This document shows positions 1-64,000 of a stretch of 64,000 bases of DNA, piece after piece. Source of the DNA: a virus. The translations under genes and the position numbers were made by a program. The stretch is taken from positions 32,774 to 96,773 of IMG/VR virus record IMGVR_UViG_3300030518_000006; one strand, given 5' to 3'. Every line of letters begins with the position of its first letter. Position 1 is the stretch's first letter. Under the pieces are notes generated by a model, which worked only from the letters and a program-made list of their open reading frames with translations, ran no database searches and was not told the DNA's origin.

Positions 1-1122
1 GATGGTCACCAACGACACCGTGGGCGTATTTGCGGCGGTGCTTGTCTCCAGGCCCCACGCAAAGTCGAGAGCGGTCTGAGCGGGGAGTGAAGCGACGGTG
101 ACACCGGCCAGGGCAGTCGTGATGGTCGACAGGCTGGTGCCGTTGGTCGCTATAGCGGAGAGCGTCGTAGTGGTCCATGCCGAGCCGTTCCGGTACTTCC
201 ACGTCGTACGCCCATCGAATGAGACCAGGCCGACCAGGGTCGTGCCAGATGGTGTGGTACTTGTAAAGGTGACCGAGGTAATGCTGGCCGGGCTGAAAGC
301 CGCCAAGGAGAAGCTCGACCCAGTGGAGGTCGTGGCGTAGTACATTGTCCCGGTCGGGTAGGTATAGGTACCAGGCCCCAGGATCTGCACTTGATTCAGC
401 TCTACGTGATACGCACTCCCTCCTACCGAATTGGTGAAGGCTATCTGGTAGTATCGATAGGGGGTCGAGTTAGAAAACGTGTAGCCGGATGCTGAGGCAT
501 TTGTTGGGTTCTGTCCAGTGCGAGAGTCGAGCGTCGTCCACGGCCCAGTCAGGCCGATGTTCGAGCCGCTCACCGTCCAGGCTGATGGAGCGTTATTAGC
601 TTGCTGGTAAGCGCCCACGAGGTAACCCGTGGCCACTATTGCTGAGCCAATATCTATGGCCGCAGTACCGGTGTTATATGTCGCAAATTCCATTTGTGAG
701 GTGGTATAGAGGTTGGTCGTGCACCAGGTCTGGTATGCATTGAATCCCGACTGGATGAATGTTCCAGCCGCCGCGTAGGGGCTCGGTGCGGAGTTGGACG
801 TCATGGACACTGTGGGGTAATAAGTGCCGGCGCTGAGCGTAGCGAATAGGCTGAGCGCATTCAGATTCGGGGTGACGTTGATCTGCGTCCCCGAAGCAGA
901 ATTCTGCTGCACATAATTGCTGGCGCTGGAGAAGTTATCACTCGTGCTGGTATAGGTCGACGCGGTGACCTGCTTGCTCACTGCCAGGGCGTATTCGTTA
1001 TTTGTGATCGCGGGATGCGTGACTACTACCGAATCGCCAACGGTTCCATAAGCGGACAGTGTGACCGGATTGGTGCTGGTCTGAGTGATCGAGAGTGTTT
1101 GTGCAATGGGATTGAAGCTCAT
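1..1122 (-). CDS. Spike/receptor-binding protein paralogue 1 (3' end runs off the window), discoidin/F5-8C-like domain
   Basis: ATG at 1122 reads MSFNPIAQTLSITQTSTNPVTL..., homologous to the N-termini of the next two genes; 42-921 appears identical to 1324-2203; missing from the ORF track because it has no stop in the window. Confidence 0.75.
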   Translation of the reverse strand, partial: MSFNPIAQTLSITQTSTNPVTLSAYGTVGDSVVVTHPAITNNEYALAVSKQVTASTYTSTSDNFSSASNYVQQNSASGTQINVTPNLNALSLFATLSAGTYYPTVSMTSNSAPSPYAAAGTFIQSGFNAYQTWCTTNLYTTSQMEFATYNTGTAAIDIGSAIVATGYLVGAYQQANNAPSAWTVSGSNIGLTGPWTTLDSRTGQNPTNASASGYTFSNSTPYRYYQIAFTNSVGGSAYHVELNQVQILGPGTYTYPTGTMYYATTSTGSSFSLAAFSPASITSVTFTSTTPSGTTLVGLVSFDGRTTWKYRNGSAWTTTTLSAIATNGTSLSTITTALAGVTVASLPAQTALDFAWGLETSTAANTPTVSLVTI

Positions 1123-2203
1123 ATCAAGGCACCTGGAGGGCGGCTTGAATCTGGAGCGCCGCCGGGGTATTGTTGACGAGGACCGTGGTGGTGCTGCTCG
1201 CTCGCAACATGCCGATATCCTGGGTCGCCACTCCCAGTTTGCCCACTGAGGCAGACTGGTACGCGGCAGGAAGTGCGATCACGATGGTGACCAGGAATAC
1301 CGCTGGTGTAGCTGACGCACTGGTTGTCTCCAGGCCCCACGCAAAGTCGAGAGCGGTCTGAGCGGGGAGTGAAGCGACGGTGACACCGGCCAGGGCAGTC
1401 GTGATGGTCGACAGGCTGGTGCCGTTGGTCGCTATAGCGGAGAGCGTCGTAGTGGTCCATGCCGAGCCGTTCCGGTACTTCCACGTCGTACGCCCATCGA
1501 ATGAGACCAGGCCGACCAGGGTCGTGCCAGATGGTGTGGTACTTGTAAAGGTGACCGAGGTAATGCTGGCCGGGCTGAAAGCCGCCAAGGAGAAGCTCGA
1601 CCCAGTGGAGGTCGTGGCGTAGTACATTGTCCCGGTCGGGTAGGTATAGGTACCAGGCCCCAGGATCTGCACTTGATTCAGCTCTACGTGATACGCACTC
1701 CCTCCTACCGAATTGGTGAAGGCTATCTGGTAGTATCGATAGGGGGTCGAGTTAGAAAACGTGTAGCCGGATGCTGAGGCATTTGTTGGGTTCTGTCCAG
1801 TGCGAGAGTCGAGCGTCGTCCACGGCCCAGTCAGGCCGATGTTCGAGCCGCTCACCGTCCAGGCTGATGGAGCGTTATTAGCTTGCTGGTAAGCGCCCAC
1901 GAGGTAACCCGTGGCCACTATTGCTGAGCCAATATCTATGGCCGCAGTACCGGTGTTATATGTCGCAAATTCCATTTGTGAGGTGGTATAGAGGTTGGTC
2001 GTGCACCAGGTCTGGTATGCATTGAATCCCGACTGGATGAATGTTCCAGCCGCCGCGTAGGGGCTCGGTGCGGAGTTGGACGTCATGGACACTGTGGGGT
2101 AATAAGTGCCGGCGCTGAGCGTAGCGAATAGGCTGAGCGCATTCAGATTCGGGGTGACGTTGATCTGCGTCCCCGAAGCAGAATTCTGCTGCACATAATT
2201 GCT
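42..2203. repeat. ~880-bp direct repeat (42-921 = 1324-2203)
   Basis: Sequences match by eye at offset 1282; the ORF track gives the same 80-aa shadow ORF at 98-340 and 1380-1622. Confidence 0.9.
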
Positions 2204-2404
2204 CGCGCTCGAGAAATTGATGCCAGTATTGGTATACGACTGCCCTGAGACGTACTTCGATACCGTCAGCGCCAGTTCGTTGTTGGTCACGGCTGGATGA
2301 GTGATCGTGACTGAGCTTCCATTGCCGCCGCCGCCCGCGAGGGTAATCGGATTCGTGCTCGTCTGGGTGACCGACAGTGTTTGCGCAAGGGGGGAGTAGG
2401 ACAT
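1124..2404 (-). CDS. Spike/receptor-binding protein paralogue 2, discoidin/F5-8C-like domain
   Basis: 426 aa, Ser/Thr/Ala rich; APSAWTVSGSN..WTTLD..TPYRYYQIAFT is discoidin-like. Confidence 0.7.
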   Translation of the reverse strand: MSYSPLAQTLSVTQTSTNPITLAGGGGNGSSVTITHPAVTNNELALTVSKYVSGQSYTNTGINFSSASNYVQQNSASGTQINVTPNLNALSLFATLSAGTYYPTVSMTSNSAPSPYAAAGTFIQSGFNAYQTWCTTNLYTTSQMEFATYNTGTAAIDIGSAIVATGYLVGAYQQANNAPSAWTVSGSNIGLTGPWTTLDSRTGQNPTNASASGYTFSNSTPYRYYQIAFTNSVGGSAYHVELNQVQILGPGTYTYPTGTMYYATTSTGSSFSLAAFSPASITSVTFTSTTPSGTTLVGLVSFDGRTTWKYRNGSAWTTTTLSAIATNGTSLSTITTALAGVTVASLPAQTALDFAWGLETTSASATPAVFLVTIVIALPAAYQSASVGKLGVATQDIGMLRASSTTTVLVNNTPAALQIQAALQVP

Positions 2405-2405
2405 C

Positions 2406-3683
2406 TTAGACCACCTGCAGAGCAGCTTGGATGGTCAGGGCGGCATTCGTATTATTGAAAAGCGCTGTCGTCGTGGCCGTGAGCCGCACCATGCCAATAT
2501 CCTGGGTGCTCCCCAAACCACCGGTGAGCGCCGCTTGATACCCGGAAGGGATGCTGATGACAACAGTCACCAGCGAGACCGACGGGGTGTTCGCGGCTGT
2601 TGTTGTCTCCAAGCCCCACGCAAAGTCTAAGCCCGTCTGCGCCGGCAAGGAGTTGATGGTCGCTCCTGCGAGTGCTGAGCTGATGGTTGCCAGGCTGGTC
2701 CCCTGAGCAGCTATAGCGGAAAGCGTTGTGGTGGTCCATGCCGAGCCATTCCAGTATTTCCAGGTCGTCTGATTATCGAATGAGACCAGACCGACCAAGG
2801 TCGTGCCGGATGGGGTGGCGCTAGTGAACGTAACAGAGGTGATGGTTCCGCCCGCATACCCGGCAAGGCCCACGTTCGACCCGGCTGAGGTCGTCGCATA
2901 ATACATGGTGCCCGTCGGATAGGTCCATGAGCCGGGGCCCAGGATCTGCACCTGATTCAGTGCTGCGACGTATGCTGAGCCGCCCACCGTATTAGTAAAA
3001 GCGAATTGATAGTAACGATAAGCAGTGGTGTTGGAGAAGGTATATGTGGACGCCGATGAACTTGTGGGATTTTGAGCGGTGCGGGTATCGAGAGTTGTCC
3101 AAGGCCCAGAAAGGCTCGTGTTAGAGCCACTAAGCGTCCAGGCAGCCGGGGCATTATTTCCCTGCTGGTAGGCGCCGACGAGATATCCAGTGGACAGGAA
3201 TGCCACTCCCATATCGATGGCAACTGTTCCCGTATTATAAGTAGAAAATTCGCACTGCGATGAGGTATAGAGGTTCGTCGTCTGCCACGCGGAGTAGGGT
3301 AGAAAAGCGTTGTTAAGATTCGTGCCGGCTGCCACATAGGGTACCGGGGCTGTGTTTGTGGTCATCGATACGGTGGGGTAGTATGTGGTCCCTCCCGAGG
3401 TCGCAAACAGGGTTAGCGCGTTTAGACTCGGGAGGGCGTTGATCTGCGTCCCCGAAGCAGAATTCTGCTGTACATAGTTGCTGGCACTTGAAAAATTATC
3501 TCCCGTATTCGTATAGGTTGCTCCGGACACGCTCTCATAGACAGCCAGCAGGTACTCGTTATTCGCAATGCTCGGATGAGTGATGACCACCGAATCCCCA
3601 ATAGTCCCCTGCGCCGCCAACGTGACCGGGTTGGTCGACGTCTGGGTGATCGACAGGGTCTGGGTGGTCGGATTATAGCTCAC
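2406..3683 (-). CDS. Spike/receptor-binding protein paralogue 3
   Basis: Colinear homologue of 1124-2404; likely GTG start at 3683 overlapping the upstream TGA. Confidence 0.7.
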   Translation of the reverse strand: MSYNPTTQTLSITQTSTNPVTLAAQGTIGDSVVITHPSIANNEYLLAVYESVSGATYTNTGDNFSSASNYVQQNSASGTQINALPSLNALTLFATSGGTTYYPTVSMTTNTAPVPYVAAGTNLNNAFLPYSAWQTTNLYTSSQCEFSTYNTGTVAIDMGVAFLSTGYLVGAYQQGNNAPAAWTLSGSNTSLSGPWTTLDTRTAQNPTSSSASTYTFSNTTAYRYYQFAFTNTVGGSAYVAALNQVQILGPGSWTYPTGTMYYATTSAGSNVGLAGYAGGTITSVTFTSATPSGTTLVGLVSFDNQTTWKYWNGSAWTTTTLSAIAAQGTSLATISSALAGATINSLPAQTGLDFAWGLETTTAANTPSVSLVTVVISIPSGYQAALTGGLGSTQDIGMVRLTATTTALFNNTNAALTIQAALQVV

Positions 3684-6600
3684 AGGACACGCCACTCCGT
3701 GCCATCGTACTGCATGGTGTAGTTCACATTGACGGTCGAGACCACGATCGTGCTGCTGCCGTCGATCGTCCCCGCGCTCGGCGCGATGGTGAGATTATAC
3801 GTCCCGCTGCCGATCATCTTCACATTCACGATCAGGCCGGTCGGCGGGGAGGCCATGAGGGTGATCTGGAAGGCGCTCGAGCTGGTATCTCCCATGATCG
3901 TATAATCAGAGGCCAGCATCGTATAGTTGGAGGTCTTGGTGGAGATCGGGTACGCGACGGCACAGGCAAAAGTCGCATAGAGCGCTTGATTGATCGTGAA
4001 GAGCGTCGTGAGGGCATTCGGCGTCGAGCTGCTCGTGGTCGCCGACGCCACCCGGAAGATGATATTACCGCCGACTCCGGTCCCTGTGCCGATGCCGCCG
4101 GCGATCGTGAAGCTGGCGCCAGCGATGTTGGCTCCTGAGCCGCCTGTGGCGTTATAGATGATTGCCTGCGGGGCAGCATTGGTCTCGCCATTGCCGATGA
4201 AGACATTGCCGATGGCGGCGGAATTGCCGCCTGCGACGAAGCGGTTGCTCGCACCCACGGCGGTCGAGTCCCCAGAGCCATAGCCCAGAAATATGTTGTA
4301 GGTGCCGGTGGTGGTCTGGTTTCCCGAATCATAACCGATAGCGGTATTGCCAATGCCAGTCATATTGTAGCCTGACCCCAATCCGATCAGGGTGTTATCC
4401 CCGCTCGTGGTCAGGGAGAACCCCGCTTGGAACCCAATACACACATTGCCGGCAGATGACGTCGCCGTGGGTGCGACTTGAGAACCAACGAAGACGTTAT
4501 CCGCTCCGGACGATGCATGCCCCGAGTTATATCCGACAATGGTATTGTCACTCGTGCCGACGATACCTGCACCCGCCAGGTTACCCACCAAGGTGTTATG
4601 GTTGCCCGTTACGGAGGCGCTGCCCGCCCCGGAGCCGAAGAATTCATTGGTAGCCACACCGGAGATGTTCGAGTGCAGGCCGGTAGTCGCTGAGAAGGTG
4701 AATAGCGTACTGCCAGTGACGGTTGAGGTCCCGTTCCAATAGGTGACTTCACCTGATGTGCCAGAGCCAGTGACGCCGCCGCCCGCCCCGAAAGGACCAA
4801 CCGTGGCGCCATTCACGCGCGCATACATGCCTGCACTGGTGATCCAGACGTCGCCATTGACGGGCGTAGTCGGGGCCGACCCTTGCCCGATGTTCAAGCC
4901 GGCCAAGGTCGTGGTGGAGGCGGGGGTCAGGACTTCATAGCTGAAGGTGACTGACGGGACGGACGGGGTGGCGGTCATCCAGGTCGTATAGGTACCCGAC
5001 ACCGATGCCCAGAAGTGAAAACTACCATCGTCGGCCCCGCCATTAGCAGGGGTACCGAAACCGAAGGTGTTGCCCGCCGTGTTCGACCACCGCTGGAAAT
5101 TCTGGTTATAGACGTCGGAGGACTGCCATGCCCATGCGTAGCCTGCCAGGGGGGAAATGACGGTGAAGAATGAGTCGAGCGCGCTGCCGTTTCCCCAGCT
5201 CAAGGCGAGGGGGAAGACGATCGTGTTCGCGATCGTGGCTGATGCGACCGCGAGAGGGGCGCCAGACGGGTAGCTGCCTGAGCAGCTGCCGCTGATGTTG
5301 CCGCCACCTCCGGAGAGTGACGCATACGCGCCACCATTCACCGATGCGTAGAAACCCTGGAGCGTATCATCGTAATAAATGGTCCCGCTGTTGCTCGGCG
5401 ACAGGGCAGGTGCGCTCGTTGTCGCGATGCCGGTCCAGGTGGTCCCGCCATCGCCCCCCACCGTCCAACGCGTGGTCAAGGTATTGGGGGTGCTGCTCGA
5501 CGTCCCGACCGGTGCGGTCTTGATGATCACCGCACCGCCCGCTCCCGTGCCCGTGCCAATGCCGCCGGCGATGGTATAGCTGGCGCCGGCAACGTTGGCG
5601 CCCGAGCCACCCGTCGCATTGTAGACCACCGCTTGCGGACTCGCGGCGGTCTCGCCATTGCCGATGAATACGGTTGATATGGGGGCGCTCAACGAACCGG
5701 CCACAAGGCGATTGCTCGCTCCTGCTGCGGTGCTGTCACCTGAGAGCGCGCCGAGGAAGATGTTGTAGGATCCGGTCGTGTTCGACTCGCCGGCATCGTA
5801 CCCCATTCCAACCAGGTATTGGCCCGTGGTTGTGGCCGTCAGTGCGCCGGCGCCGAAAGCGGCATTGTAGGAACCCGAGGAGCCGCCACCGGTCGCTCCC
5901 TCCAGTGCACTCAGGCCTACGGCCACGTTCTGCGACCCGGCGTTGTAGTAGCCCGCCGAAGATCCGATGAAGGTGTTCGGGCCCCCGGCATAGGCACCCC
6001 CCGCATGGTAACCGACGAGCGTGCTGCCGCTCGTACCCGTGATGGCGGCACCCGCGCTCACGCCGATCATCACATTGCTTCCGCCCGAGGTCAGGGCCGC
6101 CCCAGGACCATTGCCCAGCAGCGTGTTGTTCGCCCCGGTCATGGTGGTGTTGCCGGCATTGGCGCCCCATGTCTCCGTGGCCGTGGTGTTGGGTTGGTTG
6201 CAGGTCACCCCTGCACCGGTCGTATACCGGAGCGTGCTGCTGCCGGTAACGGTCTCAGTGCCATTCCAATAGACCAGCTCACCGGAAGTTCCCGATCCGG
6301 TGATGACACTGGATGGGAGATCAGCGGCCACCAGAGCTCGGAAGGTGGGCGCTGCAGCGGCTCCGGTCGTCGGGCCAGCCCATACGTAGTTGGCCGTCTG
6401 GGTCGCCAGGGTACCAGTCAAGGTACCGGACGCAGTGACGGGCGACCCGGTGACGGTGAATATGGCGGGGAGGGCAAGACCAACACTGGTCACCCCGCCC
6501 CCTCCCGTACCAAAAGGCCCGACCGTCCCGCCATTCACTTGGGCATACATGCCTGCGCTGGTGATCCAGATGTCACCGTTGTTGGGTGATGTCGGAGTCG

Positions 6601-6895
6601 ACCCTTGCCCGATGTTCAAGCCGGCCGCGGTGGTCGTCGATGCCGGGGTGCCGACGGGCACTTGGGCCGTGATCACCGACGCCCCGACGCTGAGCACCTC
6701 CGTCCCATTGACCACCACGCCGATCTTGGATGACGTGGTCGCCTGGGTCGCATAGAAGCCGATGCGATTCGATGCGGTGGCAGCGGTGACATCCCCGTTC
6801 CCGTCCGCGATTGGGAAGGCGAAGGCCAGGGCCGCGGCACTGCCGAGGATCTGGAGACGAGCGCCGAGCTTCAGGAGGAGGGATTGGGCGGCCAT
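3680..6895 (-). CDS. Fibre/spike protein with Gly-rich beta-solenoid repeats and internal duplication
   Basis: 1071 aa; N-x-x-(I/V/L)-G-x-x-A-G repeats; block TPASTTT.AGLNIGQGS.PT.P.NGD.WITSAGMYA.VNG.TVGPFG occurs twice. Confidence 0.75.
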   Translation of the reverse strand: MAAQSLLLKLGARLQILGSAAALAFAFPIADGNGDVTAATASNRIGFYATQATTSSKIGVVVNGTEVLSVGASVITAQVPVGTPASTTTAAGLNIGQGSTPTSPNNGDIWITSAGMYAQVNGGTVGPFGTGGGGVTSVGLALPAIFTVTGSPVTASGTLTGTLATQTANYVWAGPTTGAAAAPTFRALVAADLPSSVITGSGTSGELVYWNGTETVTGSSTLRYTTGAGVTCNQPNTTATETWGANAGNTTMTGANNTLLGNGPGAALTSGGSNVMIGVSAGAAITGTSGSTLVGYHAGGAYAGGPNTFIGSSAGYYNAGSQNVAVGLSALEGATGGGSSGSYNAAFGAGALTATTTGQYLVGMGYDAGESNTTGSYNIFLGALSGDSTAAGASNRLVAGSLSAPISTVFIGNGETAASPQAVVYNATGGSGANVAGASYTIAGGIGTGTGAGGAVIIKTAPVGTSSSTPNTLTTRWTVGGDGGTTWTGIATTSAPALSPSNSGTIYYDDTLQGFYASVNGGAYASLSGGGGNISGSCSGSYPSGAPLAVASATIANTIVFPLALSWGNGSALDSFFTVISPLAGYAWAWQSSDVYNQNFQRWSNTAGNTFGFGTPANGGADDGSFHFWASVSGTYTTWMTATPSVPSVTFSYEVLTPASTTTLAGLNIGQGSAPTTPVNGDVWITSAGMYARVNGATVGPFGAGGGVTGSGTSGEVTYWNGTSTVTGSTLFTFSATTGLHSNISGVATNEFFGSGAGSASVTGNHNTLVGNLAGAGIVGTSDNTIVGYNSGHASSGADNVFVGSQVAPTATSSAGNVCIGFQAGFSLTTSGDNTLIGLGSGYNMTGIGNTAIGYDSGNQTTTGTYNIFLGYGSGDSTAVGASNRFVAGGNSAAIGNVFIGNGETNAAPQAIIYNATGGSGANIAGASFTIAGGIGTGTGVGGNIIFRVASATTSSSTPNALTTLFTINQALYATFACAVAYPISTKTSNYTMLASDYTIMGDTSSSAFQITLMASPPTGLIVNVKMIGSGTYNLTIAPSAGTIDGSSTIVVSTVNVNYTMQYDGTEWRVL

Positions 6896-6935
6896 GGGAA
6901 GTCCAGGGGTTGGAGGTGCTCAGGTCAGGACGCGG

Positions 6936-7412
6936 CTATTCCGCGTCGTCGTCCTCAGAGCCGAGGTCGAAGCCCTCGATCAGGCTGGAGGTGTGCTCGT
7001 CGTTGTTCGGCAGGAGGCCCCAGGCAATGCGATTCTTGAAGGCGAGCTTGAGTCCCTTCTGAGCCAGGTCGCGCTGCTTGACGGTCAACTCGATGACGAC
7101 TGTCCCGGTCTTCCAGGCGTTCCACGCTTCATCCCACGCGATCTTGCGCTTGGCTTCGTCGATGTCGCCCTGCTTGTACAGTTCCGCCTTCTCGAAATCG
7201 TAGGCGTCTGTGCGCGCCGGATTCTGCTGCTTGAGCAGCTTGCGGAGCTTGCATCCCTTCTGGGAGTCATGAGCGTCCGGGAAGACCTTCTCACTCTGGA
7301 CCACCCCTTCGAGCAGGTAGGCGCCACCACGCGTGAGCATGATGCGGAGCTTGGGCTTGGGGGAGGGATTGTCCGCGCTGGGCGCGGGCATGGCTGCGGC
7401 GGCGGTACTCAT
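6936..7412 (-). CDS. Hypothetical protein
   Basis: 158 aa ORF in operon orientation, protein-like composition. Confidence 0.6.
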   Translation of the reverse strand: MSTAAAAMPAPSADNPSPKPKLRIMLTRGGAYLLEGVVQSEKVFPDAHDSQKGCKLRKLLKQQNPARTDAYDFEKAELYKQGDIDEAKRKIAWDEAWNAWKTGTVVIELTVKQRDLAQKGLKLAFKNRIAWGLLPNNDEHTSSLIEGFDLGSEDDDAE

Positions 7413-7462
7413 CGGATTCTATTCCTCGCGATGGGTGGGGATGATCGGGCGGAATGCGTCGA

Positions 7463-8287
7463 TCAGAAGACTCGGCTGCGGATCTTGGCCGACCAGCCGG
7501 TGGTAGCCGGGGTGCAGACCAGGTTGATCGCGCCGCCGGCGATGGTGATAGTCAGAGGGCAGTCGAAGGTGCCGCCGGACGGGGGCCCGAGCACGATCCC
7601 GTATTCGCTCCAGACCGGAGTGGTTCCGTCGTTGACGTTAGCACGTAGGCTCGTGCTATAGCGGGTAGACCCCTTGATGAGCTCGATCTCCCAGAGCACA
7701 TCGGTATAGGTCGCGGTGGCAGCGCTATCGATGACGGTGGCTGCGGCCGGGATCGAGGCGACGGTGAGCGTGCCACTGGTGCGCGGGCCGACGAACGGAT
7801 TGGGGTATGTTCCCGACAGATCGCCGCCGGCAGGCCCTGTGGGAGATCCGCCTCCGCCTCCGCCCGTCTCGCCGATCCAGTTCGCTTCACCATCGGACAA
7901 GACGATGTTGTAGAAGACGAGGAGGACCCACGGCATGTTGCGTCGGGACAGGTCCCCGTACTGCTGCACCATGATCGGGGAAAAGAAATAGCTCGGGTTG
8001 GCTGAGAAGAAGACCTGGGCGTTAGCGATGGCTTCAATGATGGTGCGGCCAGTGAAGGCCTCCGCCTTATATGGGTTGGCCATCGTGGTGGTCGACCCGG
8101 TCGTCAATGTCATGCCAGCGTTGAAGTTCAGGCCGGTGCGCGGGTTGTCATTCGCGCAGAAGACCGGGCCCTGCACGATGTCGCTCAGGTAGGGCGCCAG
8201 CGCCGCATTCAGCTGGGTGATCAGGCCGGATTGGACCGGGGTGTCCTGGATCGTATCCGCTTGCACTGAGAGGGAGATAGTACCCAC
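7463..8287 (-). CDS. Putative virion structural protein
   Basis: 274 aa; GPAGGDLSGTYPNP motif seen in phage fibre-type proteins, beta-rich C-terminus. Confidence 0.55.
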   Translation of the reverse strand: MGTISLSVQADTIQDTPVQSGLITQLNAALAPYLSDIVQGPVFCANDNPRTGLNFNAGMTLTTGSTTTMANPYKAEAFTGRTIIEAIANAQVFFSANPSYFFSPIMVQQYGDLSRRNMPWVLLVFYNIVLSDGEANWIGETGGGGGGSPTGPAGGDLSGTYPNPFVGPRTSGTLTVASIPAAATVIDSAATATYTDVLWEIELIKGSTRYSTSLRANVNDGTTPVWSEYGIVLGPPSGGTFDCPLTITIAGGAINLVCTPATTGWSAKIRSRVF

Positions 8288-8318
8288 GGGGTGTATCCTG
8301 CAAAGAAAAGAGGGGCAA

Positions 8319-10103
8319 TCAAGGAGCGTTTGCGCTTACGTAGGGTGTTCGTTCGATCGCGTCACGCAGTTGGGCGCTGACCATCTCGTAGGAGAATTGC
8401 CGAAGCGCCGCGCGGCGGGTGCAGTTGAGCGGACTCGCGATCAAGGTGTCGCGGATCTTATCGGCGACACGGTTGATTGGGGCCAGATCGTTCGGTTTGC
8501 GCAGAGAGCCGAAGGGGAAGGCAAGGCTCCGCTCGGGGCAGATGTAGCGCTCGGTGGTATGCAGAGACGAGTTCGCCACCAGGAGGCAGCCGGAGATCGC
8601 CGCTTCTGCCATCACCAGGGAGCACGCCTCGCTCTGGGTGGGAAACACGAAGAGATTCGAGACCGAGAAGAGGTCCCTGATGGTGGCCTGGGTGACCCCG
8701 ACGCCGGCGGACTCCGGGAAGATCTCGCTGGTGATCGCCAGGTGATCGCCAGGCATCCCCGCAGCGATGGCCCGGTCCCGGCAAGCGGTCAAGGCGGCGC
8801 GCTCGGCATCCCCATTGGCATGGGCCGTGGCGAGTACCAGGCGGCAGGATAGGCCGAGCTTGGTCAGATGCCCGAAGACATCGATGATCTTGTCGACGCC
8901 CTTGAATCCGAGACGGGTCGCGGAGACAGGATAGATCTGGACCACGTCGGCGAGATGGAGGCCGTAGGCCCGGATAATGTGCGCGGCGCGCTCGTCGAAG
9001 GTGCCGAAGGTTGTCACGTCGCGAGCGTTGGGGCAGACCAGGACGTTGGAGGGATCGGTGTCGTAGTAGGCCGCCAGATAGGGCCGGTCGGCGTCGTTCA
9101 GGCAGAGCAGGCGATGCCCGTAGGGCAGCGTGGTGCGGTTACGTACCGCGTCTCCACCGGTCGGACGCACGGTCGCCGCGGCACTATGGCAGCAGTGCAG
9201 CCAGCCGAAGCCGGGGAGCTTGGAGAGCTGCCAGATGGCAGCGGTAAGCGTGGCATAGGAGGCCTGGAACAACAGGTCGTGGGTGATCACCGTGGCATTG
9301 CCGAGCTTGATCAGATTCTGCCGGATCACGCTGACCAGTTGATCGACTACCACAGGATCGATGCGATCATCGCGCCAGATGACAGCGGGGATGATGGGAA
9401 GGATCTCGACATTCGGCGGAAATGCAGGGGCCTTGGCGATATTCGTGCCCAGGTGCACCCAGATCTGCACGAGCACAGCCGGATTGCTCGCGAGCATCCG
9501 CGCCTGGTCGGTGATGGCGGTGGAGAGGCTGTAGGAGGGATCGAAGTTGGCCAGGCTGGTCATCAAGACGATGCGCCGACGGTAGCTGAGCGTGGCGCCT
9601 TGCTTGATGAGGAGATTGGCTTTCTTCTCTTCGCATGTCGTGCAGGGTACATCCTCGGGCGTCCCGGCTGCCCCGGCCGTGGGAGCGGGAGTACTGGAGT
9701 CGACAGTGGTCGGTATAACAGGCTTGAAATCGCTCGCTTTGCGCAGCGCTACCGGAGCAGGCGCCGGAGCAGCCACGGGAGGGACACTGAGCAGCTTGGA
9801 CAGTGCCGGGGCTCCATACATGTAGAGCCACAATACCGCCCGAACCGGAACATAAGCCGCGGCAGTGGTGAGGAACGCCGCGACGACGGGACCACCGACA
9901 AACAGATCGAGGCAGATGAGGAGGAGGCAGATCCACCAGATATTGCAGGTGTGGCAGAGCACCGGGTTGAGGAAGATCCGGCTCGTCGTCGTTTTTTGGA
10001 GGCGCGGCAGCAGCCAGGTGCGCAGCGGCGTGAAGATCGCCTCGAAATTCCAGATCCGGTGGACACCGGCACAGGCAAGGAAGAGGACGATGAGGTCATG
10101 CAT
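8319..10103 (-). CDS. GT-B glycosyltransferase (GT4-like) with N-terminal membrane domain (DUF1360-like)
   Basis: C-terminal LFVFPTQSEACSLVMAEAAISG matches the E-x7-E region of GT4; hydrophobic N-terminus with C-x-x-C-x-x-x-W. Confidence 0.8.
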   Translation of the reverse strand: MHDLIVLFLACAGVHRIWNFEAIFTPLRTWLLPRLQKTTTSRIFLNPVLCHTCNIWWICLLLICLDLFVGGPVVAAFLTTAAAYVPVRAVLWLYMYGAPALSKLLSVPPVAAPAPAPVALRKASDFKPVIPTTVDSSTPAPTAGAAGTPEDVPCTTCEEKKANLLIKQGATLSYRRRIVLMTSLANFDPSYSLSTAITDQARMLASNPAVLVQIWVHLGTNIAKAPAFPPNVEILPIIPAVIWRDDRIDPVVVDQLVSVIRQNLIKLGNATVITHDLLFQASYATLTAAIWQLSKLPGFGWLHCCHSAAATVRPTGGDAVRNRTTLPYGHRLLCLNDADRPYLAAYYDTDPSNVLVCPNARDVTTFGTFDERAAHIIRAYGLHLADVVQIYPVSATRLGFKGVDKIIDVFGHLTKLGLSCRLVLATAHANGDAERAALTACRDRAIAAGMPGDHLAITSEIFPESAGVGVTQATIRDLFSVSNLFVFPTQSEACSLVMAEAAISGCLLVANSSLHTTERYICPERSLAFPFGSLRKPNDLAPINRVADKIRDTLIASPLNCTRRAALRQFSYEMVSAQLRDAIERTPYVSANAP

Positions 10104-10106
10104 GGG

Positions 10107-10892
10107 TTAGCCGAAGGTGAGTATGAGGGTTTCAGCGCCACAAGGGGCTTCGCCGGGAACACTGACGGTGCCGGTGATCACGCCAGCGACGCATGACAGG
10201 GCGCCGGTGAGAACCGGGCCATAGGTCGGTGATCCGGTGTTGCCCCCGGCGATCACTTGGTAGTCAAGCCCATTGAAGGTGACCTGGACATAGGAGTTAC
10301 CTGCGAGGTTGCCCCAGGTCCAGGTGCAGGTATCTCCGCCGTCGCTCTGATAGGCTCCACCGAGCCACGCAGTGCTTGGGATCAGACACCCACCGCCGGG
10401 ACCTGCACCCGAGCCGCTGAGTGCTACTGCAGGCTGGGCCACGCCGCAGGTGGTGCACGGGCCTGCTGCGGTCGTGGTGCTCGAGGTGCTCGAGGTGGTG
10501 AAGGTGATCGTGCTGGTCGTGGTCGTCGTAGTCGTGGTCGTGGTCGTGGTCGTGGTACTCGTCGTAGTCGTGGTGGTCGTGGTCGTCGTGGTCGCGCCGC
10601 AGGTGGCCGGACAGCAGGGAGTCGGCAGCGTGGGGAGCGTGAAGCAGACACACCCATTCTGCTGCTGCAGTGAATACTCGGTCGACGTGCAGGTCTCAAG
10701 GAAGGGGGCGCAGAGGGTGTTGTCGACGCAGGCCGTGTTGGTCGCGTCGAGCACCCAGGTCGAGACGCCTCCCACCAGGCCGCAGGTATAGCGCACCTGC
10801 AGGCAGCAGTTGGAGCCGCCGGGCGGTGTGGGCTCCGGGCAGGGCGCGGTGGTCGAGGTGTTGGGGCAGTTAGGGCAGGGCATCGGTACCAT
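10107..10892 (-). CDS. Cys-rich protein with poly-Thr linker (surface/virion protein)
   Basis: 261 aa; many Cys and a long Thr run near 10500-10590. Confidence 0.65.
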   Translation of the reverse strand: MVPMPCPNCPNTSTTAPCPEPTPPGGSNCCLQVRYTCGLVGGVSTWVLDATNTACVDNTLCAPFLETCTSTEYSLQQQNGCVCFTLPTLPTPCCPATCGATTTTTTTTTTTSTTTTTTTTTTTTTTSTITFTTSSTSSTTTAAGPCTTCGVAQPAVALSGSGAGPGGGCLIPSTAWLGGAYQSDGGDTCTWTWGNLAGNSYVQVTFNGLDYQVIAGGNTGSPTYGPVLTGALSCVAGVITGTVSVPGEAPCGAETLILTFG

Positions 10893-11835
10893 CCCCCAGG
10901 GCCCAGTCGTTCAGGGCGCCCATGTCAGTGGGGCGTGCGCCACCATCGCGGGTATCCATCAGCAGGGCCAGGTACCCTTTCAGACAGGCCTTTCCGCAGC
11001 CTCCGAGCGTGTCCGTCGGCCCCTTGGAGAAGGGGAAGATGCCGAGCACCTTCACATGCAGCGAGAAGACCTCATCGTGGTCGAAGCGCAGATAGGTCGG
11101 GGTCGGCCGGTAGTGGCCGCCGAAGACATACTGCTCGGCCGGATCGATCGAGGTGGTCGGGGCGCGCATGTCGGTCCAGCTCGCGTTGATCATCGGCGAG
11201 CCGTTCTTGTAGATCGTCACCTGGAACTGGTCGAAGGGTACCAGGTCGGAGAATTCATAGCTGACCCCCTGGATGATCAGGCAGCGGTCGGCGGGCACCT
11301 TGTAGGAGATGAGCACATAGTCGGTGGCGTAGTGCGGGAGGCAGAGCTCCCCGCAACGGTTGAAGGTCTTGGACCAGAAGTTCGGGGCCACGAACAACGG
11401 GATATGCATCTCCACGGCGATCTGGCGATCAGGATCACCCCCGAGCGGCTCCTGTTGATTCGCCCCGACCGCGGTGCCGCCGCTCGGGGTCCAGAGCTTC
11501 TTCGGGGTAAACCCGACATCCGGAGCCCCAGCCCACATCAGCTCATCAATCGGCTTGTCCTGCTCGGGGGTTGCCGAGGGCATCGTCTCGACGTGTGCGA
11601 GCTGATGCTTCCAGATCACCGGCAGGACATAGGGAACAGTGCTGCCCGGCAGCCGCAGTTGGACGCCGGGCGGGAACCCACGTGGTGCGGTGACCGTGCT
11701 GCTGGTGACGATGACTGCCGGGCGATTGTCCGGCAGGCGAGCGAGCGTGAGCGACTTGATCCCGGGCATCGCGCCGAAATCCCGGCGGAGCATCTGCAGC
11801 GCAGCCAGTAGGATTTTTGGCGAGGGTTCAGACAT
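10870..11835 (-). CDS. Putative minor structural protein (beta-sandwich C-terminal domain)
   Basis: ORF in the structural operon; likely start MSEPSPK overlapping the upstream gene; VLISYKVPADR segment resembles VLTYTAPEGR in 12364-13041. Confidence 0.5.
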   Translation of the reverse strand: MSEPSPKILLAALQMLRRDFGAMPGIKSLTLARLPDNRPAVIVTSSTVTAPRGFPPGVQLRLPGSTVPYVLPVIWKHQLAHVETMPSATPEQDKPIDELMWAGAPDVGFTPKKLWTPSGGTAVGANQQEPLGGDPDRQIAVEMHIPLFVAPNFWSKTFNRCGELCLPHYATDYVLISYKVPADRCLIIQGVSYEFSDLVPFDQFQVTIYKNGSPMINASWTDMRAPTTSIDPAEQYVFGGHYRPTPTYLRFDHDEVFSLHVKVLGIFPFSKGPTDTLGGCGKACLKGYLALLMDTRDGGARPTDMGALNDWALGDGTDALP

Positions 11836-12355
11836 CGGTGATGAACTCGTACTTGTCCTTCTCGGCGACATTCGGGTTGAGATACTGCCAGCCGAAGAGC
11901 CCGGCCACCACCATCTGCTGGATGATGTTGGTGCTCTTCGCCTGGATGATCAGGTTGTCCTTCTGCTCGATCAAGAAGAAGGTTTCGGCCGGCACCACAG
12001 GCCAGATGTTCGGGCCGATCTTGTTGACGTCCACGCCGGTCGGGATGGTCATGTAGGGTGCGATGGTGCCGTTGAGAATGAAACGCCATTGGATGCCGGC
12101 GAGCGTCGCATCACCGACCACCGTGGTCACATACTTCTCGATGCGCCAGGTCCATCCAGGGATGCCTTGGAGATTGAGGACATTGGTCCAGCCCTGGCTC
12201 GAGGACAGCGGTGCGATTGCCGTCTTGGTCAGGGTGTTGGACCACCATGTCGGATCCGTGTTCGACGGACGGCGGAATGGCAGCGACGACCGGATCAGGG
12301 CGTTCTTGAAGGTGGCGAGCGCGAGCTGTTCGTAGGGGAGCAGCGTCAAAGGCAT
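11828..12355 (-). CDS. Small beta-rich structural protein (jelly-roll-like)
   Basis: 175 aa; W.NVL...WRFILNG...GWQY parallels 12364-13041 (WNTVL..WRFMFNG..GWDW). Confidence 0.55.
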   Translation of the reverse strand: MPLTLLPYEQLALATFKNALIRSSLPFRRPSNTDPTWWSNTLTKTAIAPLSSSQGWTNVLNLQGIPGWTWRIEKYVTTVVGDATLAGIQWRFILNGTIAPYMTIPTGVDVNKIGPNIWPVVPAETFFLIEQKDNLIIQAKSTNIIQQMVVAGLFGWQYLNPNVAEKDKYEFITDV

Positions 12356-12363
12356 GACTGCTC

Positions 12364-13041
12364 CTAGTTCGCGGTGACGGAGGCCTTCGAGCCCTCATCA
12401 CCGTACCGGAGCTTCCAATCCCATCCACGGAACTTCATGGCGATCGTGCTGGCAGCGCCGGCAGTCGTCGCGCGCTGGACCTGGAAATTGACCGTCTGGC
12501 CAACCGGGATGATCAGGAACATATCGGACGGTTGGGTCATGCTGCCGCGGTGCTCGCCGAACGGCCCGAGATCGAATGGGATTGCACCGTTGAACATGAA
12601 ACGCCAGAGAATCGACCCATCGTAGGCGAAGGCGGCATTGGTGACGTCGAAACCGTACTGGGCGAGGCGCCCATACCGTCCTTCTGGGGCGGTATAGGTC
12701 AGGACGGTATTCCACGCCCCGGCAGCAGCGGGCAGTGAGAACGTCGCCGACAGATCGATGTTGTTCGACCACGGCATCGGGGTGCTGTGGGCCGGCAGCG
12801 AGGCCGTGATCTGCATGTTGCGCGCGATGCGCGCGAGGGCGGTCACCAGGTGATTGGCCCGCGCCTGGTCCTCGGGAGACGGAGGCGGCGCGCCGACCAT
12901 GCCGGGGCTGTTGTGCTCGATCTTGTCACGGAAGTTCTGGACCCCTCCCGAATCCGGGAGGGCCAGGGGCGTGGTCAAATCGCTCTGCTGGCCGAACAGC
13001 CGGCCATTGTAGCCGAGACCGTGGTCGTCATTGCGCGGCAT
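12364..13041 (-). CDS. Small beta-rich structural protein (jelly-roll-like)
   Basis: 225 aa; paralogous pattern to 11828-12355; RBS AGGAGG upstream. Confidence 0.55.
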   Translation of the reverse strand: MPRNDDHGLGYNGRLFGQQSDLTTPLALPDSGGVQNFRDKIEHNSPGMVGAPPPSPEDQARANHLVTALARIARNMQITASLPAHSTPMPWSNNIDLSATFSLPAAAGAWNTVLTYTAPEGRYGRLAQYGFDVTNAAFAYDGSILWRFMFNGAIPFDLGPFGEHRGSMTQPSDMFLIIPVGQTVNFQVQRATTAGAASTIAMKFRGWDWKLRYGDEGSKASVTAN

Positions 13042-13076
13042 GGGGCCTCCTAGGGGTTACGACCGAAGCCGGGACC

Positions 13077-13622
13077 TTATCCCAGCTTGCGGTTGTACAC
13101 CTTGAAGCCGCCCATGGTGACCCACACGTTGTTGTTCGACCCGGAGAGATCCGCCAGGGTGAACGACAGGGTGGTGTTGGCGGGCAGGAGCAACGGCTTG
13201 TGCAGCGGGCCCGGCCGCTCCGCGGTGCCGACCACGGTGTCGGCATTGACCGCGATGTTCTGCAGCTGACGGTCGCTCGCGTCCTGCTGCATGAAGATGG
13301 TGTAGGGACCATCGCTCACGCCCCGCATCGAGCAGGCGATGAACGCGCTGTCGGCTGAGATGCGGATCTGGTTGAGCGCGGTGCCATTCGCACCGAGTAT
13401 CCCGTTCGGCGTTCCAGCGGCGCCATTGCTGGCGGTATTCTGGAAGGCGTAGAAGTACGGGATGACGTTGTCCTGTGGGAAGGCACCGAACACGTCAAAG
13501 ATGCTTTGACGGACGTTCAGGAGGGCCTTGACCATCTCCACGATGCCGGGAGGGGCCTTACCAATCTGCTCGAGATGCTCGAGCTTCTTGATATCCTTGG
13601 TGTCGATATCGAGCAAACCCAT
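13077..13622 (-). CDS. Putative minor capsid/vertex protein (single jelly-roll-like)
   Basis: 181 aa, alternating beta-strand pattern (PYFY..IRISADSAF..PLLLPANTTLSFT..TMGGFKVY); first gene of the leftward structural operon. Confidence 0.5.
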   Translation of the reverse strand: MGLLDIDTKDIKKLEHLEQIGKAPPGIVEMVKALLNVRQSIFDVFGAFPQDNVIPYFYAFQNTASNGAAGTPNGILGANGTALNQIRISADSAFIACSMRGVSDGPYTIFMQQDASDRQLQNIAVNADTVVGTAERPGPLHKPLLLPANTTLSFTLADLSGSNNNVWVTMGGFKVYNRKLG

Positions 13623-13670
13623 GAGGGTATCCTTTGCTGAGGAGGTGGCGCAGAAGCGCGAACACCGTGC

Positions 13671-13710
13671 ACGCTATCAGGTATTCGCCTGAGTTGCAAG
13701 TTTTACTTGC
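13671..13710 (-). promoter_or_regulatory. Sigma70-like promoter for the leftward operon with overlapping inverted repeat
   Basis: Minus strand TTGCAA-17-TAGCGT; GCAAGT-TTT-ACTTGC inverted repeat at 13696-13710 in the divergent intergenic gap. Confidence 0.5.
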
Positions 13711-13742
13711 GCTGTTTGTATCAGTCGTATCCTTCGCCCACC

Positions 13743-13997
13743 GTGCTCACCTACTCCATATCCGATCTGTTGCGTGGAGATATCGGGGAGATCTTCGGCA
13801 TAGTCCAGCACCGGGGCGAAGAGATCACGATCACCCGCTTCGGTAAGCCGATCGTGCGCATCGTGCCGATTACGTCGGTTACTCACGCCGATAAATCTCT
13901 GACGGACCCCAGTGCCAATCGCAGTTCCATGTCGCTCGACAAGCTGACCTCGATGCCCGTCCCGCCGGATGCGATCCCACCACGAAAGAGGAAATGA
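13743..13997 (+). CDS. Phd/YefM-family antitoxin-like DNA-binding protein
   Basis: IGEIFGIVQHRGEEITITRFGKPIVRIVP is the Phd signature; GTG start assumed. Confidence 0.7.
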   Translation: MLTYSISDLLRGDIGEIFGIVQHRGEEITITRFGKPIVRIVPITSVTHADKSLTDPSANRSSMSLDKLTSMPVPPDAIPPRKRK

Positions 13998-14461
13998 CCA
14001 TGCCCAAGACGTCTGACAGAACTTATGCGCGCAAATTACTCAATGCTCTTATAACGGCCCACGAGGGGCTTGAAAACGTGACGCATGCCCGCGAAGCGCT
14101 TCTGCTGAAGCGCGCGAAGAAAACGAGGGAGATCCCTGTTCTGTCCGCAAACGAGGAACTCGACCACGAGCTACGTAGAACCGAAGCTGAGATCGCCGTT
14201 GAGGAGGCAGGGCGTGCGCCACGTGTGAGGATCGAACCGAATCCGATGATTGAGCAGAAACGCCTTCACGTTGAACTAGCGTTCCAGCCTAAACCGGATC
14301 GCATGGAGACCCTCAACGTTATCCTCCTGATCGTCGGCGTCCTGGCCCTGGTAGCACTCCTGGCCCGTGCGCATGGCTCCGAAAACCCTGCCGGAAATTC
14401 TGTGGAAATCCCGGTAAAATCCACTGTTCCCATGTCCAGCCCTGCTCCGACAACCCCCTAA
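13994..14461 (+). CDS. Hypothetical protein with one TM helix
   Basis: 155 aa, start overlaps upstream stop; hydrophobic VILLIVGVLALVALL. Confidence 0.5.
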   Translation: MTMPKTSDRTYARKLLNALITAHEGLENVTHAREALLLKRAKKTREIPVLSANEELDHELRRTEAEIAVEEAGRAPRVRIEPNPMIEQKRLHVELAFQPKPDRMETLNVILLIVGVLALVALLARAHGSENPAGNSVEIPVKSTVPMSSPAPTTP

Positions 14462-14597
14462 AAACCACTTAGGTCCCTGCTACCATGGTAGTTATGCCTA
14501 AATATGGTCATACAGGCCGTAACGCAAGGCTGGTCTTGCGTTACAAGATAGCCTTGGAAACGCTGGGGGATTACTCCAAAATATCTCAGGAGATTGT

Positions 14598-15053
14598 ATG
14601 ACCATATTCCGCCTGACTTCCAAGGGGGTCGTTCCCGGCCGCCTGATTTCTATCCTCTTCGAGGCCAAGTATACGGGGAACACGATTACGTTTCCCTATG
14701 ATTGGACGGGTAAGAATGCAACATTGGCAATGAGCCTCCTTCGTCCCGGTGACCAGAATGTACGCCTGCGGTGGCCAATTCGAATGAGTATCTTCAGTCT
14801 CAAGAAGGTGAGCGTGCAGGTTGGGGAGATTCGTTACAAGCCAGGCGTCTACTCTCCGAATCATAAGGATGGCAGCCTCTACATCCCGTCTCATCAGACC
14901 GTCTGGATCACGGATATCGACAAGGGGGCGCTCATCAAAGGTGAGATGCTCTTGGAACCCCTCGTCGTCGAGCTGGATCGACGCAAAGGCGTCCTCGTCA
15001 CGGAGGTACCGAATCAGATCAAACCGGCACCGTTGAAGTTCGTGGCCCGATGA
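14598..15053 (+). CDS. Hypothetical protein
   Basis: 151 aa, RBS AGGAG upstream. Confidence 0.6.
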   Translation: MTIFRLTSKGVVPGRLISILFEAKYTGNTITFPYDWTGKNATLAMSLLRPGDQNVRLRWPIRMSIFSLKKVSVQVGEIRYKPGVYSPNHKDGSLYIPSHQTVWITDIDKGALIKGEMLLEPLVVELDRRKGVLVTEVPNQIKPAPLKFVAR

Positions 15054-15135
15054 TCACCCTCTTCGACTACCTGCTCGCTTTCCCCGACAATACCGAAGCG
15101 CGCGAGATGATCGCCCGCATGCCCAAGGACGATTC

Positions 15136-15681
15136 ATGAGCCTCATCCCTGACTGGGTCCGCGGCATCGACCGCATCCTCGGACGCACCCGCGCGGCCAA
15201 CACGCTCAAGGTCGAGCCGGTGGCCCTGGCGACCATTGACGAGGTGCAGTGGGTCCTGTTGTTCGCGCCGAAGCAGCAGATGTTCTGCCTGATCCCCCAG
15301 GACGAAGCGCTGCGCGACGGCAACACGCTCGAGATCCCGTACGATCACATGGTTGAGCTGGCCGAAGCCGAGGGCACCTGCGTGAACCGCAAGAAAGCCC
15401 GAGCGCTCGCCAAAGGACTGATTGTCGACGGCTGGGAGCCACGAACCTACGTGATGGTGGGCCCCAACACGGAAGGCTACCTGCACGGCCTCAAGATGAC
15501 GGAGCTGGTCGCCTGGGGTAAGAAGCAGATAGAGCAACTCACGAAGCTAATGAAGGAGCAAGCCGATGCTCAGCAAGCCCAAGCCGCTGCCGAAGCGCCT
15601 GGTGCAGGGGGCGCGGTGGATGCTGGACGAATTGCAGCACCAGCGTCTGACGGTGGTGCTGACCCCAGCCCGGGAGGGTGA
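15136..15681 (+). CDS. Hypothetical protein
   Basis: 181 aa ORF with GC3-rich codons. Confidence 0.6.
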   Translation: MSLIPDWVRGIDRILGRTRAANTLKVEPVALATIDEVQWVLLFAPKQQMFCLIPQDEALRDGNTLEIPYDHMVELAEAEGTCVNRKKARALAKGLIVDGWEPRTYVMVGPNTEGYLHGLKMTELVAWGKKQIEQLTKLMKEQADAQQAQAAAEAPGAGGAVDAGRIAAPASDGGADPSPGG

Positions 15682-15979
15682 GGGCAGCGTTCGGACGGTC
15701 ATGACCCCAAACCCCGACTGGTACCAGCGTTTCTGCGCGCGGTATAAATCTGGGCGCCATCGGAAGAACCGGGCCTTCGAGACGAGCGTCCGGCGCCAGA
15801 AGACAGAGCGGGCCTTGAAGCGGATCATCAGCGGAGAGGTGCATACGATGGCGTACGCGAACCACGGCAAAAGCCCCTACGTCAGCCGGCTGATCCCTGA
15901 GATTCGGGACTATCTGCGGCGGGGAGATCAAGAGCGGAAAGAGCAGCGAGCACAAAGACTCGCGAGCGTGCCGTTTTGA
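15566..15979 (+). CDS. Hypothetical basic protein (start uncertain)
   Basis: Fills the gap and its stop overlaps the next start. Confidence 0.45.
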   Translation: MLSKPKPLPKRLVQGARWMLDELQHQRLTVVLTPAREGEGSVRTVMTPNPDWYQRFCARYKSGRHRKNRAFETSVRRQKTERALKRIISGEVHTMAYANHGKSPYVSRLIPEIRDYLRRGDQERKEQRAQRLASVPF

Positions 15980-16617
15980 GCGCCAAGCTCACCATCGCCG
16001 CTCCACGCCAACCCGTCGCCCAGCTCCCCATCTGGGACTGGGTTGGCGACGTGCAGTTCTATTCGATGGCCCAGACCCGCAACGCCACAGGAGAATTCTG
16101 TGAAGAAGCAACCCGGCATCTCCTCGGCGGCGAGCGGCTCTCCACCCAAGGAACGGTGGACATCTGCCCGGACATCCGATTGGACGAGCATCGTTATCTT
16201 GAGGTTAAATCGGTGGGGGATCGGCGATGCGCCCTCCTCTACGAGCATATCCTCGACCGAACAATCCGGTTCGTCCGCCGTAACCGGGTCAAGGTCTTCT
16301 ATGTCTTCTGGATCCACACCGTTCCCGCCGCCAAGTGTCCCAGTCTATTCGATTTGCGACGGGCGATGGCCGCATCTATTGATCGTGTCATCATCGTCCC
16401 CTTCACCCAGGTGCACGAGGCGATCAAGGGCATCACGCCCCGGAAGATGAACTACCGGGTCCGGGAGCACAGCGGGGAGCAGATCGCTATGCTCGGCTGG
16501 TCGATTCCGGTCAAGCAGCTGAAGGCCTGGAGCGTCGGACAGCCGCGAATGGCGTTTGACACCGAGGTCTTCGGGTATTCGATGGGTGGGTATCCGGTCT
16601 ATGGAGACGTGCGATGA
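15976..16617 (+). CDS. PD-(D/E)XK restriction-endonuclease-like protein
   Basis: GEFCE ... CPDIRLDEHRYLEVKS fits PD..ExK. Confidence 0.55.
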   Translation: MSAKLTIAAPRQPVAQLPIWDWVGDVQFYSMAQTRNATGEFCEEATRHLLGGERLSTQGTVDICPDIRLDEHRYLEVKSVGDRRCALLYEHILDRTIRFVRRNRVKVFYVFWIHTVPAAKCPSLFDLRRAMAASIDRVIIVPFTQVHEAIKGITPRKMNYRVREHSGEQIAMLGWSIPVKQLKAWSVGQPRMAFDTEVFGYSMGGYPVYGDVR

Positions 16618-16754
16618 CCCTTCCCCCGCCCGTCATCTCGCTTGAGTCGCTGCTCTTCTGGAACCTGGCCGCCGCGGTCGGCATCACACTGCTCGTCCGG
16701 TTCTTGGTGCTCTGGCTCGCCCGTACCCTATTTGGAGAGGGCCATGACCACTGA
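16614..16754 (+). CDS. Small membrane protein (copy 1)
   Basis: MTLPPPVISLESLLFWNLAAAVGITLLVRFLVLWLARTLFGEGHDH; ATGA overlap; duplicated at 20005. Confidence 0.6.
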   Translation: MTLPPPVISLESLLFWNLAAAVGITLLVRFLVLWLARTLFGEGHDH

Positions 16755-16890
16755 GCAGCTATACTACGCGACCGGCATCGCTTCCAATGTTCTGACCATC
16801 CTGACCTGCGCCTACACCATCTGGACGCTCCGCAGCTGGGTGAGCAGCACGGTGAAGAAGGCGCTCGACGACGTGAAGAAAGTGATCTGA
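16744..16890 (+). CDS. Small membrane protein (copy 1)
   Basis: MTTEQLYYATGIASNVLTILTCAYTIWTLRSW...; duplicated at 20135. Confidence 0.6.
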   Translation: MTTEQLYYATGIASNVLTILTCAYTIWTLRSWVSSTVKKALDDVKKVI

Positions 16891-16891
16891 C

Positions 16892-17653
16892 ATGCCGAAA
16901 TACCGCCAGGCGTCCGCGTATTCTCCGCCCGAGGACCCATTCCCAGTATTGAGGCCCACCATGCCCACCCCCATCCACCCGTGCGATGCACTTACCACAC
17001 TCGAACCGAAGCAGCAGGGGGCCTTTCCTGATCCAGTGCGCTTCCCACCGCCGAAGGGCTCGGAGGGTTCCTGCGGCTGCCTCCTGACCGAGTGGCCGAA
17101 CCCGCTCGATGGAAACCCGCCCTACCAGAAACTTGAAACGATCTGGCAGCCGCTCTGGGATACCGTCTCGGCCCCAGAAGGCATGAAGGTCATGAACTTC
17201 TTCTCCGGCGATCGAGAGGACGACATCCTCTACGGAGAACGCGACCGCATGGGGTACCAAAAGAAGATGCGCGCCGATAACGGGCGCAGCTTCCCACGTT
17301 CCATCGGCGCGATGTTCTGGCCGAAGAAGTTCACCATGTGGGAGCTCGAGCTGCAGTTCAGTGATCCCAACGGATACGGGGACAGCATCCCCTCGAAGCT
17401 CGGCCTGCTCGATACCATCGAAGGCGACTTCGCTCGGATCCGGATGCAGATCGGGGAAAAGTGGCATCTCGACCTCCCCTTCGCGTCTTTTTTCAAGGCT
17501 AGAGAGGACAACTACCGCGCGGCACTCTGCACCCCGCTCTTCCTCCCCTCGATACAGAACTTCGGCATCAGCCTGACCTGGCCGCGAGAATCCCGGGCCC
17601 GGTGCACTATCCGCTGCGTTCTCAACGGCTATCTCCACCGCGAAATTCCCTGA
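16892..17653 (+). CDS. Divergent paralogue of the putative major capsid protein
   Basis: LETIWQPLWD, WPKKF, IGEKWHLDLP, LFLPSIQNF, LNGYLHREIP align with 36927-37502. Confidence 0.75.
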   Translation: MPKYRQASAYSPPEDPFPVLRPTMPTPIHPCDALTTLEPKQQGAFPDPVRFPPPKGSEGSCGCLLTEWPNPLDGNPPYQKLETIWQPLWDTVSAPEGMKVMNFFSGDREDDILYGERDRMGYQKKMRADNGRSFPRSIGAMFWPKKFTMWELELQFSDPNGYGDSIPSKLGLLDTIEGDFARIRMQIGEKWHLDLPFASFFKAREDNYRAALCTPLFLPSIQNFGISLTWPRESRARCTIRCVLNGYLHREIP

Positions 17654-17661
17654 GCCTGACC

Positions 17662-18012
17662 ATGCCCCTCTACCACCTCCTCGCTCAGCCCCTGCCCAAG
17701 CTCACTCCCGACGGGAAGCGCGTCTGGGTCTGCATCTGCGGCCAGAAGGTCGCCCTGCCGAACGTCCAGCCGGCGAGCCAGGTGATCCAGACCTCGAACA
17801 ACCGGGTGGAGGTCATGGAGTGCCCGGCCTGCTATGCTGGTACCGAGGAAAAGGGCGAAGAAGCCCCTCCGATGACCGAGCAGGGGGATATCAAACCGAC
17901 CTTCGACCAAGATCTGGGAGATGCCACGGACGACCAATCTGCGCCGGATGAGACGGGTGAAGATGGGGAGGTTCTGGAGGAGGAGAAGGTCGACTTCCCT
18001 GACGCGCGATGA
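17662..18012 (+). CDS. Zn-ribbon protein with acidic tail (copy 1)
   Basis: WVCICG..MECPAC; paralogue at 20283-20633. Confidence 0.65.
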   Translation: MPLYHLLAQPLPKLTPDGKRVWVCICGQKVALPNVQPASQVIQTSNNRVEVMECPACYAGTEEKGEEAPPMTEQGDIKPTFDQDLGDATDDQSAPDETGEDGEVLEEEKVDFPDAR

Positions 18013-19844
18013 CCCGATATGGAAGCCTTTGTAGCGGTATTGAAGCAGCCACCGTTGCTTGGGATGGGATGGGATGGGAACCTGCATGGTTTAGCCAGTT
18101 CGATCCACAGCGTCCTGAAGGAGATTTCCCCTCTAGAATACTGGCCCACCACTACCCTGAAGTGCCTAACCTTGGGGATATTACATCTGAGAACTGGCTG
18201 ACTCGGGCTTCAAGCTATGGCGATATCGACGTATTGGTTGGTGGAACCCCCTGCCAAGCGTTTTCCATTGCCGGGTTGCGCAAAGGCCTTGAAGATCGCC
18301 GGGGCCAATTATCCCTTCGTTTTGTGGAGATAGCCGATGCCGCAGACCCACCCGTCATCCTCTGGGAAAACGTCCCTGGAGTCCTTAGTGATCGAACCAA
18401 TGGATTCGGTTGCCTCCTCGCTGGGCTTGCCGGTGAAGATGTGCCGCTCCAGCCAGCAGGGCGAACATGGTCGAACGCTGGTTGTGTGTTTGGCCCCAAA
18501 AGAACAGTCGCATGGCGGGTCCTCGACGCCCAATATTTCGGACTGGCCCAACGACGCCGGCGTGTGTTTGTTGTCGCAAGTCCTGGAGCCAGCGGCATCG
18601 ATCCATGCGAGATTCTATTTGAGTTCGAAGGCGTGCGCCGGGATTCTCCGCCGAGCCGCGAAGCGGGGGAAAGTACTTCCCATCCAATTGCACCGTGCCC
18701 TGATCGGAGTGGTACAGGGTTCAGTCGAACCGGAGATATCCGGGGACAGGATCCCGTTGTAGTCTGCATTACAGGTGATCGGACTCACGCGCTGAGCGCG
18801 GAAGGTGCAGATGCAGGTGAAGATGGAACGGGACGGGGAACCCCAATTATCGCTGTCGGAGGAAATAATACTAGCGGCCCTATTACTGTTGCTGCTGCTT
18901 TGAATGCGAATAGGGGATGCCCTAACCCAGGAGACTTTGAGGCTGGAACCTTGCTTGTCGCCTTCGATACGACCCAGATCACTAGTAAGACGAATCGCTG
19001 CCAGCCGAAGCACGGAGATCCCTGTCACCCTCTTGCTGCTGCTGCTCATCCTCCGGCGATAGCGATCCAGGAGCGAGCGATCTGTGAGAACCCCGATGCT
19101 GGACCTGATGGGATCGGGGTTCGCACTGATGACTGTGCTTATATCCTGGAAGCTCGAGGCGTTTCGCAGGCAGTATGCTTCCACCCGACACAAGACCCGA
19201 TCCCGAATAGCGATAATATCTGCCATGCTCTTGGTTGCGGGAACGGTCAGGGGCACGCAGCAGCAGCAGCAGTGAATATCGGGGTTCGGGTCCGCCGTCT
19301 TACTCCTCGCGAGTGTGAACGCCTGCAGGGATTCCCAGATGACTATACTGATATCCCAAAGAAAGTCTTTCGAGGTACCCCGAAAGACTCAGGCCCATGT
19401 AAGAAACAAATTGTTGTCGCCACTGTTGTTTCATTGAACGGCACCCATTATGTTGGCACAAATCATACGATGAACCCTCAAACGACTTGCCCCCGGGCTG
19501 GAATGCCAACTGGCGTCGGATATGAATTATGTCGCTCAATATGCCAGCAAACGGCACATGCAGAAGTAAACGCTCTTCAGCTTGCGGGCCGTAAAGCTCG
19601 CGGAGCAATACTTTATATAGAGGGGCACACATACGCTTGTGAGCCTTGCCTTAAAGTAGCTAAAGCCGCCGAGATTAGTTCTATTGTTTTTGGGAAGCCT
19701 CCTGGCACCAGCGCCGATGGCCCCCGCTATAAAGCTCTTGGAAACAGCATGGCTGTCCCGGTAATGCGCTGGTTGGGATGGCGGATCGACAGTGCCTTGC
19801 GTACACGTTTGGGTGGGTATCCGGTTTATGGGGAGATTCGGTGA
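18009..19844 (+). CDS. DNA cytosine-C5 methyltransferase with inserted Zn-dependent deaminase domain
   Basis: Motifs SLCSGIE, GGTPCQAFS, WENVPG, AQRRRRVF, RRLTPRECERLQGFP, RYKALGNSMAV; HAE..CEPC domain between the last two. Confidence 0.9.
   Translation: MTRYGSLCSGIEAATVAWDGMGWEPAWFSQFDPQRPEGDFPSRILAHHYPEVPNLGDITSENWLTRASSYGDIDVLVGGTPCQAFSIAGLRKGLEDRRGQLSLRFVEIADAADPPVILWENVPGVLSDRTNGFGCLLAGLAGEDVPLQPAGRTWSNAGCVFGPKRTVAWRVLDAQYFGLAQRRRRVFVVASPGASGIDPCEILFEFEGVRRDSPPSREAGESTSHPIAPCPDRSGTGFSRTGDIRGQDPVVVCITGDRTHALSAEGADAGEDGTGRGTPIIAVGGNNTSGPITVAAALNANRGCPNPGDFEAGTLLVAFDTTQITSKTNRCQPKHGDPCHPLAAAAHPPAIAIQERAICENPDAGPDGIGVRTDDCAYILEARGVSQAVCFHPTQDPIPNSDNICHALGCGNGQGHAAAAAVNIGVRVRRLTPRECERLQGFPDDYTDIPKKVFRGTPKDSGPCKKQIVVATVVSLNGTHYVGTNHTMNPQTTCPRAGMPTGVGYELCRSICQQTAHAEVNALQLAGRKARGAILYIEGHTYACEPCLKVAKAAEISSIVFGKPPGTSADGPRYKALGNSMAVPVMRWLGWRIDSALRTRLGGYPVYGEIR
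18337..18762 (+). CDS. Alternative-frame polypeptide nested in the methyltransferase (M.EcoHK31I beta-like)
   Basis: WPNDAGVCLLSQVLE..FYLSSKACAGILRRAAKRGKVLP resembles the overlapping-frame product known in this MTase subfamily. Confidence 0.6.
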   Translation: MPQTHPSSSGKTSLESLVIEPMDSVASSLGLPVKMCRSSQQGEHGRTLVVCLAPKEQSHGGSSTPNISDWPNDAGVCLLSQVLEPAASIHARFYLSSKACAGILRRAAKRGKVLPIQLHRALIGVVQGSVEPEISGDRIPL

Positions 19845-20008
19845 TCCATATCGTTCTGTGTTCAGCCGTAGTTCTCCTTATCGTAGGGTTAATGCTTTAT
19901 GTCACGGAGAGGCGGTTGCGAAGCTGGCCGGTATTTGTCCGCGTGTTATGGTATACAATGCTCGTTGTGGCAGCCTTCAATACTATGCACGGAGCATTTT
20001 TCGAATGA
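19841..20008 (+). CDS. Small two-TM protein
   Basis: GTGA overlap with MTase stop; two hydrophobic stretches. Confidence 0.45.
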   Translation: MIHIVLCSAVVLLIVGLMLYVTERRLRSWPVFVRVLWYTMLVVAAFNTMHGAFFE

Positions 20009-20145
20009 CTCTTCCCCCGCCCGTCATCTCGCTTGAGTCGCTGCTCTTCTGGAACCTGGCCGCCGCGGTCGGCATCACGCTGCTCGTCCGGTTCTTGGTG
20101 CTCTGGCTCGCCCGTACCCTATTCGGAGAGGGTCATGACCACTGA
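20005..20145 (+). CDS. Small membrane protein (copy 2 of 16614)
   Basis: Near-identical DNA to 16614-16754. Confidence 0.6.
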   Translation: MTLPPPVISLESLLFWNLAAAVGITLLVRFLVLWLARTLFGEGHDH

Positions 20146-20281
20146 GCAGCTCTACTACGCGACTGGCATCGCCTCCAATGTTCTGACCATCCTGACCTGC
20201 GCCTACACCATCTGGACGCTCCGCAGCTGGGTGGGCAGCACGGTGAAGAAGGCGCTCGACGACGTGAAGAAAGCGATCTGA
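20135..20281 (+). CDS. Small membrane protein (copy 2 of 16744)
   Basis: Near-identical DNA to 16744-16890. Confidence 0.6.
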   Translation: MTTEQLYYATGIASNVLTILTCAYTIWTLRSWVGSTVKKALDDVKKAI

Positions 20282-20282
20282 C

Positions 20283-20633
20283 ATGCCCCTCTACCACCTC
20301 CTCGGCCAGCCTCTCAACATCGACCCCAACACTGGCAAGCGCATCTGGGTCTGCCTGTGCGGGCAGAAGGTGAGCCTGCCGAATGTCCAGCCGGCGAACC
20401 AGGCGATCTCGATCTCCAACAACCGGGTGGAGGTCATGGAGTGCCCGGCGTGCTACAACGCCACGGATGAGAAGGAGGAAGAGGCCGCGCCGGTCAGCGA
20501 GACCGACGGGGAGCTCAAGCCGACCTTCGATCAGGACATCGGCGAGGCCACTGATGACCAGGAGGCACCTGACGAGACCACCGGCGACGGTGAGGTGCTC
20601 AAGGAAGAAAAGGTCGATTTCCCGGATACCTGA
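20283..20633 (+). CDS. Zn-ribbon protein with acidic tail (copy 2)
   Basis: WVCLCG..MECPAC, paralogue of 17662-18012. Confidence 0.65.
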   Translation: MPLYHLLGQPLNIDPNTGKRIWVCLCGQKVSLPNVQPANQAISISNNRVEVMECPACYNATDEKEEEAAPVSETDGELKPTFDQDIGEATDDQEAPDETTGDGEVLKEEKVDFPDT

Positions 20634-20651
20634 GATAGAGTCGCCCGCATC

Positions 20652-21014
20652 ATGGCGACTCTCCTCTATGAGAAACACTACGTCGGTACCGATGAGAACG
20701 TACCCACGGGTGAAGAGACCCTCTATTTCTGGTGCCCTGGCTGTAGAGGCGGTCATATGTACCGCATCAAGCGCAAGGACGGGGATACTCAGCAGCCCTT
20801 GTGGACCTGGAATGGCAGCAAGGAGAAGCCGACCTTCACCCCGTCGCTGCTGTATTACGAGACCGATCCGGTAACGGAGAAGCGCAAGTCGATCTGCCAT
20901 ATCTACGTCACGGGCGGAATGATCCAGTTCCTCGCGGATTGTCAGCATCACCTCGCTGGGAAAACGGTGCCCATGGTCGATCTGGATCTCCCTCTCAGTG
21001 AGCGGGAACGATAG
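20652..21014 (+). CDS. DUF6527-like Zn-binding protein
   Basis: FWCPGC..H..WTWNG..KPTFTPSLL..CH..G.IQFLADC.H.LAG. Confidence 0.7.
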   Translation: MATLLYEKHYVGTDENVPTGEETLYFWCPGCRGGHMYRIKRKDGDTQQPLWTWNGSKEKPTFTPSLLYYETDPVTEKRKSICHIYVTGGMIQFLADCQHHLAGKTVPMVDLDLPLSERER

Positions 21015-21030
21015 GCAGTACCGCTACGGC

Positions 21031-21058
21031 TTGACTTTCATTCCGCGCCATCCATACT
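21031..21058 (+). promoter_or_regulatory. Sigma70-like promoter (probably leaderless transcript)
   Basis: TTGACT-16-CATACT, ATG 7 nt downstream. Confidence 0.5.
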
Positions 21059-21065
21059 GCGGCTC

Positions 21066-21551
21066 ATGGGTTACACCCGCACCCCGGCGCACTACACCGC
21101 TAGCGCTGCCTATCACGGCGGCGATCCGGTGTGGATCCGCCCTGCCAATCTCGACCTGCGCCGTATCAACCCCCAAGGCGGGGCCGCGCTCGGCGACGAC
21201 GGCATTGACCTGATCGCGATGATCCCCCAGCTGACCCAGACCCTGGCAACCGTGGGCACCACGGCAGTCCAGTTGCGGGAACAGCAGATCCAGAACCAAC
21301 GCCAGGACGCGAACCAGGCCCAAGCCGTCGCCGCGACGAATGCGCAGACCGCCGCCCTGGAGCAAGCAACGGCGGCGAACCAAGCCGTCGCCGACCCAAC
21401 CGCATCGCCTGCGGCGGTACCGACTCCAGGCGTGTCACTTCCCACCCCGCACGGCAAGAAGGGGGGCGGCATGACTGTCCCCCTGATCATCGGGGGTACC
21501 GTCATCGGGATTGCCGTGGTTCTGGCATTGCTCAAGCTCCGCCGGGGCTGA
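21066..21551 (+). CDS. Tail-anchored virion membrane protein
   Basis: C-terminal TM followed by KLRRG. Confidence 0.65.
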   Translation: MGYTRTPAHYTASAAYHGGDPVWIRPANLDLRRINPQGGAALGDDGIDLIAMIPQLTQTLATVGTTAVQLREQQIQNQRQDANQAQAVAATNAQTAALEQATAANQAVADPTASPAAVPTPGVSLPTPHGKKGGGMTVPLIIGGTVIGIAVVLALLKLRRG

Positions 21552-21552
21552 T

Positions 21553-22767
21553 ATGGCCCGGTCCTACCAGCCCAACCTCGGGGCGCTCGAGCAGGCCCGG
21601 TACCAACACATGCACCGGAGAGCACGCAACCAGCTGGCCGGGTTGGGAGACGCATCCGTTCCGTACGTCCCGTCGGTCGCGGTCCAGGCAGCGATGACCC
21701 CGAACCTGACGGGCAGTGGCCCGACCATGACCCAGACCGCAGCGGTCACCGCCACCATGAAGTCGGCAATCATCGCCGCGGCGGTTGAGGTGTCCCTGGC
21801 CCAGACCATCGTCTCCACTGTCGGGGATGCCGTTATCAGCGCGGCCACAGTCGCCGCTGCCACGGCAATCACCGGTACTGCGGTCGCCGCAGGAGCCGCC
21901 GCCACGTCTGCATGCTTGTCCGCCGGGTGCTGCTGGCCGATTGTCGGGTGGGCCTTCGACGCCTTGGTGATCATCGGGGAATTCATCTCCAGCCAATCCG
22001 CCAAGCGCCAGACGGCGTTCGTGATCCAAGAGACCAAGGATCATATCAGCGCCTATGGCCAGGCGGCCCAGGCCGAGATCGACGCCATGCAACTCCAGAT
22101 CGGGCAGTCCGTCTACCCGACCGCACAGGCCCTGGCTGCGTCGACCCAGGCCCTCAACGGCTTCAACGGACTCGGGGGTCTGCCGCCGTGGGCTCGGGAA
22201 GTGATCTCCAAGGTCCAGGTCGATCTGATCAAGCAGGTCGGCAATCTGATCCTGAGTACCGGTGAACTCGGGGCCAAGATCGTGGGGGACAAGCATGGGG
22301 AAGAACTGGCTGCTAAGAAAAAGAAGCAGTTCGACGACAACTCGGACCGGGTCCAGCAGATGTTCTCCGGCAAGCTCAAGAACCCCTACCGGATGTTCGC
22401 CGACGGGCTCGACGATATCGGGCGCACCCTCGGGGGTGAGCAGGGCGTGCACGTGATCAACCAGAAGTGCTCTGAACTCCAGACGGCGGCCGAGGCAGAC
22501 ATCGATACCTGGAAGACCCAGACCGAGGCGGTGCTCCAGACCCCCGACTACACCCAAGCGGTCACCGTCAACATCGCCAAGGCCCTACGCGCGGACCCGA
22601 GTTTTACCGCCAATGTCACCACGATCGCGGCCAACAACCAGATGCTGGTGGCCTACTTCAACGGACTCAACGGGCTCTCCACCGACTCGTCCCGAGCGAA
22701 CAGCGCCGGTGGCTTGGTGGCGACCCTCGGAGGCATCGCTGCCGCCCTCTATTTCTTTAAGCATTGA
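21553..22767 (+). CDS. Tail-anchored virion membrane protein with GLG motifs
   Basis: LAGLGD, NGFNGLGG, NGLNGL; Ala-rich hydrophobic core; C-terminal TM + KH. Confidence 0.65.
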   Translation: MARSYQPNLGALEQARYQHMHRRARNQLAGLGDASVPYVPSVAVQAAMTPNLTGSGPTMTQTAAVTATMKSAIIAAAVEVSLAQTIVSTVGDAVISAATVAAATAITGTAVAAGAAATSACLSAGCCWPIVGWAFDALVIIGEFISSQSAKRQTAFVIQETKDHISAYGQAAQAEIDAMQLQIGQSVYPTAQALAASTQALNGFNGLGGLPPWAREVISKVQVDLIKQVGNLILSTGELGAKIVGDKHGEELAAKKKKQFDDNSDRVQQMFSGKLKNPYRMFADGLDDIGRTLGGEQGVHVINQKCSELQTAAEADIDTWKTQTEAVLQTPDYTQAVTVNIAKALRADPSFTANVTTIAANNQMLVAYFNGLNGLSTDSSRANSAGGLVATLGGIAAALYFFKH

Positions 22768-22791
22768 AATACCAACCATACCCCCTATCCT
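22764..22791 (+). promoter_or_regulatory. Sigma70-like promoter
   Basis: TTGAAA-16-TATCCT upstream of 22849. Confidence 0.4.
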
Positions 22792-22848
22792 GGCATCATC
22801 CGCTCTCATGAGCCCCGCGCCAACTTCTCCTTTCTAGGAACCCTACCC

Positions 22849-23520
22849 ATGGCTGGCTACCCCTCGATCAATGCTCCCGGCGCCCGTTCGCTCGCGGTGC
22901 CCCCGCCCAAGAGCCTGAAGATCCCGCTCGGGCGCCGACTGGACGCCAAGATGGCGAAGAACCTCATGTCCGCCCGCCCCAAGCGCGTGCCGCGCGACAA
23001 TGGCGGCGGCGGGTTCTTCCCCGGCATGGGTGAAGAGATGGACGAGACCGAGGTCAAGGTCGGGTACTCCGATCTCGGCCGGTGGTACGGCCCGAACCAG
23101 CGCCGCCCGGCGACCAGCGGCATGGCGCGCACCAATCGCCTTGCCGGCCTGGGCGACACCCCGACCGCCGGCTCCGGCACCCCCGGTGCGGCCACCGCGG
23201 CTCCCGCCCCGATCATCAAGCGCGTGCCCAATACCCCGCGTCACCTGGTGACCCAAGGCACCCCGACATCGATCTCCTCGGTCTCCGGCCTCGGCGCGCT
23301 GCACGCGGCAGCCCACGCCGCCCACGCCAAGACCAAGCATGCGGCGATCGTCAAGCACGCGGCGATCAAGGTGCACAAGCTCGCCCCGGCACACGACGGG
23401 TTCATGCCCGGCTTCGGCGCCTTCGACATGGCGAGCCTGACCAGCCCCAAGATGCTCATCGGCGGGGCGCTCGCCTTCGGCGCCTGGTATTTCCTGCTCC
23501 GCAAGAAGCGCCGCGCCTGA
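22849..23520 (+). CDS. Tail-anchored virion membrane protein with GFMPG/GLG motifs
   Basis: GFFPGMG, LAGLGD, SGLGA, DGFMPGFGA; C-terminal TM + RKKRRA. Confidence 0.7.
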   Translation: MAGYPSINAPGARSLAVPPPKSLKIPLGRRLDAKMAKNLMSARPKRVPRDNGGGGFFPGMGEEMDETEVKVGYSDLGRWYGPNQRRPATSGMARTNRLAGLGDTPTAGSGTPGAATAAPAPIIKRVPNTPRHLVTQGTPTSISSVSGLGALHAAAHAAHAKTKHAAIVKHAAIKVHKLAPAHDGFMPGFGAFDMASLTSPKMLIGGALAFGAWYFLLRKKRRA

Positions 23521-23523
23521 GCC

Positions 23524-23973
23524 ATGGGCTGGCTGACCCCCGAGATCACCGCCCCCGTCACCCTGAAGCTCACCGCTGATGACGTGCGGCGCGAGGCCCT
23601 GGGGCGGATCCTGTCGCTCTCCGGGGCAAGTGTCGGCATCATCGGGGGCATCCTGATCCTGTCCGCGAATCCGGCGCTCAAGGGCGCGGTCACCGCCGGA
23701 CAGGGCCAGACCATCACCCTGAGCGTCGCGGACGCCAAGAAGAGCGCCCTGGGCAAGTCCTTGGCCCTCATCGGTACTGGCATCGGTGTGGCAGGCTCCC
23801 TGCTGGTGATGAGCTCGAACCCGAAGTCCAAGGCCAAATTCGCGTCCGCCTATGACGCCCTGCCCGCCGGACTCAAGACCCACAAGAACGTGCTGATGGC
23901 CCTCGGTGGTGCCGCCGTGGTCGGCGGGATCGCCTACATGCTCAAACTCCAGAACTCGCAGTACGCCACATGA
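23524..23973 (+). CDS. Three-TM membrane protein
   Basis: Three Gly-rich hydrophobic segments. Confidence 0.65.
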   Translation: MGWLTPEITAPVTLKLTADDVRREALGRILSLSGASVGIIGGILILSANPALKGAVTAGQGQTITLSVADAKKSALGKSLALIGTGIGVAGSLLVMSSNPKSKAKFASAYDALPAGLKTHKNVLMALGGAAVVGGIAYMLKLQNSQYAT

Positions 23974-25763
23974 GCGACAACATCTTCACCCCGGTCGGCA
24001 ACACGGACGAGGCGTCGGCCCTGATGGGAACCAGCGGCCGGGTCTGGTCCCCCTTCTCCCCGTTCTTCAACCAGCGCGCCGCGGTGAAGCGAGACTTCGC
24101 CGAAGAGCGCGGCCGGTTCAAGCGCATCATGCGCCGCAATCCCCTCTCCGAGCAGGAGAAGCTCGCCCTGGTCAGCGGCACCGATCCCAAGGCTATCGTC
24201 CCGGTCACTGCCTCGCTCGCCGTCGGCGGCTTGATCGTGAACCGTGCTTGGGAGGATGCCGCTGACTACTGCGAGTATCTGGTCCGCCACTACCATTCCC
24301 GGATAGGTGGTGCGCGAGCGAAGGCGGACGCTGCGCGAGCGAAGAAGGGGCAGGGCCCGAAGATCATATCCAGTTCAGCCATTACCTGGGCGGTGGCGTT
24401 CAGCGCCATCGGCCAATACTGCAGGGCCCTGGCCGAGGGCCGGGAGCCGACGCGCCCTGCGCGCACCATCGCCGACCGGAAGGTGGGGGCGGTGATCTCG
24501 ATGTGGGATGACGTCCGCAAGTCCTGCCTGGCCGCGGAGGGCAACGTCAAGCTGCCGTTTGCCGCCTATTCCGAGATGCCGGTGGTGACCTGCCCCGGTG
24601 CCGGTGGGGTGACCAAGTTCTCCGGCCTGACGGGCAAGACCCTCGGCGTGGCAGTGCCAACCGGTCCCGATGTCCGCGGTTGCGCGTCCTTCTGCTACTC
24701 CCTGAAGGCCTTCGGCAAGCCCACCTGCGTCGCCCGCCAGCTGATCCTGACCCTCGGCGCGGCTGTGGATCCGGTGCGCCACGCCCAGGTAGTCACCGAG
24801 CAGATGACCAAGCTCGCCAAGAAGGGGACCAAGATCCTGCGCCTGTTTGTCGATGGGGACTTCCGCAGCGAAGCCTCGATCATTGCCTGGATGGACCACT
24901 GCGTCCGCCCGCTGCATGCGCTCGGCGTCACCGTCTATGGGTACAGCAAGTCGTGGGAGCATCTCCATGCCGTGCACCGGCAGAAGGGCGCATCCTGGTG
25001 GCCGACCAACTATGTGATGAACATCTCGAGCGGCAGCCGCTTCGCATCGGATCCGACCTGGCAGGCGCGCATCCGTGAACTGCCGGTTGCCCGCGGCGGT
25101 TTCCTGGCGGTGGATCCAATCCAGCGTCTGCTGTGGAAGGCGATGACCAAGGTTCACGGTGAAGCGGTCTGGCAGAAGTACTGCAACGCGGCCAGCCGAC
25201 ACGTCGGTCACCCCGGTGCGGCCGAGAAGCTCCTGCATGCTGTGAAGTCCATGATTGGCAAGGCGAACCCGGCCCTCGTCACCGATTACAACAACTACGT
25301 CAACACCATCCACATCATCGAGAATAAGCCGAGTGTGCTCAAGCGCATCGCCTCGATCGCCGGCGAGAAGGCACTCAAGCCGGGCCCAGTTGTCCAGGCC
25401 AGCACCTGGGCCTTCTTGTCCGAGCTGGTCAAGGGGCAGGAGATGCCGTGCCCGATCGCATGCGGGTCGTGCCCAAAGACCGCGATCATCACCCACGACA
25501 AGGTTGTGCGCGCCGCCTTGCAGCCGGAGCTCGATGCCCTCGGGGCCGAAATGCAGAAGAAGCACGGGATCTCGGAGAAGGAGCGCCGAGACTGGGAGGA
25601 ACACGTCCGGGGCACCGACGCGACGACCGTGTCTGCTGGCGAGGCTGAGGCCCGCAAGAACTACCGCGCCCAGGTCGCCGCCCAGATCGAGAAGGGCTCA
25701 CCGCTCATGCACTGGTGCGGGAACAAGAAGATGAAGCAAGACATCATCATCGGGTTGCATTGA
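23970..25763 (+). CDS. GP88-family-like Cys-motif protein with N- and C-terminal extensions
   Basis: VTCPGAG..CASFCYSLKA..RLFVDGDF..YGYSKS..PTNYVMNIS resembles phage GP88 family. Confidence 0.65.
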   Translation: MSDNIFTPVGNTDEASALMGTSGRVWSPFSPFFNQRAAVKRDFAEERGRFKRIMRRNPLSEQEKLALVSGTDPKAIVPVTASLAVGGLIVNRAWEDAADYCEYLVRHYHSRIGGARAKADAARAKKGQGPKIISSSAITWAVAFSAIGQYCRALAEGREPTRPARTIADRKVGAVISMWDDVRKSCLAAEGNVKLPFAAYSEMPVVTCPGAGGVTKFSGLTGKTLGVAVPTGPDVRGCASFCYSLKAFGKPTCVARQLILTLGAAVDPVRHAQVVTEQMTKLAKKGTKILRLFVDGDFRSEASIIAWMDHCVRPLHALGVTVYGYSKSWEHLHAVHRQKGASWWPTNYVMNISSGSRFASDPTWQARIRELPVARGGFLAVDPIQRLLWKAMTKVHGEAVWQKYCNAASRHVGHPGAAEKLLHAVKSMIGKANPALVTDYNNYVNTIHIIENKPSVLKRIASIAGEKALKPGPVVQASTWAFLSELVKGQEMPCPIACGSCPKTAIITHDKVVRAALQPELDALGAEMQKKHGISEKERRDWEEHVRGTDATTVSAGEAEARKNYRAQVAAQIEKGSPLMHWCGNKKMKQDIIIGLH

Positions 25764-25832
25764 CGTGCTAACTGGCCCCCGTTCACGAATTCCAGTAGAA
25801 TCCGCCACAACCCTGGATACAGTAGGCCACCT

Positions 25833-26267
25833 ATGATCCGCCGACGCCGCAGCCATCGCCGCTTCCGCCGCAACGCGCGCCCTGGTGAGAACCAGATCCC
25901 GACCGTGCGCATCGTCCGCCGGCCGAGCAAGAACCCCCGCCGCTTCATCCGCCGCAATGTGCCGATCACCCCGGCGCAGGCTGCCGCGATGAAGGCTGTC
26001 CTCCGAGCTCACGGCTACCTCAAGACCAACCCACTCCGCCGTCGCCACAAGCGGCGCAATCCCCGAAAGCACCGCATGGCACGCCATCACCGCAAGGTCC
26101 GCCGGAACCCCGCACCCCCGAAGGGCAAGCGCGCTGGCAGCGTGTTCAAGCGCAAGGGCAAGTGGTTCCGCATCTCACTCAAGAAGGTCCGCAAGGGTCG
26201 CCGCGTCGTCCGCCGCCGCGTCACCGTCAAGACCACCGCCCGCGCCGCGAAGCGCAGCCGCCGCTAA
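25833..26267 (+). CDS. Arg/Lys-rich core (DNA-condensing) protein with NP motifs
   Basis: 144 aa, extremely basic; SKNP, KTNP, RRNP x2. Confidence 0.7.
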   Translation: MIRRRRSHRRFRRNARPGENQIPTVRIVRRPSKNPRRFIRRNVPITPAQAAAMKAVLRAHGYLKTNPLRRRHKRRNPRKHRMARHHRKVRRNPAPPKGKRAGSVFKRKGKWFRISLKKVRKGRRVVRRRVTVKTTARAAKRSRR

Positions 26268-26301
26268 GCCTGCTCACCCTCACCTGATTCTGGAGACTCC
26301 C

Positions 26302-26532
26302 ATGCCCCGTCGCCGCCACAGCCGCTACCGCCGGAACCCCGGCAAGCTCCCCGTCAAGGTCACCTTCCGCAAGGGTGGCAAGCACGTGGTGATCTTCCGT
26401 CACCACAAGGCCACCGCCGCGACCAAGGCCAAGCGCCGGGCCGCGGGCAAGCGCCTTGCCAAGATGTGGACCGCCAAGGAGCGGATGGCGAACCTGCGCA
26501 AGGCGTGGGCTGCGAACCGCCGCCGTCGCTGA
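26302..26532 (+). CDS. Small basic core protein
   Basis: 76 aa; RRNPGK; RBS GGAG. Confidence 0.7.
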   Translation: MPRRRHSRYRRNPGKLPVKVTFRKGGKHVVIFRHHKATAATKAKRRAAGKRLAKMWTAKERMANLRKAWAANRRRR

Positions 26533-26605
26533 GTCGACCGTCAGCTGACCCGCAGCCCGGTCCTCCGCATCCTTGCGCGACCGGGCGGCACACCAGGACG
26601 AGCAC

Positions 26606-27697
26606 ATGCTCCCGCTCATCATCGGCATCGGCGCCGCAGCCCTCCTCCTCGGCCGTAAGGTCGTACGACGGACACGTCGGAATCCGCGGACGTATCGGCG
26701 GGTGAGTCGGAGGAATCCGCTAGAGGCCTATCACTTCTACTTCAGCACCCACCCGTCACTGATCCACGGGAAGCGTATCGGGTGGACCCGTTACGGCATG
26801 AGCGCCGAGCAAGTGAAACGGCTTGGCATCGCAGCAGCGAAACATGACTACCCGAAGGCCTGTGACTTCGCAGTGGCGAAGATCAAGAAAGGTTTACGGG
26901 CCAACCCCCTCCGCCGCGGCTCCTCCCGTGCCACCATCAGCGGCAACATCCGTAAGCTGATCCATGAAGGGCGCCCGCAGAAGCAGGCCATCGCCATCGC
27001 GCTGCGCACCGCTGGTGTCGCACGACGCAACCCGACCAACTGGGAGCAGCTGTTCGCCCAGGAGATGGCCCGCCAGCGCGCCGCTGGCACTGCAGCGCCC
27101 AAGCCGACCGGGTATGCAAGCGTCGCGACGATGCCGAACCCCGGGAAAATAGGGAATCGAATCGTCGCGCGTCACATGATCATGACGCAGGGGCGTGATA
27201 AATCTCTGCGCGAAGCGATTGATAAGCAACTCATGTATTCCCCTGGATCCAGGGAGCGTAAGAACTGGGCAGAGATTGCCCGTATCCTCGCGGGCAAGAC
27301 CAATCCACCCCGCCGCAAGGGCAAGCGCAAGGTCCGCCGCTCAAAGATCTCGGTGAGTCAGGCTGCGGCGCGGCTGATGCAGTGGCGGTGGCATCACAAC
27401 CCGGGAGGCAGCGATCTGGTGCCCTGGATTGTCGAGACCACCGAGATGCGCGGCTTCTCCCACGGCAAGCCCAACATCCGCACCGAGAAGAGCGCCTTCC
27501 GCGGTAAGAGCCACACCGCCAAGGCTCTCGCTGCTTGGGTGCTGCGCTACAACCAGTCCTTCACCTCGGGCGGGGTCAACAGTCACGCTTCCAAGGCCTT
27601 CGGCTACGAGCCCTACGCCTTCAAGGCCAAGCTGATCAACCAGCGCAATGGGCGAGTCGCCGCGACCTACAGCGCTCCGAAGTTCCAGGTGCTCTGA
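26606..27697 (+). CDS. N-terminally anchored basic multi-module protein with seven NP motifs (putative polyprotein)
   Basis: Start MLPLIIGIGAAALLLG; RRNP, RRNP, RANP, RRNP, MPNP, KTNP, HHNP separate distinct segments. Confidence 0.7.
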   Translation: MLPLIIGIGAAALLLGRKVVRRTRRNPRTYRRVSRRNPLEAYHFYFSTHPSLIHGKRIGWTRYGMSAEQVKRLGIAAAKHDYPKACDFAVAKIKKGLRANPLRRGSSRATISGNIRKLIHEGRPQKQAIAIALRTAGVARRNPTNWEQLFAQEMARQRAAGTAAPKPTGYASVATMPNPGKIGNRIVARHMIMTQGRDKSLREAIDKQLMYSPGSRERKNWAEIARILAGKTNPPRRKGKRKVRRSKISVSQAAARLMQWRWHHNPGGSDLVPWIVETTEMRGFSHGKPNIRTEKSAFRGKSHTAKALAAWVLRYNQSFTSGGVNSHASKAFGYEPYAFKAKLINQRNGRVAATYSAPKFQVL

Positions 27698-27700
27698 CCC

Positions 27701-30700
27701 ATGCGCTCCGCCACCCCCTCCCTCGCCGACGGCGACATCAACGCCGACTACAGCGTCCTGCCGGAGAACGGCAACGACGCGGTCGACGCGACCGTCCAGA
27801 AGATGGTCGAGATGGCGGCCGGCAAGTGGGGCCGCGAGAGTCCCAAGATCCGCGCTGCGGCGATCAACATCGTGCGGGGTCTGGATCCGATCACTGGCGA
27901 ACGATTCGCGCCTCAGGTCGCCAGCAAGGACTACTACGGGATGCTCGAGCAGATCCACAACTGGGTCCGCGACAACATCATGTATGTCAAGGACGTAGTG
28001 GGTCAGGAAACCCTGAGTTATCCCGAAGAAACGCTCTTCAACTCCCGTGCAGAGGACTGTGATGGGCAAGTGATTCTGGAGATGGCCCTCCTCGGCTCGA
28101 TCGGCTTGCAGAGCTATCCCGTCATCGTCGGGATGTTCCCGGGCCACTACTCACACGTCTACATGTATGCCGAGGTGCCCCCGGGGCGCCATCGCAACGC
28201 CGACACCACCTGGGCCGCCGATCCCATCATGAAGGACTGGCCGCTTGGCAGGGAGGCCCCGGCTGATAGGGTCAAGGCTAAGAAGGTCTACTCGAACCTC
28301 GCAGGATTTAACATGCCACTCAACGGATATGCTTCTTCCGACGCGGCGTTCTCTCCCCAGGACGAGCTCGAGGCCACGCAAGTCGGCACCGTGCTCGCCA
28401 CCCGCCTGACCGACTCCGGGGGTGCTGGGCAGATCGTCAATGCGAACCGCCTGACCCAGTGGGGCGATGAGCTGGACGACATGTTCAATGCCGAAGCGAC
28501 CGTCAATCCGATGCAGGCCGCGCCTGCCAGCCTGCTCTACGCCCGCGGCCCGGTGGTCGCCCGTGCAGCACGCGAGCAGACCTCCTACCTCAGCGAAGCC
28601 CCGCTCGGCGGGGGACGCAACCGGCCCGGGATGCGCCGTGGCCCCCTGATCATCACGGTCAAGGACAAGGCAGTCGGCGATTCGGTCACCAAGCCCAAGG
28701 CTCCGACCGTCAACGGCCTGATGGGCCTGGCAGACTACCTCGGTGAGCTCGCCCCGATCGCCAAGGTGGTCGGCAAGCGCATGAGCGTGAACGGCAAGCG
28801 CGACGCGCTCCATGCCACAGCGGCGGCAGCCCACCTCGCCAAGAACCAGGCCAAGAAGGCGACCAACCGGGTGGTCAAGCTGCAGCGCGACGGGTTCATG
28901 CCCGGCTTCGGCGCCGACATGCAGCCGGACAAGACGCTCGATGTCGCCATGCAGATCGAGAAGCTGGCCCACCAGGTCTCGGCCCAGGCCGATCAGATCG
29001 CCCAGCTCGCCGCCGGCAGCAGCCCACTCCGCCAGCAGGCCCTGAGTGTCGATCTCGGGGCGATGGACTACATGAACGAGCATGCCGCGGTGTCGGACCT
29101 GCTCGACAACATGCAGCTCCCCAACGTGCCGACCAAGGACATGGCCAAGCTCAAGTCCGTCGCCCTGGTCAACTGCATCCAGGATCCGGACGTCAAGCAG
29201 CTCGCCGTCGATCTCGCCCAGACCGATCTGCCGACCGCACCTGGTGCACGCGTCAAGACCCGGCTGCCCGAGGGCGCCATCGTGCGTGACCAGATGGGCA
29301 AGGTCATCCAGAATGGCGGGGGTGATGATAGCCTGGCCGGCCTGGGCGAACTCACCCGCAAGCGCCGCATCAAGCGCGCCCTGGCCGAGTTCAACGAGAG
29401 CACCGACACCAGCGCCATCGCCAACGCCCTGCGCGCCTCGGCGAATGGCCTGGCGGGCTACGCGAATGAACCGGGCCTCGGGCGTTCCCTGAGCCAGGCC
29501 ATCAGCGGCGTGGCCAAGTCCGTGGTCGCCAGCATCACGGTCCCCGTCAAAGCTGCGGTCGCGACCGTGGTCGACCCGATCAAGCTCGCCCAGACCGTCG
29601 CCACCGGCGGCTCGGTGAAGGCGGCGCTCACGAGTGACGTCCAGAACGTCACCAACCCGATGAACCAGGCGCTCAAGCAGATCGTCACCAGCACCCAGAA
29701 GGCTCCCTCGACCCCGGCGACCCCGGCGACCCAGTATGAAGACGCCAACGGCAATATCATCAGCGCTGGGTTGTACAACAGCCTGATGTTGAACCCGTCG
29801 ACCCCTGAGAGTTGCTTCGACGCGAACGGCAGCGCCCTGAACACGACCGGCTGCGTCTACGCGCCGGGCACCCCGGGCGCGACCGTGACCCAGACCACCG
29901 GCGCGTCGACCCTGTCCCAGTTCCCCGGCGGGACCTGCTTCAGCGCATCCGGTGCCTCGACCGGTGCGACCGGATGCTTCAGCCCGTCGACCGGTGCGGC
30001 CTGCTGGACCTTCACCAGCGCCACGACCGCCCCGACCGCGACCAACGCGGCCCCGGACTGCCCGATGGCTCCGGTGTCTGGATACAACCCCCAGGTCATG
30101 GGCCCCTATGCCAGCGGCCCGGGCGCTCAATGCTTCAACGTGACCACGGGTCAGCCGACCGGTGTGCCGGGATGCACGAGCCCCTCGACCGGTGTGGCGT
30201 GCTACGCCTGGCAGGGCCCGTCCGCCCCGCCGGTCGCGACCAATGCCGCGCCTGACTGCGCCGGGGCGACGTACAATCCGTACGCTGCCCAGCAGCCGTA
30301 CTATCCGCCCGGCGGCGGTGCGTCACCGTACGACCAGTCCACGCCCGATGGCACCAACTACGACCCGAATACGGGTGAGAGCCTGACCTCGACCCCGGAC
30401 TACTCCAACCAGGGTCCCCCGGACGACAGCGGCTTCGGGCCCGACCAGATGGGCCCGGCGTCCTATGCGGACAACAGTCAGCAGGACGAGAACACCGTGG
30501 CGGTCTCGGCCAGCGGTGGCGGCGGGTTCGACCCCTCGGGCAACTCGGGCATCACCGCCGGCGGCCAGTCTGACAGCGGTGATGATGGCTCGGATGATGG
30601 CGGCTCGGATGATGGCGGCTCGGATGATGGCGGCACTGATGATGGCTCGGGCGATGCGACCGATGTGTCCCAGTACAACGCCCCGTCCCAGGCCCCGAAG

Positions 30701-31027
30701 CACAAGAAGCACAAGTATTACAACATGGACACCGACTCGGGCGGTGACAACTCGGACACCAGCGACAGCGGCGAGGCCTCCGACGATGACAGTGACCTCG
30801 ACACCGGGATCAACGGCGACGTGGCCACGGGGGACATGTACCCCGAGGACGATCTCAACGAGGATGGGGGCGCCGGCTACGGCCGGGGCACCGCCCTGAC
30901 CCCGTCGATCGAAGGCCTCGGGGCCTTCTCCGCCTCCAGCCTGGTCAAGCCGGCACTCGCGATCGGCCTGGGCATCATCCTGTGGAAGACCGTCGGTAAG
31001 AAGCTCTTCAAGCGGAAGCGTGCCTGA
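27701..31027 (+). CDS. Transglutaminase-like (Cys-His-Asp) protein, candidate maturation protease, with long tail-anchored C-terminal region
   Basis: YVKD..ETL..P..EDCDG, SHVY, WAADP; then GFMPGFG/GLG motifs, Cys-rich repeats, acidic DDGGS repeats, TM + KKLFKRKRA. Confidence 0.8.
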   Translation: MRSATPSLADGDINADYSVLPENGNDAVDATVQKMVEMAAGKWGRESPKIRAAAINIVRGLDPITGERFAPQVASKDYYGMLEQIHNWVRDNIMYVKDVVGQETLSYPEETLFNSRAEDCDGQVILEMALLGSIGLQSYPVIVGMFPGHYSHVYMYAEVPPGRHRNADTTWAADPIMKDWPLGREAPADRVKAKKVYSNLAGFNMPLNGYASSDAAFSPQDELEATQVGTVLATRLTDSGGAGQIVNANRLTQWGDELDDMFNAEATVNPMQAAPASLLYARGPVVARAAREQTSYLSEAPLGGGRNRPGMRRGPLIITVKDKAVGDSVTKPKAPTVNGLMGLADYLGELAPIAKVVGKRMSVNGKRDALHATAAAAHLAKNQAKKATNRVVKLQRDGFMPGFGADMQPDKTLDVAMQIEKLAHQVSAQADQIAQLAAGSSPLRQQALSVDLGAMDYMNEHAAVSDLLDNMQLPNVPTKDMAKLKSVALVNCIQDPDVKQLAVDLAQTDLPTAPGARVKTRLPEGAIVRDQMGKVIQNGGGDDSLAGLGELTRKRRIKRALAEFNESTDTSAIANALRASANGLAGYANEPGLGRSLSQAISGVAKSVVASITVPVKAAVATVVDPIKLAQTVATGGSVKAALTSDVQNVTNPMNQALKQIVTSTQKAPSTPATPATQYEDANGNIISAGLYNSLMLNPSTPESCFDANGSALNTTGCVYAPGTPGATVTQTTGASTLSQFPGGTCFSASGASTGATGCFSPSTGAACWTFTSATTAPTATNAAPDCPMAPVSGYNPQVMGPYASGPGAQCFNVTTGQPTGVPGCTSPSTGVACYAWQGPSAPPVATNAAPDCAGATYNPYAAQQPYYPPGGGASPYDQSTPDGTNYDPNTGESLTSTPDYSNQGPPDDSGFGPDQMGPASYADNSQQDENTVAVSASGGGGFDPSGNSGITAGGQSDSGDDGSDDGGSDDGGSDDGGTDDGSGDATDVSQYNAPSQAPKHKKHKYYNMDTDSGGDNSDTSDSGEASDDDSDLDTGINGDVATGDMYPEDDLNEDGGAGYGRGTALTPSIEGLGAFSASSLVKPALAIGLGIILWKTVGKKLFKRKRA

Positions 31028-31029
31028 TC

Positions 31030-31905
31030 ATGCCCCTCCCCCGCCCCTTCGTCGACAATTCCTATCGGACTGAGAGCGTCGATCTCCAGCCGTTCGGGAA
31101 CACCGTGTCGATCGAGACGGGCTCGGACAACCCGTTCGAAGACGACCAGGGCATCGAGGTCGTAACCCAGCAGAGCGGGGGGATGGCGGGGCCTGATCCA
31201 CGGATGCGCTCGCGCAAGACCCTGGTCCGGGGAACACGCGTCACCGCGCATCCCGCCGGTGTGTCCCGTACGTACCACACCCGCAGCCAGGCCAATCGCC
31301 AGGGCTTCATGCCCGGGATGGCGGGGTTCGCCGGTCTGGGTATCGACATGCCGACTGATGACAGCGGTAGCGGCGGCGATGCCACCCCGGCCGATGCCAC
31401 CGACTTCAACGCCCTGACCACCGACCAGGATGCCTCCCTGTTCGCCCAGCCGGCACCCCAGAACCAGAACCTCTTCGCGATGCCTGCGCCGGGCCAGCCG
31501 GGCAGCGGCCTGCCCGCACCGAGCGCCGCAGCCACGCCTGCAGCTGCCCCTGCCGCCGCGCCTGCCGCTCCTGCAGCAGGTGGCGGGGGTGCAAAGGCTG
31601 CCAGTGGTGCGGCCACCGCCCTCACAGCGTTGACCGCCCTGACCCAGGCTGCCGGCCAGACCGGGACCGCGGTGCTCGCTGCCCAGACCAAGGCGGCCCA
31701 GGCGAAAGCAGCCCAGAGCAAGCTCCCAGCCGCAGCCAGCGCGCTCGGCAAGCAGGTCGAAACCTACTGGCCCTACATCGCTGGCGGTGTGGGCCTGGTG
31801 CTGGTGCTCGGCCTCGTCTTCGGTGGTGGCTCCCGCTCGACCACCGTCATCGCCGCGCCTGCAGCTGCTCCCGCCAAGACCAATCCCCGCAAACGCCGTC
31901 GCTGA
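31030..31905 (+). CDS. Tail-anchored virion protein, paralogue A
   Basis: ~100-aa leader ending GFMPGMAGFAGLG shared with next gene; TM then KTNPRKRRR. Confidence 0.75.
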   Translation: MPLPRPFVDNSYRTESVDLQPFGNTVSIETGSDNPFEDDQGIEVVTQQSGGMAGPDPRMRSRKTLVRGTRVTAHPAGVSRTYHTRSQANRQGFMPGMAGFAGLGIDMPTDDSGSGGDATPADATDFNALTTDQDASLFAQPAPQNQNLFAMPAPGQPGSGLPAPSAAATPAAAPAAAPAAPAAGGGGAKAASGAATALTALTALTQAAGQTGTAVLAAQTKAAQAKAAQSKLPAAASALGKQVETYWPYIAGGVGLVLVLGLVFGGGSRSTTVIAAPAAAPAKTNPRKRRR

Positions 31906-31914
31906 GAGATACCC

Positions 31915-32607
31915 ATGCCACTCCCCAAAGCATTCGTCGATAGCTCCTACCGCACCGAGCCCGTCGATCTGCAGCCCTTCGGCAACACGGTCTCGATCGA
32001 GACCGGCTCGGACAACCCGTTCGAGGATGACCAGGACGTGGAGATCTTCTCCCAGCAGAGCGGCGGGATGGCCGGGCCCGATCCGCGCATGCGTTCCAAG
32101 AAGACCCTGATCAAGGGCACCAAGGTCACGACCCACCAGGCTGGTGTGGCGCGCACCTACAAGACCCGCAGCCAGGCCAATCGCCAGGGCTTCATGCCCG
32201 GGATGGCGGGGTTCGCCGGTCTGGGTGCTGATCCGGCGCCAGGCCTGGACCAGGACGAGGGCAATCCGCCCGGCTACGTGCCGCCGGCTGGCCAAGCGGC
32301 CCCTGCATCCCCTGCTGCCCCTGCTGCCCCGCCCACCGGCGCCTGGGCCGCCCTGACGAGCCTGTTCTCCGCGGTTCCCGCCGGCGTCACCGCCTATGAG
32401 ACCGCCAAGAGCAACGCTCCCAAGCCCCCAGGCATGCCGCCTGCGGGCATGCCCCCGGCCCCCGGCAAGAGCACCAGCATCACCAAGATGCTGCCCTGGA
32501 TCCTGGGCGGTGTTGGCGTGCTGGTCGTCGGCGGCCTCCTGGCCGGCCGCAGCAAGCCGGCAACCGTGGTCGCCACCAATCCCCGCCGCCGGCGCCATCG
32601 CCGCTAA
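31915..32607 (+). CDS. Tail-anchored virion protein, paralogue B
   Basis: Same leader; TM then ATNPRRRRHRR. Confidence 0.75.
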   Translation: MPLPKAFVDSSYRTEPVDLQPFGNTVSIETGSDNPFEDDQDVEIFSQQSGGMAGPDPRMRSKKTLIKGTKVTTHQAGVARTYKTRSQANRQGFMPGMAGFAGLGADPAPGLDQDEGNPPGYVPPAGQAAPASPAAPAAPPTGAWAALTSLFSAVPAGVTAYETAKSNAPKPPGMPPAGMPPAPGKSTSITKMLPWILGGVGVLVVGGLLAGRSKPATVVATNPRRRRHRR

Positions 32608-32647
32608 CCCCACCAGACCTCTGCCCCTCTCCTGAAGGAACCGACCC

Positions 32648-33109
32648 ATGCAACGTGACATGTCCTACGAGCTCGACTCGGTGTTCTCTGGCCGAGGCGC
32701 TGGTGAGCTGGTGCAGGTCCAGCAGCCCCGCACCCGCATGAGCCGGACTCCCGGCCTGCAGCAGACCACCCGGTCCTCGGTGACCAAGATCAGCGCGCCG
32801 CTGGATCACAAGCTGTCCACGAGCCATCCCCACAACATCACGGCCCACAACACCAAGAGCCTGGCTCATGGTCTCGGCAAGCCGTTGAACGCCCGGTTCT
32901 ATACCGAGCCGAGCGACCTGGCAGGCATCGAGGATCTCGCCTGCGATGATGGGGACATGGGGATGGGGATGGGGGCCTATGATGACGATGACATGCCCTT
33001 CGGCGACCTGACCCTCCCGTTCATTGGCCCGGTCAGCAAGACCGGCGTCGCCATCGCCCTGATCTCCGGCTTCATCGCGTGGAAGCTGTTCAAGCCCAAG
33101 CGCGCATGA
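32648..33109 (+). CDS. Tail-anchored virion protein
   Basis: HGLG, DLAGIE; C-terminal TM + KLFKPKRA. Confidence 0.7.
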   Translation: MQRDMSYELDSVFSGRGAGELVQVQQPRTRMSRTPGLQQTTRSSVTKISAPLDHKLSTSHPHNITAHNTKSLAHGLGKPLNARFYTEPSDLAGIEDLACDDGDMGMGMGAYDDDDMPFGDLTLPFIGPVSKTGVAIALISGFIAWKLFKPKRA

Positions 33110-33594
33110 AAGCGATCCTGGGCATCGGCCGGCTGCTCGCACTGCACCTGGTCGATCCCACCACCGGTCGAACCACCACACGAAAGACCCCTGGCACATG
33201 GCTCGGATGGGACACCACGACGCGGCAATTCCTGCTCTGCAAGCCCAAGGGGCGCAGCCGGGCACCGTTACCGTCACGCGTCGTGCGGGCACATCGGCGA
33301 TTCCACGCCCACGATCCGGCCTCTGGTGGGCGCCTGGTGGAGGTGCCGACACCGATCGGACGGCGCCAGCAGATCGCGCTGATCAAGGCCCTGGACTACT
33401 TCGTGCCCAAGCAAGTGATCAGCCCCGACAAGAATCCGTTCGGGTGGACACACGCCTTTGGGGACACCGGCCACAAGGGCGGAACCTATACCGCGAAGGT
33501 GATGCCGGCGCTGGTCAGGGACTCGCGCGGTAACCTCTTCATCAAGCGGCGGAAGGGTAACATCTTCACCGTCGACACCTGGCTCCGAGGATAG
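33106..33594 (+). CDS. Hypothetical basic virion-module protein
   Basis: ATGA overlap; 162 aa. Confidence 0.6.
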   Translation: MKAILGIGRLLALHLVDPTTGRTTTRKTPGTWLGWDTTTRQFLLCKPKGRSRAPLPSRVVRAHRRFHAHDPASGGRLVEVPTPIGRRQQIALIKALDYFVPKQVISPDKNPFGWTHAFGDTGHKGGTYTAKVMPALVRDSRGNLFIKRRKGNIFTVDTWLRG

Positions 33595-33600
33595 AACACC

Positions 33601-34161
33601 ATGGCCGCCCTCCCCTTCAAACTCAAGATGAACGCCAAGACGCTCGGCATCGGCGCCGGTGCCCTGGTCGGCCTGTTCCTGGTCTACAAGCTCGCCTTCC
33701 ACAAGAGCAAGAAGGCGGCCGAGGATACCAGCACCTCCGGTGATGCCGCGGCCCTCGCCCAGATCCAAGCCCAGCTGAACCAGCAGGGCCAGACGCTCGC
33801 TGCGGCCACGGCGGCACCTGCAGCCCCAGCCTACGGCACCCCCGGATATGGGTTGCCCTACACCCCGGCGTATGCCGCTCCCACCTACGGCACCCCGGGC
33901 TATGTGGCCCCCTATGCGGCCCCGGGCACCACCCAGGCCTCAGGACCTCCTGCTACCCCGCCGGTCGGGGGGTACCAGTGGATCTGGAACGGCGCCGCCT
34001 GGACCCAGACCCCGGCCGCCACCCCGGTCGGGATGCACTGGCAGCAGCTGGGATCGACCTTCCAACTCGCCCCGAACGCTTCGAGCGTGGCCTACATCGA
34101 TCGCCGGCCGGCGAGCCCGGCCTCGATCATCCCGACCACGGTGCTCACGCCGCCGAACTAG
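33601..34161 (+). CDS. N-terminally anchored Pro/Ala/Tyr-rich protein
   Basis: TM near the N-terminus, AP.YGTPGY repeats. Confidence 0.65.
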   Translation: MAALPFKLKMNAKTLGIGAGALVGLFLVYKLAFHKSKKAAEDTSTSGDAAALAQIQAQLNQQGQTLAAATAAPAAPAYGTPGYGLPYTPAYAAPTYGTPGYVAPYAAPGTTQASGPPATPPVGGYQWIWNGAAWTQTPAATPVGMHWQQLGSTFQLAPNASSVAYIDRRPASPASIIPTTVLTPPN

Positions 34162-34764
34162 CAGATCTCCCGGTAGAGCATGCCGTCGAGCTGGACGCGC
34201 ACGTCCACGTGGCGGTCCCTCCAGTCGATGTCGCCGGTGTTGAGGACCAAGCTGAAGTGTTGAACGGGCGGGATATACAGGCTGGGAGTGATACCCAGGT
34301 GCTTGAGCCGAATCGGCGGCAACCCTGGCGCAGCAGCGGCGTCCTTCTCCACGTCGTCATCCCGCTCCATGTTCATGAGCGGCAGGTTGAAATAGAGCTT
34401 CTCACCGATCTGAAAGTAGAAAGACGCCTTCGAGATATCGACGACCTTGGAGAGCGAGATCCGGATCCCGTCGAGGAGAAATCGTTTCGGCCAGGTGAAT
34501 TGCCCGGCCGTGCGCATGTTGGTGTAGGCTTCAGACCGGCCGTTCGGATTATGGAAGAAGCAGATGGTGCTGTGGGCCGCCCACGGCTGGGTGTCATAGA
34601 TCGAGCGTCGCCCTTTCTCGAGGCGGACCCCTCCCTTGCGGTGGTCCTTGACATGGACGTACTCAACCGGGACTTCGACGAGCCAGGGGGCCCCCGTCCT
34701 TCTCTCCTTCATATACCTGGACGATCGAGCCTCTGCCCGGGTCTTCGAAGATCTTTTCAGCCAT
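34158..34764 (-). CDS. Capsid-protein paralogue, apparently frameshifted at a G5C5 run (or starting at 34712)
   Basis: RLEKGRRSIYD, YTNMRTAGQFTWPKRF, GEKLY, YIPPVQHF, LDGMLYREIC; RBS AAGGAG + ATG at 34764 is out of frame by one base. Confidence 0.7.
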
Positions 34765-34789
34765 GATGAATCTCCTTGTGGTGGTAGAG

Positions 34790-35692
34790 TTACTGGATTT
34801 CCCGGTGGATCGTGCCATCGAGTTGCACCCGGATCTCGGCCGACTCGAAATGCTTGCCGCCGGTATTGATGGTCAGGCCGAACCATTGGACCGGCGGGAT
34901 GTAGATCGTCGGGGTGATGCCCACGTGCTTCAGACGCATGCGCGGGAGCAGGGGGCCGTACTCGCCATCCTTGATCGGGTCGTCGTCCCGCTCCATGTTC
35001 TTGAGCGGCATGGTGAGGTACCTCTTCTCGCCGATCTGGAGTTCGAAGTGCGCCTCGGAGATGTCGACGAGGTGGGAGAATGAGATGCGCACGCCATCGA
35101 GATCGAAACGCTTGGGCCAGGTGAGCTGACCTGAGGTAGCTAGATTGGTGATTGCCGGCCCCCGATTCGGCCCGCCGCCGGTCTGGAAGAAGACGATCGG
35201 GGGTGGATTAGCGATGTACTCATCGCGGCGTCCCATCGGCACGTTGAACATGGTCCCATGGACCTGGGTGTCGTAGAGCGGCTGGCGACACGATTCCAGG
35301 CGGATCGTTCCGTTCTGAGCATCCTTGTGCTCGGTGAAGCGCGCACCGGGGGATGGTTTCAGGTCATCCAGGCCACGCGAGCCCTGCAAGGCATCATCCA
35401 GCTGCTTGGCAAGATCTGCGTCTGATACGTCCTCGAAGCCGGTCAGGGATTGCCAGTACTCCTCGGTCGAGCGAAAGACCTGGCCTTTCTCCGGCTTGGG
35501 GTCCTTGGTCTTCTTCGGTGGTTTGGTCGCGGCAGGCATGGAGAGATCTCCTGGCATGGGGTTGGTGGTGCGCGTCATGTGACGTTGGAGCACCTCTTGG
35601 ATGGTGAGCTGGTAGGACTCCGAATGTGCTTTGTACCAAGCCAGCACATCGGGATCGATGCGCATGGTGATCGAGGTTTTCTTCTTGGGCAT
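34790..35692 (-). CDS. BrnA-like ribbon-helix-helix domain fused to a capsid-protein paralogue
   Basis: N-term MPKKKTSITMRIDPDVLAWYKAHSESYQLTIQEVL (BrnA-like); C-term IRLESCRQPLYD..TNLATSGQLTWPKRF..GEKRYLTMP..IYIPPVQWF..LDGTIHREIQ. Confidence 0.8.
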   Translation of the reverse strand: MPKKKTSITMRIDPDVLAWYKAHSESYQLTIQEVLQRHMTRTTNPMPGDLSMPAATKPPKKTKDPKPEKGQVFRSTEEYWQSLTGFEDVSDADLAKQLDDALQGSRGLDDLKPSPGARFTEHKDAQNGTIRLESCRQPLYDTQVHGTMFNVPMGRRDEYIANPPPIVFFQTGGGPNRGPAITNLATSGQLTWPKRFDLDGVRISFSHLVDISEAHFELQIGEKRYLTMPLKNMERDDDPIKDGEYGPLLPRMRLKHVGITPTIYIPPVQWFGLTINTGGKHFESAEIRVQLDGTIHREIQ

Positions 35693-35697
35693 ACCTG

Positions 35698-35726
35698 TAT
35701 GTACGTAGATACGTACAGACTTGCAA
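35698..35726 (-). promoter_or_regulatory. Leaderless promoter with palindromic operator
   Basis: Minus strand TTGCAA-17-TACATA-5-ATG; TGTACGTA-GA-TACGTACA palindrome at 35700-35717. Confidence 0.65.
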
Positions 35727-35888
35727 GACCCGAGACGTACATACGAGCTGGGTCTTGGTGCATCGGGCGAAGGGCATAGGCTGGGCCGTGTCGCATGTGG
35801 TTGCGCCGCCTCCTCTGCTGGGGCCGCCCGATCAACAGCATATGTGCAATCGCTTCTGCCGCTCCTGATGAGCGTGACGAGAACCCCG

Positions 35889-36728
35889 ATGCCCATGATG
35901 CTGATGTCCAATCCAGGTCTGCACCTCGCCCTGCTCGGGAACCCGTATCGCGGTCGTTCCCGCAAGCGCCGTCATTCCTGTTCCAACCCTCGTCGTTCAC
36001 ACCGCCGTGCGTCCGCACGTCGGCACCGTCGTTCCCACACCCAAAGGAGAAACCCCATGGGATTCGCCAAGCAGTACGTGAGCTCCGTCAAGGCAGCTCC
36101 CCGTGAGATCCTCGGGATCTTCAAGGGCAAGAACAAGATCAAGAACATCGCCTTCGCGCTCGGTGGCGCCGTCGCCACCTACGCCCTGGGCGGAATCGTC
36201 AACACCTCACTCGTGACCCCCGGTCTCAACGCCATCCCTGGCGCGGGTCCGGCGCTCAGCGGCCCGATGGCCAAGCGCGTGATCGGTGCGGCAGTGCCCT
36301 TCACCCTCGGCTTCGTCGCCAACAAGTTCATCAAGGGTGACCTCGGCAAGGCCCTGGTGGTTGGTGGGGCTATCGCCTCGCTCGCCGAGGCGATCAGCCC
36401 CGGGCTCATCGCCCGCCTGGTCTACCACACCCCGGCTGTCGGCCCCGTGGCCGTTGCTGCAGCGCCTGCTGCCGCTGTCCAGGGCCCGGTGAACGGTCTG
36501 AATGGTCTCGGGGGCTACGTTGACGCGCGTGCGTACAACGGCACCGGGGACATGGCCCCGCTCGACGGCTATGTCGACGCCCGCGCCTACAACGGCACCG
36601 GCGAAGAGCTGGCCGGCTATGTCGACGCCCGCGCCTACAACGGCACCGGGGACATGGACGATGACCTGGCTGGCATCGGCAGCGACTACCTGACCGAGAG
36701 CACCAAGTACATGGAATCCTATCTCTGA
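35889..36728 (+). CDS. Putative major membrane/scaffolding protein
   Basis: Basic N-terminus with four NP motifs, Gly-rich hydrophobic core, three GYVDARAYNGTG repeats; directly upstream of the capsid gene. Confidence 0.65.
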   Translation: MPMMLMSNPGLHLALLGNPYRGRSRKRRHSCSNPRRSHRRASARRHRRSHTQRRNPMGFAKQYVSSVKAAPREILGIFKGKNKIKNIAFALGGAVATYALGGIVNTSLVTPGLNAIPGAGPALSGPMAKRVIGAAVPFTLGFVANKFIKGDLGKALVVGGAIASLAEAISPGLIARLVYHTPAVGPVAVAAAPAAAVQGPVNGLNGLGGYVDARAYNGTGDMAPLDGYVDARAYNGTGEELAGYVDARAYNGTGDMDDDLAGIGSDYLTESTKYMESYL

Positions 36729-36926
36729 TTGAGGTAGACCATACGTAGGGGCCGCCCGTGGGCCCCTGCCGCTCTTTCCCAATCTCTTCACCGCCTTCAT
36801 TCGGTTCGCTGCCCACCGGCGCTTTGCATGTGGGACTGACAACGACCCGTATACCCATTCCTGGAACAACGAGGAAGCCCCTCACGTTCCGGGTCCCCTG
36901 AATCCCCTCTTGGGGAGGAGAACACA

Positions 36927-37502
36927 ATGCCCGTCTTCCGCACCGTCAAGGATGCCCGCTCCGGCTCGATCCGGCTCGAAGCCATCCACCAGCCGCTGTA
37001 TGACAGCGTGCTGCTCGCCACCACCCTGCAGACGTCCGCAACGCTGTTCTCCCTCGGGAACAACGGTCGCTCGGCGCTCTACACCAACCTCCAGACCGCT
37101 GGCCAGCTCAGCTGGCCGAAGCGCTTCTCGATCCGCGCCCTGCGTCAGGTGCTCGGCTTCAACAGCGCGACCTACGCCAACGTGGCCGCCTTCTGGGCTG
37201 CGGCGTTCTACCAGCTGCAGGTGGGTGAAAAGGTTTATCTCACCATCCCGGCGTTCATCCTCACCGCCGGCGGCGGCCTGAGCCAGCAGACCCTGGTCCC
37301 GGCTACCGCCACCACGGCGGGAACCATCAACTGTGAAACCGGCTGGCCGGACCAGCGGAATATCTACTCGCTGCTGCACTCGATTTATTTGCCGCCCGTG
37401 CAGAACTTCTTCCTGGCACTGACGACCGCTGGCGGGACCCTGACCGCTTCGACGTACTGCCACATCTTCCTGGAAGGTGAGCTGCTCCGCGAAATCCAGT
37501 AA
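36927..37502 (+). CDS. Putative major capsid protein (single jelly-roll-like)
   Basis: 191 aa beta-rich; strong RBS GGAGGAG, last gene of the virion operon, followed by a strong terminator; three paralogues elsewhere. Fold is inferred. Confidence 0.6.
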   Translation: MPVFRTVKDARSGSIRLEAIHQPLYDSVLLATTLQTSATLFSLGNNGRSALYTNLQTAGQLSWPKRFSIRALRQVLGFNSATYANVAAFWAAAFYQLQVGEKVYLTIPAFILTAGGGLSQQTLVPATATTAGTINCETGWPDQRNIYSLLHSIYLPPVQNFFLALTTAGGTLTASTYCHIFLEGELLREIQ

Positions 37503-37526
37503 GCCAAACGGTTTACAAGGATTCAC

Positions 37527-37563
37527 GAAAAACCCCGGGCTTCGGCTCGGGGTTTTTCCTTTT
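37527..37563. terminator. Bidirectional intrinsic terminator
   Basis: GAAAAACCCCGGGC-TTCG-GCTCGGGGTTTTTC between convergent genes. Confidence 0.9.
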
Positions 37564-37566
37564 CTC

Positions 37567-37851
37567 CTAGGCCTCCGGAGGCCGCACTACCACCTCCAAC
37601 AACCCATCCAGCGCACTGACGAACTGCTGCTGCACCGCTTTGGCCAGCTCCTCGCTCGGGTATTCGCAGCTGTACATCTGTCCGCTGGACATCTCCAGCT
37701 GGATGACCCAGCCCAGGTCCGGCTTCTCCTGATCCGGCCGCAGCGGTTTGCTCGATCTGCGCAGCGCCGCCGGGCGCATACATACGATCTGACCCGCCTC
37801 GATCCACTGCTGGTGTTCGGGGGGTGATCCAGGATTGAACAGCACAAGCAT
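37567..37851 (-). CDS. Hypothetical protein
   Basis: 94 aa, RBS GGAGG. Confidence 0.55.
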   Translation of the reverse strand: MLVLFNPGSPPEHQQWIEAGQIVCMRPAALRRSSKPLRPDQEKPDLGWVIQLEMSSGQMYSCEYPSEELAKAVQQQFVSALDGLLEVVVRPPEA

Positions 37852-37883
37852 ATTGCCTCCTACGGAACGGGTTTCATAGTGGG

Positions 37884-38111
37884 ATGATGGACCTGCACGA
37901 TGCGATTGCCTCGCTCCCTGAGATGGAGCGCCTGATCATCCGGCTGCGGTGGCTCGAGCAGTTCTCAGTGGATGACATCGCGCATTGCCTCCGCATCGCC
38001 CCCGACCAGGTACTCGCCTACGACACCCAGGCCCGCGACCGCCTACGCCGGCGGCTTGACCCAGCTGACCTGCATTCCTTCGATCTGGGCCCACTTGAGC
38101 ACGTCGGCTAG
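37884..38111 (+). CDS. Sigma-70 region 4-like HTH protein
   Basis: AIASLPEMERLIIRLRW..SVDDIAHCL..ARDRLRR. Confidence 0.65.
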   Translation: MMDLHDAIASLPEMERLIIRLRWLEQFSVDDIAHCLRIAPDQVLAYDTQARDRLRRRLDPADLHSFDLGPLEHVG

Positions 38112-38573
38112 CTGGTGCCACTCGTCCGCCCACCGGTCGTTCCCTGCAGGCCCGGCAGTGCTGCGCAAGGGGTCAATGGCCCCGGTGAAATCGGTGTTCC
38201 CCTCCTTGTCATCCCCGAAGTAGTCCACCTCGGTCGCTGCCAGGGTGTGCGCCAGGCCCAGGGCCATGAGCGATGAGAACCGCTGGTGGATGGGCAGCTC
38301 CTCCCAGGGAATCCGTCGCAGGTTCCCCAGCGGGATCTTGAGCTGGATATGGGCATCCCAGGCCAGGCGCAGTGCGTCCGCGATCGAGCAGAGTCCGACC
38401 CTGGGGGTCTGGCGATACCAGGTGAGGGCCTCCCAGTCGCCGATGCACCACCAGTCACAGGGCCAGAATTCGACCGCAGCATTGACCCCGATGATCACAT
38501 CATAGACGCCCTTCCGCCAGGCCCAGGACGCCTTCAGGGAGGGCCCTGGGCAGAGGATCGCGGCTCGGGTCAT
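38043..38573 (-). CDS. DUF115/GT29-like Rossmann protein (glycan modification)
   Basis: AAILCPGPSL..IIGVNAA..DWWCIGD..EVDYFGDD. Confidence 0.5.
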   Translation of the reverse strand: MTRAAILCPGPSLKASWAWRKGVYDVIIGVNAAVEFWPCDWWCIGDWEALTWYRQTPRVGLCSIADALRLAWDAHIQLKIPLGNLRRIPWEELPIHQRFSSLMALGLAHTLAATEVDYFGDDKEGNTDFTGAIDPLRSTAGPAGNDRWADEWHQLADVLKWAQIEGMQVSWVKPPA

Positions 38574-38860
38574 GGTGGGATCAGGGTTGAGGTGCCGGCT
38601 AGGTGCTGGGGCTCGGTTCCCGGGGCGTAATCCTCCCAGGGCGGCCCGAGCTCTGCCGGCGGGGGTTCGGTGACCCCGTTGAGCCGCAGGGTCTGCTGGA
38701 TGAGCTGGCGCATCGCGCTGGCCACAGCGAGCGCCTGGGGTCCCGGCATCGCTTCGATCTGCACCAGCACCTGCTGCCCGAGCATGGCACGTACCACAGC
38801 ATCCCCGGACTGGTCATCCTGGGGCAGCACGACCGAGATCTCCGGGACGATCGGGGTCAT
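38570..38860 (-). CDS. Hypothetical protein
   Basis: Tightly coupled ORF. Confidence 0.5.
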   Translation of the reverse strand: MTPIVPEISVVLPQDDQSGDAVVRAMLGQQVLVQIEAMPGPQALAVASAMRQLIQQTLRLNGVTEPPPAELGPPWEDYAPGTEPQHLAGTSTLIPP

Positions 38861-38861
38861 C

Positions 38862-39173
38862 CTAGGCCTTCTCTGCGTCCTTGACGGGCGCTATACCGAT
38901 GATGGTACGAATCCGGGCCTTGGCCACCTCGCTGAGTCCCTGGAAGGCCAAGTCGATCATCTCCGGGTGGTCATTCACCAGCTCGCCGAAGACCTTGGAT
39001 GCGATATACTTGCCCGCCCCGTCCTTCTTCGCCAGGTTCTTACCCGCGGTGATCGCCGGGATGATCCCCATCATGTCGAGCTTGAACCCGTTGCCGGCGA
39101 AGAGCCCGTCGAGCGTCGAGCGGATGGTACCGAGCACCTTCTGGACGTCGGGGTCGGTGGAGTGGTCGGTCAT
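38862..39173 (-). CDS. Hypothetical protein
   Basis: Tightly coupled ORF. Confidence 0.6.
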   Translation of the reverse strand: MTDHSTDPDVQKVLGTIRSTLDGLFAGNGFKLDMMGIIPAITAGKNLAKKDGAGKYIASKVFGELVNDHPEMIDLAFQGLSEVAKARIRTIIGIAPVKDAEKA

Positions 39174-40144
39174 GGGAGCTCCAGCTCGGGTTCGGGCAGA
39201 GCGTCGACCTCCGCCTGGTCGGCGGGAGCGGCATCGTCAGGGGCGATCGTGGCGACCGGGTCCTCCAGGATCCGGAGGTCGGGGCGATCGTGGGCGACTC
39301 CCGTCGGGTCGGTGAGAATACCGCGGTAGATCGCGCGGTTCTTGATCACCCGGTGGACCTTCCCCTTGTACCAGATCTTGGCGCCGTGCCCATTCTCCCG
39401 CAGGTAGCGCGCAACCTCGTTCAAGGTCATCTTGGCGCCGTCGACCAGGGAGAAGATCAGGCGAACGATCGGAGCCTTCTGAGGGTCGATCGTCAGGTCG
39501 TGGTTGACCACCATGTACCCATAGGGCTTGTTCCCCCCGATCCACCCACCACGGGCGTACTTGTTCTGGGTCCCCAGCTTCATGCGCATCTGGATCAGGT
39601 GGCGCTCGTACTGGGCGAAGGACCCGAGCACCTGACGCATCAGCACGCGCACCGGATCCGCGCTGGCGGCAGAGTCGGCCAGGAAGCTCTCGCTCGCGTA
39701 GGCGACCCCCAGGGTGATGGCGTGGCGCTCGAAGAAGGAGAACAGCATATCCTGCTCGGCGGCGACACGCGACAGGCGGTCGAGCTTCCAGATCAGCAGC
39801 TTGGACCGATCCTGCTCGCACAGCTTGGACTGGTCGCGCTCGCACAGCTTGGCGATCAGGGAGGACAGCAGCGGTCGGGGCGATGCCGCGGGCACCTCCT
39901 CGGGTTTCATGCCCGGGAGGCGGACGGTGAACAAGGGCTTGGCGGCCGACGCCTTCTCGTAGACGATCCGCGGCTCGGGGATGCCCGAGCGCTGGCAGTA
40001 GCCGAGGATCGCCGTCCGCTGGACATCCGGCGACTCGTTGTCCTCGTGCGTGTCATCACTGACACGGACGTAGGCCCATATCGTTGGCAGCGGCTTCTCG
40101 CCGAAGGCATCCGCGATGCCGGTAAGGGTGGTGATGAAGCTCAT
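39170..40144 (-). CDS. Serine recombinase (catalytic + recombinase domain)
   Basis: AYVRVS, KLDRLSR, FAQYER..I..R, GG..PYGY. Confidence 0.9.
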   Translation of the reverse strand: MSFITTLTGIADAFGEKPLPTIWAYVRVSDDTHEDNESPDVQRTAILGYCQRSGIPEPRIVYEKASAAKPLFTVRLPGMKPEEVPAASPRPLLSSLIAKLCERDQSKLCEQDRSKLLIWKLDRLSRVAAEQDMLFSFFERHAITLGVAYASESFLADSAASADPVRVLMRQVLGSFAQYERHLIQMRMKLGTQNKYARGGWIGGNKPYGYMVVNHDLTIDPQKAPIVRLIFSLVDGAKMTLNEVARYLRENGHGAKIWYKGKVHRVIKNRAIYRGILTDPTGVAHDRPDLRILEDPVATIAPDDAAPADQAEVDALPEPELELP

Positions 40145-40146
40145 GA

Positions 40147-40728
40147 TCAGAGCGCCACTGTCCAGGGATTCGGGAAGGCGATGGCATCGGCGTGCTTGTG
40201 GAAATTATGCTCGTTGATCCCCTGCTTGAGCAGCATCTGCTTGGTGTACTCGATGGGATTCGCGTTCTGGGTGGACTGGGCGTTGACGAACTTCAGGAAC
40301 TGGATCAGCACGAGCGCCTTGACCCGGTCGACCACCAAGCCGCCCTCCGTCGCGTCCTTGTCCCCTTGCCAGAACCGGAGATAACCACCTTTGGTCTGCT
40401 CCGTGTAATGGATGTCCTCGGCCAGGTTCCAGCTGGCGGCCCGGACATCGACGCAGACATTCTTCCACGCCAGGCGCTTGGCCTTGTACATATCGAGGCT
40501 GAATCCCATGAAGGCCTTGATCTGCTCCTGGGTGGCGAGCAGCTGGCGGTCGGCCGCACCCGCGAGACCCTTCGACGAGCCCTTCAGGGCCTTGATGTTC
40601 TCCTCGATGCACGTCCGCAGCTCGGTGTTGTTCTTCGCCTCGGCGGTGCTCTCCAGGAACATGCTGTAGGCGTCCATCCATTGGAGGAGCGAGAGGGGTT
40701 GCGCGCCGGGGGTGAGGATCTTGGACAT
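40147..40728 (-). CDS. Hypothetical protein
   Basis: 193 aa coupled ORF. Confidence 0.6.
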   Translation of the reverse strand: MSKILTPGAQPLSLLQWMDAYSMFLESTAEAKNNTELRTCIEENIKALKGSSKGLAGAADRQLLATQEQIKAFMGFSLDMYKAKRLAWKNVCVDVRAASWNLAEDIHYTEQTKGGYLRFWQGDKDATEGGLVVDRVKALVLIQFLKFVNAQSTQNANPIEYTKQMLLKQGINEHNFHKHADAIAFPNPWTVAL

Positions 40729-40729
40729 G

Positions 40730-41131
40730 TCAGTCGTCGCTTTCGTCTTCGATCGTGCCGATGGCGATCAGGAACAGGGCGTAGCCACGGGGCCAGCCCT
40801 CCCCGTGAGTCTCCTGGATGTGGACCATCCTGGTCTCGACCGGGACATACATCTGGGTGTCGCTGTTGATCTTCTGCAGGTCGGCCAGCACCCGCCCCAG
40901 GATCGGCTCCAAGCCGCGCACCTGGGTCGCGTGGATAGGCACCACATAGGGCTGGATCAGCAGTGGTGACCCGATGCCATCCTCGGCCAGGGCGAGGGAG
41001 AGCACCAGGGCGCCATCGAGCTGGCCCTGGGAGACCCCGGTGACGTTGTTGGAGAAGGCGAAGTCCTGGAGGCGCTTGTTGAACCCGTCGATGGATTCGG
41101 CACCTTCCGGGTGGTAGGTGAAGATCTTCAT
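40730..41131 (-). CDS. Hypothetical protein
   Basis: 133 aa coupled ORF. Confidence 0.6.
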   Translation of the reverse strand: MKIFTYHPEGAESIDGFNKRLQDFAFSNNVTGVSQGQLDGALVLSLALAEDGIGSPLLIQPYVVPIHATQVRGLEPILGRVLADLQKINSDTQMYVPVETRMVHIQETHGEGWPRGYALFLIAIGTIEDESDD

Positions 41132-41925
41132 GGTTTAGAATCCTTCTCCGCCTGACCGGCGAGGTCCGCCTCGCCGGCGGGGGCGGGTGGGAGAGTGGGA
41201 AGAAGCGCGGTCTCATCCGTCGCGCGAACACCCCCTGCGGCGGCCTCTGCTCGCTGCCGGGCATGCTCCTGCGCCAGCACCTGCTCGAATGGAATCTGCA
41301 CCCCGCCCAGCATCTTCTCCACCGCCGAATCCACCGGCACCACCCCCGCAGGCCGCGACGCCGCCTTCACCACCAGACCCCCGGCACCATCCGGGGGAAG
41401 CTCAAACGCCACGTCCATCCCATACTTCTCCCGCAGCGCTTGCTGCTGGGAGATACGGCTGAACTGGTAGAAGCTCAGGGGGTCACCCACGATCAGATCG
41501 TCCCCGTGCTCGGTATTGGGCGACGCCGCGAGCCATGCCGGGCATTGCGCCTGGCGGCCATCATGCATCTCGACGACCCCGGGGCACTTGATGACCTCGT
41601 TCTCCTGCCCGTCGATGAACACCCGGACAATCTTGCTGAAGTCCGCCCGCGGGGCGACCTCAGCCTGGCACTTCGGGCACTTCAGGCCGCATTCGGCGAT
41701 CTCTTGACGCGGGACGCAGTAGACCTCGTGACTGTTGCCCCCGGCCCCCTCCCCGTGGACGCGCATGTGCCGGTCGTGTGGCGGGGCCCAGGGCACCTCC
41801 CCGGCGATCCGCTGCAGCCAGGCGAACTGATCAGTCCCCCGTGTCCACCACCGGATGGCCCAGAGGGCCCCCAAGAAGGCGGCAATGCCACCAACGAACG
41901 ACAGCACCATCCATAGCCACATCAT
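41128..41925 (-). CDS. Membrane-anchored Cys-containing protein
   Basis: N-terminal TM, CPKC and later Cys pair. Confidence 0.55.
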   Translation of the reverse strand: MMWLWMVLSFVGGIAAFLGALWAIRWWTRGTDQFAWLQRIAGEVPWAPPHDRHMRVHGEGAGGNSHEVYCVPRQEIAECGLKCPKCQAEVAPRADFSKIVRVFIDGQENEVIKCPGVVEMHDGRQAQCPAWLAASPNTEHGDDLIVGDPLSFYQFSRISQQQALREKYGMDVAFELPPDGAGGLVVKAASRPAGVVPVDSAVEKMLGGVQIPFEQVLAQEHARQRAEAAAGGVRATDETALLPTLPPAPAGEADLAGQAEKDSKP

Positions 41926-42311
41926 GTGAGCAACCCTTCCCAGAAGCCTGGTGTCGCCATCAGTTCGCCCTGGCAGATCCGATTGCCGCGGCGGGACTCG
42001 AGGTAGTCGATATGGAGGGACCAGCGCTTCCACGGCACCCGCACCCCGCCCTCAGCCATGTGCACGTCGACCACCCGCACCCGCATCCCGGCCATCTGCA
42101 TCCGGTCGATCTGGAACTCCTGGACTCGGGAGAGCGGTTTGCCGTGAGCCTTGGCCTCGACCCATGCAGCACCGTAGGTGAGATGACTGAATACCAGGTC
42201 TGGGGTGCCGCCCTTGATCGGCTTGAGATACGACCACCACCCGTCGCGGGAAAAGACCTGGGTGAAGCACTTGGTCAGGCGCCGCTTGAACAGGGACTCT
42301 GGCTGTGGCAT
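41922..42311 (-). CDS. VRR-NUC-like nuclease
   Basis: PES..GTPDL..WVEAK..LS..Q. Confidence 0.75.
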   Translation of the reverse strand: MPQPESLFKRRLTKCFTQVFSRDGWWSYLKPIKGGTPDLVFSHLTYGAAWVEAKAHGKPLSRVQEFQIDRMQMAGMRVRVVDVHMAEGGVRVPWKRWSLHIDYLESRRGNRICQGELMATPGFWEGLLT

Positions 42312-42331
42312 CTATGTAGGGTTACGTGTCC

Positions 42332-42592
42332 CTAGGCAGAGTCAAGGCCCCTCGCCGGAGTGGATGGGACGGGCGTCCTGATCACCTGGGTGGCGCTCAG
42401 CTGAATGGCCTTGGTATCGAGCGCCTCGACCAGGGCCCAGACGATCGATGAGAAGCTCCGGTCAGGATGGCGCTTGCGGAGCCGGGTGACCATCGCGCGC
42501 TGCCTCGGGGTGGACCACAGGGTCAACGTCCGATTGGGCCGGGAACTGGACCGCGACGCAGACGGTACGGGTGGTGCGGGCTTGGCAGGCAT
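42332..42592 (-). CDS. Small putative DNA-binding protein
   Basis: 86 aa basic, RHH-like pattern. Confidence 0.4.
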   Translation of the reverse strand: MPAKPAPPVPSASRSSSRPNRTLTLWSTPRQRAMVTRLRKRHPDRSFSSIVWALVEALDTKAIQLSATQVIRTPVPSTPARGLDSA

Positions 42593-42601
42593 GGATGGTC
42601 C

Positions 42602-43600
42602 TCAGGCGAGGGGTGCAACGGGCAGGCGGACGGGCCCGGCAGCCTTGACAGCGCGGGCGCGGGCGACGTTGTAGACGCGCCCTGGGGGCGGCATGAAGAG
42701 CTTGAAGCAGTCGACAGTATGGCGACACCAGGTGCGCGTGCAATGGTCGCCGACCACAGGGTACGTATGCTGTAGCACGGCATCACTCATCAGGAACCGG
42801 CAGAACCCGGCGACCTGCTCGGCGTAGAATATCATCTCCGGCTTGGTGAAGTCGATCCAGACCAGGCTCGCCCACTTGGCCTTGAGCGAGTCGACATAGA
42901 GCACCCAGACCCGCTGGCATCCGGTCAGCAGGTGATAGGCTGCCATCTGGGGCAGATGATCCGGGTTGATCCACCCACCCTTGGTCGGCTTGGCCGTGGT
43001 CTTCAGGTCCCCGACCACAAGCCCATCCTGGGTGCGGAAATCGGTGTGCCCGGTGACAAAGTCGTTGGCCCATTCCTCCTCGGCCAGGTACGGTTCCCCG
43101 TCCGCCGGCACCGGCATCTTGCCCGCGGCCAGGGTCGCCGTCGCGCGCACCGCGCTCTGGGTGATCGCCCGGTCGTTGTTGAAGAGCTTGGCCGCCATCG
43201 TCCAGTCTGCCGCCCGCGGCTGGTAGCACCGGGAGTCGCCGGCCAGGAACGCACTATAGGCCGCCCCCACGTCCCCGCCGAAAAACTCACAGGCGATGTC
43301 CACGAGGTGCTGCTCATCGCCGGTCAGGTCGTAGTCCTGGCCCGTGGCATCGCGCCGGTCGAGGTCCATCAGGAACGCATCGATGTCACGCACCATCTGC
43401 TTCTTGGGGAACAGGCAGCGCATGCCATCCTGCAGGGTGAAGTGCCCGCAGGTGCCCAGGTCGCTGTTCCCCGGGCTGACACGCTCGATCGGCGCCGGGA
43501 GTTCGCCCTCGTACACCTTGCGATCTTGCACCGCGCGCCAGGTGCAGCGCATGTAGCCACCGAGAGCGGAGGCGCGGGGTTTCCAGGGTTTCTTAGTCAT
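42602..43600 (-). CDS. PD-(D/E)XK (Cas4/RecB-like) exonuclease
   Basis: RAS..C, GT..H, GHTD, DLKT, QMAAY, C-terminal C..WC...C. Confidence 0.75.
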   Translation of the reverse strand: MTKKPWKPRASALGGYMRCTWRAVQDRKVYEGELPAPIERVSPGNSDLGTCGHFTLQDGMRCLFPKKQMVRDIDAFLMDLDRRDATGQDYDLTGDEQHLVDIACEFFGGDVGAAYSAFLAGDSRCYQPRAADWTMAAKLFNNDRAITQSAVRATATLAAGKMPVPADGEPYLAEEEWANDFVTGHTDFRTQDGLVVGDLKTTAKPTKGGWINPDHLPQMAAYHLLTGCQRVWVLYVDSLKAKWASLVWIDFTKPEMIFYAEQVAGFCRFLMSDAVLQHTYPVVGDHCTRTWCRHTVDCFKLFMPPPGRVYNVARARAVKAAGPVRLPVAPLA

Positions 43601-43740
43601 CACCAGCCCTTGGGATAGTCCCCGCGCTTCTTGCGCTTCTTCTGCTGCGGTTTGCCAAACACCCGCTCCCAGCCGCGCTCGAACCGCTGCCGTTCCTCGC
43701 GCGATGCACCGCGCCGCTGGGAGCCTTTGCCGTTGGACAT
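43600..43740 (-). CDS. Small basic protein
   Basis: MSNGKGSQRR..FERGWERVFGK; overlaps both neighbours; not in ORF track. Confidence 0.55.
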   Translation of the reverse strand: MSNGKGSQRRGASREERQRFERGWERVFGKPQQKKRKKRGDYPKGW

Positions 43741-44219
43741 CAGGAGTCGACGATGCTGCTGGTCTCGGTGGTCTGCTTCGATGCCATCGCGGAGCCGGTC
43801 TGGTAGCCGGGGTTGTTCGGATTGGTCAGGGGGACCGATTCATTGACATTGACCGTACGCTGGAAGGTCGGCGAACGGAAGACGGTGCGTGTGATCTCCT
43901 TGAGATCGTTGGCCCGCTGATCGGCGATCGTCACCCTGAGCGCGGCCATCTCCTCTTTGTGCCGGATCTCGCGCTCACGCTCGATGATCGCGGCCTCCTT
44001 CGCGGCGAGCTTGGCCTCCTCACCCTTGATCTCTGCCCGCTGGCTATCGAGGGTCTCCTCCTGCCGGAGTCGCGCCTTCGCATCTGCCAGGTCAGCCTTG
44101 GTGGTGACGAGGTCCCGCGCATCCTTCTCCGCCTGCTCGAGCCGCTTGCGCAGCACCTCTCCGACCTCGGCCGAGAGGTTCTTCTTGATCGCGTCCTGGA
44201 GATCGTGTTCGAGTGCCAT
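43740..44219 (-). CDS. Coiled-coil protein
   Basis: MALEHDLQDAIKKNLSAEVG.. heptad pattern. Confidence 0.65.
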   Translation of the reverse strand: MALEHDLQDAIKKNLSAEVGEVLRKRLEQAEKDARDLVTTKADLADAKARLRQEETLDSQRAEIKGEEAKLAAKEAAIIEREREIRHKEEMAALRVTIADQRANDLKEITRTVFRSPTFQRTVNVNESVPLTNPNNPGYQTGSAMASKQTTETSSIVDS

Positions 44220-44310
44220 GGATGGGTTCCTTGGATAGGGTAGGTACCACAAACGCCACCGGCCCCTCAGGACCGGTGGCTGCAGAGCCGCATCGTGGAT
44301 GGCGCAGGGT

Positions 44311-45471
44311 CTAGCGTCGCCCTGCAATCTGGGCCAATGCGTCCATGGCCTCGGCGGACATGCTGAACGTGCCCCACTCCTTGATCGACGCGAGGAGGTC
44401 AGGATTCTCCCCGTGCTCGGCGAGGAACTGGTTGAACGCGGCCTTCACCCCGTCGATCTCGCCACCGACCACGCTCTGGCGGACCTGGATGTAGTGCTCG
44501 TCCCAGGTCTGGGTCTTGGACTGCATCTGATGCTTGGCCGGGTTGAACAGCACCGGGGTCGCCTGGGGCGTGCCGTTCGGAAAGGCAGCGAGCAGCTCTT
44601 TGCCGGTCATCAGGGCGCAGTCATAGGTGCCCGTGGTCTGGACAGCGAAGATTCCGGCGTGCGGGTCGTACATCAGCAGTTCGAGCGTCATGCTCGGGTG
44701 GCCGAGCGGGTCGAATTCATCCTGGGTGCTGCGGTTGCGGAAGGTGTACACCTGGACGGCGTCCTGGGCGATGCCGACCGCTTCGAGCTCGTCGTAGGGG
44801 ATGACACTGCGGGAGCGGGGGGACTGCTTGGGTGCGTTCTTGTTGAAGGCCTTGGGCCAGATCAGCACATTGTAGCGATAGCCCAGCAGGATCGCCGGGA
44901 AGGGATCCGTGCCATTGGCACCCTGACCCTTGCCGCGGGGGAGATCTGCGTTGGTGCCCTCGGGATTCATGTCGTGGAATTCAAAGTTCCCGCCGCTATC
45001 GCCCCCGGTCAGGTAGATCGTGGGGAAGATGTTCGGCTCGCCGGCCGGGCGGACGCCTTCCTCGACCACGTTGAGCGCGGTCTTGGTCGGGGCGGATGGG
45101 TTGAGCAGGGCCAGGAAGCCGATGGGGCGGGAGAGGGTTTGGGGCTGGGGAGCGGCAGGGACCTGGGCAGCAGGGGCGGGAGAAGGCGCCTGCGCGGCGG
45201 GCGCCGCCTGGGCAGCAGGGGCGGGTTGGGATGCTGCGGCGGCAGCTGCGGCTGCTGCGGCGGCACCACGGCGACCGCGGCCGGGGGTTGCGGCGCCCGT
45301 GGTTGCGGCGGGCTGCTGCGGGGGCGCACTGGTGACGGCCGGCAAGCCGGTGGCTGCGGCAGCAGGTTGGAGAGTGCCACCGGTCGGGGGCGGCGGGGCG
45401 GCAGAGGTAGCAGGGGCTGCGGCAGCAGCGGCCTTGGCGGCGCCGGCCTTGCGGGGGTCATTCCAGACCAT
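44311..45471 (-). CDS. Hypothetical protein with Ala/Pro-rich N-terminus (possible SSB/annealing protein)
   Basis: 386 aa upstream of the exonuclease; function from context only. Confidence 0.5.
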   Translation of the reverse strand: MVWNDPRKAGAAKAAAAAAPATSAAPPPPTGGTLQPAAAATGLPAVTSAPPQQPAATTGAATPGRGRRGAAAAAAAAAAASQPAPAAQAAPAAQAPSPAPAAQVPAAPQPQTLSRPIGFLALLNPSAPTKTALNVVEEGVRPAGEPNIFPTIYLTGGDSGGNFEFHDMNPEGTNADLPRGKGQGANGTDPFPAILLGYRYNVLIWPKAFNKNAPKQSPRSRSVIPYDELEAVGIAQDAVQVYTFRNRSTQDEFDPLGHPSMTLELLMYDPHAGIFAVQTTGTYDCALMTGKELLAAFPNGTPQATPVLFNPAKHQMQSKTQTWDEHYIQVRQSVVGGEIDGVKAAFNQFLAEHGENPDLLASIKEWGTFSMSAEAMDALAQIAGRR

Positions 45472-45503
45472 ACGTAGACTCCATAGTGGTGGGTGAGGCG
45501 CGC

Positions 45504-45532
45504 ACTATGGAGAGGCTATGGAGGGGTGTCAA
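45504..45532 (-). promoter_or_regulatory. Sigma70 promoter with tandem CTCCATAG boxes
   Basis: Minus strand TTGACA-17-CATAGT. Confidence 0.7.
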
Positions 45533-45545
45533 GGGGGAAGTTGGA

Positions 45546-46163
45546 TTACCGGCCCTCTGCGTATTTCGCCATCGCTGCGCTGATATCTTTCTTGACTGTG
45601 GGCCACGTATAAACGTATTTGTAGTGACCGTGGTCCTTGTCGGCTTCGGCGAAATGCTTGAGCGAACGGGTGATCTGGTCGACCGACAGCTTCGGTATCA
45701 TGTCCCTTGCGGCCTCGATCTGCTTCTTCAGCGGCCATCCATTCTTCATAAGGACGTGGACGTCGTAGAAATCTTTTCGGGTCCCCCGATTCGCGATGGC
45801 CAGGATCTTCATAGCTGCCAACGTCTTGAGGGAAGCAAAGGGCGCTCCCGAGGTACCCCTCTCGACGTCTGCCTTGTAATCGAACCTGAGGAAGCTCAAA
45901 CGCACACCACGCACCGTGATATGCAAAGAGTTCGAACTCTCACTGATCAATTTCGGTTCGAGATCGGCTTCTCGAAGCAGAGTCATCAAAGCCCTGGTAT
46001 CGAAGTTCCGAAGCGTAAACCAATCGAGATCTTCCGAGTCCCGATGATTGAACCGGAGGGACATATTGGATCCGCCGACGAGAAAGAACTTGTTCTTCTC
46101 GCAGAACCCGGCGAGGTCCTTCAGTACTTCACGTTTGTGCTTGGACAGTTTCAACCGCGCCAT
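45546..46163 (-). CDS. abiEii: AbiEii-family nucleotidyltransferase toxin (type IV TA)
   Basis: FFLVGGSNMSLRFNHRDSEDLDWF..AAMKILAIANRGTRKDFYD. Confidence 0.85.
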   Translation of the reverse strand: MARLKLSKHKREVLKDLAGFCEKNKFFLVGGSNMSLRFNHRDSEDLDWFTLRNFDTRALMTLLREADLEPKLISESSNSLHITVRGVRLSFLRFDYKADVERGTSGAPFASLKTLAAMKILAIANRGTRKDFYDVHVLMKNGWPLKKQIEAARDMIPKLSVDQITRSLKHFAEADKDHGHYKYVYTWPTVKKDISAAMAKYAEGR

Positions 46164-46420
46164 GGGATCCAGCCTTTCATCCAGCGTTCGCAGGTGGCCA
46201 AAGGGATACCGAGAATAGCCCCCCACAAAATCAGCACGTGCTCATCGAGAATGCGGCCTTTCGACTCCACAACATACCGGCGGAGCTCCGCCCGATCATG
46301 GGTCTTCAGCAAACGGCGCCAATCGGCCAGCTTACCAAACATCATAATCCGGGCTGCTCGGAGCTCCCGGGAGATCCCCTTCTTGGGGTCGACATCCCAC
46401 AAATATGCGACTTTCTGCAT
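46151..46420 (-). CDS. Cognate antitoxin-like partner (DUF6922-like)
   Basis: YLWDVD..RIMMFGKLADWR..W; overlaps toxin start; TACAAT 6 nt before ATG. Confidence 0.65.
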   Translation of the reverse strand: MQKVAYLWDVDPKKGISRELRAARIMMFGKLADWRRLLKTHDRAELRRYVVESKGRILDEHVLILWGAILGIPLATCERWMKGWIPWRG

Positions 46421-46637
46421 GGTTTCATTGTACCCGGCGGCAGCGGGGATCAAGCGCTGAACGCGATCGGTCCCCGCGTGGTGTGGGCGATGGGGCGTGG
46501 TTTCCCCTTGTCTTTTTCTTTTGCTGGCGCAGGCGGCAGCGCATGGTGCGGGCTATAGGCGCTTTCCCAGAGCGGTGGAATCCGCAACCAGTGCTTCGGG
46601 TGAAAGTCGTCGTAGATGAGACGGCGGTGAGCGCGGC

Positions 46638-47291
46638 TCATTGGTTGATGAACCGCAGGAAGGTCAGGTAGTTTTCGGCTTGGCTGATGAAGTGCCCGGC
46701 GCCCTTGCAGAGAACGTAGTTGCGGTGGCGGTGGCAGGTGACGACGGGGAGATCGTATTCGAGAATATAGGTCGGGACGCTGACACTGTGCGCCACGTGC
46801 GACATGCCAGAACAGATTCCGACGAACAAGACAGATGTTCGCATCGCCCAGATCGATTTCTCCAGGCCGAGATCCTTGCCCGCGATCACGACGGCGAACC
46901 CGTGCCGCTGCGCCCACAGATTGATCGTGACGATATCACCAGGCGGCGGGTTCTTCAGCTCGGGGGTCGATGCCCCGTCGAATTGCACTGTAATCTTGTT
47001 ATCGCGAGGGCCGAGGCTCCACTGGTGCTTCGCCGGTATCATAGGCGCGGCCCAGACCGCGTATCCATCGAGCTCCGTGTTCGGCTCGTCGTCGACCAGG
47101 ATAATCTCGTTGTCGAAATACTGCTGGTCCATCGCACGCAGGACCGCCTCTTGCATCGCGCGCAGGCTCTGTCCATGCTGGACGGTCGACAGCAGGATCG
47201 GGCCAGGACGCTGGATGCGGGCAAGCAGCTGGATCGTAGCCCAAACATCGCCGAGGCCATAATTCCAATTCCTATAGATGGTATTTGGCAT
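46638..47291 (-). CDS. GT9-like glycosyltransferase
   Basis: GLGD near the N-terminus; LFVGICSGMSHVAHSVSVP near the C-terminus. Confidence 0.7.
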   Translation of the reverse strand: MPNTIYRNWNYGLGDVWATIQLLARIQRPGPILLSTVQHGQSLRAMQEAVLRAMDQQYFDNEIILVDDEPNTELDGYAVWAAPMIPAKHQWSLGPRDNKITVQFDGASTPELKNPPPGDIVTINLWAQRHGFAVVIAGKDLGLEKSIWAMRTSVLFVGICSGMSHVAHSVSVPTYILEYDLPVVTCHRHRNYVLCKGAGHFISQAENYLTFLRFINQ

Positions 47292-47382
47292 TGAACTTCC
47301 TTTCGAAGTCATCCACGCCTTCGCAGACGGTGGCCCACATATCCCCGAAGCCGCCGCCGAGGATGTCCCAGACGATGCTCAT
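47272..47382 (-). pseudogene. 36-aa remnant of a second GT9-like gene (internal deletion)
   Basis: MSIVWDILGGGFGDMWATVCEGVDDFERKFNAKYHL joins look-alikes of the N- and C-termini of 46638-47291. Confidence 0.45.
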
Positions 47383-48182
47383 AGCGCGCCCCTGTTGAGT
47401 AGCCGAAGGTGGAGCGCCTTAGCGCGTTTATCGTCTTCACCATAGGTGACGAGGAACGAATCCTCGAGGCAGAGCAGGCCACACGGGAAATGGACGCTGG
47501 TACCGCTGTGCCCGAGAAAGGGTTTATTTGAGATGCCGATCACCTGGAAGGGTGGTTCGGCAGAAAAGCTGTACATGCCCATATAATAGTTCGATGTGTG
47601 GAAAGCTGAGTAATAGCGCCCATTATAGAGCGCTGGCGGGGTTCCGCCGCGAAGCTGCTTACCGTCTACCTCCCAGTCGTTGGGGAACGGGGTGGAGTGG
47701 ATAAGGGCGAACGCGCCGTCCCAATCACACTCATAGATGCGGTGCGGGTTGATGGAGTAGATGCATAGCAACCGCCCGTGGTAGTCAAAGAACTGCCAGT
47801 TCTTTTCATAGCGCTCCGGCGTGAACTTGAATTCCACTTCCCGCTCTATGGATAAGTCCGCATTGAACCGGCATATCCGCATCCGGATAGGGCCGTCCGT
47901 ATGTGTGTACGAGCCGCAGAGCGCCCCGCGATGTGTGAATAGGCGGAGATCTTCGAGCCGGATGTCCTTGGTGCCGACAATACGTGACGACTCGATCTGA
48001 AGGCGCGAGTCGAGCAGGCAGATGCCCGTCCTGCTCTGCATCTGATGCCCGAACCGGTACGACAGATAGCAGCTATCACCCTGCCGAGCGATTCCGCAGT
48101 TGTACTTGGTCTCCTCTGACGGAGCAAGTTGATCTCCCGGGAATTCGATGAGTGCTGACGGAGAAAAGGACAGACGATCCAT
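47379..48182 (-). CDS. Beta-propeller glycosidase-like protein (GH130/GH43-like)
   Basis: YNCGI, EDLRLF, EKNWQFF, LRGGTP, VHFPCG, VTYGEDD. Confidence 0.7.
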   Translation of the reverse strand: MDRLSFSPSALIEFPGDQLAPSEETKYNCGIARQGDSCYLSYRFGHQMQSRTGICLLDSRLQIESSRIVGTKDIRLEDLRLFTHRGALCGSYTHTDGPIRMRICRFNADLSIEREVEFKFTPERYEKNWQFFDYHGRLLCIYSINPHRIYECDWDGAFALIHSTPFPNDWEVDGKQLRGGTPPALYNGRYYSAFHTSNYYMGMYSFSAEPPFQVIGISNKPFLGHSGTSVHFPCGLLCLEDSFLVTYGEDDKRAKALHLRLLNRGAL

Positions 48183-48186
48183 TGGC

Positions 48187-48696
48187 CTATCGCTTCACGA
48201 ACATGTTGCCGCCGTCCTCGATGAGTGTCGACTCGTCTTTCACGGTCAAATAGAATTCGGGCGTCCCTTGAAGAGTCAGCCGGTTGCCTCTGAGGGTATA
48301 CTTACCTGCTCGGCTGAGGTAGGAGTTGGTGTAGGTCATGTCGGGCTTGAGCACGATCGTCACGGTGCCATCCGCCTTGATGTAGGTTCCCGCCAGCTGC
48401 TGTTCAATCGTCGGTGCAGGCGCCGCCTTGGCCGGCAAATCCTTCTCGATCTCGGCGATGCGGGCCTTCACCGCCAGGGCCCCATCTAGATCCCCCTTCT
48501 TGGTCGCCTCCGCCTGGCTCTTGGTCAGCGCCGCGATCAGGGCCTTGCGGATCACCACGATATCGGCCTCGGCTTTGGCCAGGAGCTTGGTGGCGTCGGC
48601 GGGGAGTTTCGACGGCGGCGGGGACTCGTCGGCGACGAGGCAGTAGGGGTCGCAAGCGGCGGTGAGGCCGATGATCATCAGGATGAGGCGCAGCAT
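48187..48696 (-). CDS. Secreted helical protein
   Basis: Signal-peptide-like start; ATKKGDLDGALAV motif reminiscent of PVC-superphylum proteins. Confidence 0.5.
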   Translation of the reverse strand: MLRLILMIIGLTAACDPYCLVADESPPPSKLPADATKLLAKAEADIVVIRKALIAALTKSQAEATKKGDLDGALAVKARIAEIEKDLPAKAAPAPTIEQQLAGTYIKADGTVTIVLKPDMTYTNSYLSRAGKYTLRGNRLTLQGTPEFYLTVKDESTLIEDGGNMFVKR

Positions 48697-48732
48697 GGGT
48701 GACTCCGGGACAAGGGTTGGTAGGTGAGAGGA

Positions 48733-49245
48733 TCAGGCTTCGGCCGGGGTGAGATCGCCCTCGAAGACCACAGCGCCACGCTTGCGCTGCGCCGTCTTCC
48801 GCGCCAGGCGCTTGTAGGCCTTGGCGACGGCCTCTTTGAATTCGACTTCCTCGACCGGCTCCTCGAGCTCGACCTCAGGCACCTTCTTGCCCGCGGCCTT
48901 GGCCTCGGCGGCCTTCTGCTTGCGGTGGCGCTCCTCATTGCGCTTGGCCAGGATCTCCGCGGCCTCGGCGACCAGGACGTCGATCGTGATGGAGTTGAGC
49001 TTCTGCATCGCGAGCTTGAGCAGCAGGAGCGGCTGCAATCTATTCACTTGGAGTGTTTCAGAATCTGAATCCACGGAAATCTCGCCGCGCAGGTGGAGAA
49101 CGACCTCAACAGGGTAGTCGCCTTCCTCGACTTGATCACGCGCATTGTCGATGATCGTGTCGGTCAACATTTTGGACAAAGCTAAAACGGCGACCGGGGA
49201 AAGGTCGGCGAGGGTGTTGGTGGATGAGGTAGGGGTCTTGGTCAT
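48733..49245 (-). CDS. Hypothetical protein
   Basis: 170 aa preceded by the shared GAAAGGGC leader. Confidence 0.6.
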   Translation of the reverse strand: MTKTPTSSTNTLADLSPVAVLALSKMLTDTIIDNARDQVEEGDYPVEVVLHLRGEISVDSDSETLQVNRLQPLLLLKLAMQKLNSITIDVLVAEAAEILAKRNEERHRKQKAAEAKAAGKKVPEVELEEPVEEVEFKEAVAKAYKRLARKTAQRKRGAVVFEGDLTPAEA

Positions 49246-49257
49246 GGGGCGCCCTTT

Positions 49258-49947
49258 CTAGGCTGGTTGGATGAAAGATTTGTAAACACGGGAAGGGTAG
49301 AACTTATGCGGATGCGGATCAAAGGGAGGGGCCAGAAATCCTAGGGCCTGTTCTACGGACCAGCCGCACTTGTCTAACCGTGCTCGAATGGTCCCTGACC
49401 GTATGCCTCTAATGGCAGCCCATTGACAGACGTTCTTTGTTATTCCTTGTGCGGTGATTTTCCTGTTGGTTCGTTTATTGTTGCACTGGGTATCCCAGTC
49501 TTTCCAGAAACAGTTATCGGGCTCGTAATTCCCGTTGTTATCTCTTCGCTCTATAGTTGCCTCTTTCCCTACTCCAGGACGATCTCCCATATCTGCGTAG
49601 AAGTTCTCGAATTTATCCCAGCGTTTGCAGATCTCTATTCCTCTTCCTCCGTAATTCTTGAATCCAGCTTCTCTTGGATTCAGGCACCTTCTTCGCATGC
49701 CCTGCCAGACATTATAAATGCTCGTATGCTTCATCCCATGCGTCCGAGTAGCATTGCCCATATTGATATACCGCTCGCACCCACAAGTGGTAGTTTTTCC
49801 ACAAACAAGGCTGTTCCCCGTTGTAACCCACTCTTTGTCACAGAAGCACCGACAAAGCCACCAGGACCTGCCATTCTTCATAGAATGGAGCCTGAGTACC
49901 TTGGTTCGCCCAAAGGTCATCCCAGTCAGGTCCCGGAAGGCGGGCAT
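49258..49947 (-). CDS. HNH-like homing endonuclease-type protein
   Basis: DLTG..FG..WLCRCFC..MRRRC..YGGRGI..FYADMG..IERRDNNGNYEPDNC; lower GC than flanks. Confidence 0.8.
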   Translation of the reverse strand: MPAFRDLTGMTFGRTKVLRLHSMKNGRSWWLCRCFCDKEWVTTGNSLVCGKTTTCGCERYINMGNATRTHGMKHTSIYNVWQGMRRRCLNPREAGFKNYGGRGIEICKRWDKFENFYADMGDRPGVGKEATIERRDNNGNYEPDNCFWKDWDTQCNNKRTNRKITAQGITKNVCQWAAIRGIRSGTIRARLDKCGWSVEQALGFLAPPFDPHPHKFYPSRVYKSFIQPA

Positions 49948-49949
49948 GA

Positions 49950-51524
49950 CTATTCTCCCTCCCCTTCCTTCTCACGCTCCGGCATCGGCTGGATGATAAG
50001 AGTCTCGATCGCCCGACTGGCCACGATATATTTGATATTGACCTCCTGCGCCATCGCGGCCTCATTGCGAGCCCGGTACATCATCGCGTCGTTCTTCTCT
50101 GGGGCGAGCCAGACCACCGTGCGGCTCTCCAGGCCCTTGCTTTTGTGGATGCTCGAGAACACCACGCCGACCGAATCATCGCTGAAGAGCTGCTCGATGC
50201 GGCTGTGCAGTTCGCGGATCGAAACCACGTCCTTGAGCAGGGCCATCAGGGTCTCACACTGATCTTCAATCTGTTGAACCTGGCTGTCCTTGTGGGCCTT
50301 CTTGAGCTTGCCGGTCTCGACCGAGCAGTAGGTGTCGATGCGCTCGACCAGCTCCTCGACCTGCCCGTCGCCCAGACGCTTGGCCAGCTTGGTCGCGAGC
50401 TTGGCCACGGTCTTGCCGATGTCCCGGCCGCGGACGACAGCCTTCTTGCCGGCGGCGATCAGCTTGAGCGCGCAACCGATCAGCGGGGCGTTCACGCGGC
50501 AGCACACCATGTCGCCGGCCATCAGCGCCAGCAGGGTCGCGCCGAGCTGCTTGGGCTCTTTCTCGATCACCAGTCCCTCGGGGGCATTGTCCGCGGCCTG
50601 GATGTGGGGCACCCAGCTCTGGGCCAACGCAACCACGGCCTTGGGGCAGCGGTAGGTGATCGAGAGCGGCAGGCAGTTCCCGTCGCTGACGTTGAACTCC
50701 TCCTTGATCCGCTCCATGGCCTTGGCGTCGGCACCGCGGAACAGGTAGATGGCCTGACGGCTGTCGCCCACCGCGACCAGGCGACCACCGGGCGACAGGG
50801 CGCGCTTGAGCAGTTCGATCTGCAGCCGGTTGAGATCCTGGCTCTCATCGACGCAGATCAGGTCGTACTTGGGCAGGCTGATCGCGTGGTCGATGGGAAA
50901 ACTAAGCATCTCGTCAAAGGTCATCTGGTCGACCTGGGACTTCATCACCTGATCCAGCTCGCCGAACAGCGCGATCGAGCTCTCCGGCTGGTCGAGAGTG
51001 ATCCCATAGTTGGAGATCGTCTCGGTCACCGCATCGACGTCCGCCAGGTTGGTCATCGTGCCGCGGAGCAGACCGTAAGCCTTGATCAGATCGCCGGCGA
51101 TGGCGTTGACCACCTCGAGCTGGGGCTTCGACTCATCGGTGGTCAGGGCCTTGGTCACCACCAGCTCGGCGGTCACGTGCAGCTTGCGCGCCTCGATCTT
51201 GATGCCGCGGAACTTGCGGGAGACCGCGCCCATTGCCAGGCCATGCAAGGTCTTCGCGTCCACGCCGCGGGGCACCCGGCGGCTCAACTCCTCGGCGATG
51301 GACTTGTTGAAGGCGGCGAACAGCGCACGCTTGCTCTGGTTCCCGGGCACCTGCTGCCAGCGGCGCAGGGCCTCGACCAGGGTGGTGGTCTTGCCGCTGC
51401 CAGCGACCGCTTCGACGACCACGTTGCCCTGGCCAGCGGTGAAGGCCCGGAAGATCGATTCCTGGTAGGGGGAGTAGACGCGCGCGGCGATGGTGGCGTC
51501 GATGATGGGTTGGAGGAGGCTCAT
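49950..51524 (-). CDS. UvrD/Rep-like SF1 helicase
   Basis: AVAGSGKTT, VDESQD, VGDSRQAIY.FRGA, YRCP, SIHKSKGLE, YIVASRA. Confidence 0.92.
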   Translation of the reverse strand: MSLLQPIIDATIAARVYSPYQESIFRAFTAGQGNVVVEAVAGSGKTTTLVEALRRWQQVPGNQSKRALFAAFNKSIAEELSRRVPRGVDAKTLHGLAMGAVSRKFRGIKIEARKLHVTAELVVTKALTTDESKPQLEVVNAIAGDLIKAYGLLRGTMTNLADVDAVTETISNYGITLDQPESSIALFGELDQVMKSQVDQMTFDEMLSFPIDHAISLPKYDLICVDESQDLNRLQIELLKRALSPGGRLVAVGDSRQAIYLFRGADAKAMERIKEEFNVSDGNCLPLSITYRCPKAVVALAQSWVPHIQAADNAPEGLVIEKEPKQLGATLLALMAGDMVCCRVNAPLIGCALKLIAAGKKAVVRGRDIGKTVAKLATKLAKRLGDGQVEELVERIDTYCSVETGKLKKAHKDSQVQQIEDQCETLMALLKDVVSIRELHSRIEQLFSDDSVGVVFSSIHKSKGLESRTVVWLAPEKNDAMMYRARNEAAMAQEVNIKYIVASRAIETLIIQPMPEREKEGEGE

Positions 51525-51529
51525 GTGGT

Positions 51530-51627
51530 GCCCTTTCCAGGCAGGTGGTTGTGAGTACTATGTCGCCGAAATGCTCTATTTCCCATTAGTCTCACTAGGC
51601 TCGCGTAACGGTGTATCACACAACTAT
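51530..51627 (-). promoter_or_regulatory. Repeated promoter/leader cassette, copy 1
   Basis: CTCGCGTAACGGTGTATCACAC at 51600 and GCCCTTTCCAGGC at 51530. Confidence 0.7.
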
Positions 51628-52348
51628 AGGGCCATAAGAACCTGTGTCTCATCATCGCGCATCGCCTGTTCCTGCCGCTCTCTACGCATAACCTCGGCGA
51701 GCCAGGACACCTGATCCTGCACGGATCTGATGCGCATCAGGTACTCTCGTACCCAGCGGCGCACTGCGGGCTGATGGCGCTGGGGCCACAGCACCCCGAT
51801 ATGCCGATAGGCGGCGACTGCGCCGGCCAGATCGTCGTCCAGGCTCATGGGTCAGCCGGCTGCAGGATGGCCCGTATCGCCAGGCCGACCAGGAGCCACT
51901 GCACGGTGCGGGCCGGCACTCCCAGGCCGCGGAACGCATTCCTGTAGGCGGAATAGAGCCCCTCGGCCTCCTTGGCCAGGGCAGAGACCGGGCGGCGCAT
52001 GCGCAGCTGCCGCTCCAGATGCGCGCGGCAGGTCGTCTGCTCCAGCATCGCTCGCGCCACCTGGCGCGCGACGTAGGCTGCGGGCTTCACGGCCGGCCCG
52101 CATGCTGCAGCGCGCTGCTGAATCGCCCCCGGACGACGAAGGCCTCGACCAGGCGGCGGTACTCCAGCTGGGTCAGCAGCACGGCTCCCTGGTTCGGGCG
52201 CTTGCGTTGGAAGCCCAGCAGGACTCCGCGGGTGAGGGTGGAGGATGTGGTGCCGACGAAATATTCATCGAAGAAGGTGTTCATGGCCAGAGGCTCCTAT
52301 GTCGACAAAGTACTCCAAAACTCCGTCTTCCCATCATCTCTACGTAGA

Positions 52349-52376
52349 CTCGCGTAACGGTGTGTCACACCACTAT
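52349..52376 (-). promoter_or_regulatory. Repeated promoter motif, copy 2
   Basis: CTCGCGTAACGGTGTGTCACAC upstream of 52284. Confidence 0.7.
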
Positions 52377-52867
52377 GCCGGCATCGTCCACGGCACCAGC
52401 GGCTCATCAGCCCGCACCATCAGGGGATGCCGCGGCTCCCCGCTCTTGGTGGTGCCCAGGCAGAGCGCGCCCAGGCCCGACATCTGCGTGCGGAGCTCGG
52501 AGCGCAGGGCGAACGGCTGCGCGCCCCAGGCGACCACGATCCTGCCCACCAGGGCGTGCGCGGTCCATTGCTCGGTAACGTGCCGGATGTTATCAGGGCC
52601 CACTGGGTCGGGCGCGGCGCGCAGATCCTCCGGGTAGGCCGACCGGAAGGCGAACAGGTTGACGATGGTCAGGATGGTGCATCCCTCGCGCGTGGCATAG
52701 CCGATGCAACGGGTCACGGTCGGATCGGGCACGGAGGCTGTAGCCGTTGATGGGTTGAGCATGACGAACAGCATCGGCCGCACCCAGCGCAGCACCGAGG
52801 GGATGCGCCGGGTGAGGACGTAGCGGTAGAGGCCGTCGTCGCTGATGATCGCGGTGCCGCCAATCAC
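52373..52867 (-). CDS. DUF1643 protein
   Basis: YRY.L.R..FVMLNPSTA..DPT..NLFAFRS..VAWG..CLGTTKSGEPRHPL. Confidence 0.9.
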   Translation of the reverse strand: MIGGTAIISDDGLYRYVLTRRIPSVLRWVRPMLFVMLNPSTATASVPDPTVTRCIGYATREGCTILTIVNLFAFRSAYPEDLRAAPDPVGPDNIRHVTEQWTAHALVGRIVVAWGAQPFALRSELRTQMSGLGALCLGTTKSGEPRHPLMVRADEPLVPWTMPA

Positions 52868-53232
52868 GGCGCCCCCAACCGCAGAACCGCGGTCTTCGCC
52901 GGGTCCTCCCGGTCATAGTAATCCCGAAACCACTGCGCCCGCCCATTCAAAATGCTCTGCCCGCGCCCGGTGATGAACCAGATCGTATCGCCGATCGGCG
53001 GTGACGTCTGGGGGATCACCAGGAAGCCTTCCCACATCTTGCGCAGGACGGTGAGCGGTTCAGTATCGACAATCCGATCGGGGTCTGCTCTTTGCCAGTG
53101 CGCCCGGATTTGATCCGCTGCTTGGGGCCAGCGCATCAGTTCGAGGCAGACCTTGAGCATGTGATGGTCAAGGGTCACTTCGTTACGGCAGGCATCGACA
53201 TAGTGGATCTCTGGCTCGGTTAGAACGGACAT
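52864..53232 (-). CDS. Hypothetical protein
   Basis: Coupled ORF. Confidence 0.5.
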   Translation of the reverse strand: MSVLTEPEIHYVDACRNEVTLDHHMLKVCLELMRWPQAADQIRAHWQRADPDRIVDTEPLTVLRKMWEGFLVIPQTSPPIGDTIWFITGRGQSILNGRAQWFRDYYDREDPAKTAVLRLGAP

Positions 53233-53535
53233 TCTGGCTCCTGTGGCTTGAGGTTCTTCTGGTACGCTTCCGGCGAGATCTCCGGCACCACGTGCTTCCG
53301 TGGGTGGACGATCCGGCGCTTGAGGATCGCGGTGACCGGCAGGCCCAGGTCGAACAGAGTCTGCTGGTGCGGGGGCCGCTCGGATTGGGCGTGGTTGTTC
53401 ATGCTCTCCCTCGCTGCACGGAAAAATTTCCGTCCTTCCACGCTTCTCCCTGCCAGCTCGTGAAAGGGCAGCTGGTGAGCCAGTAATTACCTGCCCGAGC
53501 GGCCTGGCAGCCGAGATCGAAGTAGTACTGGTAGT

Positions 53536-53868
53536 TCATCCCTGCACCGACGCACATGCTGCACTGTTCTCCGCCGCGACCTCGTGCCGGGTATCCATCA
53601 GCGTGATCATCCGGGCGTAGGCGCCCTCCCCGTAGTCCTTGTCATAGGCCTGGCGGTTGATCTCGGTCACCCGGGCCGCCACGAGGCGCCCAGCGTCATG
53701 GATGGTGCCCATCAGCTCCCCCGACCGCCAGACGATCTTCCCGGCCCACTTGACCACGCAGCGGCGGTCGACGAAGGCTTCGGCGACGCGCACCGCGTCA
53801 TCGGCGCGCTGGCAGGCCGCGATCAGGGTGCCCGCGGGCGCGAGGACGACTTTGTAGGAGAGACTCAC
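53536..53868 (-). CDS. Hypothetical protein
   Basis: Coupled ORF. Confidence 0.55.
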   Translation of the reverse strand: MSLSYKVVLAPAGTLIAACQRADDAVRVAEAFVDRRCVVKWAGKIVWRSGELMGTIHDAGRLVAARVTEINRQAYDKDYGEGAYARMITLMDTRHEVAAENSAACASVQG

Positions 53869-54140
53869 GACAGCACCTCATCCAGGAGAGCGATGACCTC
53901 GGCGGGCATGCGGCTGCGATCGATGCCGCGGGCCGTCATCTTGGTGAAGTTCTGCATCGCGACGCTGGGGCTCGAGCCGTGCGGCCCGTAGGTCGCCCAG
54001 TTCCAGGCCAAGCCTGAGATCGCGAACCCCAGGCGCTTGGCCCCGGTGCCGCGGATGCCCAGCTGGTGCGCCAGGACCAACCCGGTGAGGGTCTTGTGTT
54101 TGTCGAGGAACGCCAGGGCGGGGGAGTTGGGAATGAGCAT
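53865..54140 (-). CDS. Hypothetical protein
   Basis: Coupled ORF. Confidence 0.55.
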   Translation of the reverse strand: MLIPNSPALAFLDKHKTLTGLVLAHQLGIRGTGAKRLGFAISGLAWNWATYGPHGSSPSVAMQNFTKMTARGIDRSRMPAEVIALLDEVLS

Positions 54141-54141
54141 C

Positions 54142-54621
54142 TCAGTACCCCCTCCCCTCTGTCACAACCTGCCCCTCGAGTCCCGCCATCACGTCGCGCT
54201 TGCGCTTGTGGTCGCACGCGACTTCCAGGTAGGAGTCGAGCGGTCCGTTGAAGCTGCTGCCGATATCCTCCACCATGAACTTGCGCCAGGAGCCCACGCT
54301 CCGGCTGTCGAGCTCGGCCCACAGCTCCTCGTGAATGGGCCCTGCCGGGCTGGGCTTGCCTTCCAGGCTTGCTGCCGCCCGTGCCTGGGCCTGCGCCTCG
54401 ACCTTGGTGAGCACCGCGGCATAGAGCTCCGGACCCTGGCCGAGAGGGAACGCGGTGGCGCCATTGCGGGCGAGCATGTAGGCCACCACCATCTCGATGA
54501 CCGAGAGCTGGTTCACCAGGCCCACACCGCGGGCCTCGGACAGCAGGGTCATGCTCCCGGAGCCGGCGGGGCCAGGGTTGTGGGTGGAGACGGTTTCGTC
54601 CTTGTTGATCGTGATGGTCAT
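54142..54621 (-). CDS. Hypothetical protein
   Basis: Coupled ORF. Confidence 0.55.
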   Translation of the reverse strand: MTITINKDETVSTHNPGPAGSGSMTLLSEARGVGLVNQLSVIEMVVAYMLARNGATAFPLGQGPELYAAVLTKVEAQAQARAAASLEGKPSPAGPIHEELWAELDSRSVGSWRKFMVEDIGSSFNGPLDSYLEVACDHKRKRDVMAGLEGQVVTEGRGY

Positions 54622-54624
54622 GGC

Positions 54625-55269
54625 TCAGACTCCTACCGTCGTGGGGTGGCAGTTGGCGATGACAACCGTGCGCCAGGAGAGGTTCATGGTCAGGAGATTC
54701 GCACCGCGCTCGACGAGGTGCTGGCTATGCGTCCGCGCGGTCTTCTCCGCCTGGCTCGCCTTCATGCTGTACTGGTTGTACGGGAGCCAGTCGGCGGTGA
54801 TCTGGGTCTCGGTCACCGTCGCGTGCAGCACCAGCACTGCGGCGGTGTACGGGGTTCCCGCGGCCGAGGTCCGGGCCTCCTCACCATCGAAGTAGTACTG
54901 CCATTTCGTGCCCTTGGCCTTCACCGTCGCGATCGGGATGCGGTGCTTGTGATGGGCCAGCTCGCAGTGCACCGCGGCCATCAGGCGGAGCTCGTGGTGC
55001 CGGCGCAGGCCGCGGAGCGGCTCGCTGGCTGCCTGGAGATCGTGGTAGGTCTTCAGCAGTTCGACCATGGCCGGATCGCGGTCGACCGCGTTGCCGCGGA
55101 CGCCCCGGGACCAGCAGTCGTGCAGCACCTTGGTGTGCTCGGCGTCGATGCGCTTAAATTCGGCGCTGGCGGCATCGCAGGCGTCGGCGTAGCGCTGGTG
55201 TGCCTGGCTGTACTCGGCACGGGCAGCGAGGACTTCGGGGGTGACAGGGATGGTGAGCGTCTTGGTCAT
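54625..55269 (-). CDS. Hypothetical protein
   Basis: Start MTKTLT after the shared GAAAGGGC leader. Confidence 0.6.
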   Translation of the reverse strand: MTKTLTIPVTPEVLAARAEYSQAHQRYADACDAASAEFKRIDAEHTKVLHDCWSRGVRGNAVDRDPAMVELLKTYHDLQAASEPLRGLRRHHELRLMAAVHCELAHHKHRIPIATVKAKGTKWQYYFDGEEARTSAAGTPYTAAVLVLHATVTETQITADWLPYNQYSMKASQAEKTARTHSQHLVERGANLLTMNLSWRTVVIANCHPTTVGV

Positions 55270-55274
55270 TCGGT

Positions 55275-55364
55275 GCCCTTTCCAGGCTGGTGTTGCCCTA
55301 GTATTGGGCCGAAATCCCCTGTTTTCCACCTCATAGCCTAGGCTCGCGTGACACTGTATCACAC
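55275..55364 (-). promoter_or_regulatory. Repeated promoter/leader cassette, copy 3
   Basis: CTCGCGTGACACTGTATCACAC at 55343 and GCCCTTTCCAGGCTGGTG at 55275. Confidence 0.7.
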
Positions 55365-55780
55365 ACGCTCGTCTCTCCCACTTTCGCCTGGTTCTACCGC
55401 GTTTTATGCGTTTCACCACCTTGGCTATAGCCCTGTCAACGATGCTCAGGTCGCGGAGGTACCGCCGGATGATCTGGTCGAGGGTTGGGGTGCGCATGCC
55501 CTCTTAGACGATCGACGGCGCCGCTTCGTTACAGGTGCGGGGTGCACCTCGATCACCCGCATGCCCCGGTCCTCCTGCCGCCGGCTGCTAGTGCTCGACC
55601 AGACCTGCCCGGCGTGCAGCCCATGCTCTGCAGGGCACCGCCGCCTGATGATCCACCGCTGCTGCGCCGCCGAGTACCCCACCAGCACATGGCTCGGCCG
55701 CGGGCAGTTGCGCGTACCCCGGACCCGACCGGCGGTGCCGTCGGGGTAGGTGAATACGAAGGCGGGGCGGCGGGGGTGGG

Positions 55781-56278
55781 TCATCCCATGCTCCACTGCG
55801 GATGATCGCCCTGCTGGACCCGCCAGGCCCGCGCCTGGGCATCCTTGTCCTCGAGCGCCGCGCTGAGATTCATCGGCGACTTGCCGACGTTCTGGAGCAG
55901 CAGGATCAGCGAGGCGATGGCGCCCGCGGCATTCGGCTGCATGTTGGTGTGGCCGTCCATCAACCCGACCGCGATCGAGCTGAAGTCCCCGGGCCAGGCG
56001 GCGCAGGCGCGGCTGACGAGGTCGGCGACCTCGGGGAACTGGGGGCGGAGGTCGACGAGGTCAGGGATCTTCGGCTTGGTGATCACCGTGGTCGCCGTCG
56101 CCGCCGTCCTGGTGCTGATCTTCTCGAGCATGTCGGCGGCCTGCCGCATCCCCGCGACGCAGCCGCCCAGGCGCTGGGCCCGGAAGCCGTCGTCATGGGC
56201 GGCGGACTGCTCCGCTTCGACCGCGGTGGCGCGCAGCGCGGCGATGAGCTCGGTGGGGGTGTGGTAGATGATGGTCAT
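55781..56278 (-). CDS. Hypothetical protein
   Basis: Start MTIIYH with RBS AAGGAG. Confidence 0.55.
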   Translation of the reverse strand: MTIIYHTPTELIAALRATAVEAEQSAAHDDGFRAQRLGGCVAGMRQAADMLEKISTRTAATATTVITKPKIPDLVDLRPQFPEVADLVSRACAAWPGDFSSIAVGLMDGHTNMQPNAAGAIASLILLLQNVGKSPMNLSAALEDKDAQARAWRVQQGDHPQWSMG

Positions 56279-57245
56279 CGCTTCTCCTTCGGTACTGGGT
56301 GTGCTGCCAGCCACGCGACCCCTTCGGGTGTGACAGTGAACCGCTCACCGGTGAAATGGCACAGGCTGATGGTCACGAGGAACTCCGCGAGAAAACGCCC
56401 ATAACCGGCCTGCCCGAGCGGGCCATACTCTGACTCCTCATCGGCGGAGCTCGCGGCCCCACACTCGAACGCGGTGAGTCCTTCGACCGATCGACCGATG
56501 GCACGGAGTACCAGAAGCTGCCGGGGCATGATGAGGATCATGGCGCTATCTCTTTCGGCCAGCGCTTGAAACCCCAAGGCGGAGGAGCGCGTTTTCCTTC
56601 TCCCGCCCACAGAATACGTGACTGCCCGTTATTGGGCGGTCGCACAATCCATTCCGTAAACGGCATCCGAGCCATCATCTTCATCGGCCACAGACCACCC
56701 ATCGTGACGAAGAAGGCATCGGGGCCCCCCATTCGGCATGAGACAATCCAAAGAGGATGCCATGCAGAGCGCATGAGGTGCCCTGCATAGGTACGAACCG
56801 GAATAGTATCTGGGCTATCCGGATGGAGGTCCAATGAGAGAAGCCGGCGCATGATAGTTGCAGCTTCAGGGGTCACCCCTCACTCCTCTTGTGCCTAGGT
56901 ACCGTCGCCATCCCATCCTTCCCCGGCCGCACCCCGAGCGTCCGGTTGCACCACCGGCAGTGGTACTCCCGTCGCTCGATCTGGTCGGGCGACAGGCGCA
57001 CCCGGGTGCTCGAGGTGAAGCAGGCGGGGATGCGGAGGAAGGCGATGCGGGTCATACTGCTACTCCTCCATCGCCTGTCGAATCGCGTCCTGGTCAACCC
57101 CTGCTGGCGCCTCCACGACCATCTCGTCGTCGATCCAGGTGACCTTACAGCCGAGCGCTTCGAGACGCCCGGTGACGCGCAGCAGGTGCCCACGCTGGTG
57201 CTCGGTCGCCTGCTGAATCATGTTCTCGTGGAGGCGCCCCATCGC

Positions 57246-57578
57246 TCAGCTCCCCAGCATCCACTCAGCGATCGGCCCGGTGCCATGGATGGCCTTTTTG
57301 TTGGCGAACTTGGCCAGCACAATCGCGCGGGCCGCATCGAGCGGCTCTTTCACGCTCTTGGGGAAGGTCATACACTGGTACTGATTCGCGGCGGCGAATG
57401 CCTTCGCCCGGGTGATCTCCTTGGCGTTCACTTCCGGTCCGTGGAGCCACGTACAAGCCTTGGCTTTTGGGGCGAGCCTGGTCTCGCGCACCTGTTGGAG
57501 CCGGTCCAGGTACCGGCCGGTCAGCTCGACGCCGTCCATGCTGACCCAGGCGAGCACGATCCAGTAGGGAGCGCTCAT
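57246..57578 (-). CDS. Hypothetical protein
   Basis: Coupled ORF. Confidence 0.55.
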   Translation of the reverse strand: MSAPYWIVLAWVSMDGVELTGRYLDRLQQVRETRLAPKAKACTWLHGPEVNAKEITRAKAFAAANQYQCMTFPKSVKEPLDAARAIVLAKFANKKAIHGTGPIAEWMLGS

Positions 57579-58207
57579 GGCTTAGGTCCGGTGAACATCG
57601 CGCGCCCCGGGGCATCCGGGCGGCTCAGGATGGCCTTGTGCAGCATATCCTGGCCGGTGCGAATGGTGCAGCTCTTGTGCGCCTTGTTGTAGATGGCCAG
57701 CGCATGCGAATAGGAAGGGGCGGCGCCGATGGCGGTGCAGGCTTCCTGGGCGCTGAAGATGGTGTTGATGGCAGTGGGCGCTGCGGGAGTTTCAGCGATC
57801 TCCTTCAGCCCATCCAGGTGCCGCTGGATCTCGGCGCGCTGCTCCAGGATCTCCTTGATCTTGAGCCGCTGCTTCCAGCCGCTGCGCATGTTCTCGGCCT
57901 CGTCCTCGCGCTCGAAGTTACGCTCGAGCTCGGCCTCCAGGATCGCCTTGGCGTGGCGCTGGCGCTCGGCCTTGCTGGCGTTCCAGAACTGGCGGTCGTA
58001 GCGGCCCGGCTTGCGATCGTGCGGGATGCGCGTCAGGGTGCCGCGGCCGGCGGGCATGGTGTAGACCGCCAGGACGTACTCGGCGAGCACCTCGACCACG
58101 ATGCAGTCGCGCCGGTTTTGGTTGATCACCAGGCGGATGCAGTCGCCGATCGCAGGGAGGCGCATGGGTGGGGTAGCAACAGGGACGAAGGGAACAGTGT
58201 CGACCAT
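57575..58207 (-). CDS. Hypothetical protein
   Basis: Start MVDTVP after the shared leader. Confidence 0.6.
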   Translation of the reverse strand: MVDTVPFVPVATPPMRLPAIGDCIRLVINQNRRDCIVVEVLAEYVLAVYTMPAGRGTLTRIPHDRKPGRYDRQFWNASKAERQRHAKAILEAELERNFEREDEAENMRSGWKQRLKIKEILEQRAEIQRHLDGLKEIAETPAAPTAINTIFSAQEACTAIGAAPSYSHALAIYNKAHKSCTIRTGQDMLHKAILSRPDAPGRAMFTGPKP

Positions 58208-58212
58208 GGTAT

Positions 58213-58303
58213 GCCCTTTCCAGGCTGGTGATGCCCGAAGCATGCACCGAATCCGTCCCTGAACAGACTCCGGCTAGCCGACTCGCGTTACACTGTGTCA
58301 CAC
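58213..58303 (-). promoter_or_regulatory. Repeated promoter/leader cassette, copy 4
   Basis: CTCGCGTTACACTGTGTCACAC at 58282 and GCCCTTTCCAGGCTGGTG at 58213. Confidence 0.7.
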
Positions 58304-58310
58304 AATAGAT

Positions 58311-58340
58311 GGGCGTAAGTCCTATCAACGACTTACGCCC
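58311..58340. repeat. Perfect 11-8-11 inverted repeat
   Basis: GGGCGTAAGTC-CTATCAAC-GACTTACGCCC. Confidence 0.85.
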
Positions 58341-58455
58341 AGTACCGACTAACCTACTCGATGTATCCGACGTCCGAGTGCCCGGCCGGGGACCACGTAT
58401 TACCTTTGCTTCGTCGCGAGCGAGGATCGCTTTGCTGCGACCTTGTCGGCCAGGG

Positions 58456-59012
58456 TCAGGAGTTGATGCAGCTGATCATACTGCTGATCTTGGTCAGGAG
58501 TTGATGCAGCTGATCATACTGCTGATTCAGATGGTCACGCTCCTGCGCCACCAGCGAGGCCGCGGCATTGGCATCGTGCAGGTCCGCCTTGATCTTCCTG
58601 ATCGCCTCATTGGGCTGACCCGGCGTCGGCCGCAGCTCCGCCATCCGATCGATCCGCTCGGAAAGGGTCATGACTCGCCCGTCGCCGTTCTGCTCCTCGA
58701 CACCGTGGCGGGTCAAAGCGACGTGGGCTTTTCGCAGGTACACCTGGAGAGTATCACGCTCCCTCTGCAAGGTCTCTACCGCCTTGTTGTGATCCGCCCA
58801 CGACGGGCGTTGATTCCGCTCCGCTACCGCCTCATCGATCCGCCCTTGCATGCCGGTGACCTCGGCGCGGTGGAGGAGTTTCTCGGAGGCCAGCTCGGCC
58901 TTGAGCTCGTCCTTCTCCTTGACGACTGCCTCCCATAGTGCCCGCATGGTGCGCGCGCTGTGCTCGATGGAGTCAATGATGGACGGGGTCTGGGGCGGCG
59001 GGGGAATGGGCA
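58456..59012 (-). CDS. Coiled-coil protein with C-terminus altered by a tandem duplication
   Basis: Likely start MPIPPP; heptad pattern; 38-bp-period repeat at 58454-58526. Confidence 0.55.
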
Positions 59013-59159
59013 TGGCGGGTTCCTTGGGCGACGGTTCAGGGCGTTCGATGAGGCCGAGGAGTATGCCATGCCCGGGATGACGGAAGCAATGGATGGCGTC
59101 GTCATCGGGCAGGATACAATGGCAGTAGGCGCAGCGACGACAGAGACGGAGGCTCACGT

Positions 59160-59633
59160 TCACGTCTTCTGCTCCACGGCGCTATCAGGGTATGTGCCAT
59201 TCCTGGGCAGCACGACCGTGTCGATGCGACCGTTCATCGCATGGACCCGGTCGGCCAAGGCCTTGAGGTCGCTCGGCAGGCCTAAGCATCCACACGGCGC
59301 CTTGGGATTGTTGCTCCCGTCGATCGAGAACCGGCAGTGGGACTTGCCGCAGCCCTGCTGGACCTGCTCGACGACTCGATAGATCTCCGACGCAAGCTTC
59401 TGGCGCTCTTCCCAGTAGGCTTCGGACGCAATCTCGTCGGCGGTCAGCTCCGGCTTGATCCGGAAATGGTCGTACGACTGCATACCGGCGATCTCACGCG
59501 CACCCACATCCCGCCACCGTTTGGTGTCGACGTATTGCCGCTGCACCGTCTGCCCGTGGGCATGGGCGGTGAGATACGTGATCATCAGCAGGGTGTGGGC
59601 CTTGGAGCCGGGTAGGTCGGGGAAGTCGGTCAT
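59160..59633 (-). CDS. Hypothetical protein
   Basis: Start MTDFPD overlapping the upstream stop. Confidence 0.5.
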   Translation of the reverse strand: MTDFPDLPGSKAHTLLMITYLTAHAHGQTVQRQYVDTKRWRDVGAREIAGMQSYDHFRIKPELTADEIASEAYWEERQKLASEIYRVVEQVQQGCGKSHCRFSIDGSNNPKAPCGCLGLPSDLKALADRVHAMNGRIDTVVLPRNGTYPDSAVEQKT

Positions 59634-60238
59634 GATTTCTGCTCTCTGGCGCGCTGCGCCGTGACGATGATGTGCTCCGCCATCCATTCCCAGTCGATCT
59701 CGGCTCGGGGCTTGAGCCAGATCGTCTCGGTGATGCAGGCGGCCGGGAGACGTTGATTGGTGACGTGGTCGTCGGCGTACTCGACCCCTTCGCGACGGAG
59801 TTCGATCACTGCGTCGGCAAGGAAGGCCTCGTTCACAAAGCGCACATCGGTGATCAGGGTCACCCCGTGCGTCCGCTGGGCAAGCCGAGCCTTCATCAGC
59901 TCGACCCAGTGGTTGACCCCCAGCTGCTCGCGCACCACTTCGGTGCCGATGAACTGCATGAGCTTACGCGGGGACCAGCCGATGAGGGATTGCGTTGGGG
60001 CGGTCGTAGGTTCCCATACCACCTCCTTGGTGGTCTCGTCCATGAGTTGCTCCGGCGCCCATCCGGTAAGCGCAGCGACGCAGCGATAGAGGGGCGCCGC
60101 GAACTTGTCGCGATAGCACAGGTGCTTCTGCTGAAACCAGACTTTCCCGGCCAGGGAGTTGGCGACAGTGTCCTTGCCGGTGCCGCGCGGGGCAGAGAAG
60201 CCGATCGTGAGATGTTGGAGGAGGGAGAGATCGATCAT
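59630..60238 (-). CDS. Deoxynucleoside monophosphate kinase
   Basis: IGFSAPRGTGKDT, FAAPL, SPRKLMQFIGTEVVR, ITDVRFVNEA. Confidence 0.85.
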   Translation of the reverse strand: MIDLSLLQHLTIGFSAPRGTGKDTVANSLAGKVWFQQKHLCYRDKFAAPLYRCVAALTGWAPEQLMDETTKEVVWEPTTAPTQSLIGWSPRKLMQFIGTEVVREQLGVNHWVELMKARLAQRTHGVTLITDVRFVNEAFLADAVIELRREGVEYADDHVTNQRLPAACITETIWLKPRAEIDWEWMAEHIIVTAQRAREQKS

Positions 60239-60618
60239 GGCGCAGCCTTTCCGCACGGCTGCCAGACCACGCCGTCATGGTCCACCCGCAGCTTGGTATA
60301 CTCGTAGGCCTCGAGCAGCTTCGCAAAGGTGATCCACCCGCGCAGCGATGAGAGGACCCCTTCCGGGTTCACCTCCATGATGATCCCGCGCCGGTCAGGG
60401 TCTCCCTTCTTGGACCGGATGATGGCGCCCATGGGGACGTCACGAGAGGCCCAGGGAACGAGCTTGGGCGCGGGCTTGACCCGGTAATTCCATTTCCCGC
60501 CGAAACCCATCTGCTCATTCGGAACCCATACACCATCGAGTCGCTGATATTCGATCTCCTGGCCTTTGGAATAGGCCTCGATGATGGGGAGCAGTTCGGC
60601 GGCGCGTTCAGGTCTCAT
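60235..60618 (-). CDS. Hypothetical phage protein
   Basis: AAELLPIIEAYSKGQEIEY..YRVKP. Confidence 0.6.
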   Translation of the reverse strand: MRPERAAELLPIIEAYSKGQEIEYQRLDGVWVPNEQMGFGGKWNYRVKPAPKLVPWASRDVPMGAIIRSKKGDPDRRGIIMEVNPEGVLSSLRGWITFAKLLEAYEYTKLRVDHDGVVWQPCGKAAP

Positions 60619-60972
60619 GACTTCAGGTCCTTCTCGAGATCCTTGATTCCCTGTGTGCATGTCTGGATCGTCTTCGCATAGGCGTTGAGCATGTGGGCAG
60701 CGATCTGCAGGTTGTAGAATACCGGCTGCCACCCCTTACTGATCTCATCGGCGACCTCCTTAGCGGCTCTCTCGGCCTGCTTGATCTGGTCCCGAAGGCG
60801 TTGGATGTGCTCGAGTTCTCGACCCTTGGTCATGGCTGCACTCCTATGGTCACACTCGGGTGCATCCGCTCCCACACCGCCCACCCTGCCAGGGCTACCG
60901 CCAGCACGATGAGTGTGGCGCAGCCGAGGAATGCGGCCCAGGTGCCTTCGCGAGGGTCGTCGGGAGGGAGGG

Positions 60973-61323
60973 TCACGGGTGCTCGCCCAGGTGTTCGCCC
61001 AGGCAGCCGAAGACATGGAACACCAGGCCGCCAGTGTCGGCGCGACCAAGGTAGTTGAGGCCGCCGATGTGATCGGGTGAACCGGTCGCCATCACCAAGA
61101 AGGTGAAGAGATCAGCGTAGCCGCCGCTGGACGGGTTCTTGGTGAACTTGGCCGCGATGTCAGGGCCGACTACGGCCCAGACCCGGAGCTTGGGCGCGGG
61201 GTCGCCCACACCGGAATGCTCCTGCTGAAACGCCACGCTGATGGGCTTGGCGCCACGCGGCAGCCGGACGATCTGGCGACCGGGCTCGAGGGAGAGGTCG
61301 TACTTGTAGATGATGTCGTTCAT
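60973..61323 (-). CDS. Hypothetical phage protein
   Basis: IYKYDL..LPRGAK..SV..Q..VWAVV..TG..YLG..LVFHVF. Confidence 0.6.
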   Translation of the reverse strand: MNDIIYKYDLSLEPGRQIVRLPRGAKPISVAFQQEHSGVGDPAPKLRVWAVVGPDIAAKFTKNPSSGGYADLFTFLVMATGSPDHIGGLNYLGRADTGGLVFHVFGCLGEHLGEHP

Positions 61324-62038
61324 TCGTCCCTCCCTGCTGGATCCAACGATGGGTTGGCCAGATTGTCCACGCTGGCCAGCACCCAGATGCGCAGGCACTC
61401 CGCGGTGCAGAAGTGCTGGGCGACGGTGCATTGCATCGTGCAGCCACCACCATGCGCCGACAGCCAGAGACCGGCGGGGATGGTCGACCAGCCGCCCATG
61501 GAGTCCCGGGCCCAGGATGGGGTGGGCTCGTTCTGCTTGCCGCATTGGTCGCAGCGGAGGGAGGTGAGGGTGGTCATGCTGCTATCCTCCAAACTGTGGA
61601 CCGCGACGTGGTTCACGCTGCGGTTCTATGGCCAATATGCGAGCTTCCAATTCACTCGCCCGGCTCCGCAGCATGGCAACCGCATCGCAAAGGCGGGCGA
61701 CGGTAGCGTGCATAGATTGGGTGTTGTTCTCGTTGAAAGGATAATTCCCGGCCTTTACATGAAATTGCTGAAGACCGTGCATGGAGCAAACCGGAGAACC
61801 GGCAGCAGCGGGCTGGTTGCAGTCAGGCACAGTGCACGCGGTCATGCGCTCCCCTTCTTCCCTGGAACGCTCGGAAACAACGTCAGCTCACCTGGATTGG
61901 TCTCGATCCCCGGCACCGGCAGCGACCCCAAGGATATCTTGATCCGGCCGCCGTCGTTGGTGAAGGCGTGCCCGATGGTGGTCCACCCGGTCTTGTGACC
62001 GCGGGTCCAGTGGTAGGCGACGTCGTAGGTGGGTTTGG

Positions 62039-62338
62039 TCACGTGCTCAGGTCCGCACACCCGCCCAGGTTCTCGGCCTCCCGCTTCTTGTTCGCGTTCT
62101 CCCCGCGCTTCCGCCCGCCCATGCTGCCGATTGTGGCCATGTGGTACCGGTCCGCGCTCACCTTCTCCCCGCCCTTGCGCCCCGCGCGGGACGCCTCGTC
62201 TCGGGTGAACTCGTGTGCAGCGCCCTTGGCGTGCGCGGACGTCCCGCCTTTGCTGGAGATGGCGGCCCGCTTCTCCGGCGACATCGCGGCAAAGCCGCGG
62301 GGGCCGTGCGGTTTAGGCTTGGGGACGTAGGGGGTCAT
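62039..62338 (-). CDS. KGG-repeat stress-protein-like
   Basis: RGFAAMSPEKRAAISSKGG..HEFTRDEASRAGRKGG..HMATIGSMGG. Confidence 0.85.
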   Translation of the reverse strand: MTPYVPKPKPHGPRGFAAMSPEKRAAISSKGGTSAHAKGAAHEFTRDEASRAGRKGGEKVSADRYHMATIGSMGGRKRGENANKKREAENLGGCADLST

Positions 62339-63072
62339 GGGGTCTCCATACGGGTCAGCTCGACCAGGGCGCGCTTCGCCTGGGCCAGCTGTTGGGTGAG
62401 GGAATTGATCAGGTGCTGCTGCGTCGCGATCTGCCCAGCCTGGGCGGCGCGCACCTCTTCGACGGCGGACATGACCGGGTGCAGCTGGTCCAAGGCGTTG
62501 TACGCGTCTTGCCGGGCCTTGAGGTTGCGGATGCCAGGAATGGTGGCGCGAAGCGTGGTGAGGGCGTGGGTGACGTCGATCATACGTTGCTCTCCGGTGC
62601 GATCATCTCGAACAGCTCTGCCGCTCTGTTGAGCAGCGCCGCGCGCTCCTCGGGCGTCATGATGCGGCACTCCTTCAGGGCATCGAGGAGCGTTCGGACG
62701 CAGTGCAGGGTGCTGCCGGCCGCGCGCCACTGCTGCTCGTCAATCTGCTTCTTGGCTCGGGCGAGCCACACGACGATGACGGTCTGGAAGGTCGCATCGA
62801 GCGCGCTGGCGAGGAAGAGGCGGAAGAGGGACATGGCTATCCGTCCCGCGCCGTGGTGTTCGCCAGTTTATAGTCGATCGATGCGATTGTGCGCGCCTGT
62901 AGATCGATCTCACGGGCAGCGTCGGACAGATCGTCTCGCGTCGCGTCCGGTGTGTTGAGCAGCTTACGCGCGGCAGCTCTCGCACGGTTCACCGCGGCAA
63001 CCCGGTCACAGCGGCACTCCTCCCATACCCGTCCGTAGTCGCTCATCCAAACCTCCCTCGCCAATGCGCGCC

Positions 63073-63099
63073 ACTATGGAGGCGCTATGGAGGAGTCAA
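63073..63099 (-). promoter_or_regulatory. Promoter with tandem CTCCATAG boxes (second copy)
   Basis: Minus strand TTGACT-CCTCCATAGCGCCTC-CATAGT, same design as 45504-45532. Confidence 0.55.
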
Positions 63100-63120
63100 C
63101 AGTGAAATCCTAGTGCCCGG

Positions 63121-63405
63121 TCATCGCTTCCTCCGCGCCATCGTCTTCTCTCGCGCGTCTTCCATGAGCCCTGCCATCTCATAGGCCATCGTCGCCACCT
63201 TCGCGTCGACCGTGTTCGTGCTGAGGATGGTCTGCATCGCCGCGGTCGCGAACGCATCGAGACGGTCCTGCACCACGTCAACGGCGTGCTCGTAGGTGAC
63301 CGACCCCGCGCCTTTGCAGATGTGGCAGGTCTCATAGCGACTCGGGCCATAGGAGCACTTGCCGATACCGCGGCATTCATGGCACTGACGAGAGGCGAGG
63401 GTCAT
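63121..63405 (-). CDS. Small protein with DnaJ-like CxxCxGxG motifs
   Basis: CHECRGIG and CHICKGAG. Confidence 0.55.
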   Translation of the reverse strand: MTLASRQCHECRGIGKCSYGPSRYETCHICKGAGSVTYEHAVDVVQDRLDAFATAAMQTILSTNTVDAKVATMAYEMAGLMEDAREKTMARRKR

Positions 63406-64000
63406 GACGCTTCTTTCTTACGAGGGTGCGCTCGAGTCCATTCATTCCTGCAACTGGTACTACACAAGCGGCTATCACTGCGCGGCCTCCCGCAACCGCT
63501 CCCTGATATACTCGCCGTCCTCCTTGGTCAGCAGGTGGTCCTTGTCCCTGGTCAAGCGGGCGATGGTGGCATGCAGCTCCTCTATCTCCTTCTCAGCATC
63601 GTCGTGCAGCCTGGACATAGCCTTGGCGGTCTGCGCATTGGCATCCCGTTCCGCCAGGGCGGCATGCAACGCAGATTCCCCCGCCGTCGCCGCTGGCCCA
63701 GGTGGGGCGGGGGCGCGGGACTCGGCCTCCATCGGATCTTCCCTGCCGCAACGCTCACACTTACCTCGGTATGCAGCGAACATTACTTACTCTCCCTATT
63801 CACGGCGTTCCACGGATCGATAGCGTCCCTGGCCGAGTTCGGCCCGGCCTTCCTGGTATAGAATGGACCCTGAGCATCGCAGTCGCCGCAGAGGACGTAA
63901 TGCGACTCATGGCTACCAGAGGCGATGCGCATCAGGTGGACATTCGATGAGCAGCAAAACGGGCAGGGTTTCAGCGCCCCCTTCCCGGCATCGGGTTGGG

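Follow-up and report, generated by a model that had tools for sequence, protein, structure and literature searches.

The protein of 363 aa encoded at 26606-27694 (+ strand) of the DNA analysed here, a window of 64,000 nucleotides that forms the right-hand 64 kb of one 96,773-bp IMG/VR virus record, is composed of a hydrophobic N-terminal helix followed by six small modules, and the parts meet at Asn-Pro (NP) dipeptides. Sequence comparison with relatives showed that the units of a common pool of modules end at these NP seams, i.e. modules are gained, lost, reordered and exchanged there, and that the exchange runs between genes as well as between viruses. As a proposal whose chances we judge to be evenly balanced, the product would be a membrane-tethered basic chain whose seams are processed between Asn and Pro during virion assembly or maturation.

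The record was rated 100% complete by CheckV and is linear without end repeats, and a megablast search for a known phage yielded no match. The gene is located in a rightward block (20283-34161), in which at least eight products carry a hydrophobic segment at one end, as read by eye from the translations. Its ORF is open over 26573-27697, and the ATG at 26606 was assigned as the true start because the relatives share the beginning M-L-P-(L/I)-I-L-G-I-G-A-A-A-L-L-L-G-R-K and an AGGA lies 9-12 nt upstream. The product is strongly basic (72 K+R versus 17 D+E) and was hardly described by the family collections: no Pfam family matched the whole protein at E up to 0.1, no PDB chain matched it by sequence at E up to 1, phrog_2423 was its sole match in PHROGs, and the matches to proteins of phage records were confined to residues 101-158. 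Among the four families searched for in the genome, namely Peptidase_C13 (legumain type), Peptidase_S78 (HK97-type prohead protease), Terminase_6N and the HK97 Phage_capsid, none was found, and the lack of the latter three fits a non-tailed virus, weakly. The virus, an uncultured one of ∼97 kb, is probably tailless and membrane-containing. Candidate capsid proteins are encoded at 36927-37502 and by the paralogues at 10870-13622.

Seven NP dipeptides were counted in the protein against 0.88 expected, and at least seven were reached in just 2 of 100,000 shuffles; a chance origin of the count was ruled out by this shuffle test together with the family-wide counts given below. The Asn residues are 26, 37, 100, 142, 178, 233 and 265, and the Pro codons start at 26684, 26717, 26906, 27032, 27140, 27305 and 27401, exactly where a preliminary description of this DNA had placed seven NP motifs. 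That the NP pairs divide the protein into unrelated segments, as also claimed there, was borne out by fold prediction and by module clustering, which both returned separate modules. At the module boundaries the seam has the form (R/K/H)-x-N-P. On the DNA level Asn is encoded by AAC or AAT and Pro by CCC, CCG or CCA, with the flanking bases differing at every site, and since the codons vary synonymously, the constraint acts on the protein. In the AlphaFold model of the whole protein, all seven NP pairs were located in coil between confident elements, pLDDT fell below 50 at residues 21-36, 96-98, 169-197 and 264-266, and the pTM of 0.36 indicates that the parts have no fixed mutual arrangement.

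The chain, all on the + strand, starts with a probable membrane anchor, a hydrophobic helix of residues 1-16 (26606-26653), within which the top Kyte-Doolittle window (15 residues, value 2.49) was found and AF2 predicted a helix at residues 2-14. The same helix is present as module B in 18 of the 32 family proteins, and as no charge precedes it and a basic flank follows, an N-out/C-in topology is predicted. Two basic seams, RRN26-P27 and RRN37-P38 (26681-26719), lie beside the anchor, where residues 21-36 have a pLDDT below 50. Module G (residues 38-100, 26717-26905) is predicted as beta-beta-alpha-beta (strands 40-47, 57-64 and 86-92, helix 67-81), ends with RAN100, and was also found, bounded by NP, in the relatives P0002, P0003, P0004 and P0019. 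It is followed by module C, the two-helix phrog_2423 domain (residues 101-142, 26906-27031), which runs from N100|P101 to N142|P143, and by module D (residues 143-178, 27032-27139), which consists of one helix (143-160 in the AF2 model) and a Pro/Gly-rich tail ending with MPN178 and was found in seven proteins. The next module (residues 179-233, 27140-27304) is, by the alignment and the module architectures, private to the window virus, and relatives carry module K or L, or nothing, in its position. Module A (residues 234-265, 27305-27400), a basic run plus AAARL-x-x-WRWHHN, is the best-conserved piece of the family, with columns 237-266 invariant in the alignment, and is present in 23 of the 32 proteins. 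The chain is closed by module J (residues 266-363, 27401-27694; F in the architectures listed below), a compact alpha/beta domain of a ∼90-aa standalone family, which was predicted with a pLDDT of 91 when folded alone. For its fold, Foldseek returned nothing at E up to 0.001, the best VIA-align score (Z 4.2) was at noise level, and the ESM Atlas gave no usable match.

For two of the modules, residue-exact counterparts were found among free-standing phage proteins, so that the seams resemble cutting marks. An exhaustive search with phmmer, covering 1.8 billion representatives, retrieved 516 proteins matching the 363-aa protein. Residues 101-143 aligned to positions 2-44 of the 52-position phrog_2423 profile (E 1.3e-12), more than 60 standalone phrog_2423 representatives aligned to module C, and in dozens of standalone proteins of 50-100 aa residue 2, a Pro, fell on residue 101 of the query. 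As the standalone proteins begin with M-P-L-K-K-G-S-S, Asn100 replaces their Met. The resemblance of the segment 26906-27028 to small proteins beginning MPLKKG, noted at the outset from the letters alone, could so be confirmed, and the same holds for that of the last segment (from 27401) to a standalone phage protein, because residues 266-363 aligned with 24 standalone proteins of ∼90 aa such that P266 pairs with their Met1 and the alignment runs to a common C-terminus. Standalone members were found by phmmer with E down to 9e-9, and two standalone copies are in jumbo phages. Module J agrees with the family pattern MG(K/R)S-x-TPKY...GGVN-x-H...FQV in a full-length alignment that includes the motifs GGVN-x-H and A-P-x-F-Q-V, and L43, S53, N60 and F95 were invariant in a 26-sequence alignment (numbering of the 98-aa module; plus 265 for the polyprotein).

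A rule for the residue before the Pro emerged when a profile made from the standalone phrog_2423 proteins was used for locating the domain in all 168 proteins retrieved. Among the matches listed, the N-terminal domains (n = 46) have Met before the Pro in 45 cases and Val in one, and the internal domains (n = 84) have Asn in 60, M, V or L in 19, Asp in two and another residue in three. The 19 internal cases with M, V or L are probably miscalled starts. In 60 of the 65 listed internal cases that are not start-like, Asn precedes the Pro across very different proteins, including lysine-rich ones outside the family, in which NP was counted 134 times versus 21.8 expected, with selection inflating the count by about one NP per protein. 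An Asn codon is two base changes away from ATG, so the Asn before Pro is no relic of a start codon. Among the indirect signs that the Asn-Pro bond as such is important, this rule is the strongest. For the domain itself, a role in the head interior is suggested by its fusion in Acinetobacter phages, e.g. AB1, where it forms the N-terminus of the prohead (head maturation) protease, and by a cyanophage, where its gene has the head-morphogenesis and major head genes on either side; the context differs in phiCbK, whose standalone phrog_2423 gene is among tRNA genes and not head genes.

Relatives of the protein were retrieved by using the back-translation of WRWHHNP as the query. The family is rare: in 5.8 billion clusters it comprised 22 proteins, whose contigs measure up to 88-104 kb; for the distant relatives, the genome-contig scan yielded no context and the metagenome scan one 1-kb fragment. 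By cutting 32 related proteins at every NP and clustering the pieces, 19 recurring module families were obtained, which covered whole pieces and occurred in differing orders, such as B-G-C-D-K-A-F, B-E-I-A-M-C, B-H-I-A-E and A-G-x-C-x, where x refers to a piece unique to one protein. These proteins contain 164 NP versus 19.2 expected, 45% of their Asn precede Pro, position -2 of the seams is R, K or H in 77%, and basic residues follow. Among the x-Pro pairs only NP was enriched (8.5-fold, against 0.9-fold for SP, 0.66-fold for TP and 1.6-fold for DP); a generic helix N-cap as the cause of NP was ruled out, because Ser-Pro and Thr-Pro were not enriched.

Gains, losses and exchanges were observed at the seams. 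In P0004 the phrog_2423 module is missing, with the gap running precisely from one NP to the next; residues 179-233 are missing from P0005, and P0003 carries a different module at the 179-233 site, which P0007 has after its last seam. Between the window and its sister virus L002, DNA identity is 84-87% on both sides of an unalignable stretch (26533-27307); the first 233 codons are replaced in L002, with homology being restored from 27308 onwards, the first base past the N233-P234 codons. In 69% of cases a BLAST segment ended no more than 5 residues from an NP or from a terminus, compared with 22% for random positions; as the segments are mutually dependent, the difference is taken as supportive only. 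Two checks that the preliminary description had proposed are answered by these data: the homology ends of the segments do coincide with NP, and module order and content do differ between relatives. The Asn-Pro rule is not absolute: N-G stands before module J of L006, and one has to go 14 residues upstream to reach an NP.

Several further features of the relatives were observed. In L018 (- strand, 5334-6527, record G001), an anchored NP protein of 397 aa contains N-P-RRRRKARRAKSRRR-N-P twice in identical form, so this 18-residue basic linker was duplicated and linkers can duplicate along with modules. In the giant protein P0124 (1709 aa), module J is present and the many small modules are split by a repeated (S/Q)-R-R-T-A motif, not by Asn-Pro, which may be a second junction code of another virus. 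A second clade (P0010, P0021, P0023, P0024, P0029 and P0163-P0166) has an invariant Asp-Pro, GDPRTAATQR, at the first junction after the anchor, and Asp is capable of the same cyclisation chemistry as Asn. A module of the relatives with the pattern CFDKGY...CPY...GW was presumed by us to resemble the ribosome modulation factor (RMF), a likeness for which Pfam gave no support at E up to 0.05.

The genes upstream are drawn from the same material. The gene at 25833-26267 (+) encodes an arginine-rich protein of 144 aa with four basic NP seams (0.53 NP expected) and belongs to the same module pool as the 26606 gene; in L006, L018, L019 and P0016 its N-terminal module, RRNARP-x-ENxIPTVRIV, forms fusions with different partner modules. 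The 76-aa gene at 26302-26532 (+) is equal to module O, which in L006 (2092-3153) and in a 214-aa gene of L018 is fused C-terminally, in frame after ...SN|P-(H/R)-x-R-x-x-M and with its own Met kept. As the same unit is a free gene here and a fused module in two relatives, free genes and modules interconvert, by fusion or fission.

Directly downstream, the gene at 27701-31027 (+) encodes a protein of 1108 aa whose N-terminal part forms a transglutaminase-like Cys-His-Asp domain and whose C-terminus carries a membrane anchor. The domain was assigned through Transglut_core with E 0.01, below the Pfam family cut-off, an assignment that fits protease, amidase and transglutaminase activity alike; its catalytic Cys (residue 120, motif EDCDG) is invariant in all five sequences compared, and its His and Asp are aligned in four, with the fifth carrying an insert. 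The same arrangement was found in four of four related IMG/VR viruses examined, one of which is a complete 109.5-kb genome with terminal repeats: as in the window virus, NP genes are located directly upstream of the transglutaminase-like gene, and these NP-rich genes number two to four, the N-terminal anchor being shared by most of them. By this position, we infer the 27701 protein to be a candidate processing enzyme of the NP chain. In phage records its sole relative is gp34 of SSIP-1 (Salisaeta icosahedral phage 1), a membrane-containing tailless phage (40% over 82 aa, E 9e-13). Like the 27701 protein, gp34, which carries a structural-protein annotation, combines a transglutaminase-like Cys-His-Asp domain with a C-terminal anchor. 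Rather than processing the NP chain, the 27701 domain could be a cell-wall-degrading or entry enzyme, like its SSIP-1 relative. Unlike the window virus, SSIP-1 has no NP-rich proteins, and beyond gp34 the two share one weak match, that of gp3 to 39170-40144 of the window (27% over 92 aa, E 1.6e-4). The kinship with gp34 and the absence of the tailed-phage families are consistent with a large tailless membrane-containing virus.

Other observations concern these neighbours. In L019 (- strand, 3980-4969, record G002), the transglutaminase-like gene is 1380 aa long and carries an insert of ∼310 aa directly after the catalytic Cys, which starts with C-L-A-E-G-T-R-V-L-T and is intein-like; lying within the active site, it suggests that the site is essential, and the substrate is not indicated thereby. 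The paralogous membrane proteins at 31030-31905 and 31915-32607 have, past their anchor, the tails KTNPRKRRR and ATNPRRRRHRR, and a TNP plus arginine-run tail is also present on many NP polyproteins of relatives. Further downstream, a leftward cassette with a BrnA-like fusion gene (window 34785-36000, L002 16838-18053) is 98% identical between the two viruses, compared with 84-87% for the flanking structural genes, which suggests a recent exchange.

The mechanism that we propose is as follows. The N-terminal hydrophobic helix would tether the chain to the membrane, and six small, independently folding modules would follow it like beads on a string, connected by floppy (R/K/H)-x-Asn-Pro joints. 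A cut between Asn and Pro at each seam would free modules with an N-terminal Pro, i.e. the very end that a standalone phrog_2423 protein has after Met removal, and would at the same time separate the entire chain from the anchoring helix. Cutting would be done by the adjacent membrane-anchored transglutaminase-like Cys-His-Asp enzyme, or else by cyclisation of the Asn side chain as in asparagine peptide lyases; a protease and self-cleavage at Asn are considered equally possible. Self-cleavage is opposed by the seven seams having differing local contexts in disordered linkers, as the known Asn self-cleavage needs a folded catalytic environment, and the 27701 protein as the cutter by its co-occurrence with NP genes being within one lineage, which may reflect descent only. 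Cutting would be timed at virion assembly or maturation, and the pieces would travel in the particle as basic core or cargo proteins. Against this stands the positive-inside rule, by which the chain would face the cytoplasm, in a PRD1-like assembly the capsid-facing and not the DNA side of the membrane. The preliminary reading as a polyprotein of formerly independent genes is upheld in so far as the modules are separate, their boundaries match NP, and modules exist as independent genes elsewhere, even within the virus group; its cutting step stays a prediction. A broader proposition, to which we give slightly less than an even chance, is that Asn-Pro represents a widely used, previously undescribed cut-site code of prokaryotic viruses, served by a new Asn|Pro protease, possibly the membrane-anchored transglutaminase-like enzyme, or by self-cleavage of the Asn-lyase kind; effector or core proteins of small size would be synthesised as polyproteins bearing a membrane anchor or an arginine tag and set free with Pro at their N-terminus, and their modules would be swapped freely at the seams.

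The competing explanation that carries most weight, although we consider it rather unlikely, is that the protein stays whole and Asn-Pro is a structural or docking linker element of a multi-domain, membrane-anchored basic scaffold, where the Asn-Pro turn might be recognised by a partner protein, DNA or the capsid, or might serve as a packaging tag, and where module shuffling merely respects domain boundaries. The linkers that hold the seams are indeed rich in arginine and could bind DNA or acidic lipids; the TNP-RRRR-type tails end the membrane proteins 31030 and 31915, where cutting would free only ∼6 to 9 residues; and the candidate protease scores below its Pfam cut-off, with Peptidase_C13 and Peptidase_S78 not found. 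Left unexplained by an intact scaffold, however, are why the residue before the Pro is Asn rather than Ser, Thr or Asp, and why Asn stands before the internal phrog_2423 domain in those 60 of 65 listed cases that are not start-like.

Two further explanations dispense with cutting, and both are regarded as very improbable. In a 2A-like skip during translation, no peptide bond would be formed before the Pro, and several proteins would arise from one mRNA without a protease; 2A peptides likewise end with N-P-G|P, and the conserved 30-residue element before N265-P266 (basic run, AAARL-x-x-WRWHHNP) resembles a nascent-chain arrest peptide. Yet the consensus D-x-E-x-NPGP is absent from all seven seams (NPG at two, NPGP or the upstream D-x-E at none), no conserved peptide precedes the other six seams, and 2A skipping is not known to operate on bacterial ribosomes. 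Equally improbable are NP pairs that have no role in the protein and are footprints of a DNA-level recombination signal for cassette exchange. The breakpoint between the ∼85% identical viruses, falling exactly after an NP, would suit such footprints, whereas the Asn-Pro rule holds also in the lysine-rich proteins outside the family that have the same domain, and the variation of the Asn and Pro codons and their flanks between sites rules out a DNA repeat or recombination signal as the sole cause.

Functional analogues of the proposed cleavage exist in other viruses. The polyproteins pp220 and pp62 of ASFV are cut by the viral cysteine protease and the core precursors of adenovirus by adenain during maturation, at Gly-Gly-X or (M/I/L)XGX-G motifs and by adenain/SUMO-protease-like enzymes. 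They resemble the NP chain in that a membrane-associated or basic precursor lies under an internal membrane or capsid and a short motif is repeated at the junctions; the NP chain differs in its Asn-Pro motif, in a candidate enzyme of transglutaminase-like type and in that its cutting is only predicted. With (R/K/H)-x-N-P at its module boundaries as a putative cleavage motif, the chain shares the repeated junction motif of virus-processed polyproteins. The ASFV polyproteins are treated in PMC9910796. Asparagine peptide lyases (MEROPS N6, FlhB/YscU; N7, reovirus mu1) break the bond after Asn through side-chain cyclisation; FlhB cuts at Asn|Pro-Thr-His, and several viral coat proteins self-cleave at Asn inside the particle (PMC3207474). 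These lyases cut once within a folded domain, whereas the seven sites here are in disordered linkers; the NPTH motif of the FlhB/YscU type is absent, the nearest being NPTN at residues 142-145, with module J being the one compared by fold. Compared with the phrog_2423 proteins and the N-terminus of the Obolenskvirus prohead protease, residues 101-142 are a clear family member, and the difference is that the domain is internal here, has Asn-Pro on both sides, and occurs in a virus without detected Terminase_6N or HK97-type capsid.

The published concept that comes closest is that of the polyvalent proteins of phages and conjugative elements described by Iyer, Burroughs, Anand, de Souza and Aravind in 2017 (PMC5512222), in which 2-15 unrelated, enzymatic domains share one large polypeptide with an embedded metallopeptidase, and for which processing into separate units was proposed. 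The likeness consists of unrelated domains in one phage chain, mosaic architectures and a late or structural gene context, and the 363-aa protein has the domain count of that class, with six modules plus the anchor in a viral record and a pTM of 0.36 without interdomain packing. It differs from the class in that Pfam and PHROGs revealed no MPTase, MuF, ART, nuclease, methylase or other domain of the class, and in that its modules are 30-100 aa long and function-unassigned, an anchor is present, and Asn-Pro is at every joint. No junction motif is given in the passages of PMC5512222 that were searched. The literature searched on phage virion polyproteins and polyvalent proteins contained nothing on Asn-Pro seams. 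The present analysis contributes two standalone families that are matched to the residue, a rule by which Asn precedes the Pro of the phrog_2423 domain, a probable membrane anchor, a breakpoint immediately behind a seam and the kinship of the neighbouring enzyme with SSIP-1 gp34.

The processing of polyproteins characterises the viruses of eukaryotes and is rare in those of bacteria, and the proposed cut-site code would be its bacterial-virus counterpart. If the seams are cut, large uncultured viruses would possess a simple two-residue code for packaging and exchanging many small proteins, and a protease or a self-cleavage chemistry accepting Pro at P1′, as few known proteases do, would be implied. 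The NP code would offer a practical way to divide hundreds of ‘hypothetical’ viral proteins into real functional units, and would tie orphan small phage proteins, i.e. phrog_2423 and the ∼90-aa family, to a role in the virion or in early delivery.

What the first reader, a model, noticed from the sequence alone, without database searches (positions are those of the whole stretch)
34158..35726. Antisense, apparently self-regulated cassette of two capsid-protein paralogues, one fused to a BrnA-like DNA-binding domain
Seen: inside the rightward virion operon two leftward genes repeat the motif string of the putative major capsid protein (RLE..QPLYD / TN..T.GQL.WPKRF / GEK.Y..P / Y.PPVQ.F / L.G...REI). 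Both replace the capsid's Gly/Thr-rich segment (AGGGLSQQTL..GWPDQRN) with a shared charged loop MERDDD..P..RLKH.GITP. The first has an N-terminal segment resembling BrnA-type antitoxin RHH domains and a leaderless promoter whose spacer holds an 8-bp-arm palindrome. Inference: exapted capsid proteins acting as dominant-negative decoys (superinfection exclusion or assembly poisoning), or a repressor that senses capsid protein of an incoming or induced virus. I know of no described RHH-capsid fusion.
Basis: partly seen in the sequence, partly recalled or inferred. Interest (0 to 1): 0.9.

Follow-up and report, generated by a model that had tools for sequence, protein, structure and literature searches.

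The report
DNA-binding domain fused to capsid-like protein
An uncultivated ~97-kb virus encodes, next to its probable capsid gene, a copy of that capsid-like protein fused to a small DNA-binding domain whose only matching DNA site lies on the gene's own promoter, so it probably controls its own production; this gene design has not been described and its purpose is untested.

Summary
Two leftward genes are paralogues of the 191-aa protein at 36927-37502 (31% identity, E 6e-22 and 4e-23) and of a fourth copy at 16892-17653. The first gene, 34790-35692 (start at 35692, not 35726), has a true BrnA-type ribbon-helix-helix (RHH) N-terminus (Pfam 37.2 bits, cut-off 26.1), a disordered linker and a jelly-roll domain. 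The 18-bp palindrome at 35700-35717 is unique in the 96.8-kb genome. It overlaps a TTGCAA-17-TACATA motif 5 nt before the ATG. A relative at 37% identity has a different perfect palindrome in the same place.

The 191-aa protein folds as a single jelly roll, closest to the SPV1 capsid protein (Z 9.6). "Capsid" is therefore probable, not proven.

New here:
- About 16 protein clusters carry the RHH-jelly-roll fusion, with BrnA-like or Arc-like RHH, all in one of the family's three clades.
- No BrnT toxin gene is present.
- The second paralogue is frameshifted at a G5C5 run here, intact in sister strains and absent from a 95-97% identical relative, so it is dispensable.

Most likely it is an autogenously repressed capsid paralogue. 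Decoy, capsid-sensing and virion roles are untested. The scan's index shows no look-alike elsewhere.

The parts
34790..35692 (-). Gene for the RHH-linker-jelly-roll fusion protein (300 aa, P0003; stop codon 34790-34792)
   Evidence: ORF and start-codon survey. Orthologues at 51-66% identity start at the same place. dN/dS against L001 is 0.40.
35576..35686 (-). BrnA-type ribbon-helix-helix DNA-binding domain (residues 3-39)
   Evidence: Pfam PF14384, 37.2 bits against a cut-off of 26.1; PHROG 4692 antitoxin, E 9e-5. The AlphaFold2 model has helices at 14-21 and 25-43.
35339..35575 (-). Pro/Lys-rich linker, predicted disordered (residues 40-118). Some orthologues carry a CxxC...CxxC zinc ribbon here.
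   Evidence: pLDDT is below 60 over most of residues 44-118. The alignment shows the zinc-ribbon insert in P0006-P0009 and P0015.
34793..35338 (-). Single jelly-roll domain (residues 119-300), paralogous to P0002
   Evidence: BLASTP E 6e-22 against P0002. pLDDT is above 90. VIA-align best matches are viral capsid or scaffold jelly rolls, Z 7.7-7.8.
34925..34996 (-). Charged loop MERDDDPIKDGEYGPLLPRMRLKH (residues 233-256), between strands F and G of the jelly roll. It replaces the Gly/Thr-rich hairpin of P0002.
   Evidence: Alignments; the loop is almost invariant among the orthologues P0006-P0012. Its place in the fold follows from the strand order.
35697..35744 (.). Candidate operator. The perfect 18-bp palindrome is at 35700-35717. 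Three copies of the half-site GTATGTACGT lie at 35697-35706, 35711-35720 (1 mismatch) and 35735-35744.
   Evidence: The palindrome and all half-sites with at most 1 mismatch occur only here in the 96.8-kb genome.
35698..35726 (-). Promoter-like motif: TTGCAA (35726-35721), 17 nt, TACATA (35703-35698), then 5 nt to the ATG. No Shine-Dalgarno sequence at a usable distance, so the mRNA may be leaderless.
   Evidence: Read from the sequence. G003 has the same layout, TTGCAG-17-TATATA-7 nt-ATG. The generic scan did not call it.
34158..34818 (-). Second, RHH-less paralogue, a diverged tandem partial copy of the fusion's jelly-roll domain. It is frameshifted here. The intact forms in sister strains have 201 aa (ATG 34764) or 219 aa (ATG 34818). 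Here the only in-frame start is ATG 34712 (184 aa), which has no Shine-Dalgarno sequence.
   Evidence: dN/dS against the fusion's jelly roll is 0.33. The gene is absent from L001 and G003.
34686..34695 (-). GGGGGCCCCC run. One C fewer joins the Shine-Dalgarno-led frame (AAGGAG 34777-34772, ATG 34764) to the jelly-roll frame.
   Evidence: Sequence. The intact variants P0162 and P0161 read ...EGEKDGGPWLVEV.... The frameshifted form was seen on 67 contigs and the intact forms on 7.
36927..37502 (+). P0002, the 191-aa single jelly-roll protein and probable major capsid protein. It belongs to clade B, the only clade found in every related virus record examined.
   Evidence: AlphaFold2 pLDDT 85.9, pTM 0.82. 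VIA-align SPV1 6oj0_T, Z 9.6, rmsd 3.8, 141 residues aligned. It is 71% identical in G003, the best-conserved gene of the module. Related records.
35889..36728 (+). Divergently transcribed gene for a basic, NP-motif protein that precedes P0002. Its start is inferred near 35889.
   Evidence: ORF. The start is inferred from the conserved N-terminus MP(M/L)MLMSNPG in the window and G003. Homologues precede the P0002 orthologue in G003 and L005.
37527..37558 (+). Strong stem-loop terminator (14 pairs) just after P0002
16892..17653 (+). P0004, the fourth paralogue. It belongs to clade A, which has a conserved N-terminal FPDPxRFPPPxG...CGCL extension.

Best explanation
The core of the finding is one gene, not two. 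It encodes a protein with three parts: an N-terminal BrnA-type ribbon-helix-helix (RHH) DNA-binding domain, a flexible linker of about 80 residues, and a single jelly-roll domain. The jelly roll is a paralogue of the virus's conserved jelly-roll protein P0002, the probable major capsid protein.

Proposed mechanism:
1. Two RHH domains pair and bind the palindromic operator that overlaps the -10 and spacer of the gene's own, probably leaderless, promoter. The protein thereby represses its own transcription. It may also affect the divergent operon 150-200 bp away that holds the basic-protein gene and P0002.
2. The jelly-roll domain keeps the family's conserved core motifs. It engages capsid-family proteins, or co-assembles with them, through contacts between jelly-roll domains.
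3. The free pool that occupies the operator therefore falls when assembly proceeds. This keeps the protein at a low, assembly-coupled dose.

The second leftward gene is a diverged tandem partial duplicate without the RHH. It is co-transcribed from the same promoter when intact. It is dispensable and variable: frameshifted here, intact in sister strains, absent in a close relative.

Shown: the domain architecture, the paralogy, the jelly-roll fold, the uniqueness and positional conservation of the operator-like palindrome, the conservation of the fusion in about 16 protein clusters, and the absence of a BrnT partner. Inferred: DNA binding, repression, a leaderless transcript, capsid identity of P0002, and any contact between the jelly-roll domains.
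For: - RHH domain: Pfam PF14384 above the gathering cut-off. The same domain is precomputed on orthologues P0006, P0007 and P0010-P0012 and scored on P0015.
- Operator: a perfect 18-bp palindrome, unique in the window and in the genome. All half-sites cluster within 50 bp of the ATG.
- Positional conservation: G003, whose fusion is 37% identical, has a different perfect palindrome, GTATATACGCGTATATAC, at the same place over the -10-like hexamer. It is unique in that 21-kb locus. The residues of the predicted DNA-reading strand differ between the two proteins, TSITMRID against KLISLRID.
- Synteny: the fusion gene lies divergent to the basic-protein and P0002 pair in the window, L001 and G003.
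- Breadth: fusions with BrnA-like or Arc/HicB/NikA-like RHH occur in about 16 clusters at 90% identity, several on contigs of 55-118 kb. In the family tree the 14 included there all fall in clade C (SH-aLRT 94).
- Fold: jelly roll with pLDDT above 90. The P0002 model is closest to the SPV1 capsid protein, Z 9.6, with the next unrelated row at 7.4.
- Not a toxin-antitoxin pair: no BrnT (PF04365) in the genome.
- Precedent: viral RHH repressors that bind their own promoter and also control a structural gene are established, for example SvtR of SIRV1 (PMC5569661).
Against: - No experiment or expression data exist for this gene.
- The generic promoter scan did not call the site, and the host's promoter rules are unknown.
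- Only two independent operator versions could be compared, because the DNA of the other orthologues could not be fetched.
- A regulator whose only site is its own promoter has no evident output unless the jelly-roll domain does something else. What that is remains unshown.
- The capsid role of P0002 rests on fold similarity (Z 9.6), conservation and context only. Four unrelated tandem beta-rich paralogues at 10870-13622 are alternative capsid candidates.
- Related viruses G005 (with terminal repeats) and the Planctomycetota contig L005 show only clade B. Clade C is therefore not detectably universal.
Confidence: 0.4

Rival explanations
1. The fusion is an ordinary, low-copy virion component, such as a vertex or penton protein or a second capsomer protein. 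Clade C would be the structural partner of the hexamer-forming clade B protein. The RHH would be an internal N-terminal arm that binds DNA. It could serve autogenous dosage control, or it could tether or recognise the viral genome at its one specific site, as a packaging adaptor does.
For: - SPV1, the best structural match, builds hexamers (VP4) and pentamers (VP10) from two jelly-roll paralogues over an internal membrane (PMC8459092).
- Half of clade C (14 of 28 rows) lacks an RHH and consists of plain proteins of 170-215 aa, like structural proteins.
- G003, complete with terminal repeats, has exactly one member of each clade A, B and C.
- The genome gave no match to the one terminase (Terminase_6N), HK97-capsid (Phage_capsid) or FtsK Pfam model tried, so how it recognises DNA for packaging is unknown. 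The RHH site is unique in the genome.
Against: - The gene is antisense to the structural operon and has its own promoter-like motif.
- The unique site lies exactly over the -10 and spacer, which fits repression better than packaging.
- Many tail-anchored membrane proteins in the module suggest an internal membrane between shell and DNA. An N-terminal arm could hardly reach the genome across it.
- Clade C was not detected in G005 or in the 20.6-kb locus L005.
- The fusion is far less conserved than P0002: 37% against 71% identity with G003.
Confidence: 0.22
2. The cassette would be an immunity or exclusion module. The capsid paralogues would poison assembly of related superinfecting viruses, or the RHH fusion would be a repressor released when it meets incoming or induced capsid protein.
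For: - The gene lies antisense, with its own promoter, inside a late operon, as morons often do.
- The genome encodes a serine recombinase at 39170-40144, so a temperate lifestyle is possible.
- The second paralogue shows presence, absence and frameshift variation among near-identical strains. Such variation is typical of accessory conflict genes.
- The charged F-G loop is almost invariant among orthologues.
Against: - The fusion keeps its position next to the P0002 operon between genomes only 37% identical. That is unlike a mobile moron.
- The only operator is on its own promoter, so release of the repressor would switch on nothing except itself and, at most, a dispensable copy.
- There is no evidence of lysogeny. 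The records are free viral contigs, and G003 has terminal repeats.
Confidence: 0.12
3. The family is not a capsid family. The jelly roll would be a ligand- or glycan-binding or spike-type domain, and the fusion a one-component RHH transcription factor with a jelly-roll sensor domain. P0002 and P0004 would be unrelated in function to the shell.
For: - Apart from SPV1, all structural matches have Z below 8, the range that the tool itself calls common for unrelated jelly rolls. They include glycoside hydrolases of family GH172, PHM, GOLD domains and tail-fibre tips.
- There is no Pfam, PHROG, NCBIfam or PDB sequence match.
- P0004 lies outside the main structural block, beside a DNA methyltransferase.
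Against: - SPV1 stands 2 Z units above the next row and covers 141 of 178 residues. The capsid proteins of HCIV-1, HHIV-2, P23-77 and FLiP all follow.
- P0002 is the most conserved gene of the module, single-copy, present in every related record, and followed by a strong terminator.
- Atlas clusters of the family are 88-100% viral.
Confidence: 0.15
4. The fusion is a BrnA antitoxin of a type II toxin-antitoxin pair, with the second paralogue or the C-terminal domain as the toxin.
For: The Pfam BrnA_antitoxin match lies above the cut-off. A PHROG 'antitoxin' family matches. A palindromic operator on the promoter is typical of toxin-antitoxin autoregulation.
Against: - No BrnT (PF04365) is present in the genome.
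- Only profile positions 32-68 of 68 are matched, taken to be the RHH half.
- The downstream gene is absent from two of the three genomes, while the fusion persists.
- The C-terminal domain is a jelly roll paralogous to a conserved virion-module protein.
Confidence: 0.02

Closest known systems
BrnA antitoxin (Pfam PF14384) and the RHH (Arc/MetJ/CopG) repressor superfamily
   Same: The N-terminal 40 residues match the BrnA profile above its gathering score. A strand-helix-helix motif is followed by nothing else DNA-binding. A palindromic site overlaps the gene's own promoter, as in toxin-antitoxin, Arc, Mnt and CopG autoregulation.
   Different: There is no BrnT toxin. Only profile positions 32-68 of the 68-position BrnA model are matched, taken to be its RHH half. 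The domain sits at the N-terminus of a 300-aa protein, and its C-terminal partner is a viral jelly-roll domain rather than a toxin-binding tail.
[quoted passage not shown]
   Same: A virus-encoded RHH protein binds its own promoter and also controls a virion structural gene (PMC5569661). The layout is similar, with the regulator next to structural genes.
   Different: SvtR is a stand-alone 6.6-kDa RHH from an archaeal virus. Here the RHH is covalently joined to a paralogue of the structural protein itself. Only one site exists in the genome.
Single jelly-roll capsid proteins VP4 and VP10 of Sulfolobus polyhedral virus 1 (Portogloboviridae), and VP16/VP17-type proteins of P23-77, HCIV-1 and HHIV-2
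   Same: These are the best structural matches to the P0002 model: SPV1 Z 9.6, the others Z 6.0-7.2. Several jelly-roll paralogues occur per genome. The module is rich in membrane proteins, as in viruses with an internal membrane.
   Different: There is no sequence similarity. The genome is 4-5 times larger (97 kb against about 20 kb). The host is probably bacterial (a Planctomycetota-binned contig). None of the known proteins carries a DNA-binding domain. No FtsK/A32-type ATPase was detected with PF01580.
Autogenous control of assembly proteins (P22 scaffolding protein; RNA-phage coat protein as translational repressor)
   Same: The concept is the same: the unassembled pool of a structural or assembly protein represses synthesis, coupling expression to assembly. 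This comparison rests on my own knowledge and was not tested here.
   Different: Those examples act on mRNA and use the structural protein itself. Here a dedicated transcription-factor domain is fused to a capsid paralogue and would act on DNA.

Membership tests
BrnA antitoxin (type II BrnTA) | Match to the PF14384 profile above the gathering score | tested here: met
   37.2 bits against a cut-off of 26.1, residues 3-39. Only profile positions 32-68 of 68 are covered.
BrnA antitoxin (type II BrnTA) | Cognate BrnT toxin gene (PF04365) encoded with it | tested here: not met
   No match at E up to 1 in the whole 96.8-kb genome. The neighbouring genes are a jelly-roll paralogue and virion-module genes.
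BrnA antitoxin (type II BrnTA) | Small stand-alone protein with a toxin-binding part and an RHH | tested here: not met
   The protein has 300 aa, with the RHH at the extreme N-terminus followed by a linker and a 180-aa jelly roll.
RHH autorepressors (Arc/MetJ/CopG superfamily) | Strand-helix-helix fold that pairs into a dimer | tested here: inconclusive
   The Pfam RHH-family match and two modelled helices at 14-21 and 25-43 fit. The strand is not formed in the monomer model. Dimerisation was not modelled.
RHH autorepressors (Arc/MetJ/CopG superfamily) | Inverted or tandem repeat operator overlapping the gene's own promoter | tested here: met
   A unique 18-bp palindrome and three half-sites lie at 35697-35744 over the -10 and spacer. 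G003 has a different palindrome in the same position.
RHH autorepressors (Arc/MetJ/CopG superfamily) | Sequence-specific DNA binding and repression | not testable with these tools
   Needs a gel-shift or footprint assay and a reporter assay.
Single jelly-roll capsid proteins of membrane-containing dsDNA viruses (SPV1 and P23-77/HCIV-1 type) | Eight-stranded jelly-roll fold resembling known capsid proteins | tested here: met
   P0002 model: pLDDT 85.9. SPV1 6oj0_T Z 9.6, rmsd 3.8, 141 residues; HCIV-1 7.2; HHIV-2 7.2; P23-77 VP17 7.1. Fusion domain: Z 7.7 to SPV1 6oj0_Z.
Single jelly-roll capsid proteins of membrane-containing dsDNA viruses (SPV1 and P23-77/HCIV-1 type) | Protein is present in the virion shell as hexameric or pentameric capsomers | not testable with these tools
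   Needs virion proteomics or cryo-EM.
Single jelly-roll capsid proteins of membrane-containing dsDNA viruses (SPV1 and P23-77/HCIV-1 type) | Genome also encodes an FtsK/HerA (A32-like) packaging ATPase | tested here: inconclusive
   PF01580 gave no match in the genome. Other ATPase profiles were not tried, and most genes have no family.
Known anti-phage defence or exclusion systems | Match to a PADLOC model | tested here: inconclusive
   No match for the fusion, the intact second paralogue, P0002, P0004, P0015 or P0031. The library holds only described systems.

The most novel reading that the evidence does not exclude
The fusion would be a capsid-assembly-sensing transcription factor. A paralogue of the major capsid protein has been exapted as the sensor domain of an RHH repressor. 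The free protein would repress its own promoter and the adjacent divergent capsid operon, and it would be titrated away when its jelly-roll domain joins growing capsomers. Transcription of capsid genes would thus have direct feedback from shell assembly. This would be the first DNA-level assembly checkpoint described for a virus of this architecture, and it would be conserved in a group of ~100-kb viruses that gave no match to the terminase and HK97-capsid models tried.
Probability: 0.25. Interest if true: 0.8.

Novelty: new variant of a known kind. Interest (0 to 1): 0.62.

Why it matters
RHH repressors and jelly-roll capsid proteins are both textbook modules, but I found no description of the two joined in one protein. 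Here the fusion is conserved in about 16 protein clusters from large uncultivated viruses, with two flavours of RHH, so it is functional rather than accidental.

If the jelly roll still contacts capsid proteins, the protein links DNA binding to capsid assembly. It could do so as an assembly-coupled regulator or as a sequence-specific tether between genome and shell. Either role would be new.

The finding also gives a handle on a poorly known virus group. These genomes have about 100 kb, gave no match to the terminase, HK97-capsid or FtsK models tried, carry an SPV1-like jelly-roll protein, and are probably hosted by Planctomycetota. The predictions are directly testable with a 45-residue domain and a 50-bp DNA fragment.

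Tried and rejected
- **Complex prediction.** P0002 with the fusion's jelly-roll domain (residues 115-300) gave 'no answer' (score 0.17, mark 0.32, controls not run). This is no evidence either way.
- **The look-up of encoding contigs.** The genomic contexts of P0006-P0012, P0025, P0064, P0191 and P0192 could not be read, so operator covariation rests on two versions only.
- **The look-up of sequencing runs.** Read-level heterogeneity at the G5C5 run and expression could not be checked.
- **Contig scans.** The metagenome-contig scan with the fusion alignment found nothing. The scan with the Arc-type alignment returned only clade B genes. Viral contigs with P0025 found nothing.
- **Family libraries.** Pfam, PHROGs and PDB sequence searches of the family profile gave no family. 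A phmmer search of the 46-aa RHH against PDB sequences found nothing. NCBIfam gave no family for P0003, the intact second paralogue, P0002 or P0004, and only sub-threshold DnaJ and RHH hits for P0015 and P0031. PADLOC gave nothing.
- **Promoter scan.** The sigma-70 scan called no promoter in 33500-38000.
- **Tandem paralogues at 10870-13622.** Two of the four were compared by profile-profile alignment with the family and are not detectably related. The Atlas had no model for one of them.
- **Rejected: toxin-antitoxin reading.** There is no toxin gene, and the partner gene is dispensable.
- **Rejected: the 242-aa ORF as the real product of the second gene.**
- **Rejected: assembly error as the cause of the frameshift.** The same form occurs on 67 contigs and the intact forms on 7.
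Full report
**What is there**

The window is the right-hand 64 kb of a single 96,773-bp viral record. IMG/VR classes it as linear, and CheckV estimates it as complete.

Rightward genes run from about 20283 to 34161. Two leftward ORFs follow. Two more rightward genes then end at 37502, in front of a strong terminator at 37527-37558.

The first leftward gene is 34790-35692 and encodes 300 aa (P0003). Its start is the ATG at 35692, not 35726. Orthologues begin at the same MPKKK/MALKK.

The second leftward ORF is 34158-34886 (P0001). It overlaps the 3' end of the first gene in another frame.

**Check of the observation**

- The fusion and P0001 are 49% identical (E 1e-54).
- Each is 31% identical to the 191-aa protein at 36927-37502, called P0002 (E 6e-22 and 4e-23).
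- tblastn of the whole genome finds one more paralogue, P0004, at 16892-17653.
It also shows the Gly/Thr-rich segment of P0002 replaced by NMERDDD...LPxxRLKH in both leftward proteins.
- Residues 3-39 of the fusion match Pfam BrnA_antitoxin at 37.2 bits (cut-off 26.1). The match covers profile positions 32-68 of 68, taken to be the RHH part. PHROGs agrees.
- The palindrome TGTACGTA-GA-TACGTACA at 35700-35717 is unique in the window (0.01 expected) and in the genome.
- Three copies of the 10-mer half-site cluster at 35697-35744 and occur nowhere else.
- The palindrome overlaps TTGCAA-17 nt-TACATA, which ends 5 nt before the ATG. There is no Shine-Dalgarno sequence at a usable distance.
- The generic sigma-70 scan did not call this site, so the promoter is a reading of the sequence, not a tool result.

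**Fold**

An AlphaFold2 model of P0002, built on 78 family members, is confident (pLDDT 85.9, pTM 0.82) and is an eight-stranded jelly roll.

An exhaustive structural comparison puts the SPV1 capsid protein first (6oj0_T, Z 9.6, rmsd 3.8, 141 of 178 residues). That is 2 Z units above the next row. The single jelly-roll capsid proteins of HCIV-1, HHIV-2 and P23-77 and the FLiP capsid protein follow at Z 6-7. Foldseek agrees weakly.

The model of the fusion has two N-terminal helices, a disordered linker (residues 44-118) and a jelly roll with pLDDT above 90. Its best matches are again viral capsid or scaffold jelly rolls, but at Z below 8.

By strand order, the segment that differs between P0002 and the leftward proteins is the loop between strands F and G. 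From general knowledge of upright jelly-roll capsid proteins, that loop lies on the outer, tower side. This is an inference.

**The family**

A profile of the four paralogues finds 256 representatives at 50% identity among 1.8 billion. None has a Pfam, PHROG or PDB sequence match. Atlas clusters are 88-100% viral.

A tree of 71 jelly-roll domains gives three clades:
- **Clade A** contains P0004 and has a conserved N-terminal FPDPxRFPPPxG...CGCL extension (support 98).
- **Clade B** contains P0002 and consists of plain proteins of about 190 aa (support 99).
- **Clade C** (support 94) holds every RHH fusion in the tree, P0001, and 14 plain proteins.

The fusions come with BrnA-like RHH (P0003, 6, 7, 10, 11, 12, 15, 25, 193) or with Arc/HicB/NikA-like RHH (P0031, 42, 46, 64, 191). 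P0192 and P0195 are counted as fusions only from their length and their coverage of the Arc-type profile (97% and 92% of the query). That makes about 16 clusters at 90% identity, several on contigs of 55-118 kb. Some carry a zinc ribbon in the linker. The architecture is therefore old and maintained.

**Comparative context**

- G003 has 109.5 kb, terminal repeats and an estimated 100% completeness. It has exactly one member of each clade. Its fusion is 37% identical and lies divergent to the same pair of genes for the basic protein and P0002, as in the window.
- Upstream of the G003 fusion lies TTGCAG-17-TATATA-7 nt-ATG. A different perfect palindrome, GTATATACGCGTATATAC, covers the -10-like hexamer and is unique in that locus.
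- The residues of the predicted DNA-reading strand also differ: TSITMRID here, KLISLRID there.
- Clade B is the only clade found in all related records. These are G001-G008 and many metagenome loci, including a contig binned with a Planctomycetota genome that keeps the module's gene order but has no leftward cassette.
- P0002 is the best-conserved gene of the module, 71% identical with G003 against 35-61% for its neighbours.
- The genome gave no match to Terminase_6N, Phage_capsid (HK97) or FtsK profiles. It encodes a family A polymerase, SNF2 and UvrD helicases, methyltransferases and a serine recombinase.

**The second paralogue**

- L001 is 95-97% identical around the cassette, and it lacks this gene. 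There the fusion's stop abuts the convergent 186-aa gene, a difference of 630 bp.
- The 3' part of P0001 is about 70% identical in DNA to the 3' part of the fusion. It is therefore a diverged tandem partial duplicate. dN/dS between the two is 0.33.
- A good Shine-Dalgarno sequence (AAGGAG) and the ATG at 34764 open a frame that stops after 33 codons.
- One C fewer in the GGGGGCCCCC run at 34686-34695 would join that frame to the jelly-roll frame.
- Exactly that intact protein exists in sister strains: P0162 with 201 aa and P0161 with 219 aa, on 7 contigs. The frameshifted form occurs on 67 contigs.
- The gene is therefore dispensable and variable. It may be phase-variable, or it may be decaying.

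**Interpretation**

No BrnT toxin gene is present, and the downstream gene is optional. This is not a toxin-antitoxin pair.

The simplest mechanism is autogenous repression. RHH dimers would sit on the operator over the gene's own promoter. This is established behaviour for the RHH superfamily, including viral SvtR, which also controls a structural gene (PMC5569661).

The operator is the only site in the genome, so the protein's other activity must lie in the jelly roll. That domain is a paralogue of the probable shell protein. I therefore favour dosage control coupled to assembly, through contacts between jelly-roll domains (confidence 0.40).

A genuine low-copy virion protein, penton-like as SPV1 VP10 (PMC8459092), or a tether between genome and shell is the main rival (0.22). 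The two readings overlap.

**Limits**

There are no expression or binding data. Only two operator versions could be compared.

Noticed in passing
window 16892-17653 and proteins P0013, P0017-P0026, P0032, P0033, P0039-P0045: Clade A of the jelly-roll family carries a conserved N-terminal extension, ...LxPKxxxxFPDPxRFPPPxGxxxxCGCLxTxW. Its function is unknown. It is the largest clade with an N-terminal extension among the 71 domains in the tree (28 rows), and here it lies beside a DNA methyltransferase rather than in the main structural block.
   Followed up: partly
proteins P0006-P0009 and P0015 (linker of the fusion orthologues): Some orthologues have a CxxC...CxxC zinc ribbon (weak DnaJ_CXXCXGXG match) inserted in the linker between the RHH and the jelly roll. 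The window's protein lacks it.
   Followed up: partly
window 35555-35575 (residues 40-46 of the fusion): The motif RTxNPMPG(D/E) just after the RHH is conserved in most close orthologues within an otherwise variable linker. It resembles the basic xxNP motifs repeated in the neighbouring 335-aa protein (SNPG, GNPY, SNPR, RRNPM). It is absent in P0015 and changed to DHP in P0012. It might be a shared processing or targeting signal.
   Followed up: partly
whole genome G000 (96,773 bp); window = 32774-96773: CheckV estimates the viral record as complete, yet it gave no match to Terminase_6N, HK97 Phage_capsid or FtsK profiles. It encodes a 1625-aa protein with a family A DNA polymerase domain, SNF2 and UvrD helicases, several methyltransferases, a VRR-NUC nuclease and a serine recombinase. 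Most genes have no family.
   Followed up: partly
L005 (JANXQG010000447.1, Planctomycetota MAG contig, 22 kb): This contig, binned with a Planctomycetota genome, has a syntenic virion module, including homologues of the 171-aa protein, the basic NP-motif protein, P0002 and the serine recombinase. It is a hint at the host phylum.
   Followed up: partly
window 35889-36728: The gene before P0002 encodes an Arg/His-rich N-terminal third with four xxNP motifs, a hydrophobic middle part and three tandem GYVDARAYNGTG repeats. Its homologue in L005 is much longer (517 aa) and extremely basic.
   Followed up: no
window 35724-35731 and 35750-35757: An 8-bp perfect inverted repeat, CAAGACCC/GGGTCTTG, brackets the third operator half-site in the divergent intergenic region. 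A block GCGCAAC(C/T)ACATGC (about 35791-35805) is the only intergenic stretch conserved with G003.
   Followed up: no
Two of them showed no profile-profile relation to the jelly-roll family here. They remain alternative shell-protein candidates.
   Followed up: partly
window 34158-34161: The rightward 186-aa gene and the leftward second paralogue end on overlapping stop codons with no terminator between them. Late rightward transcription could therefore run antisense through the cassette towards P0002.
   Followed up: no
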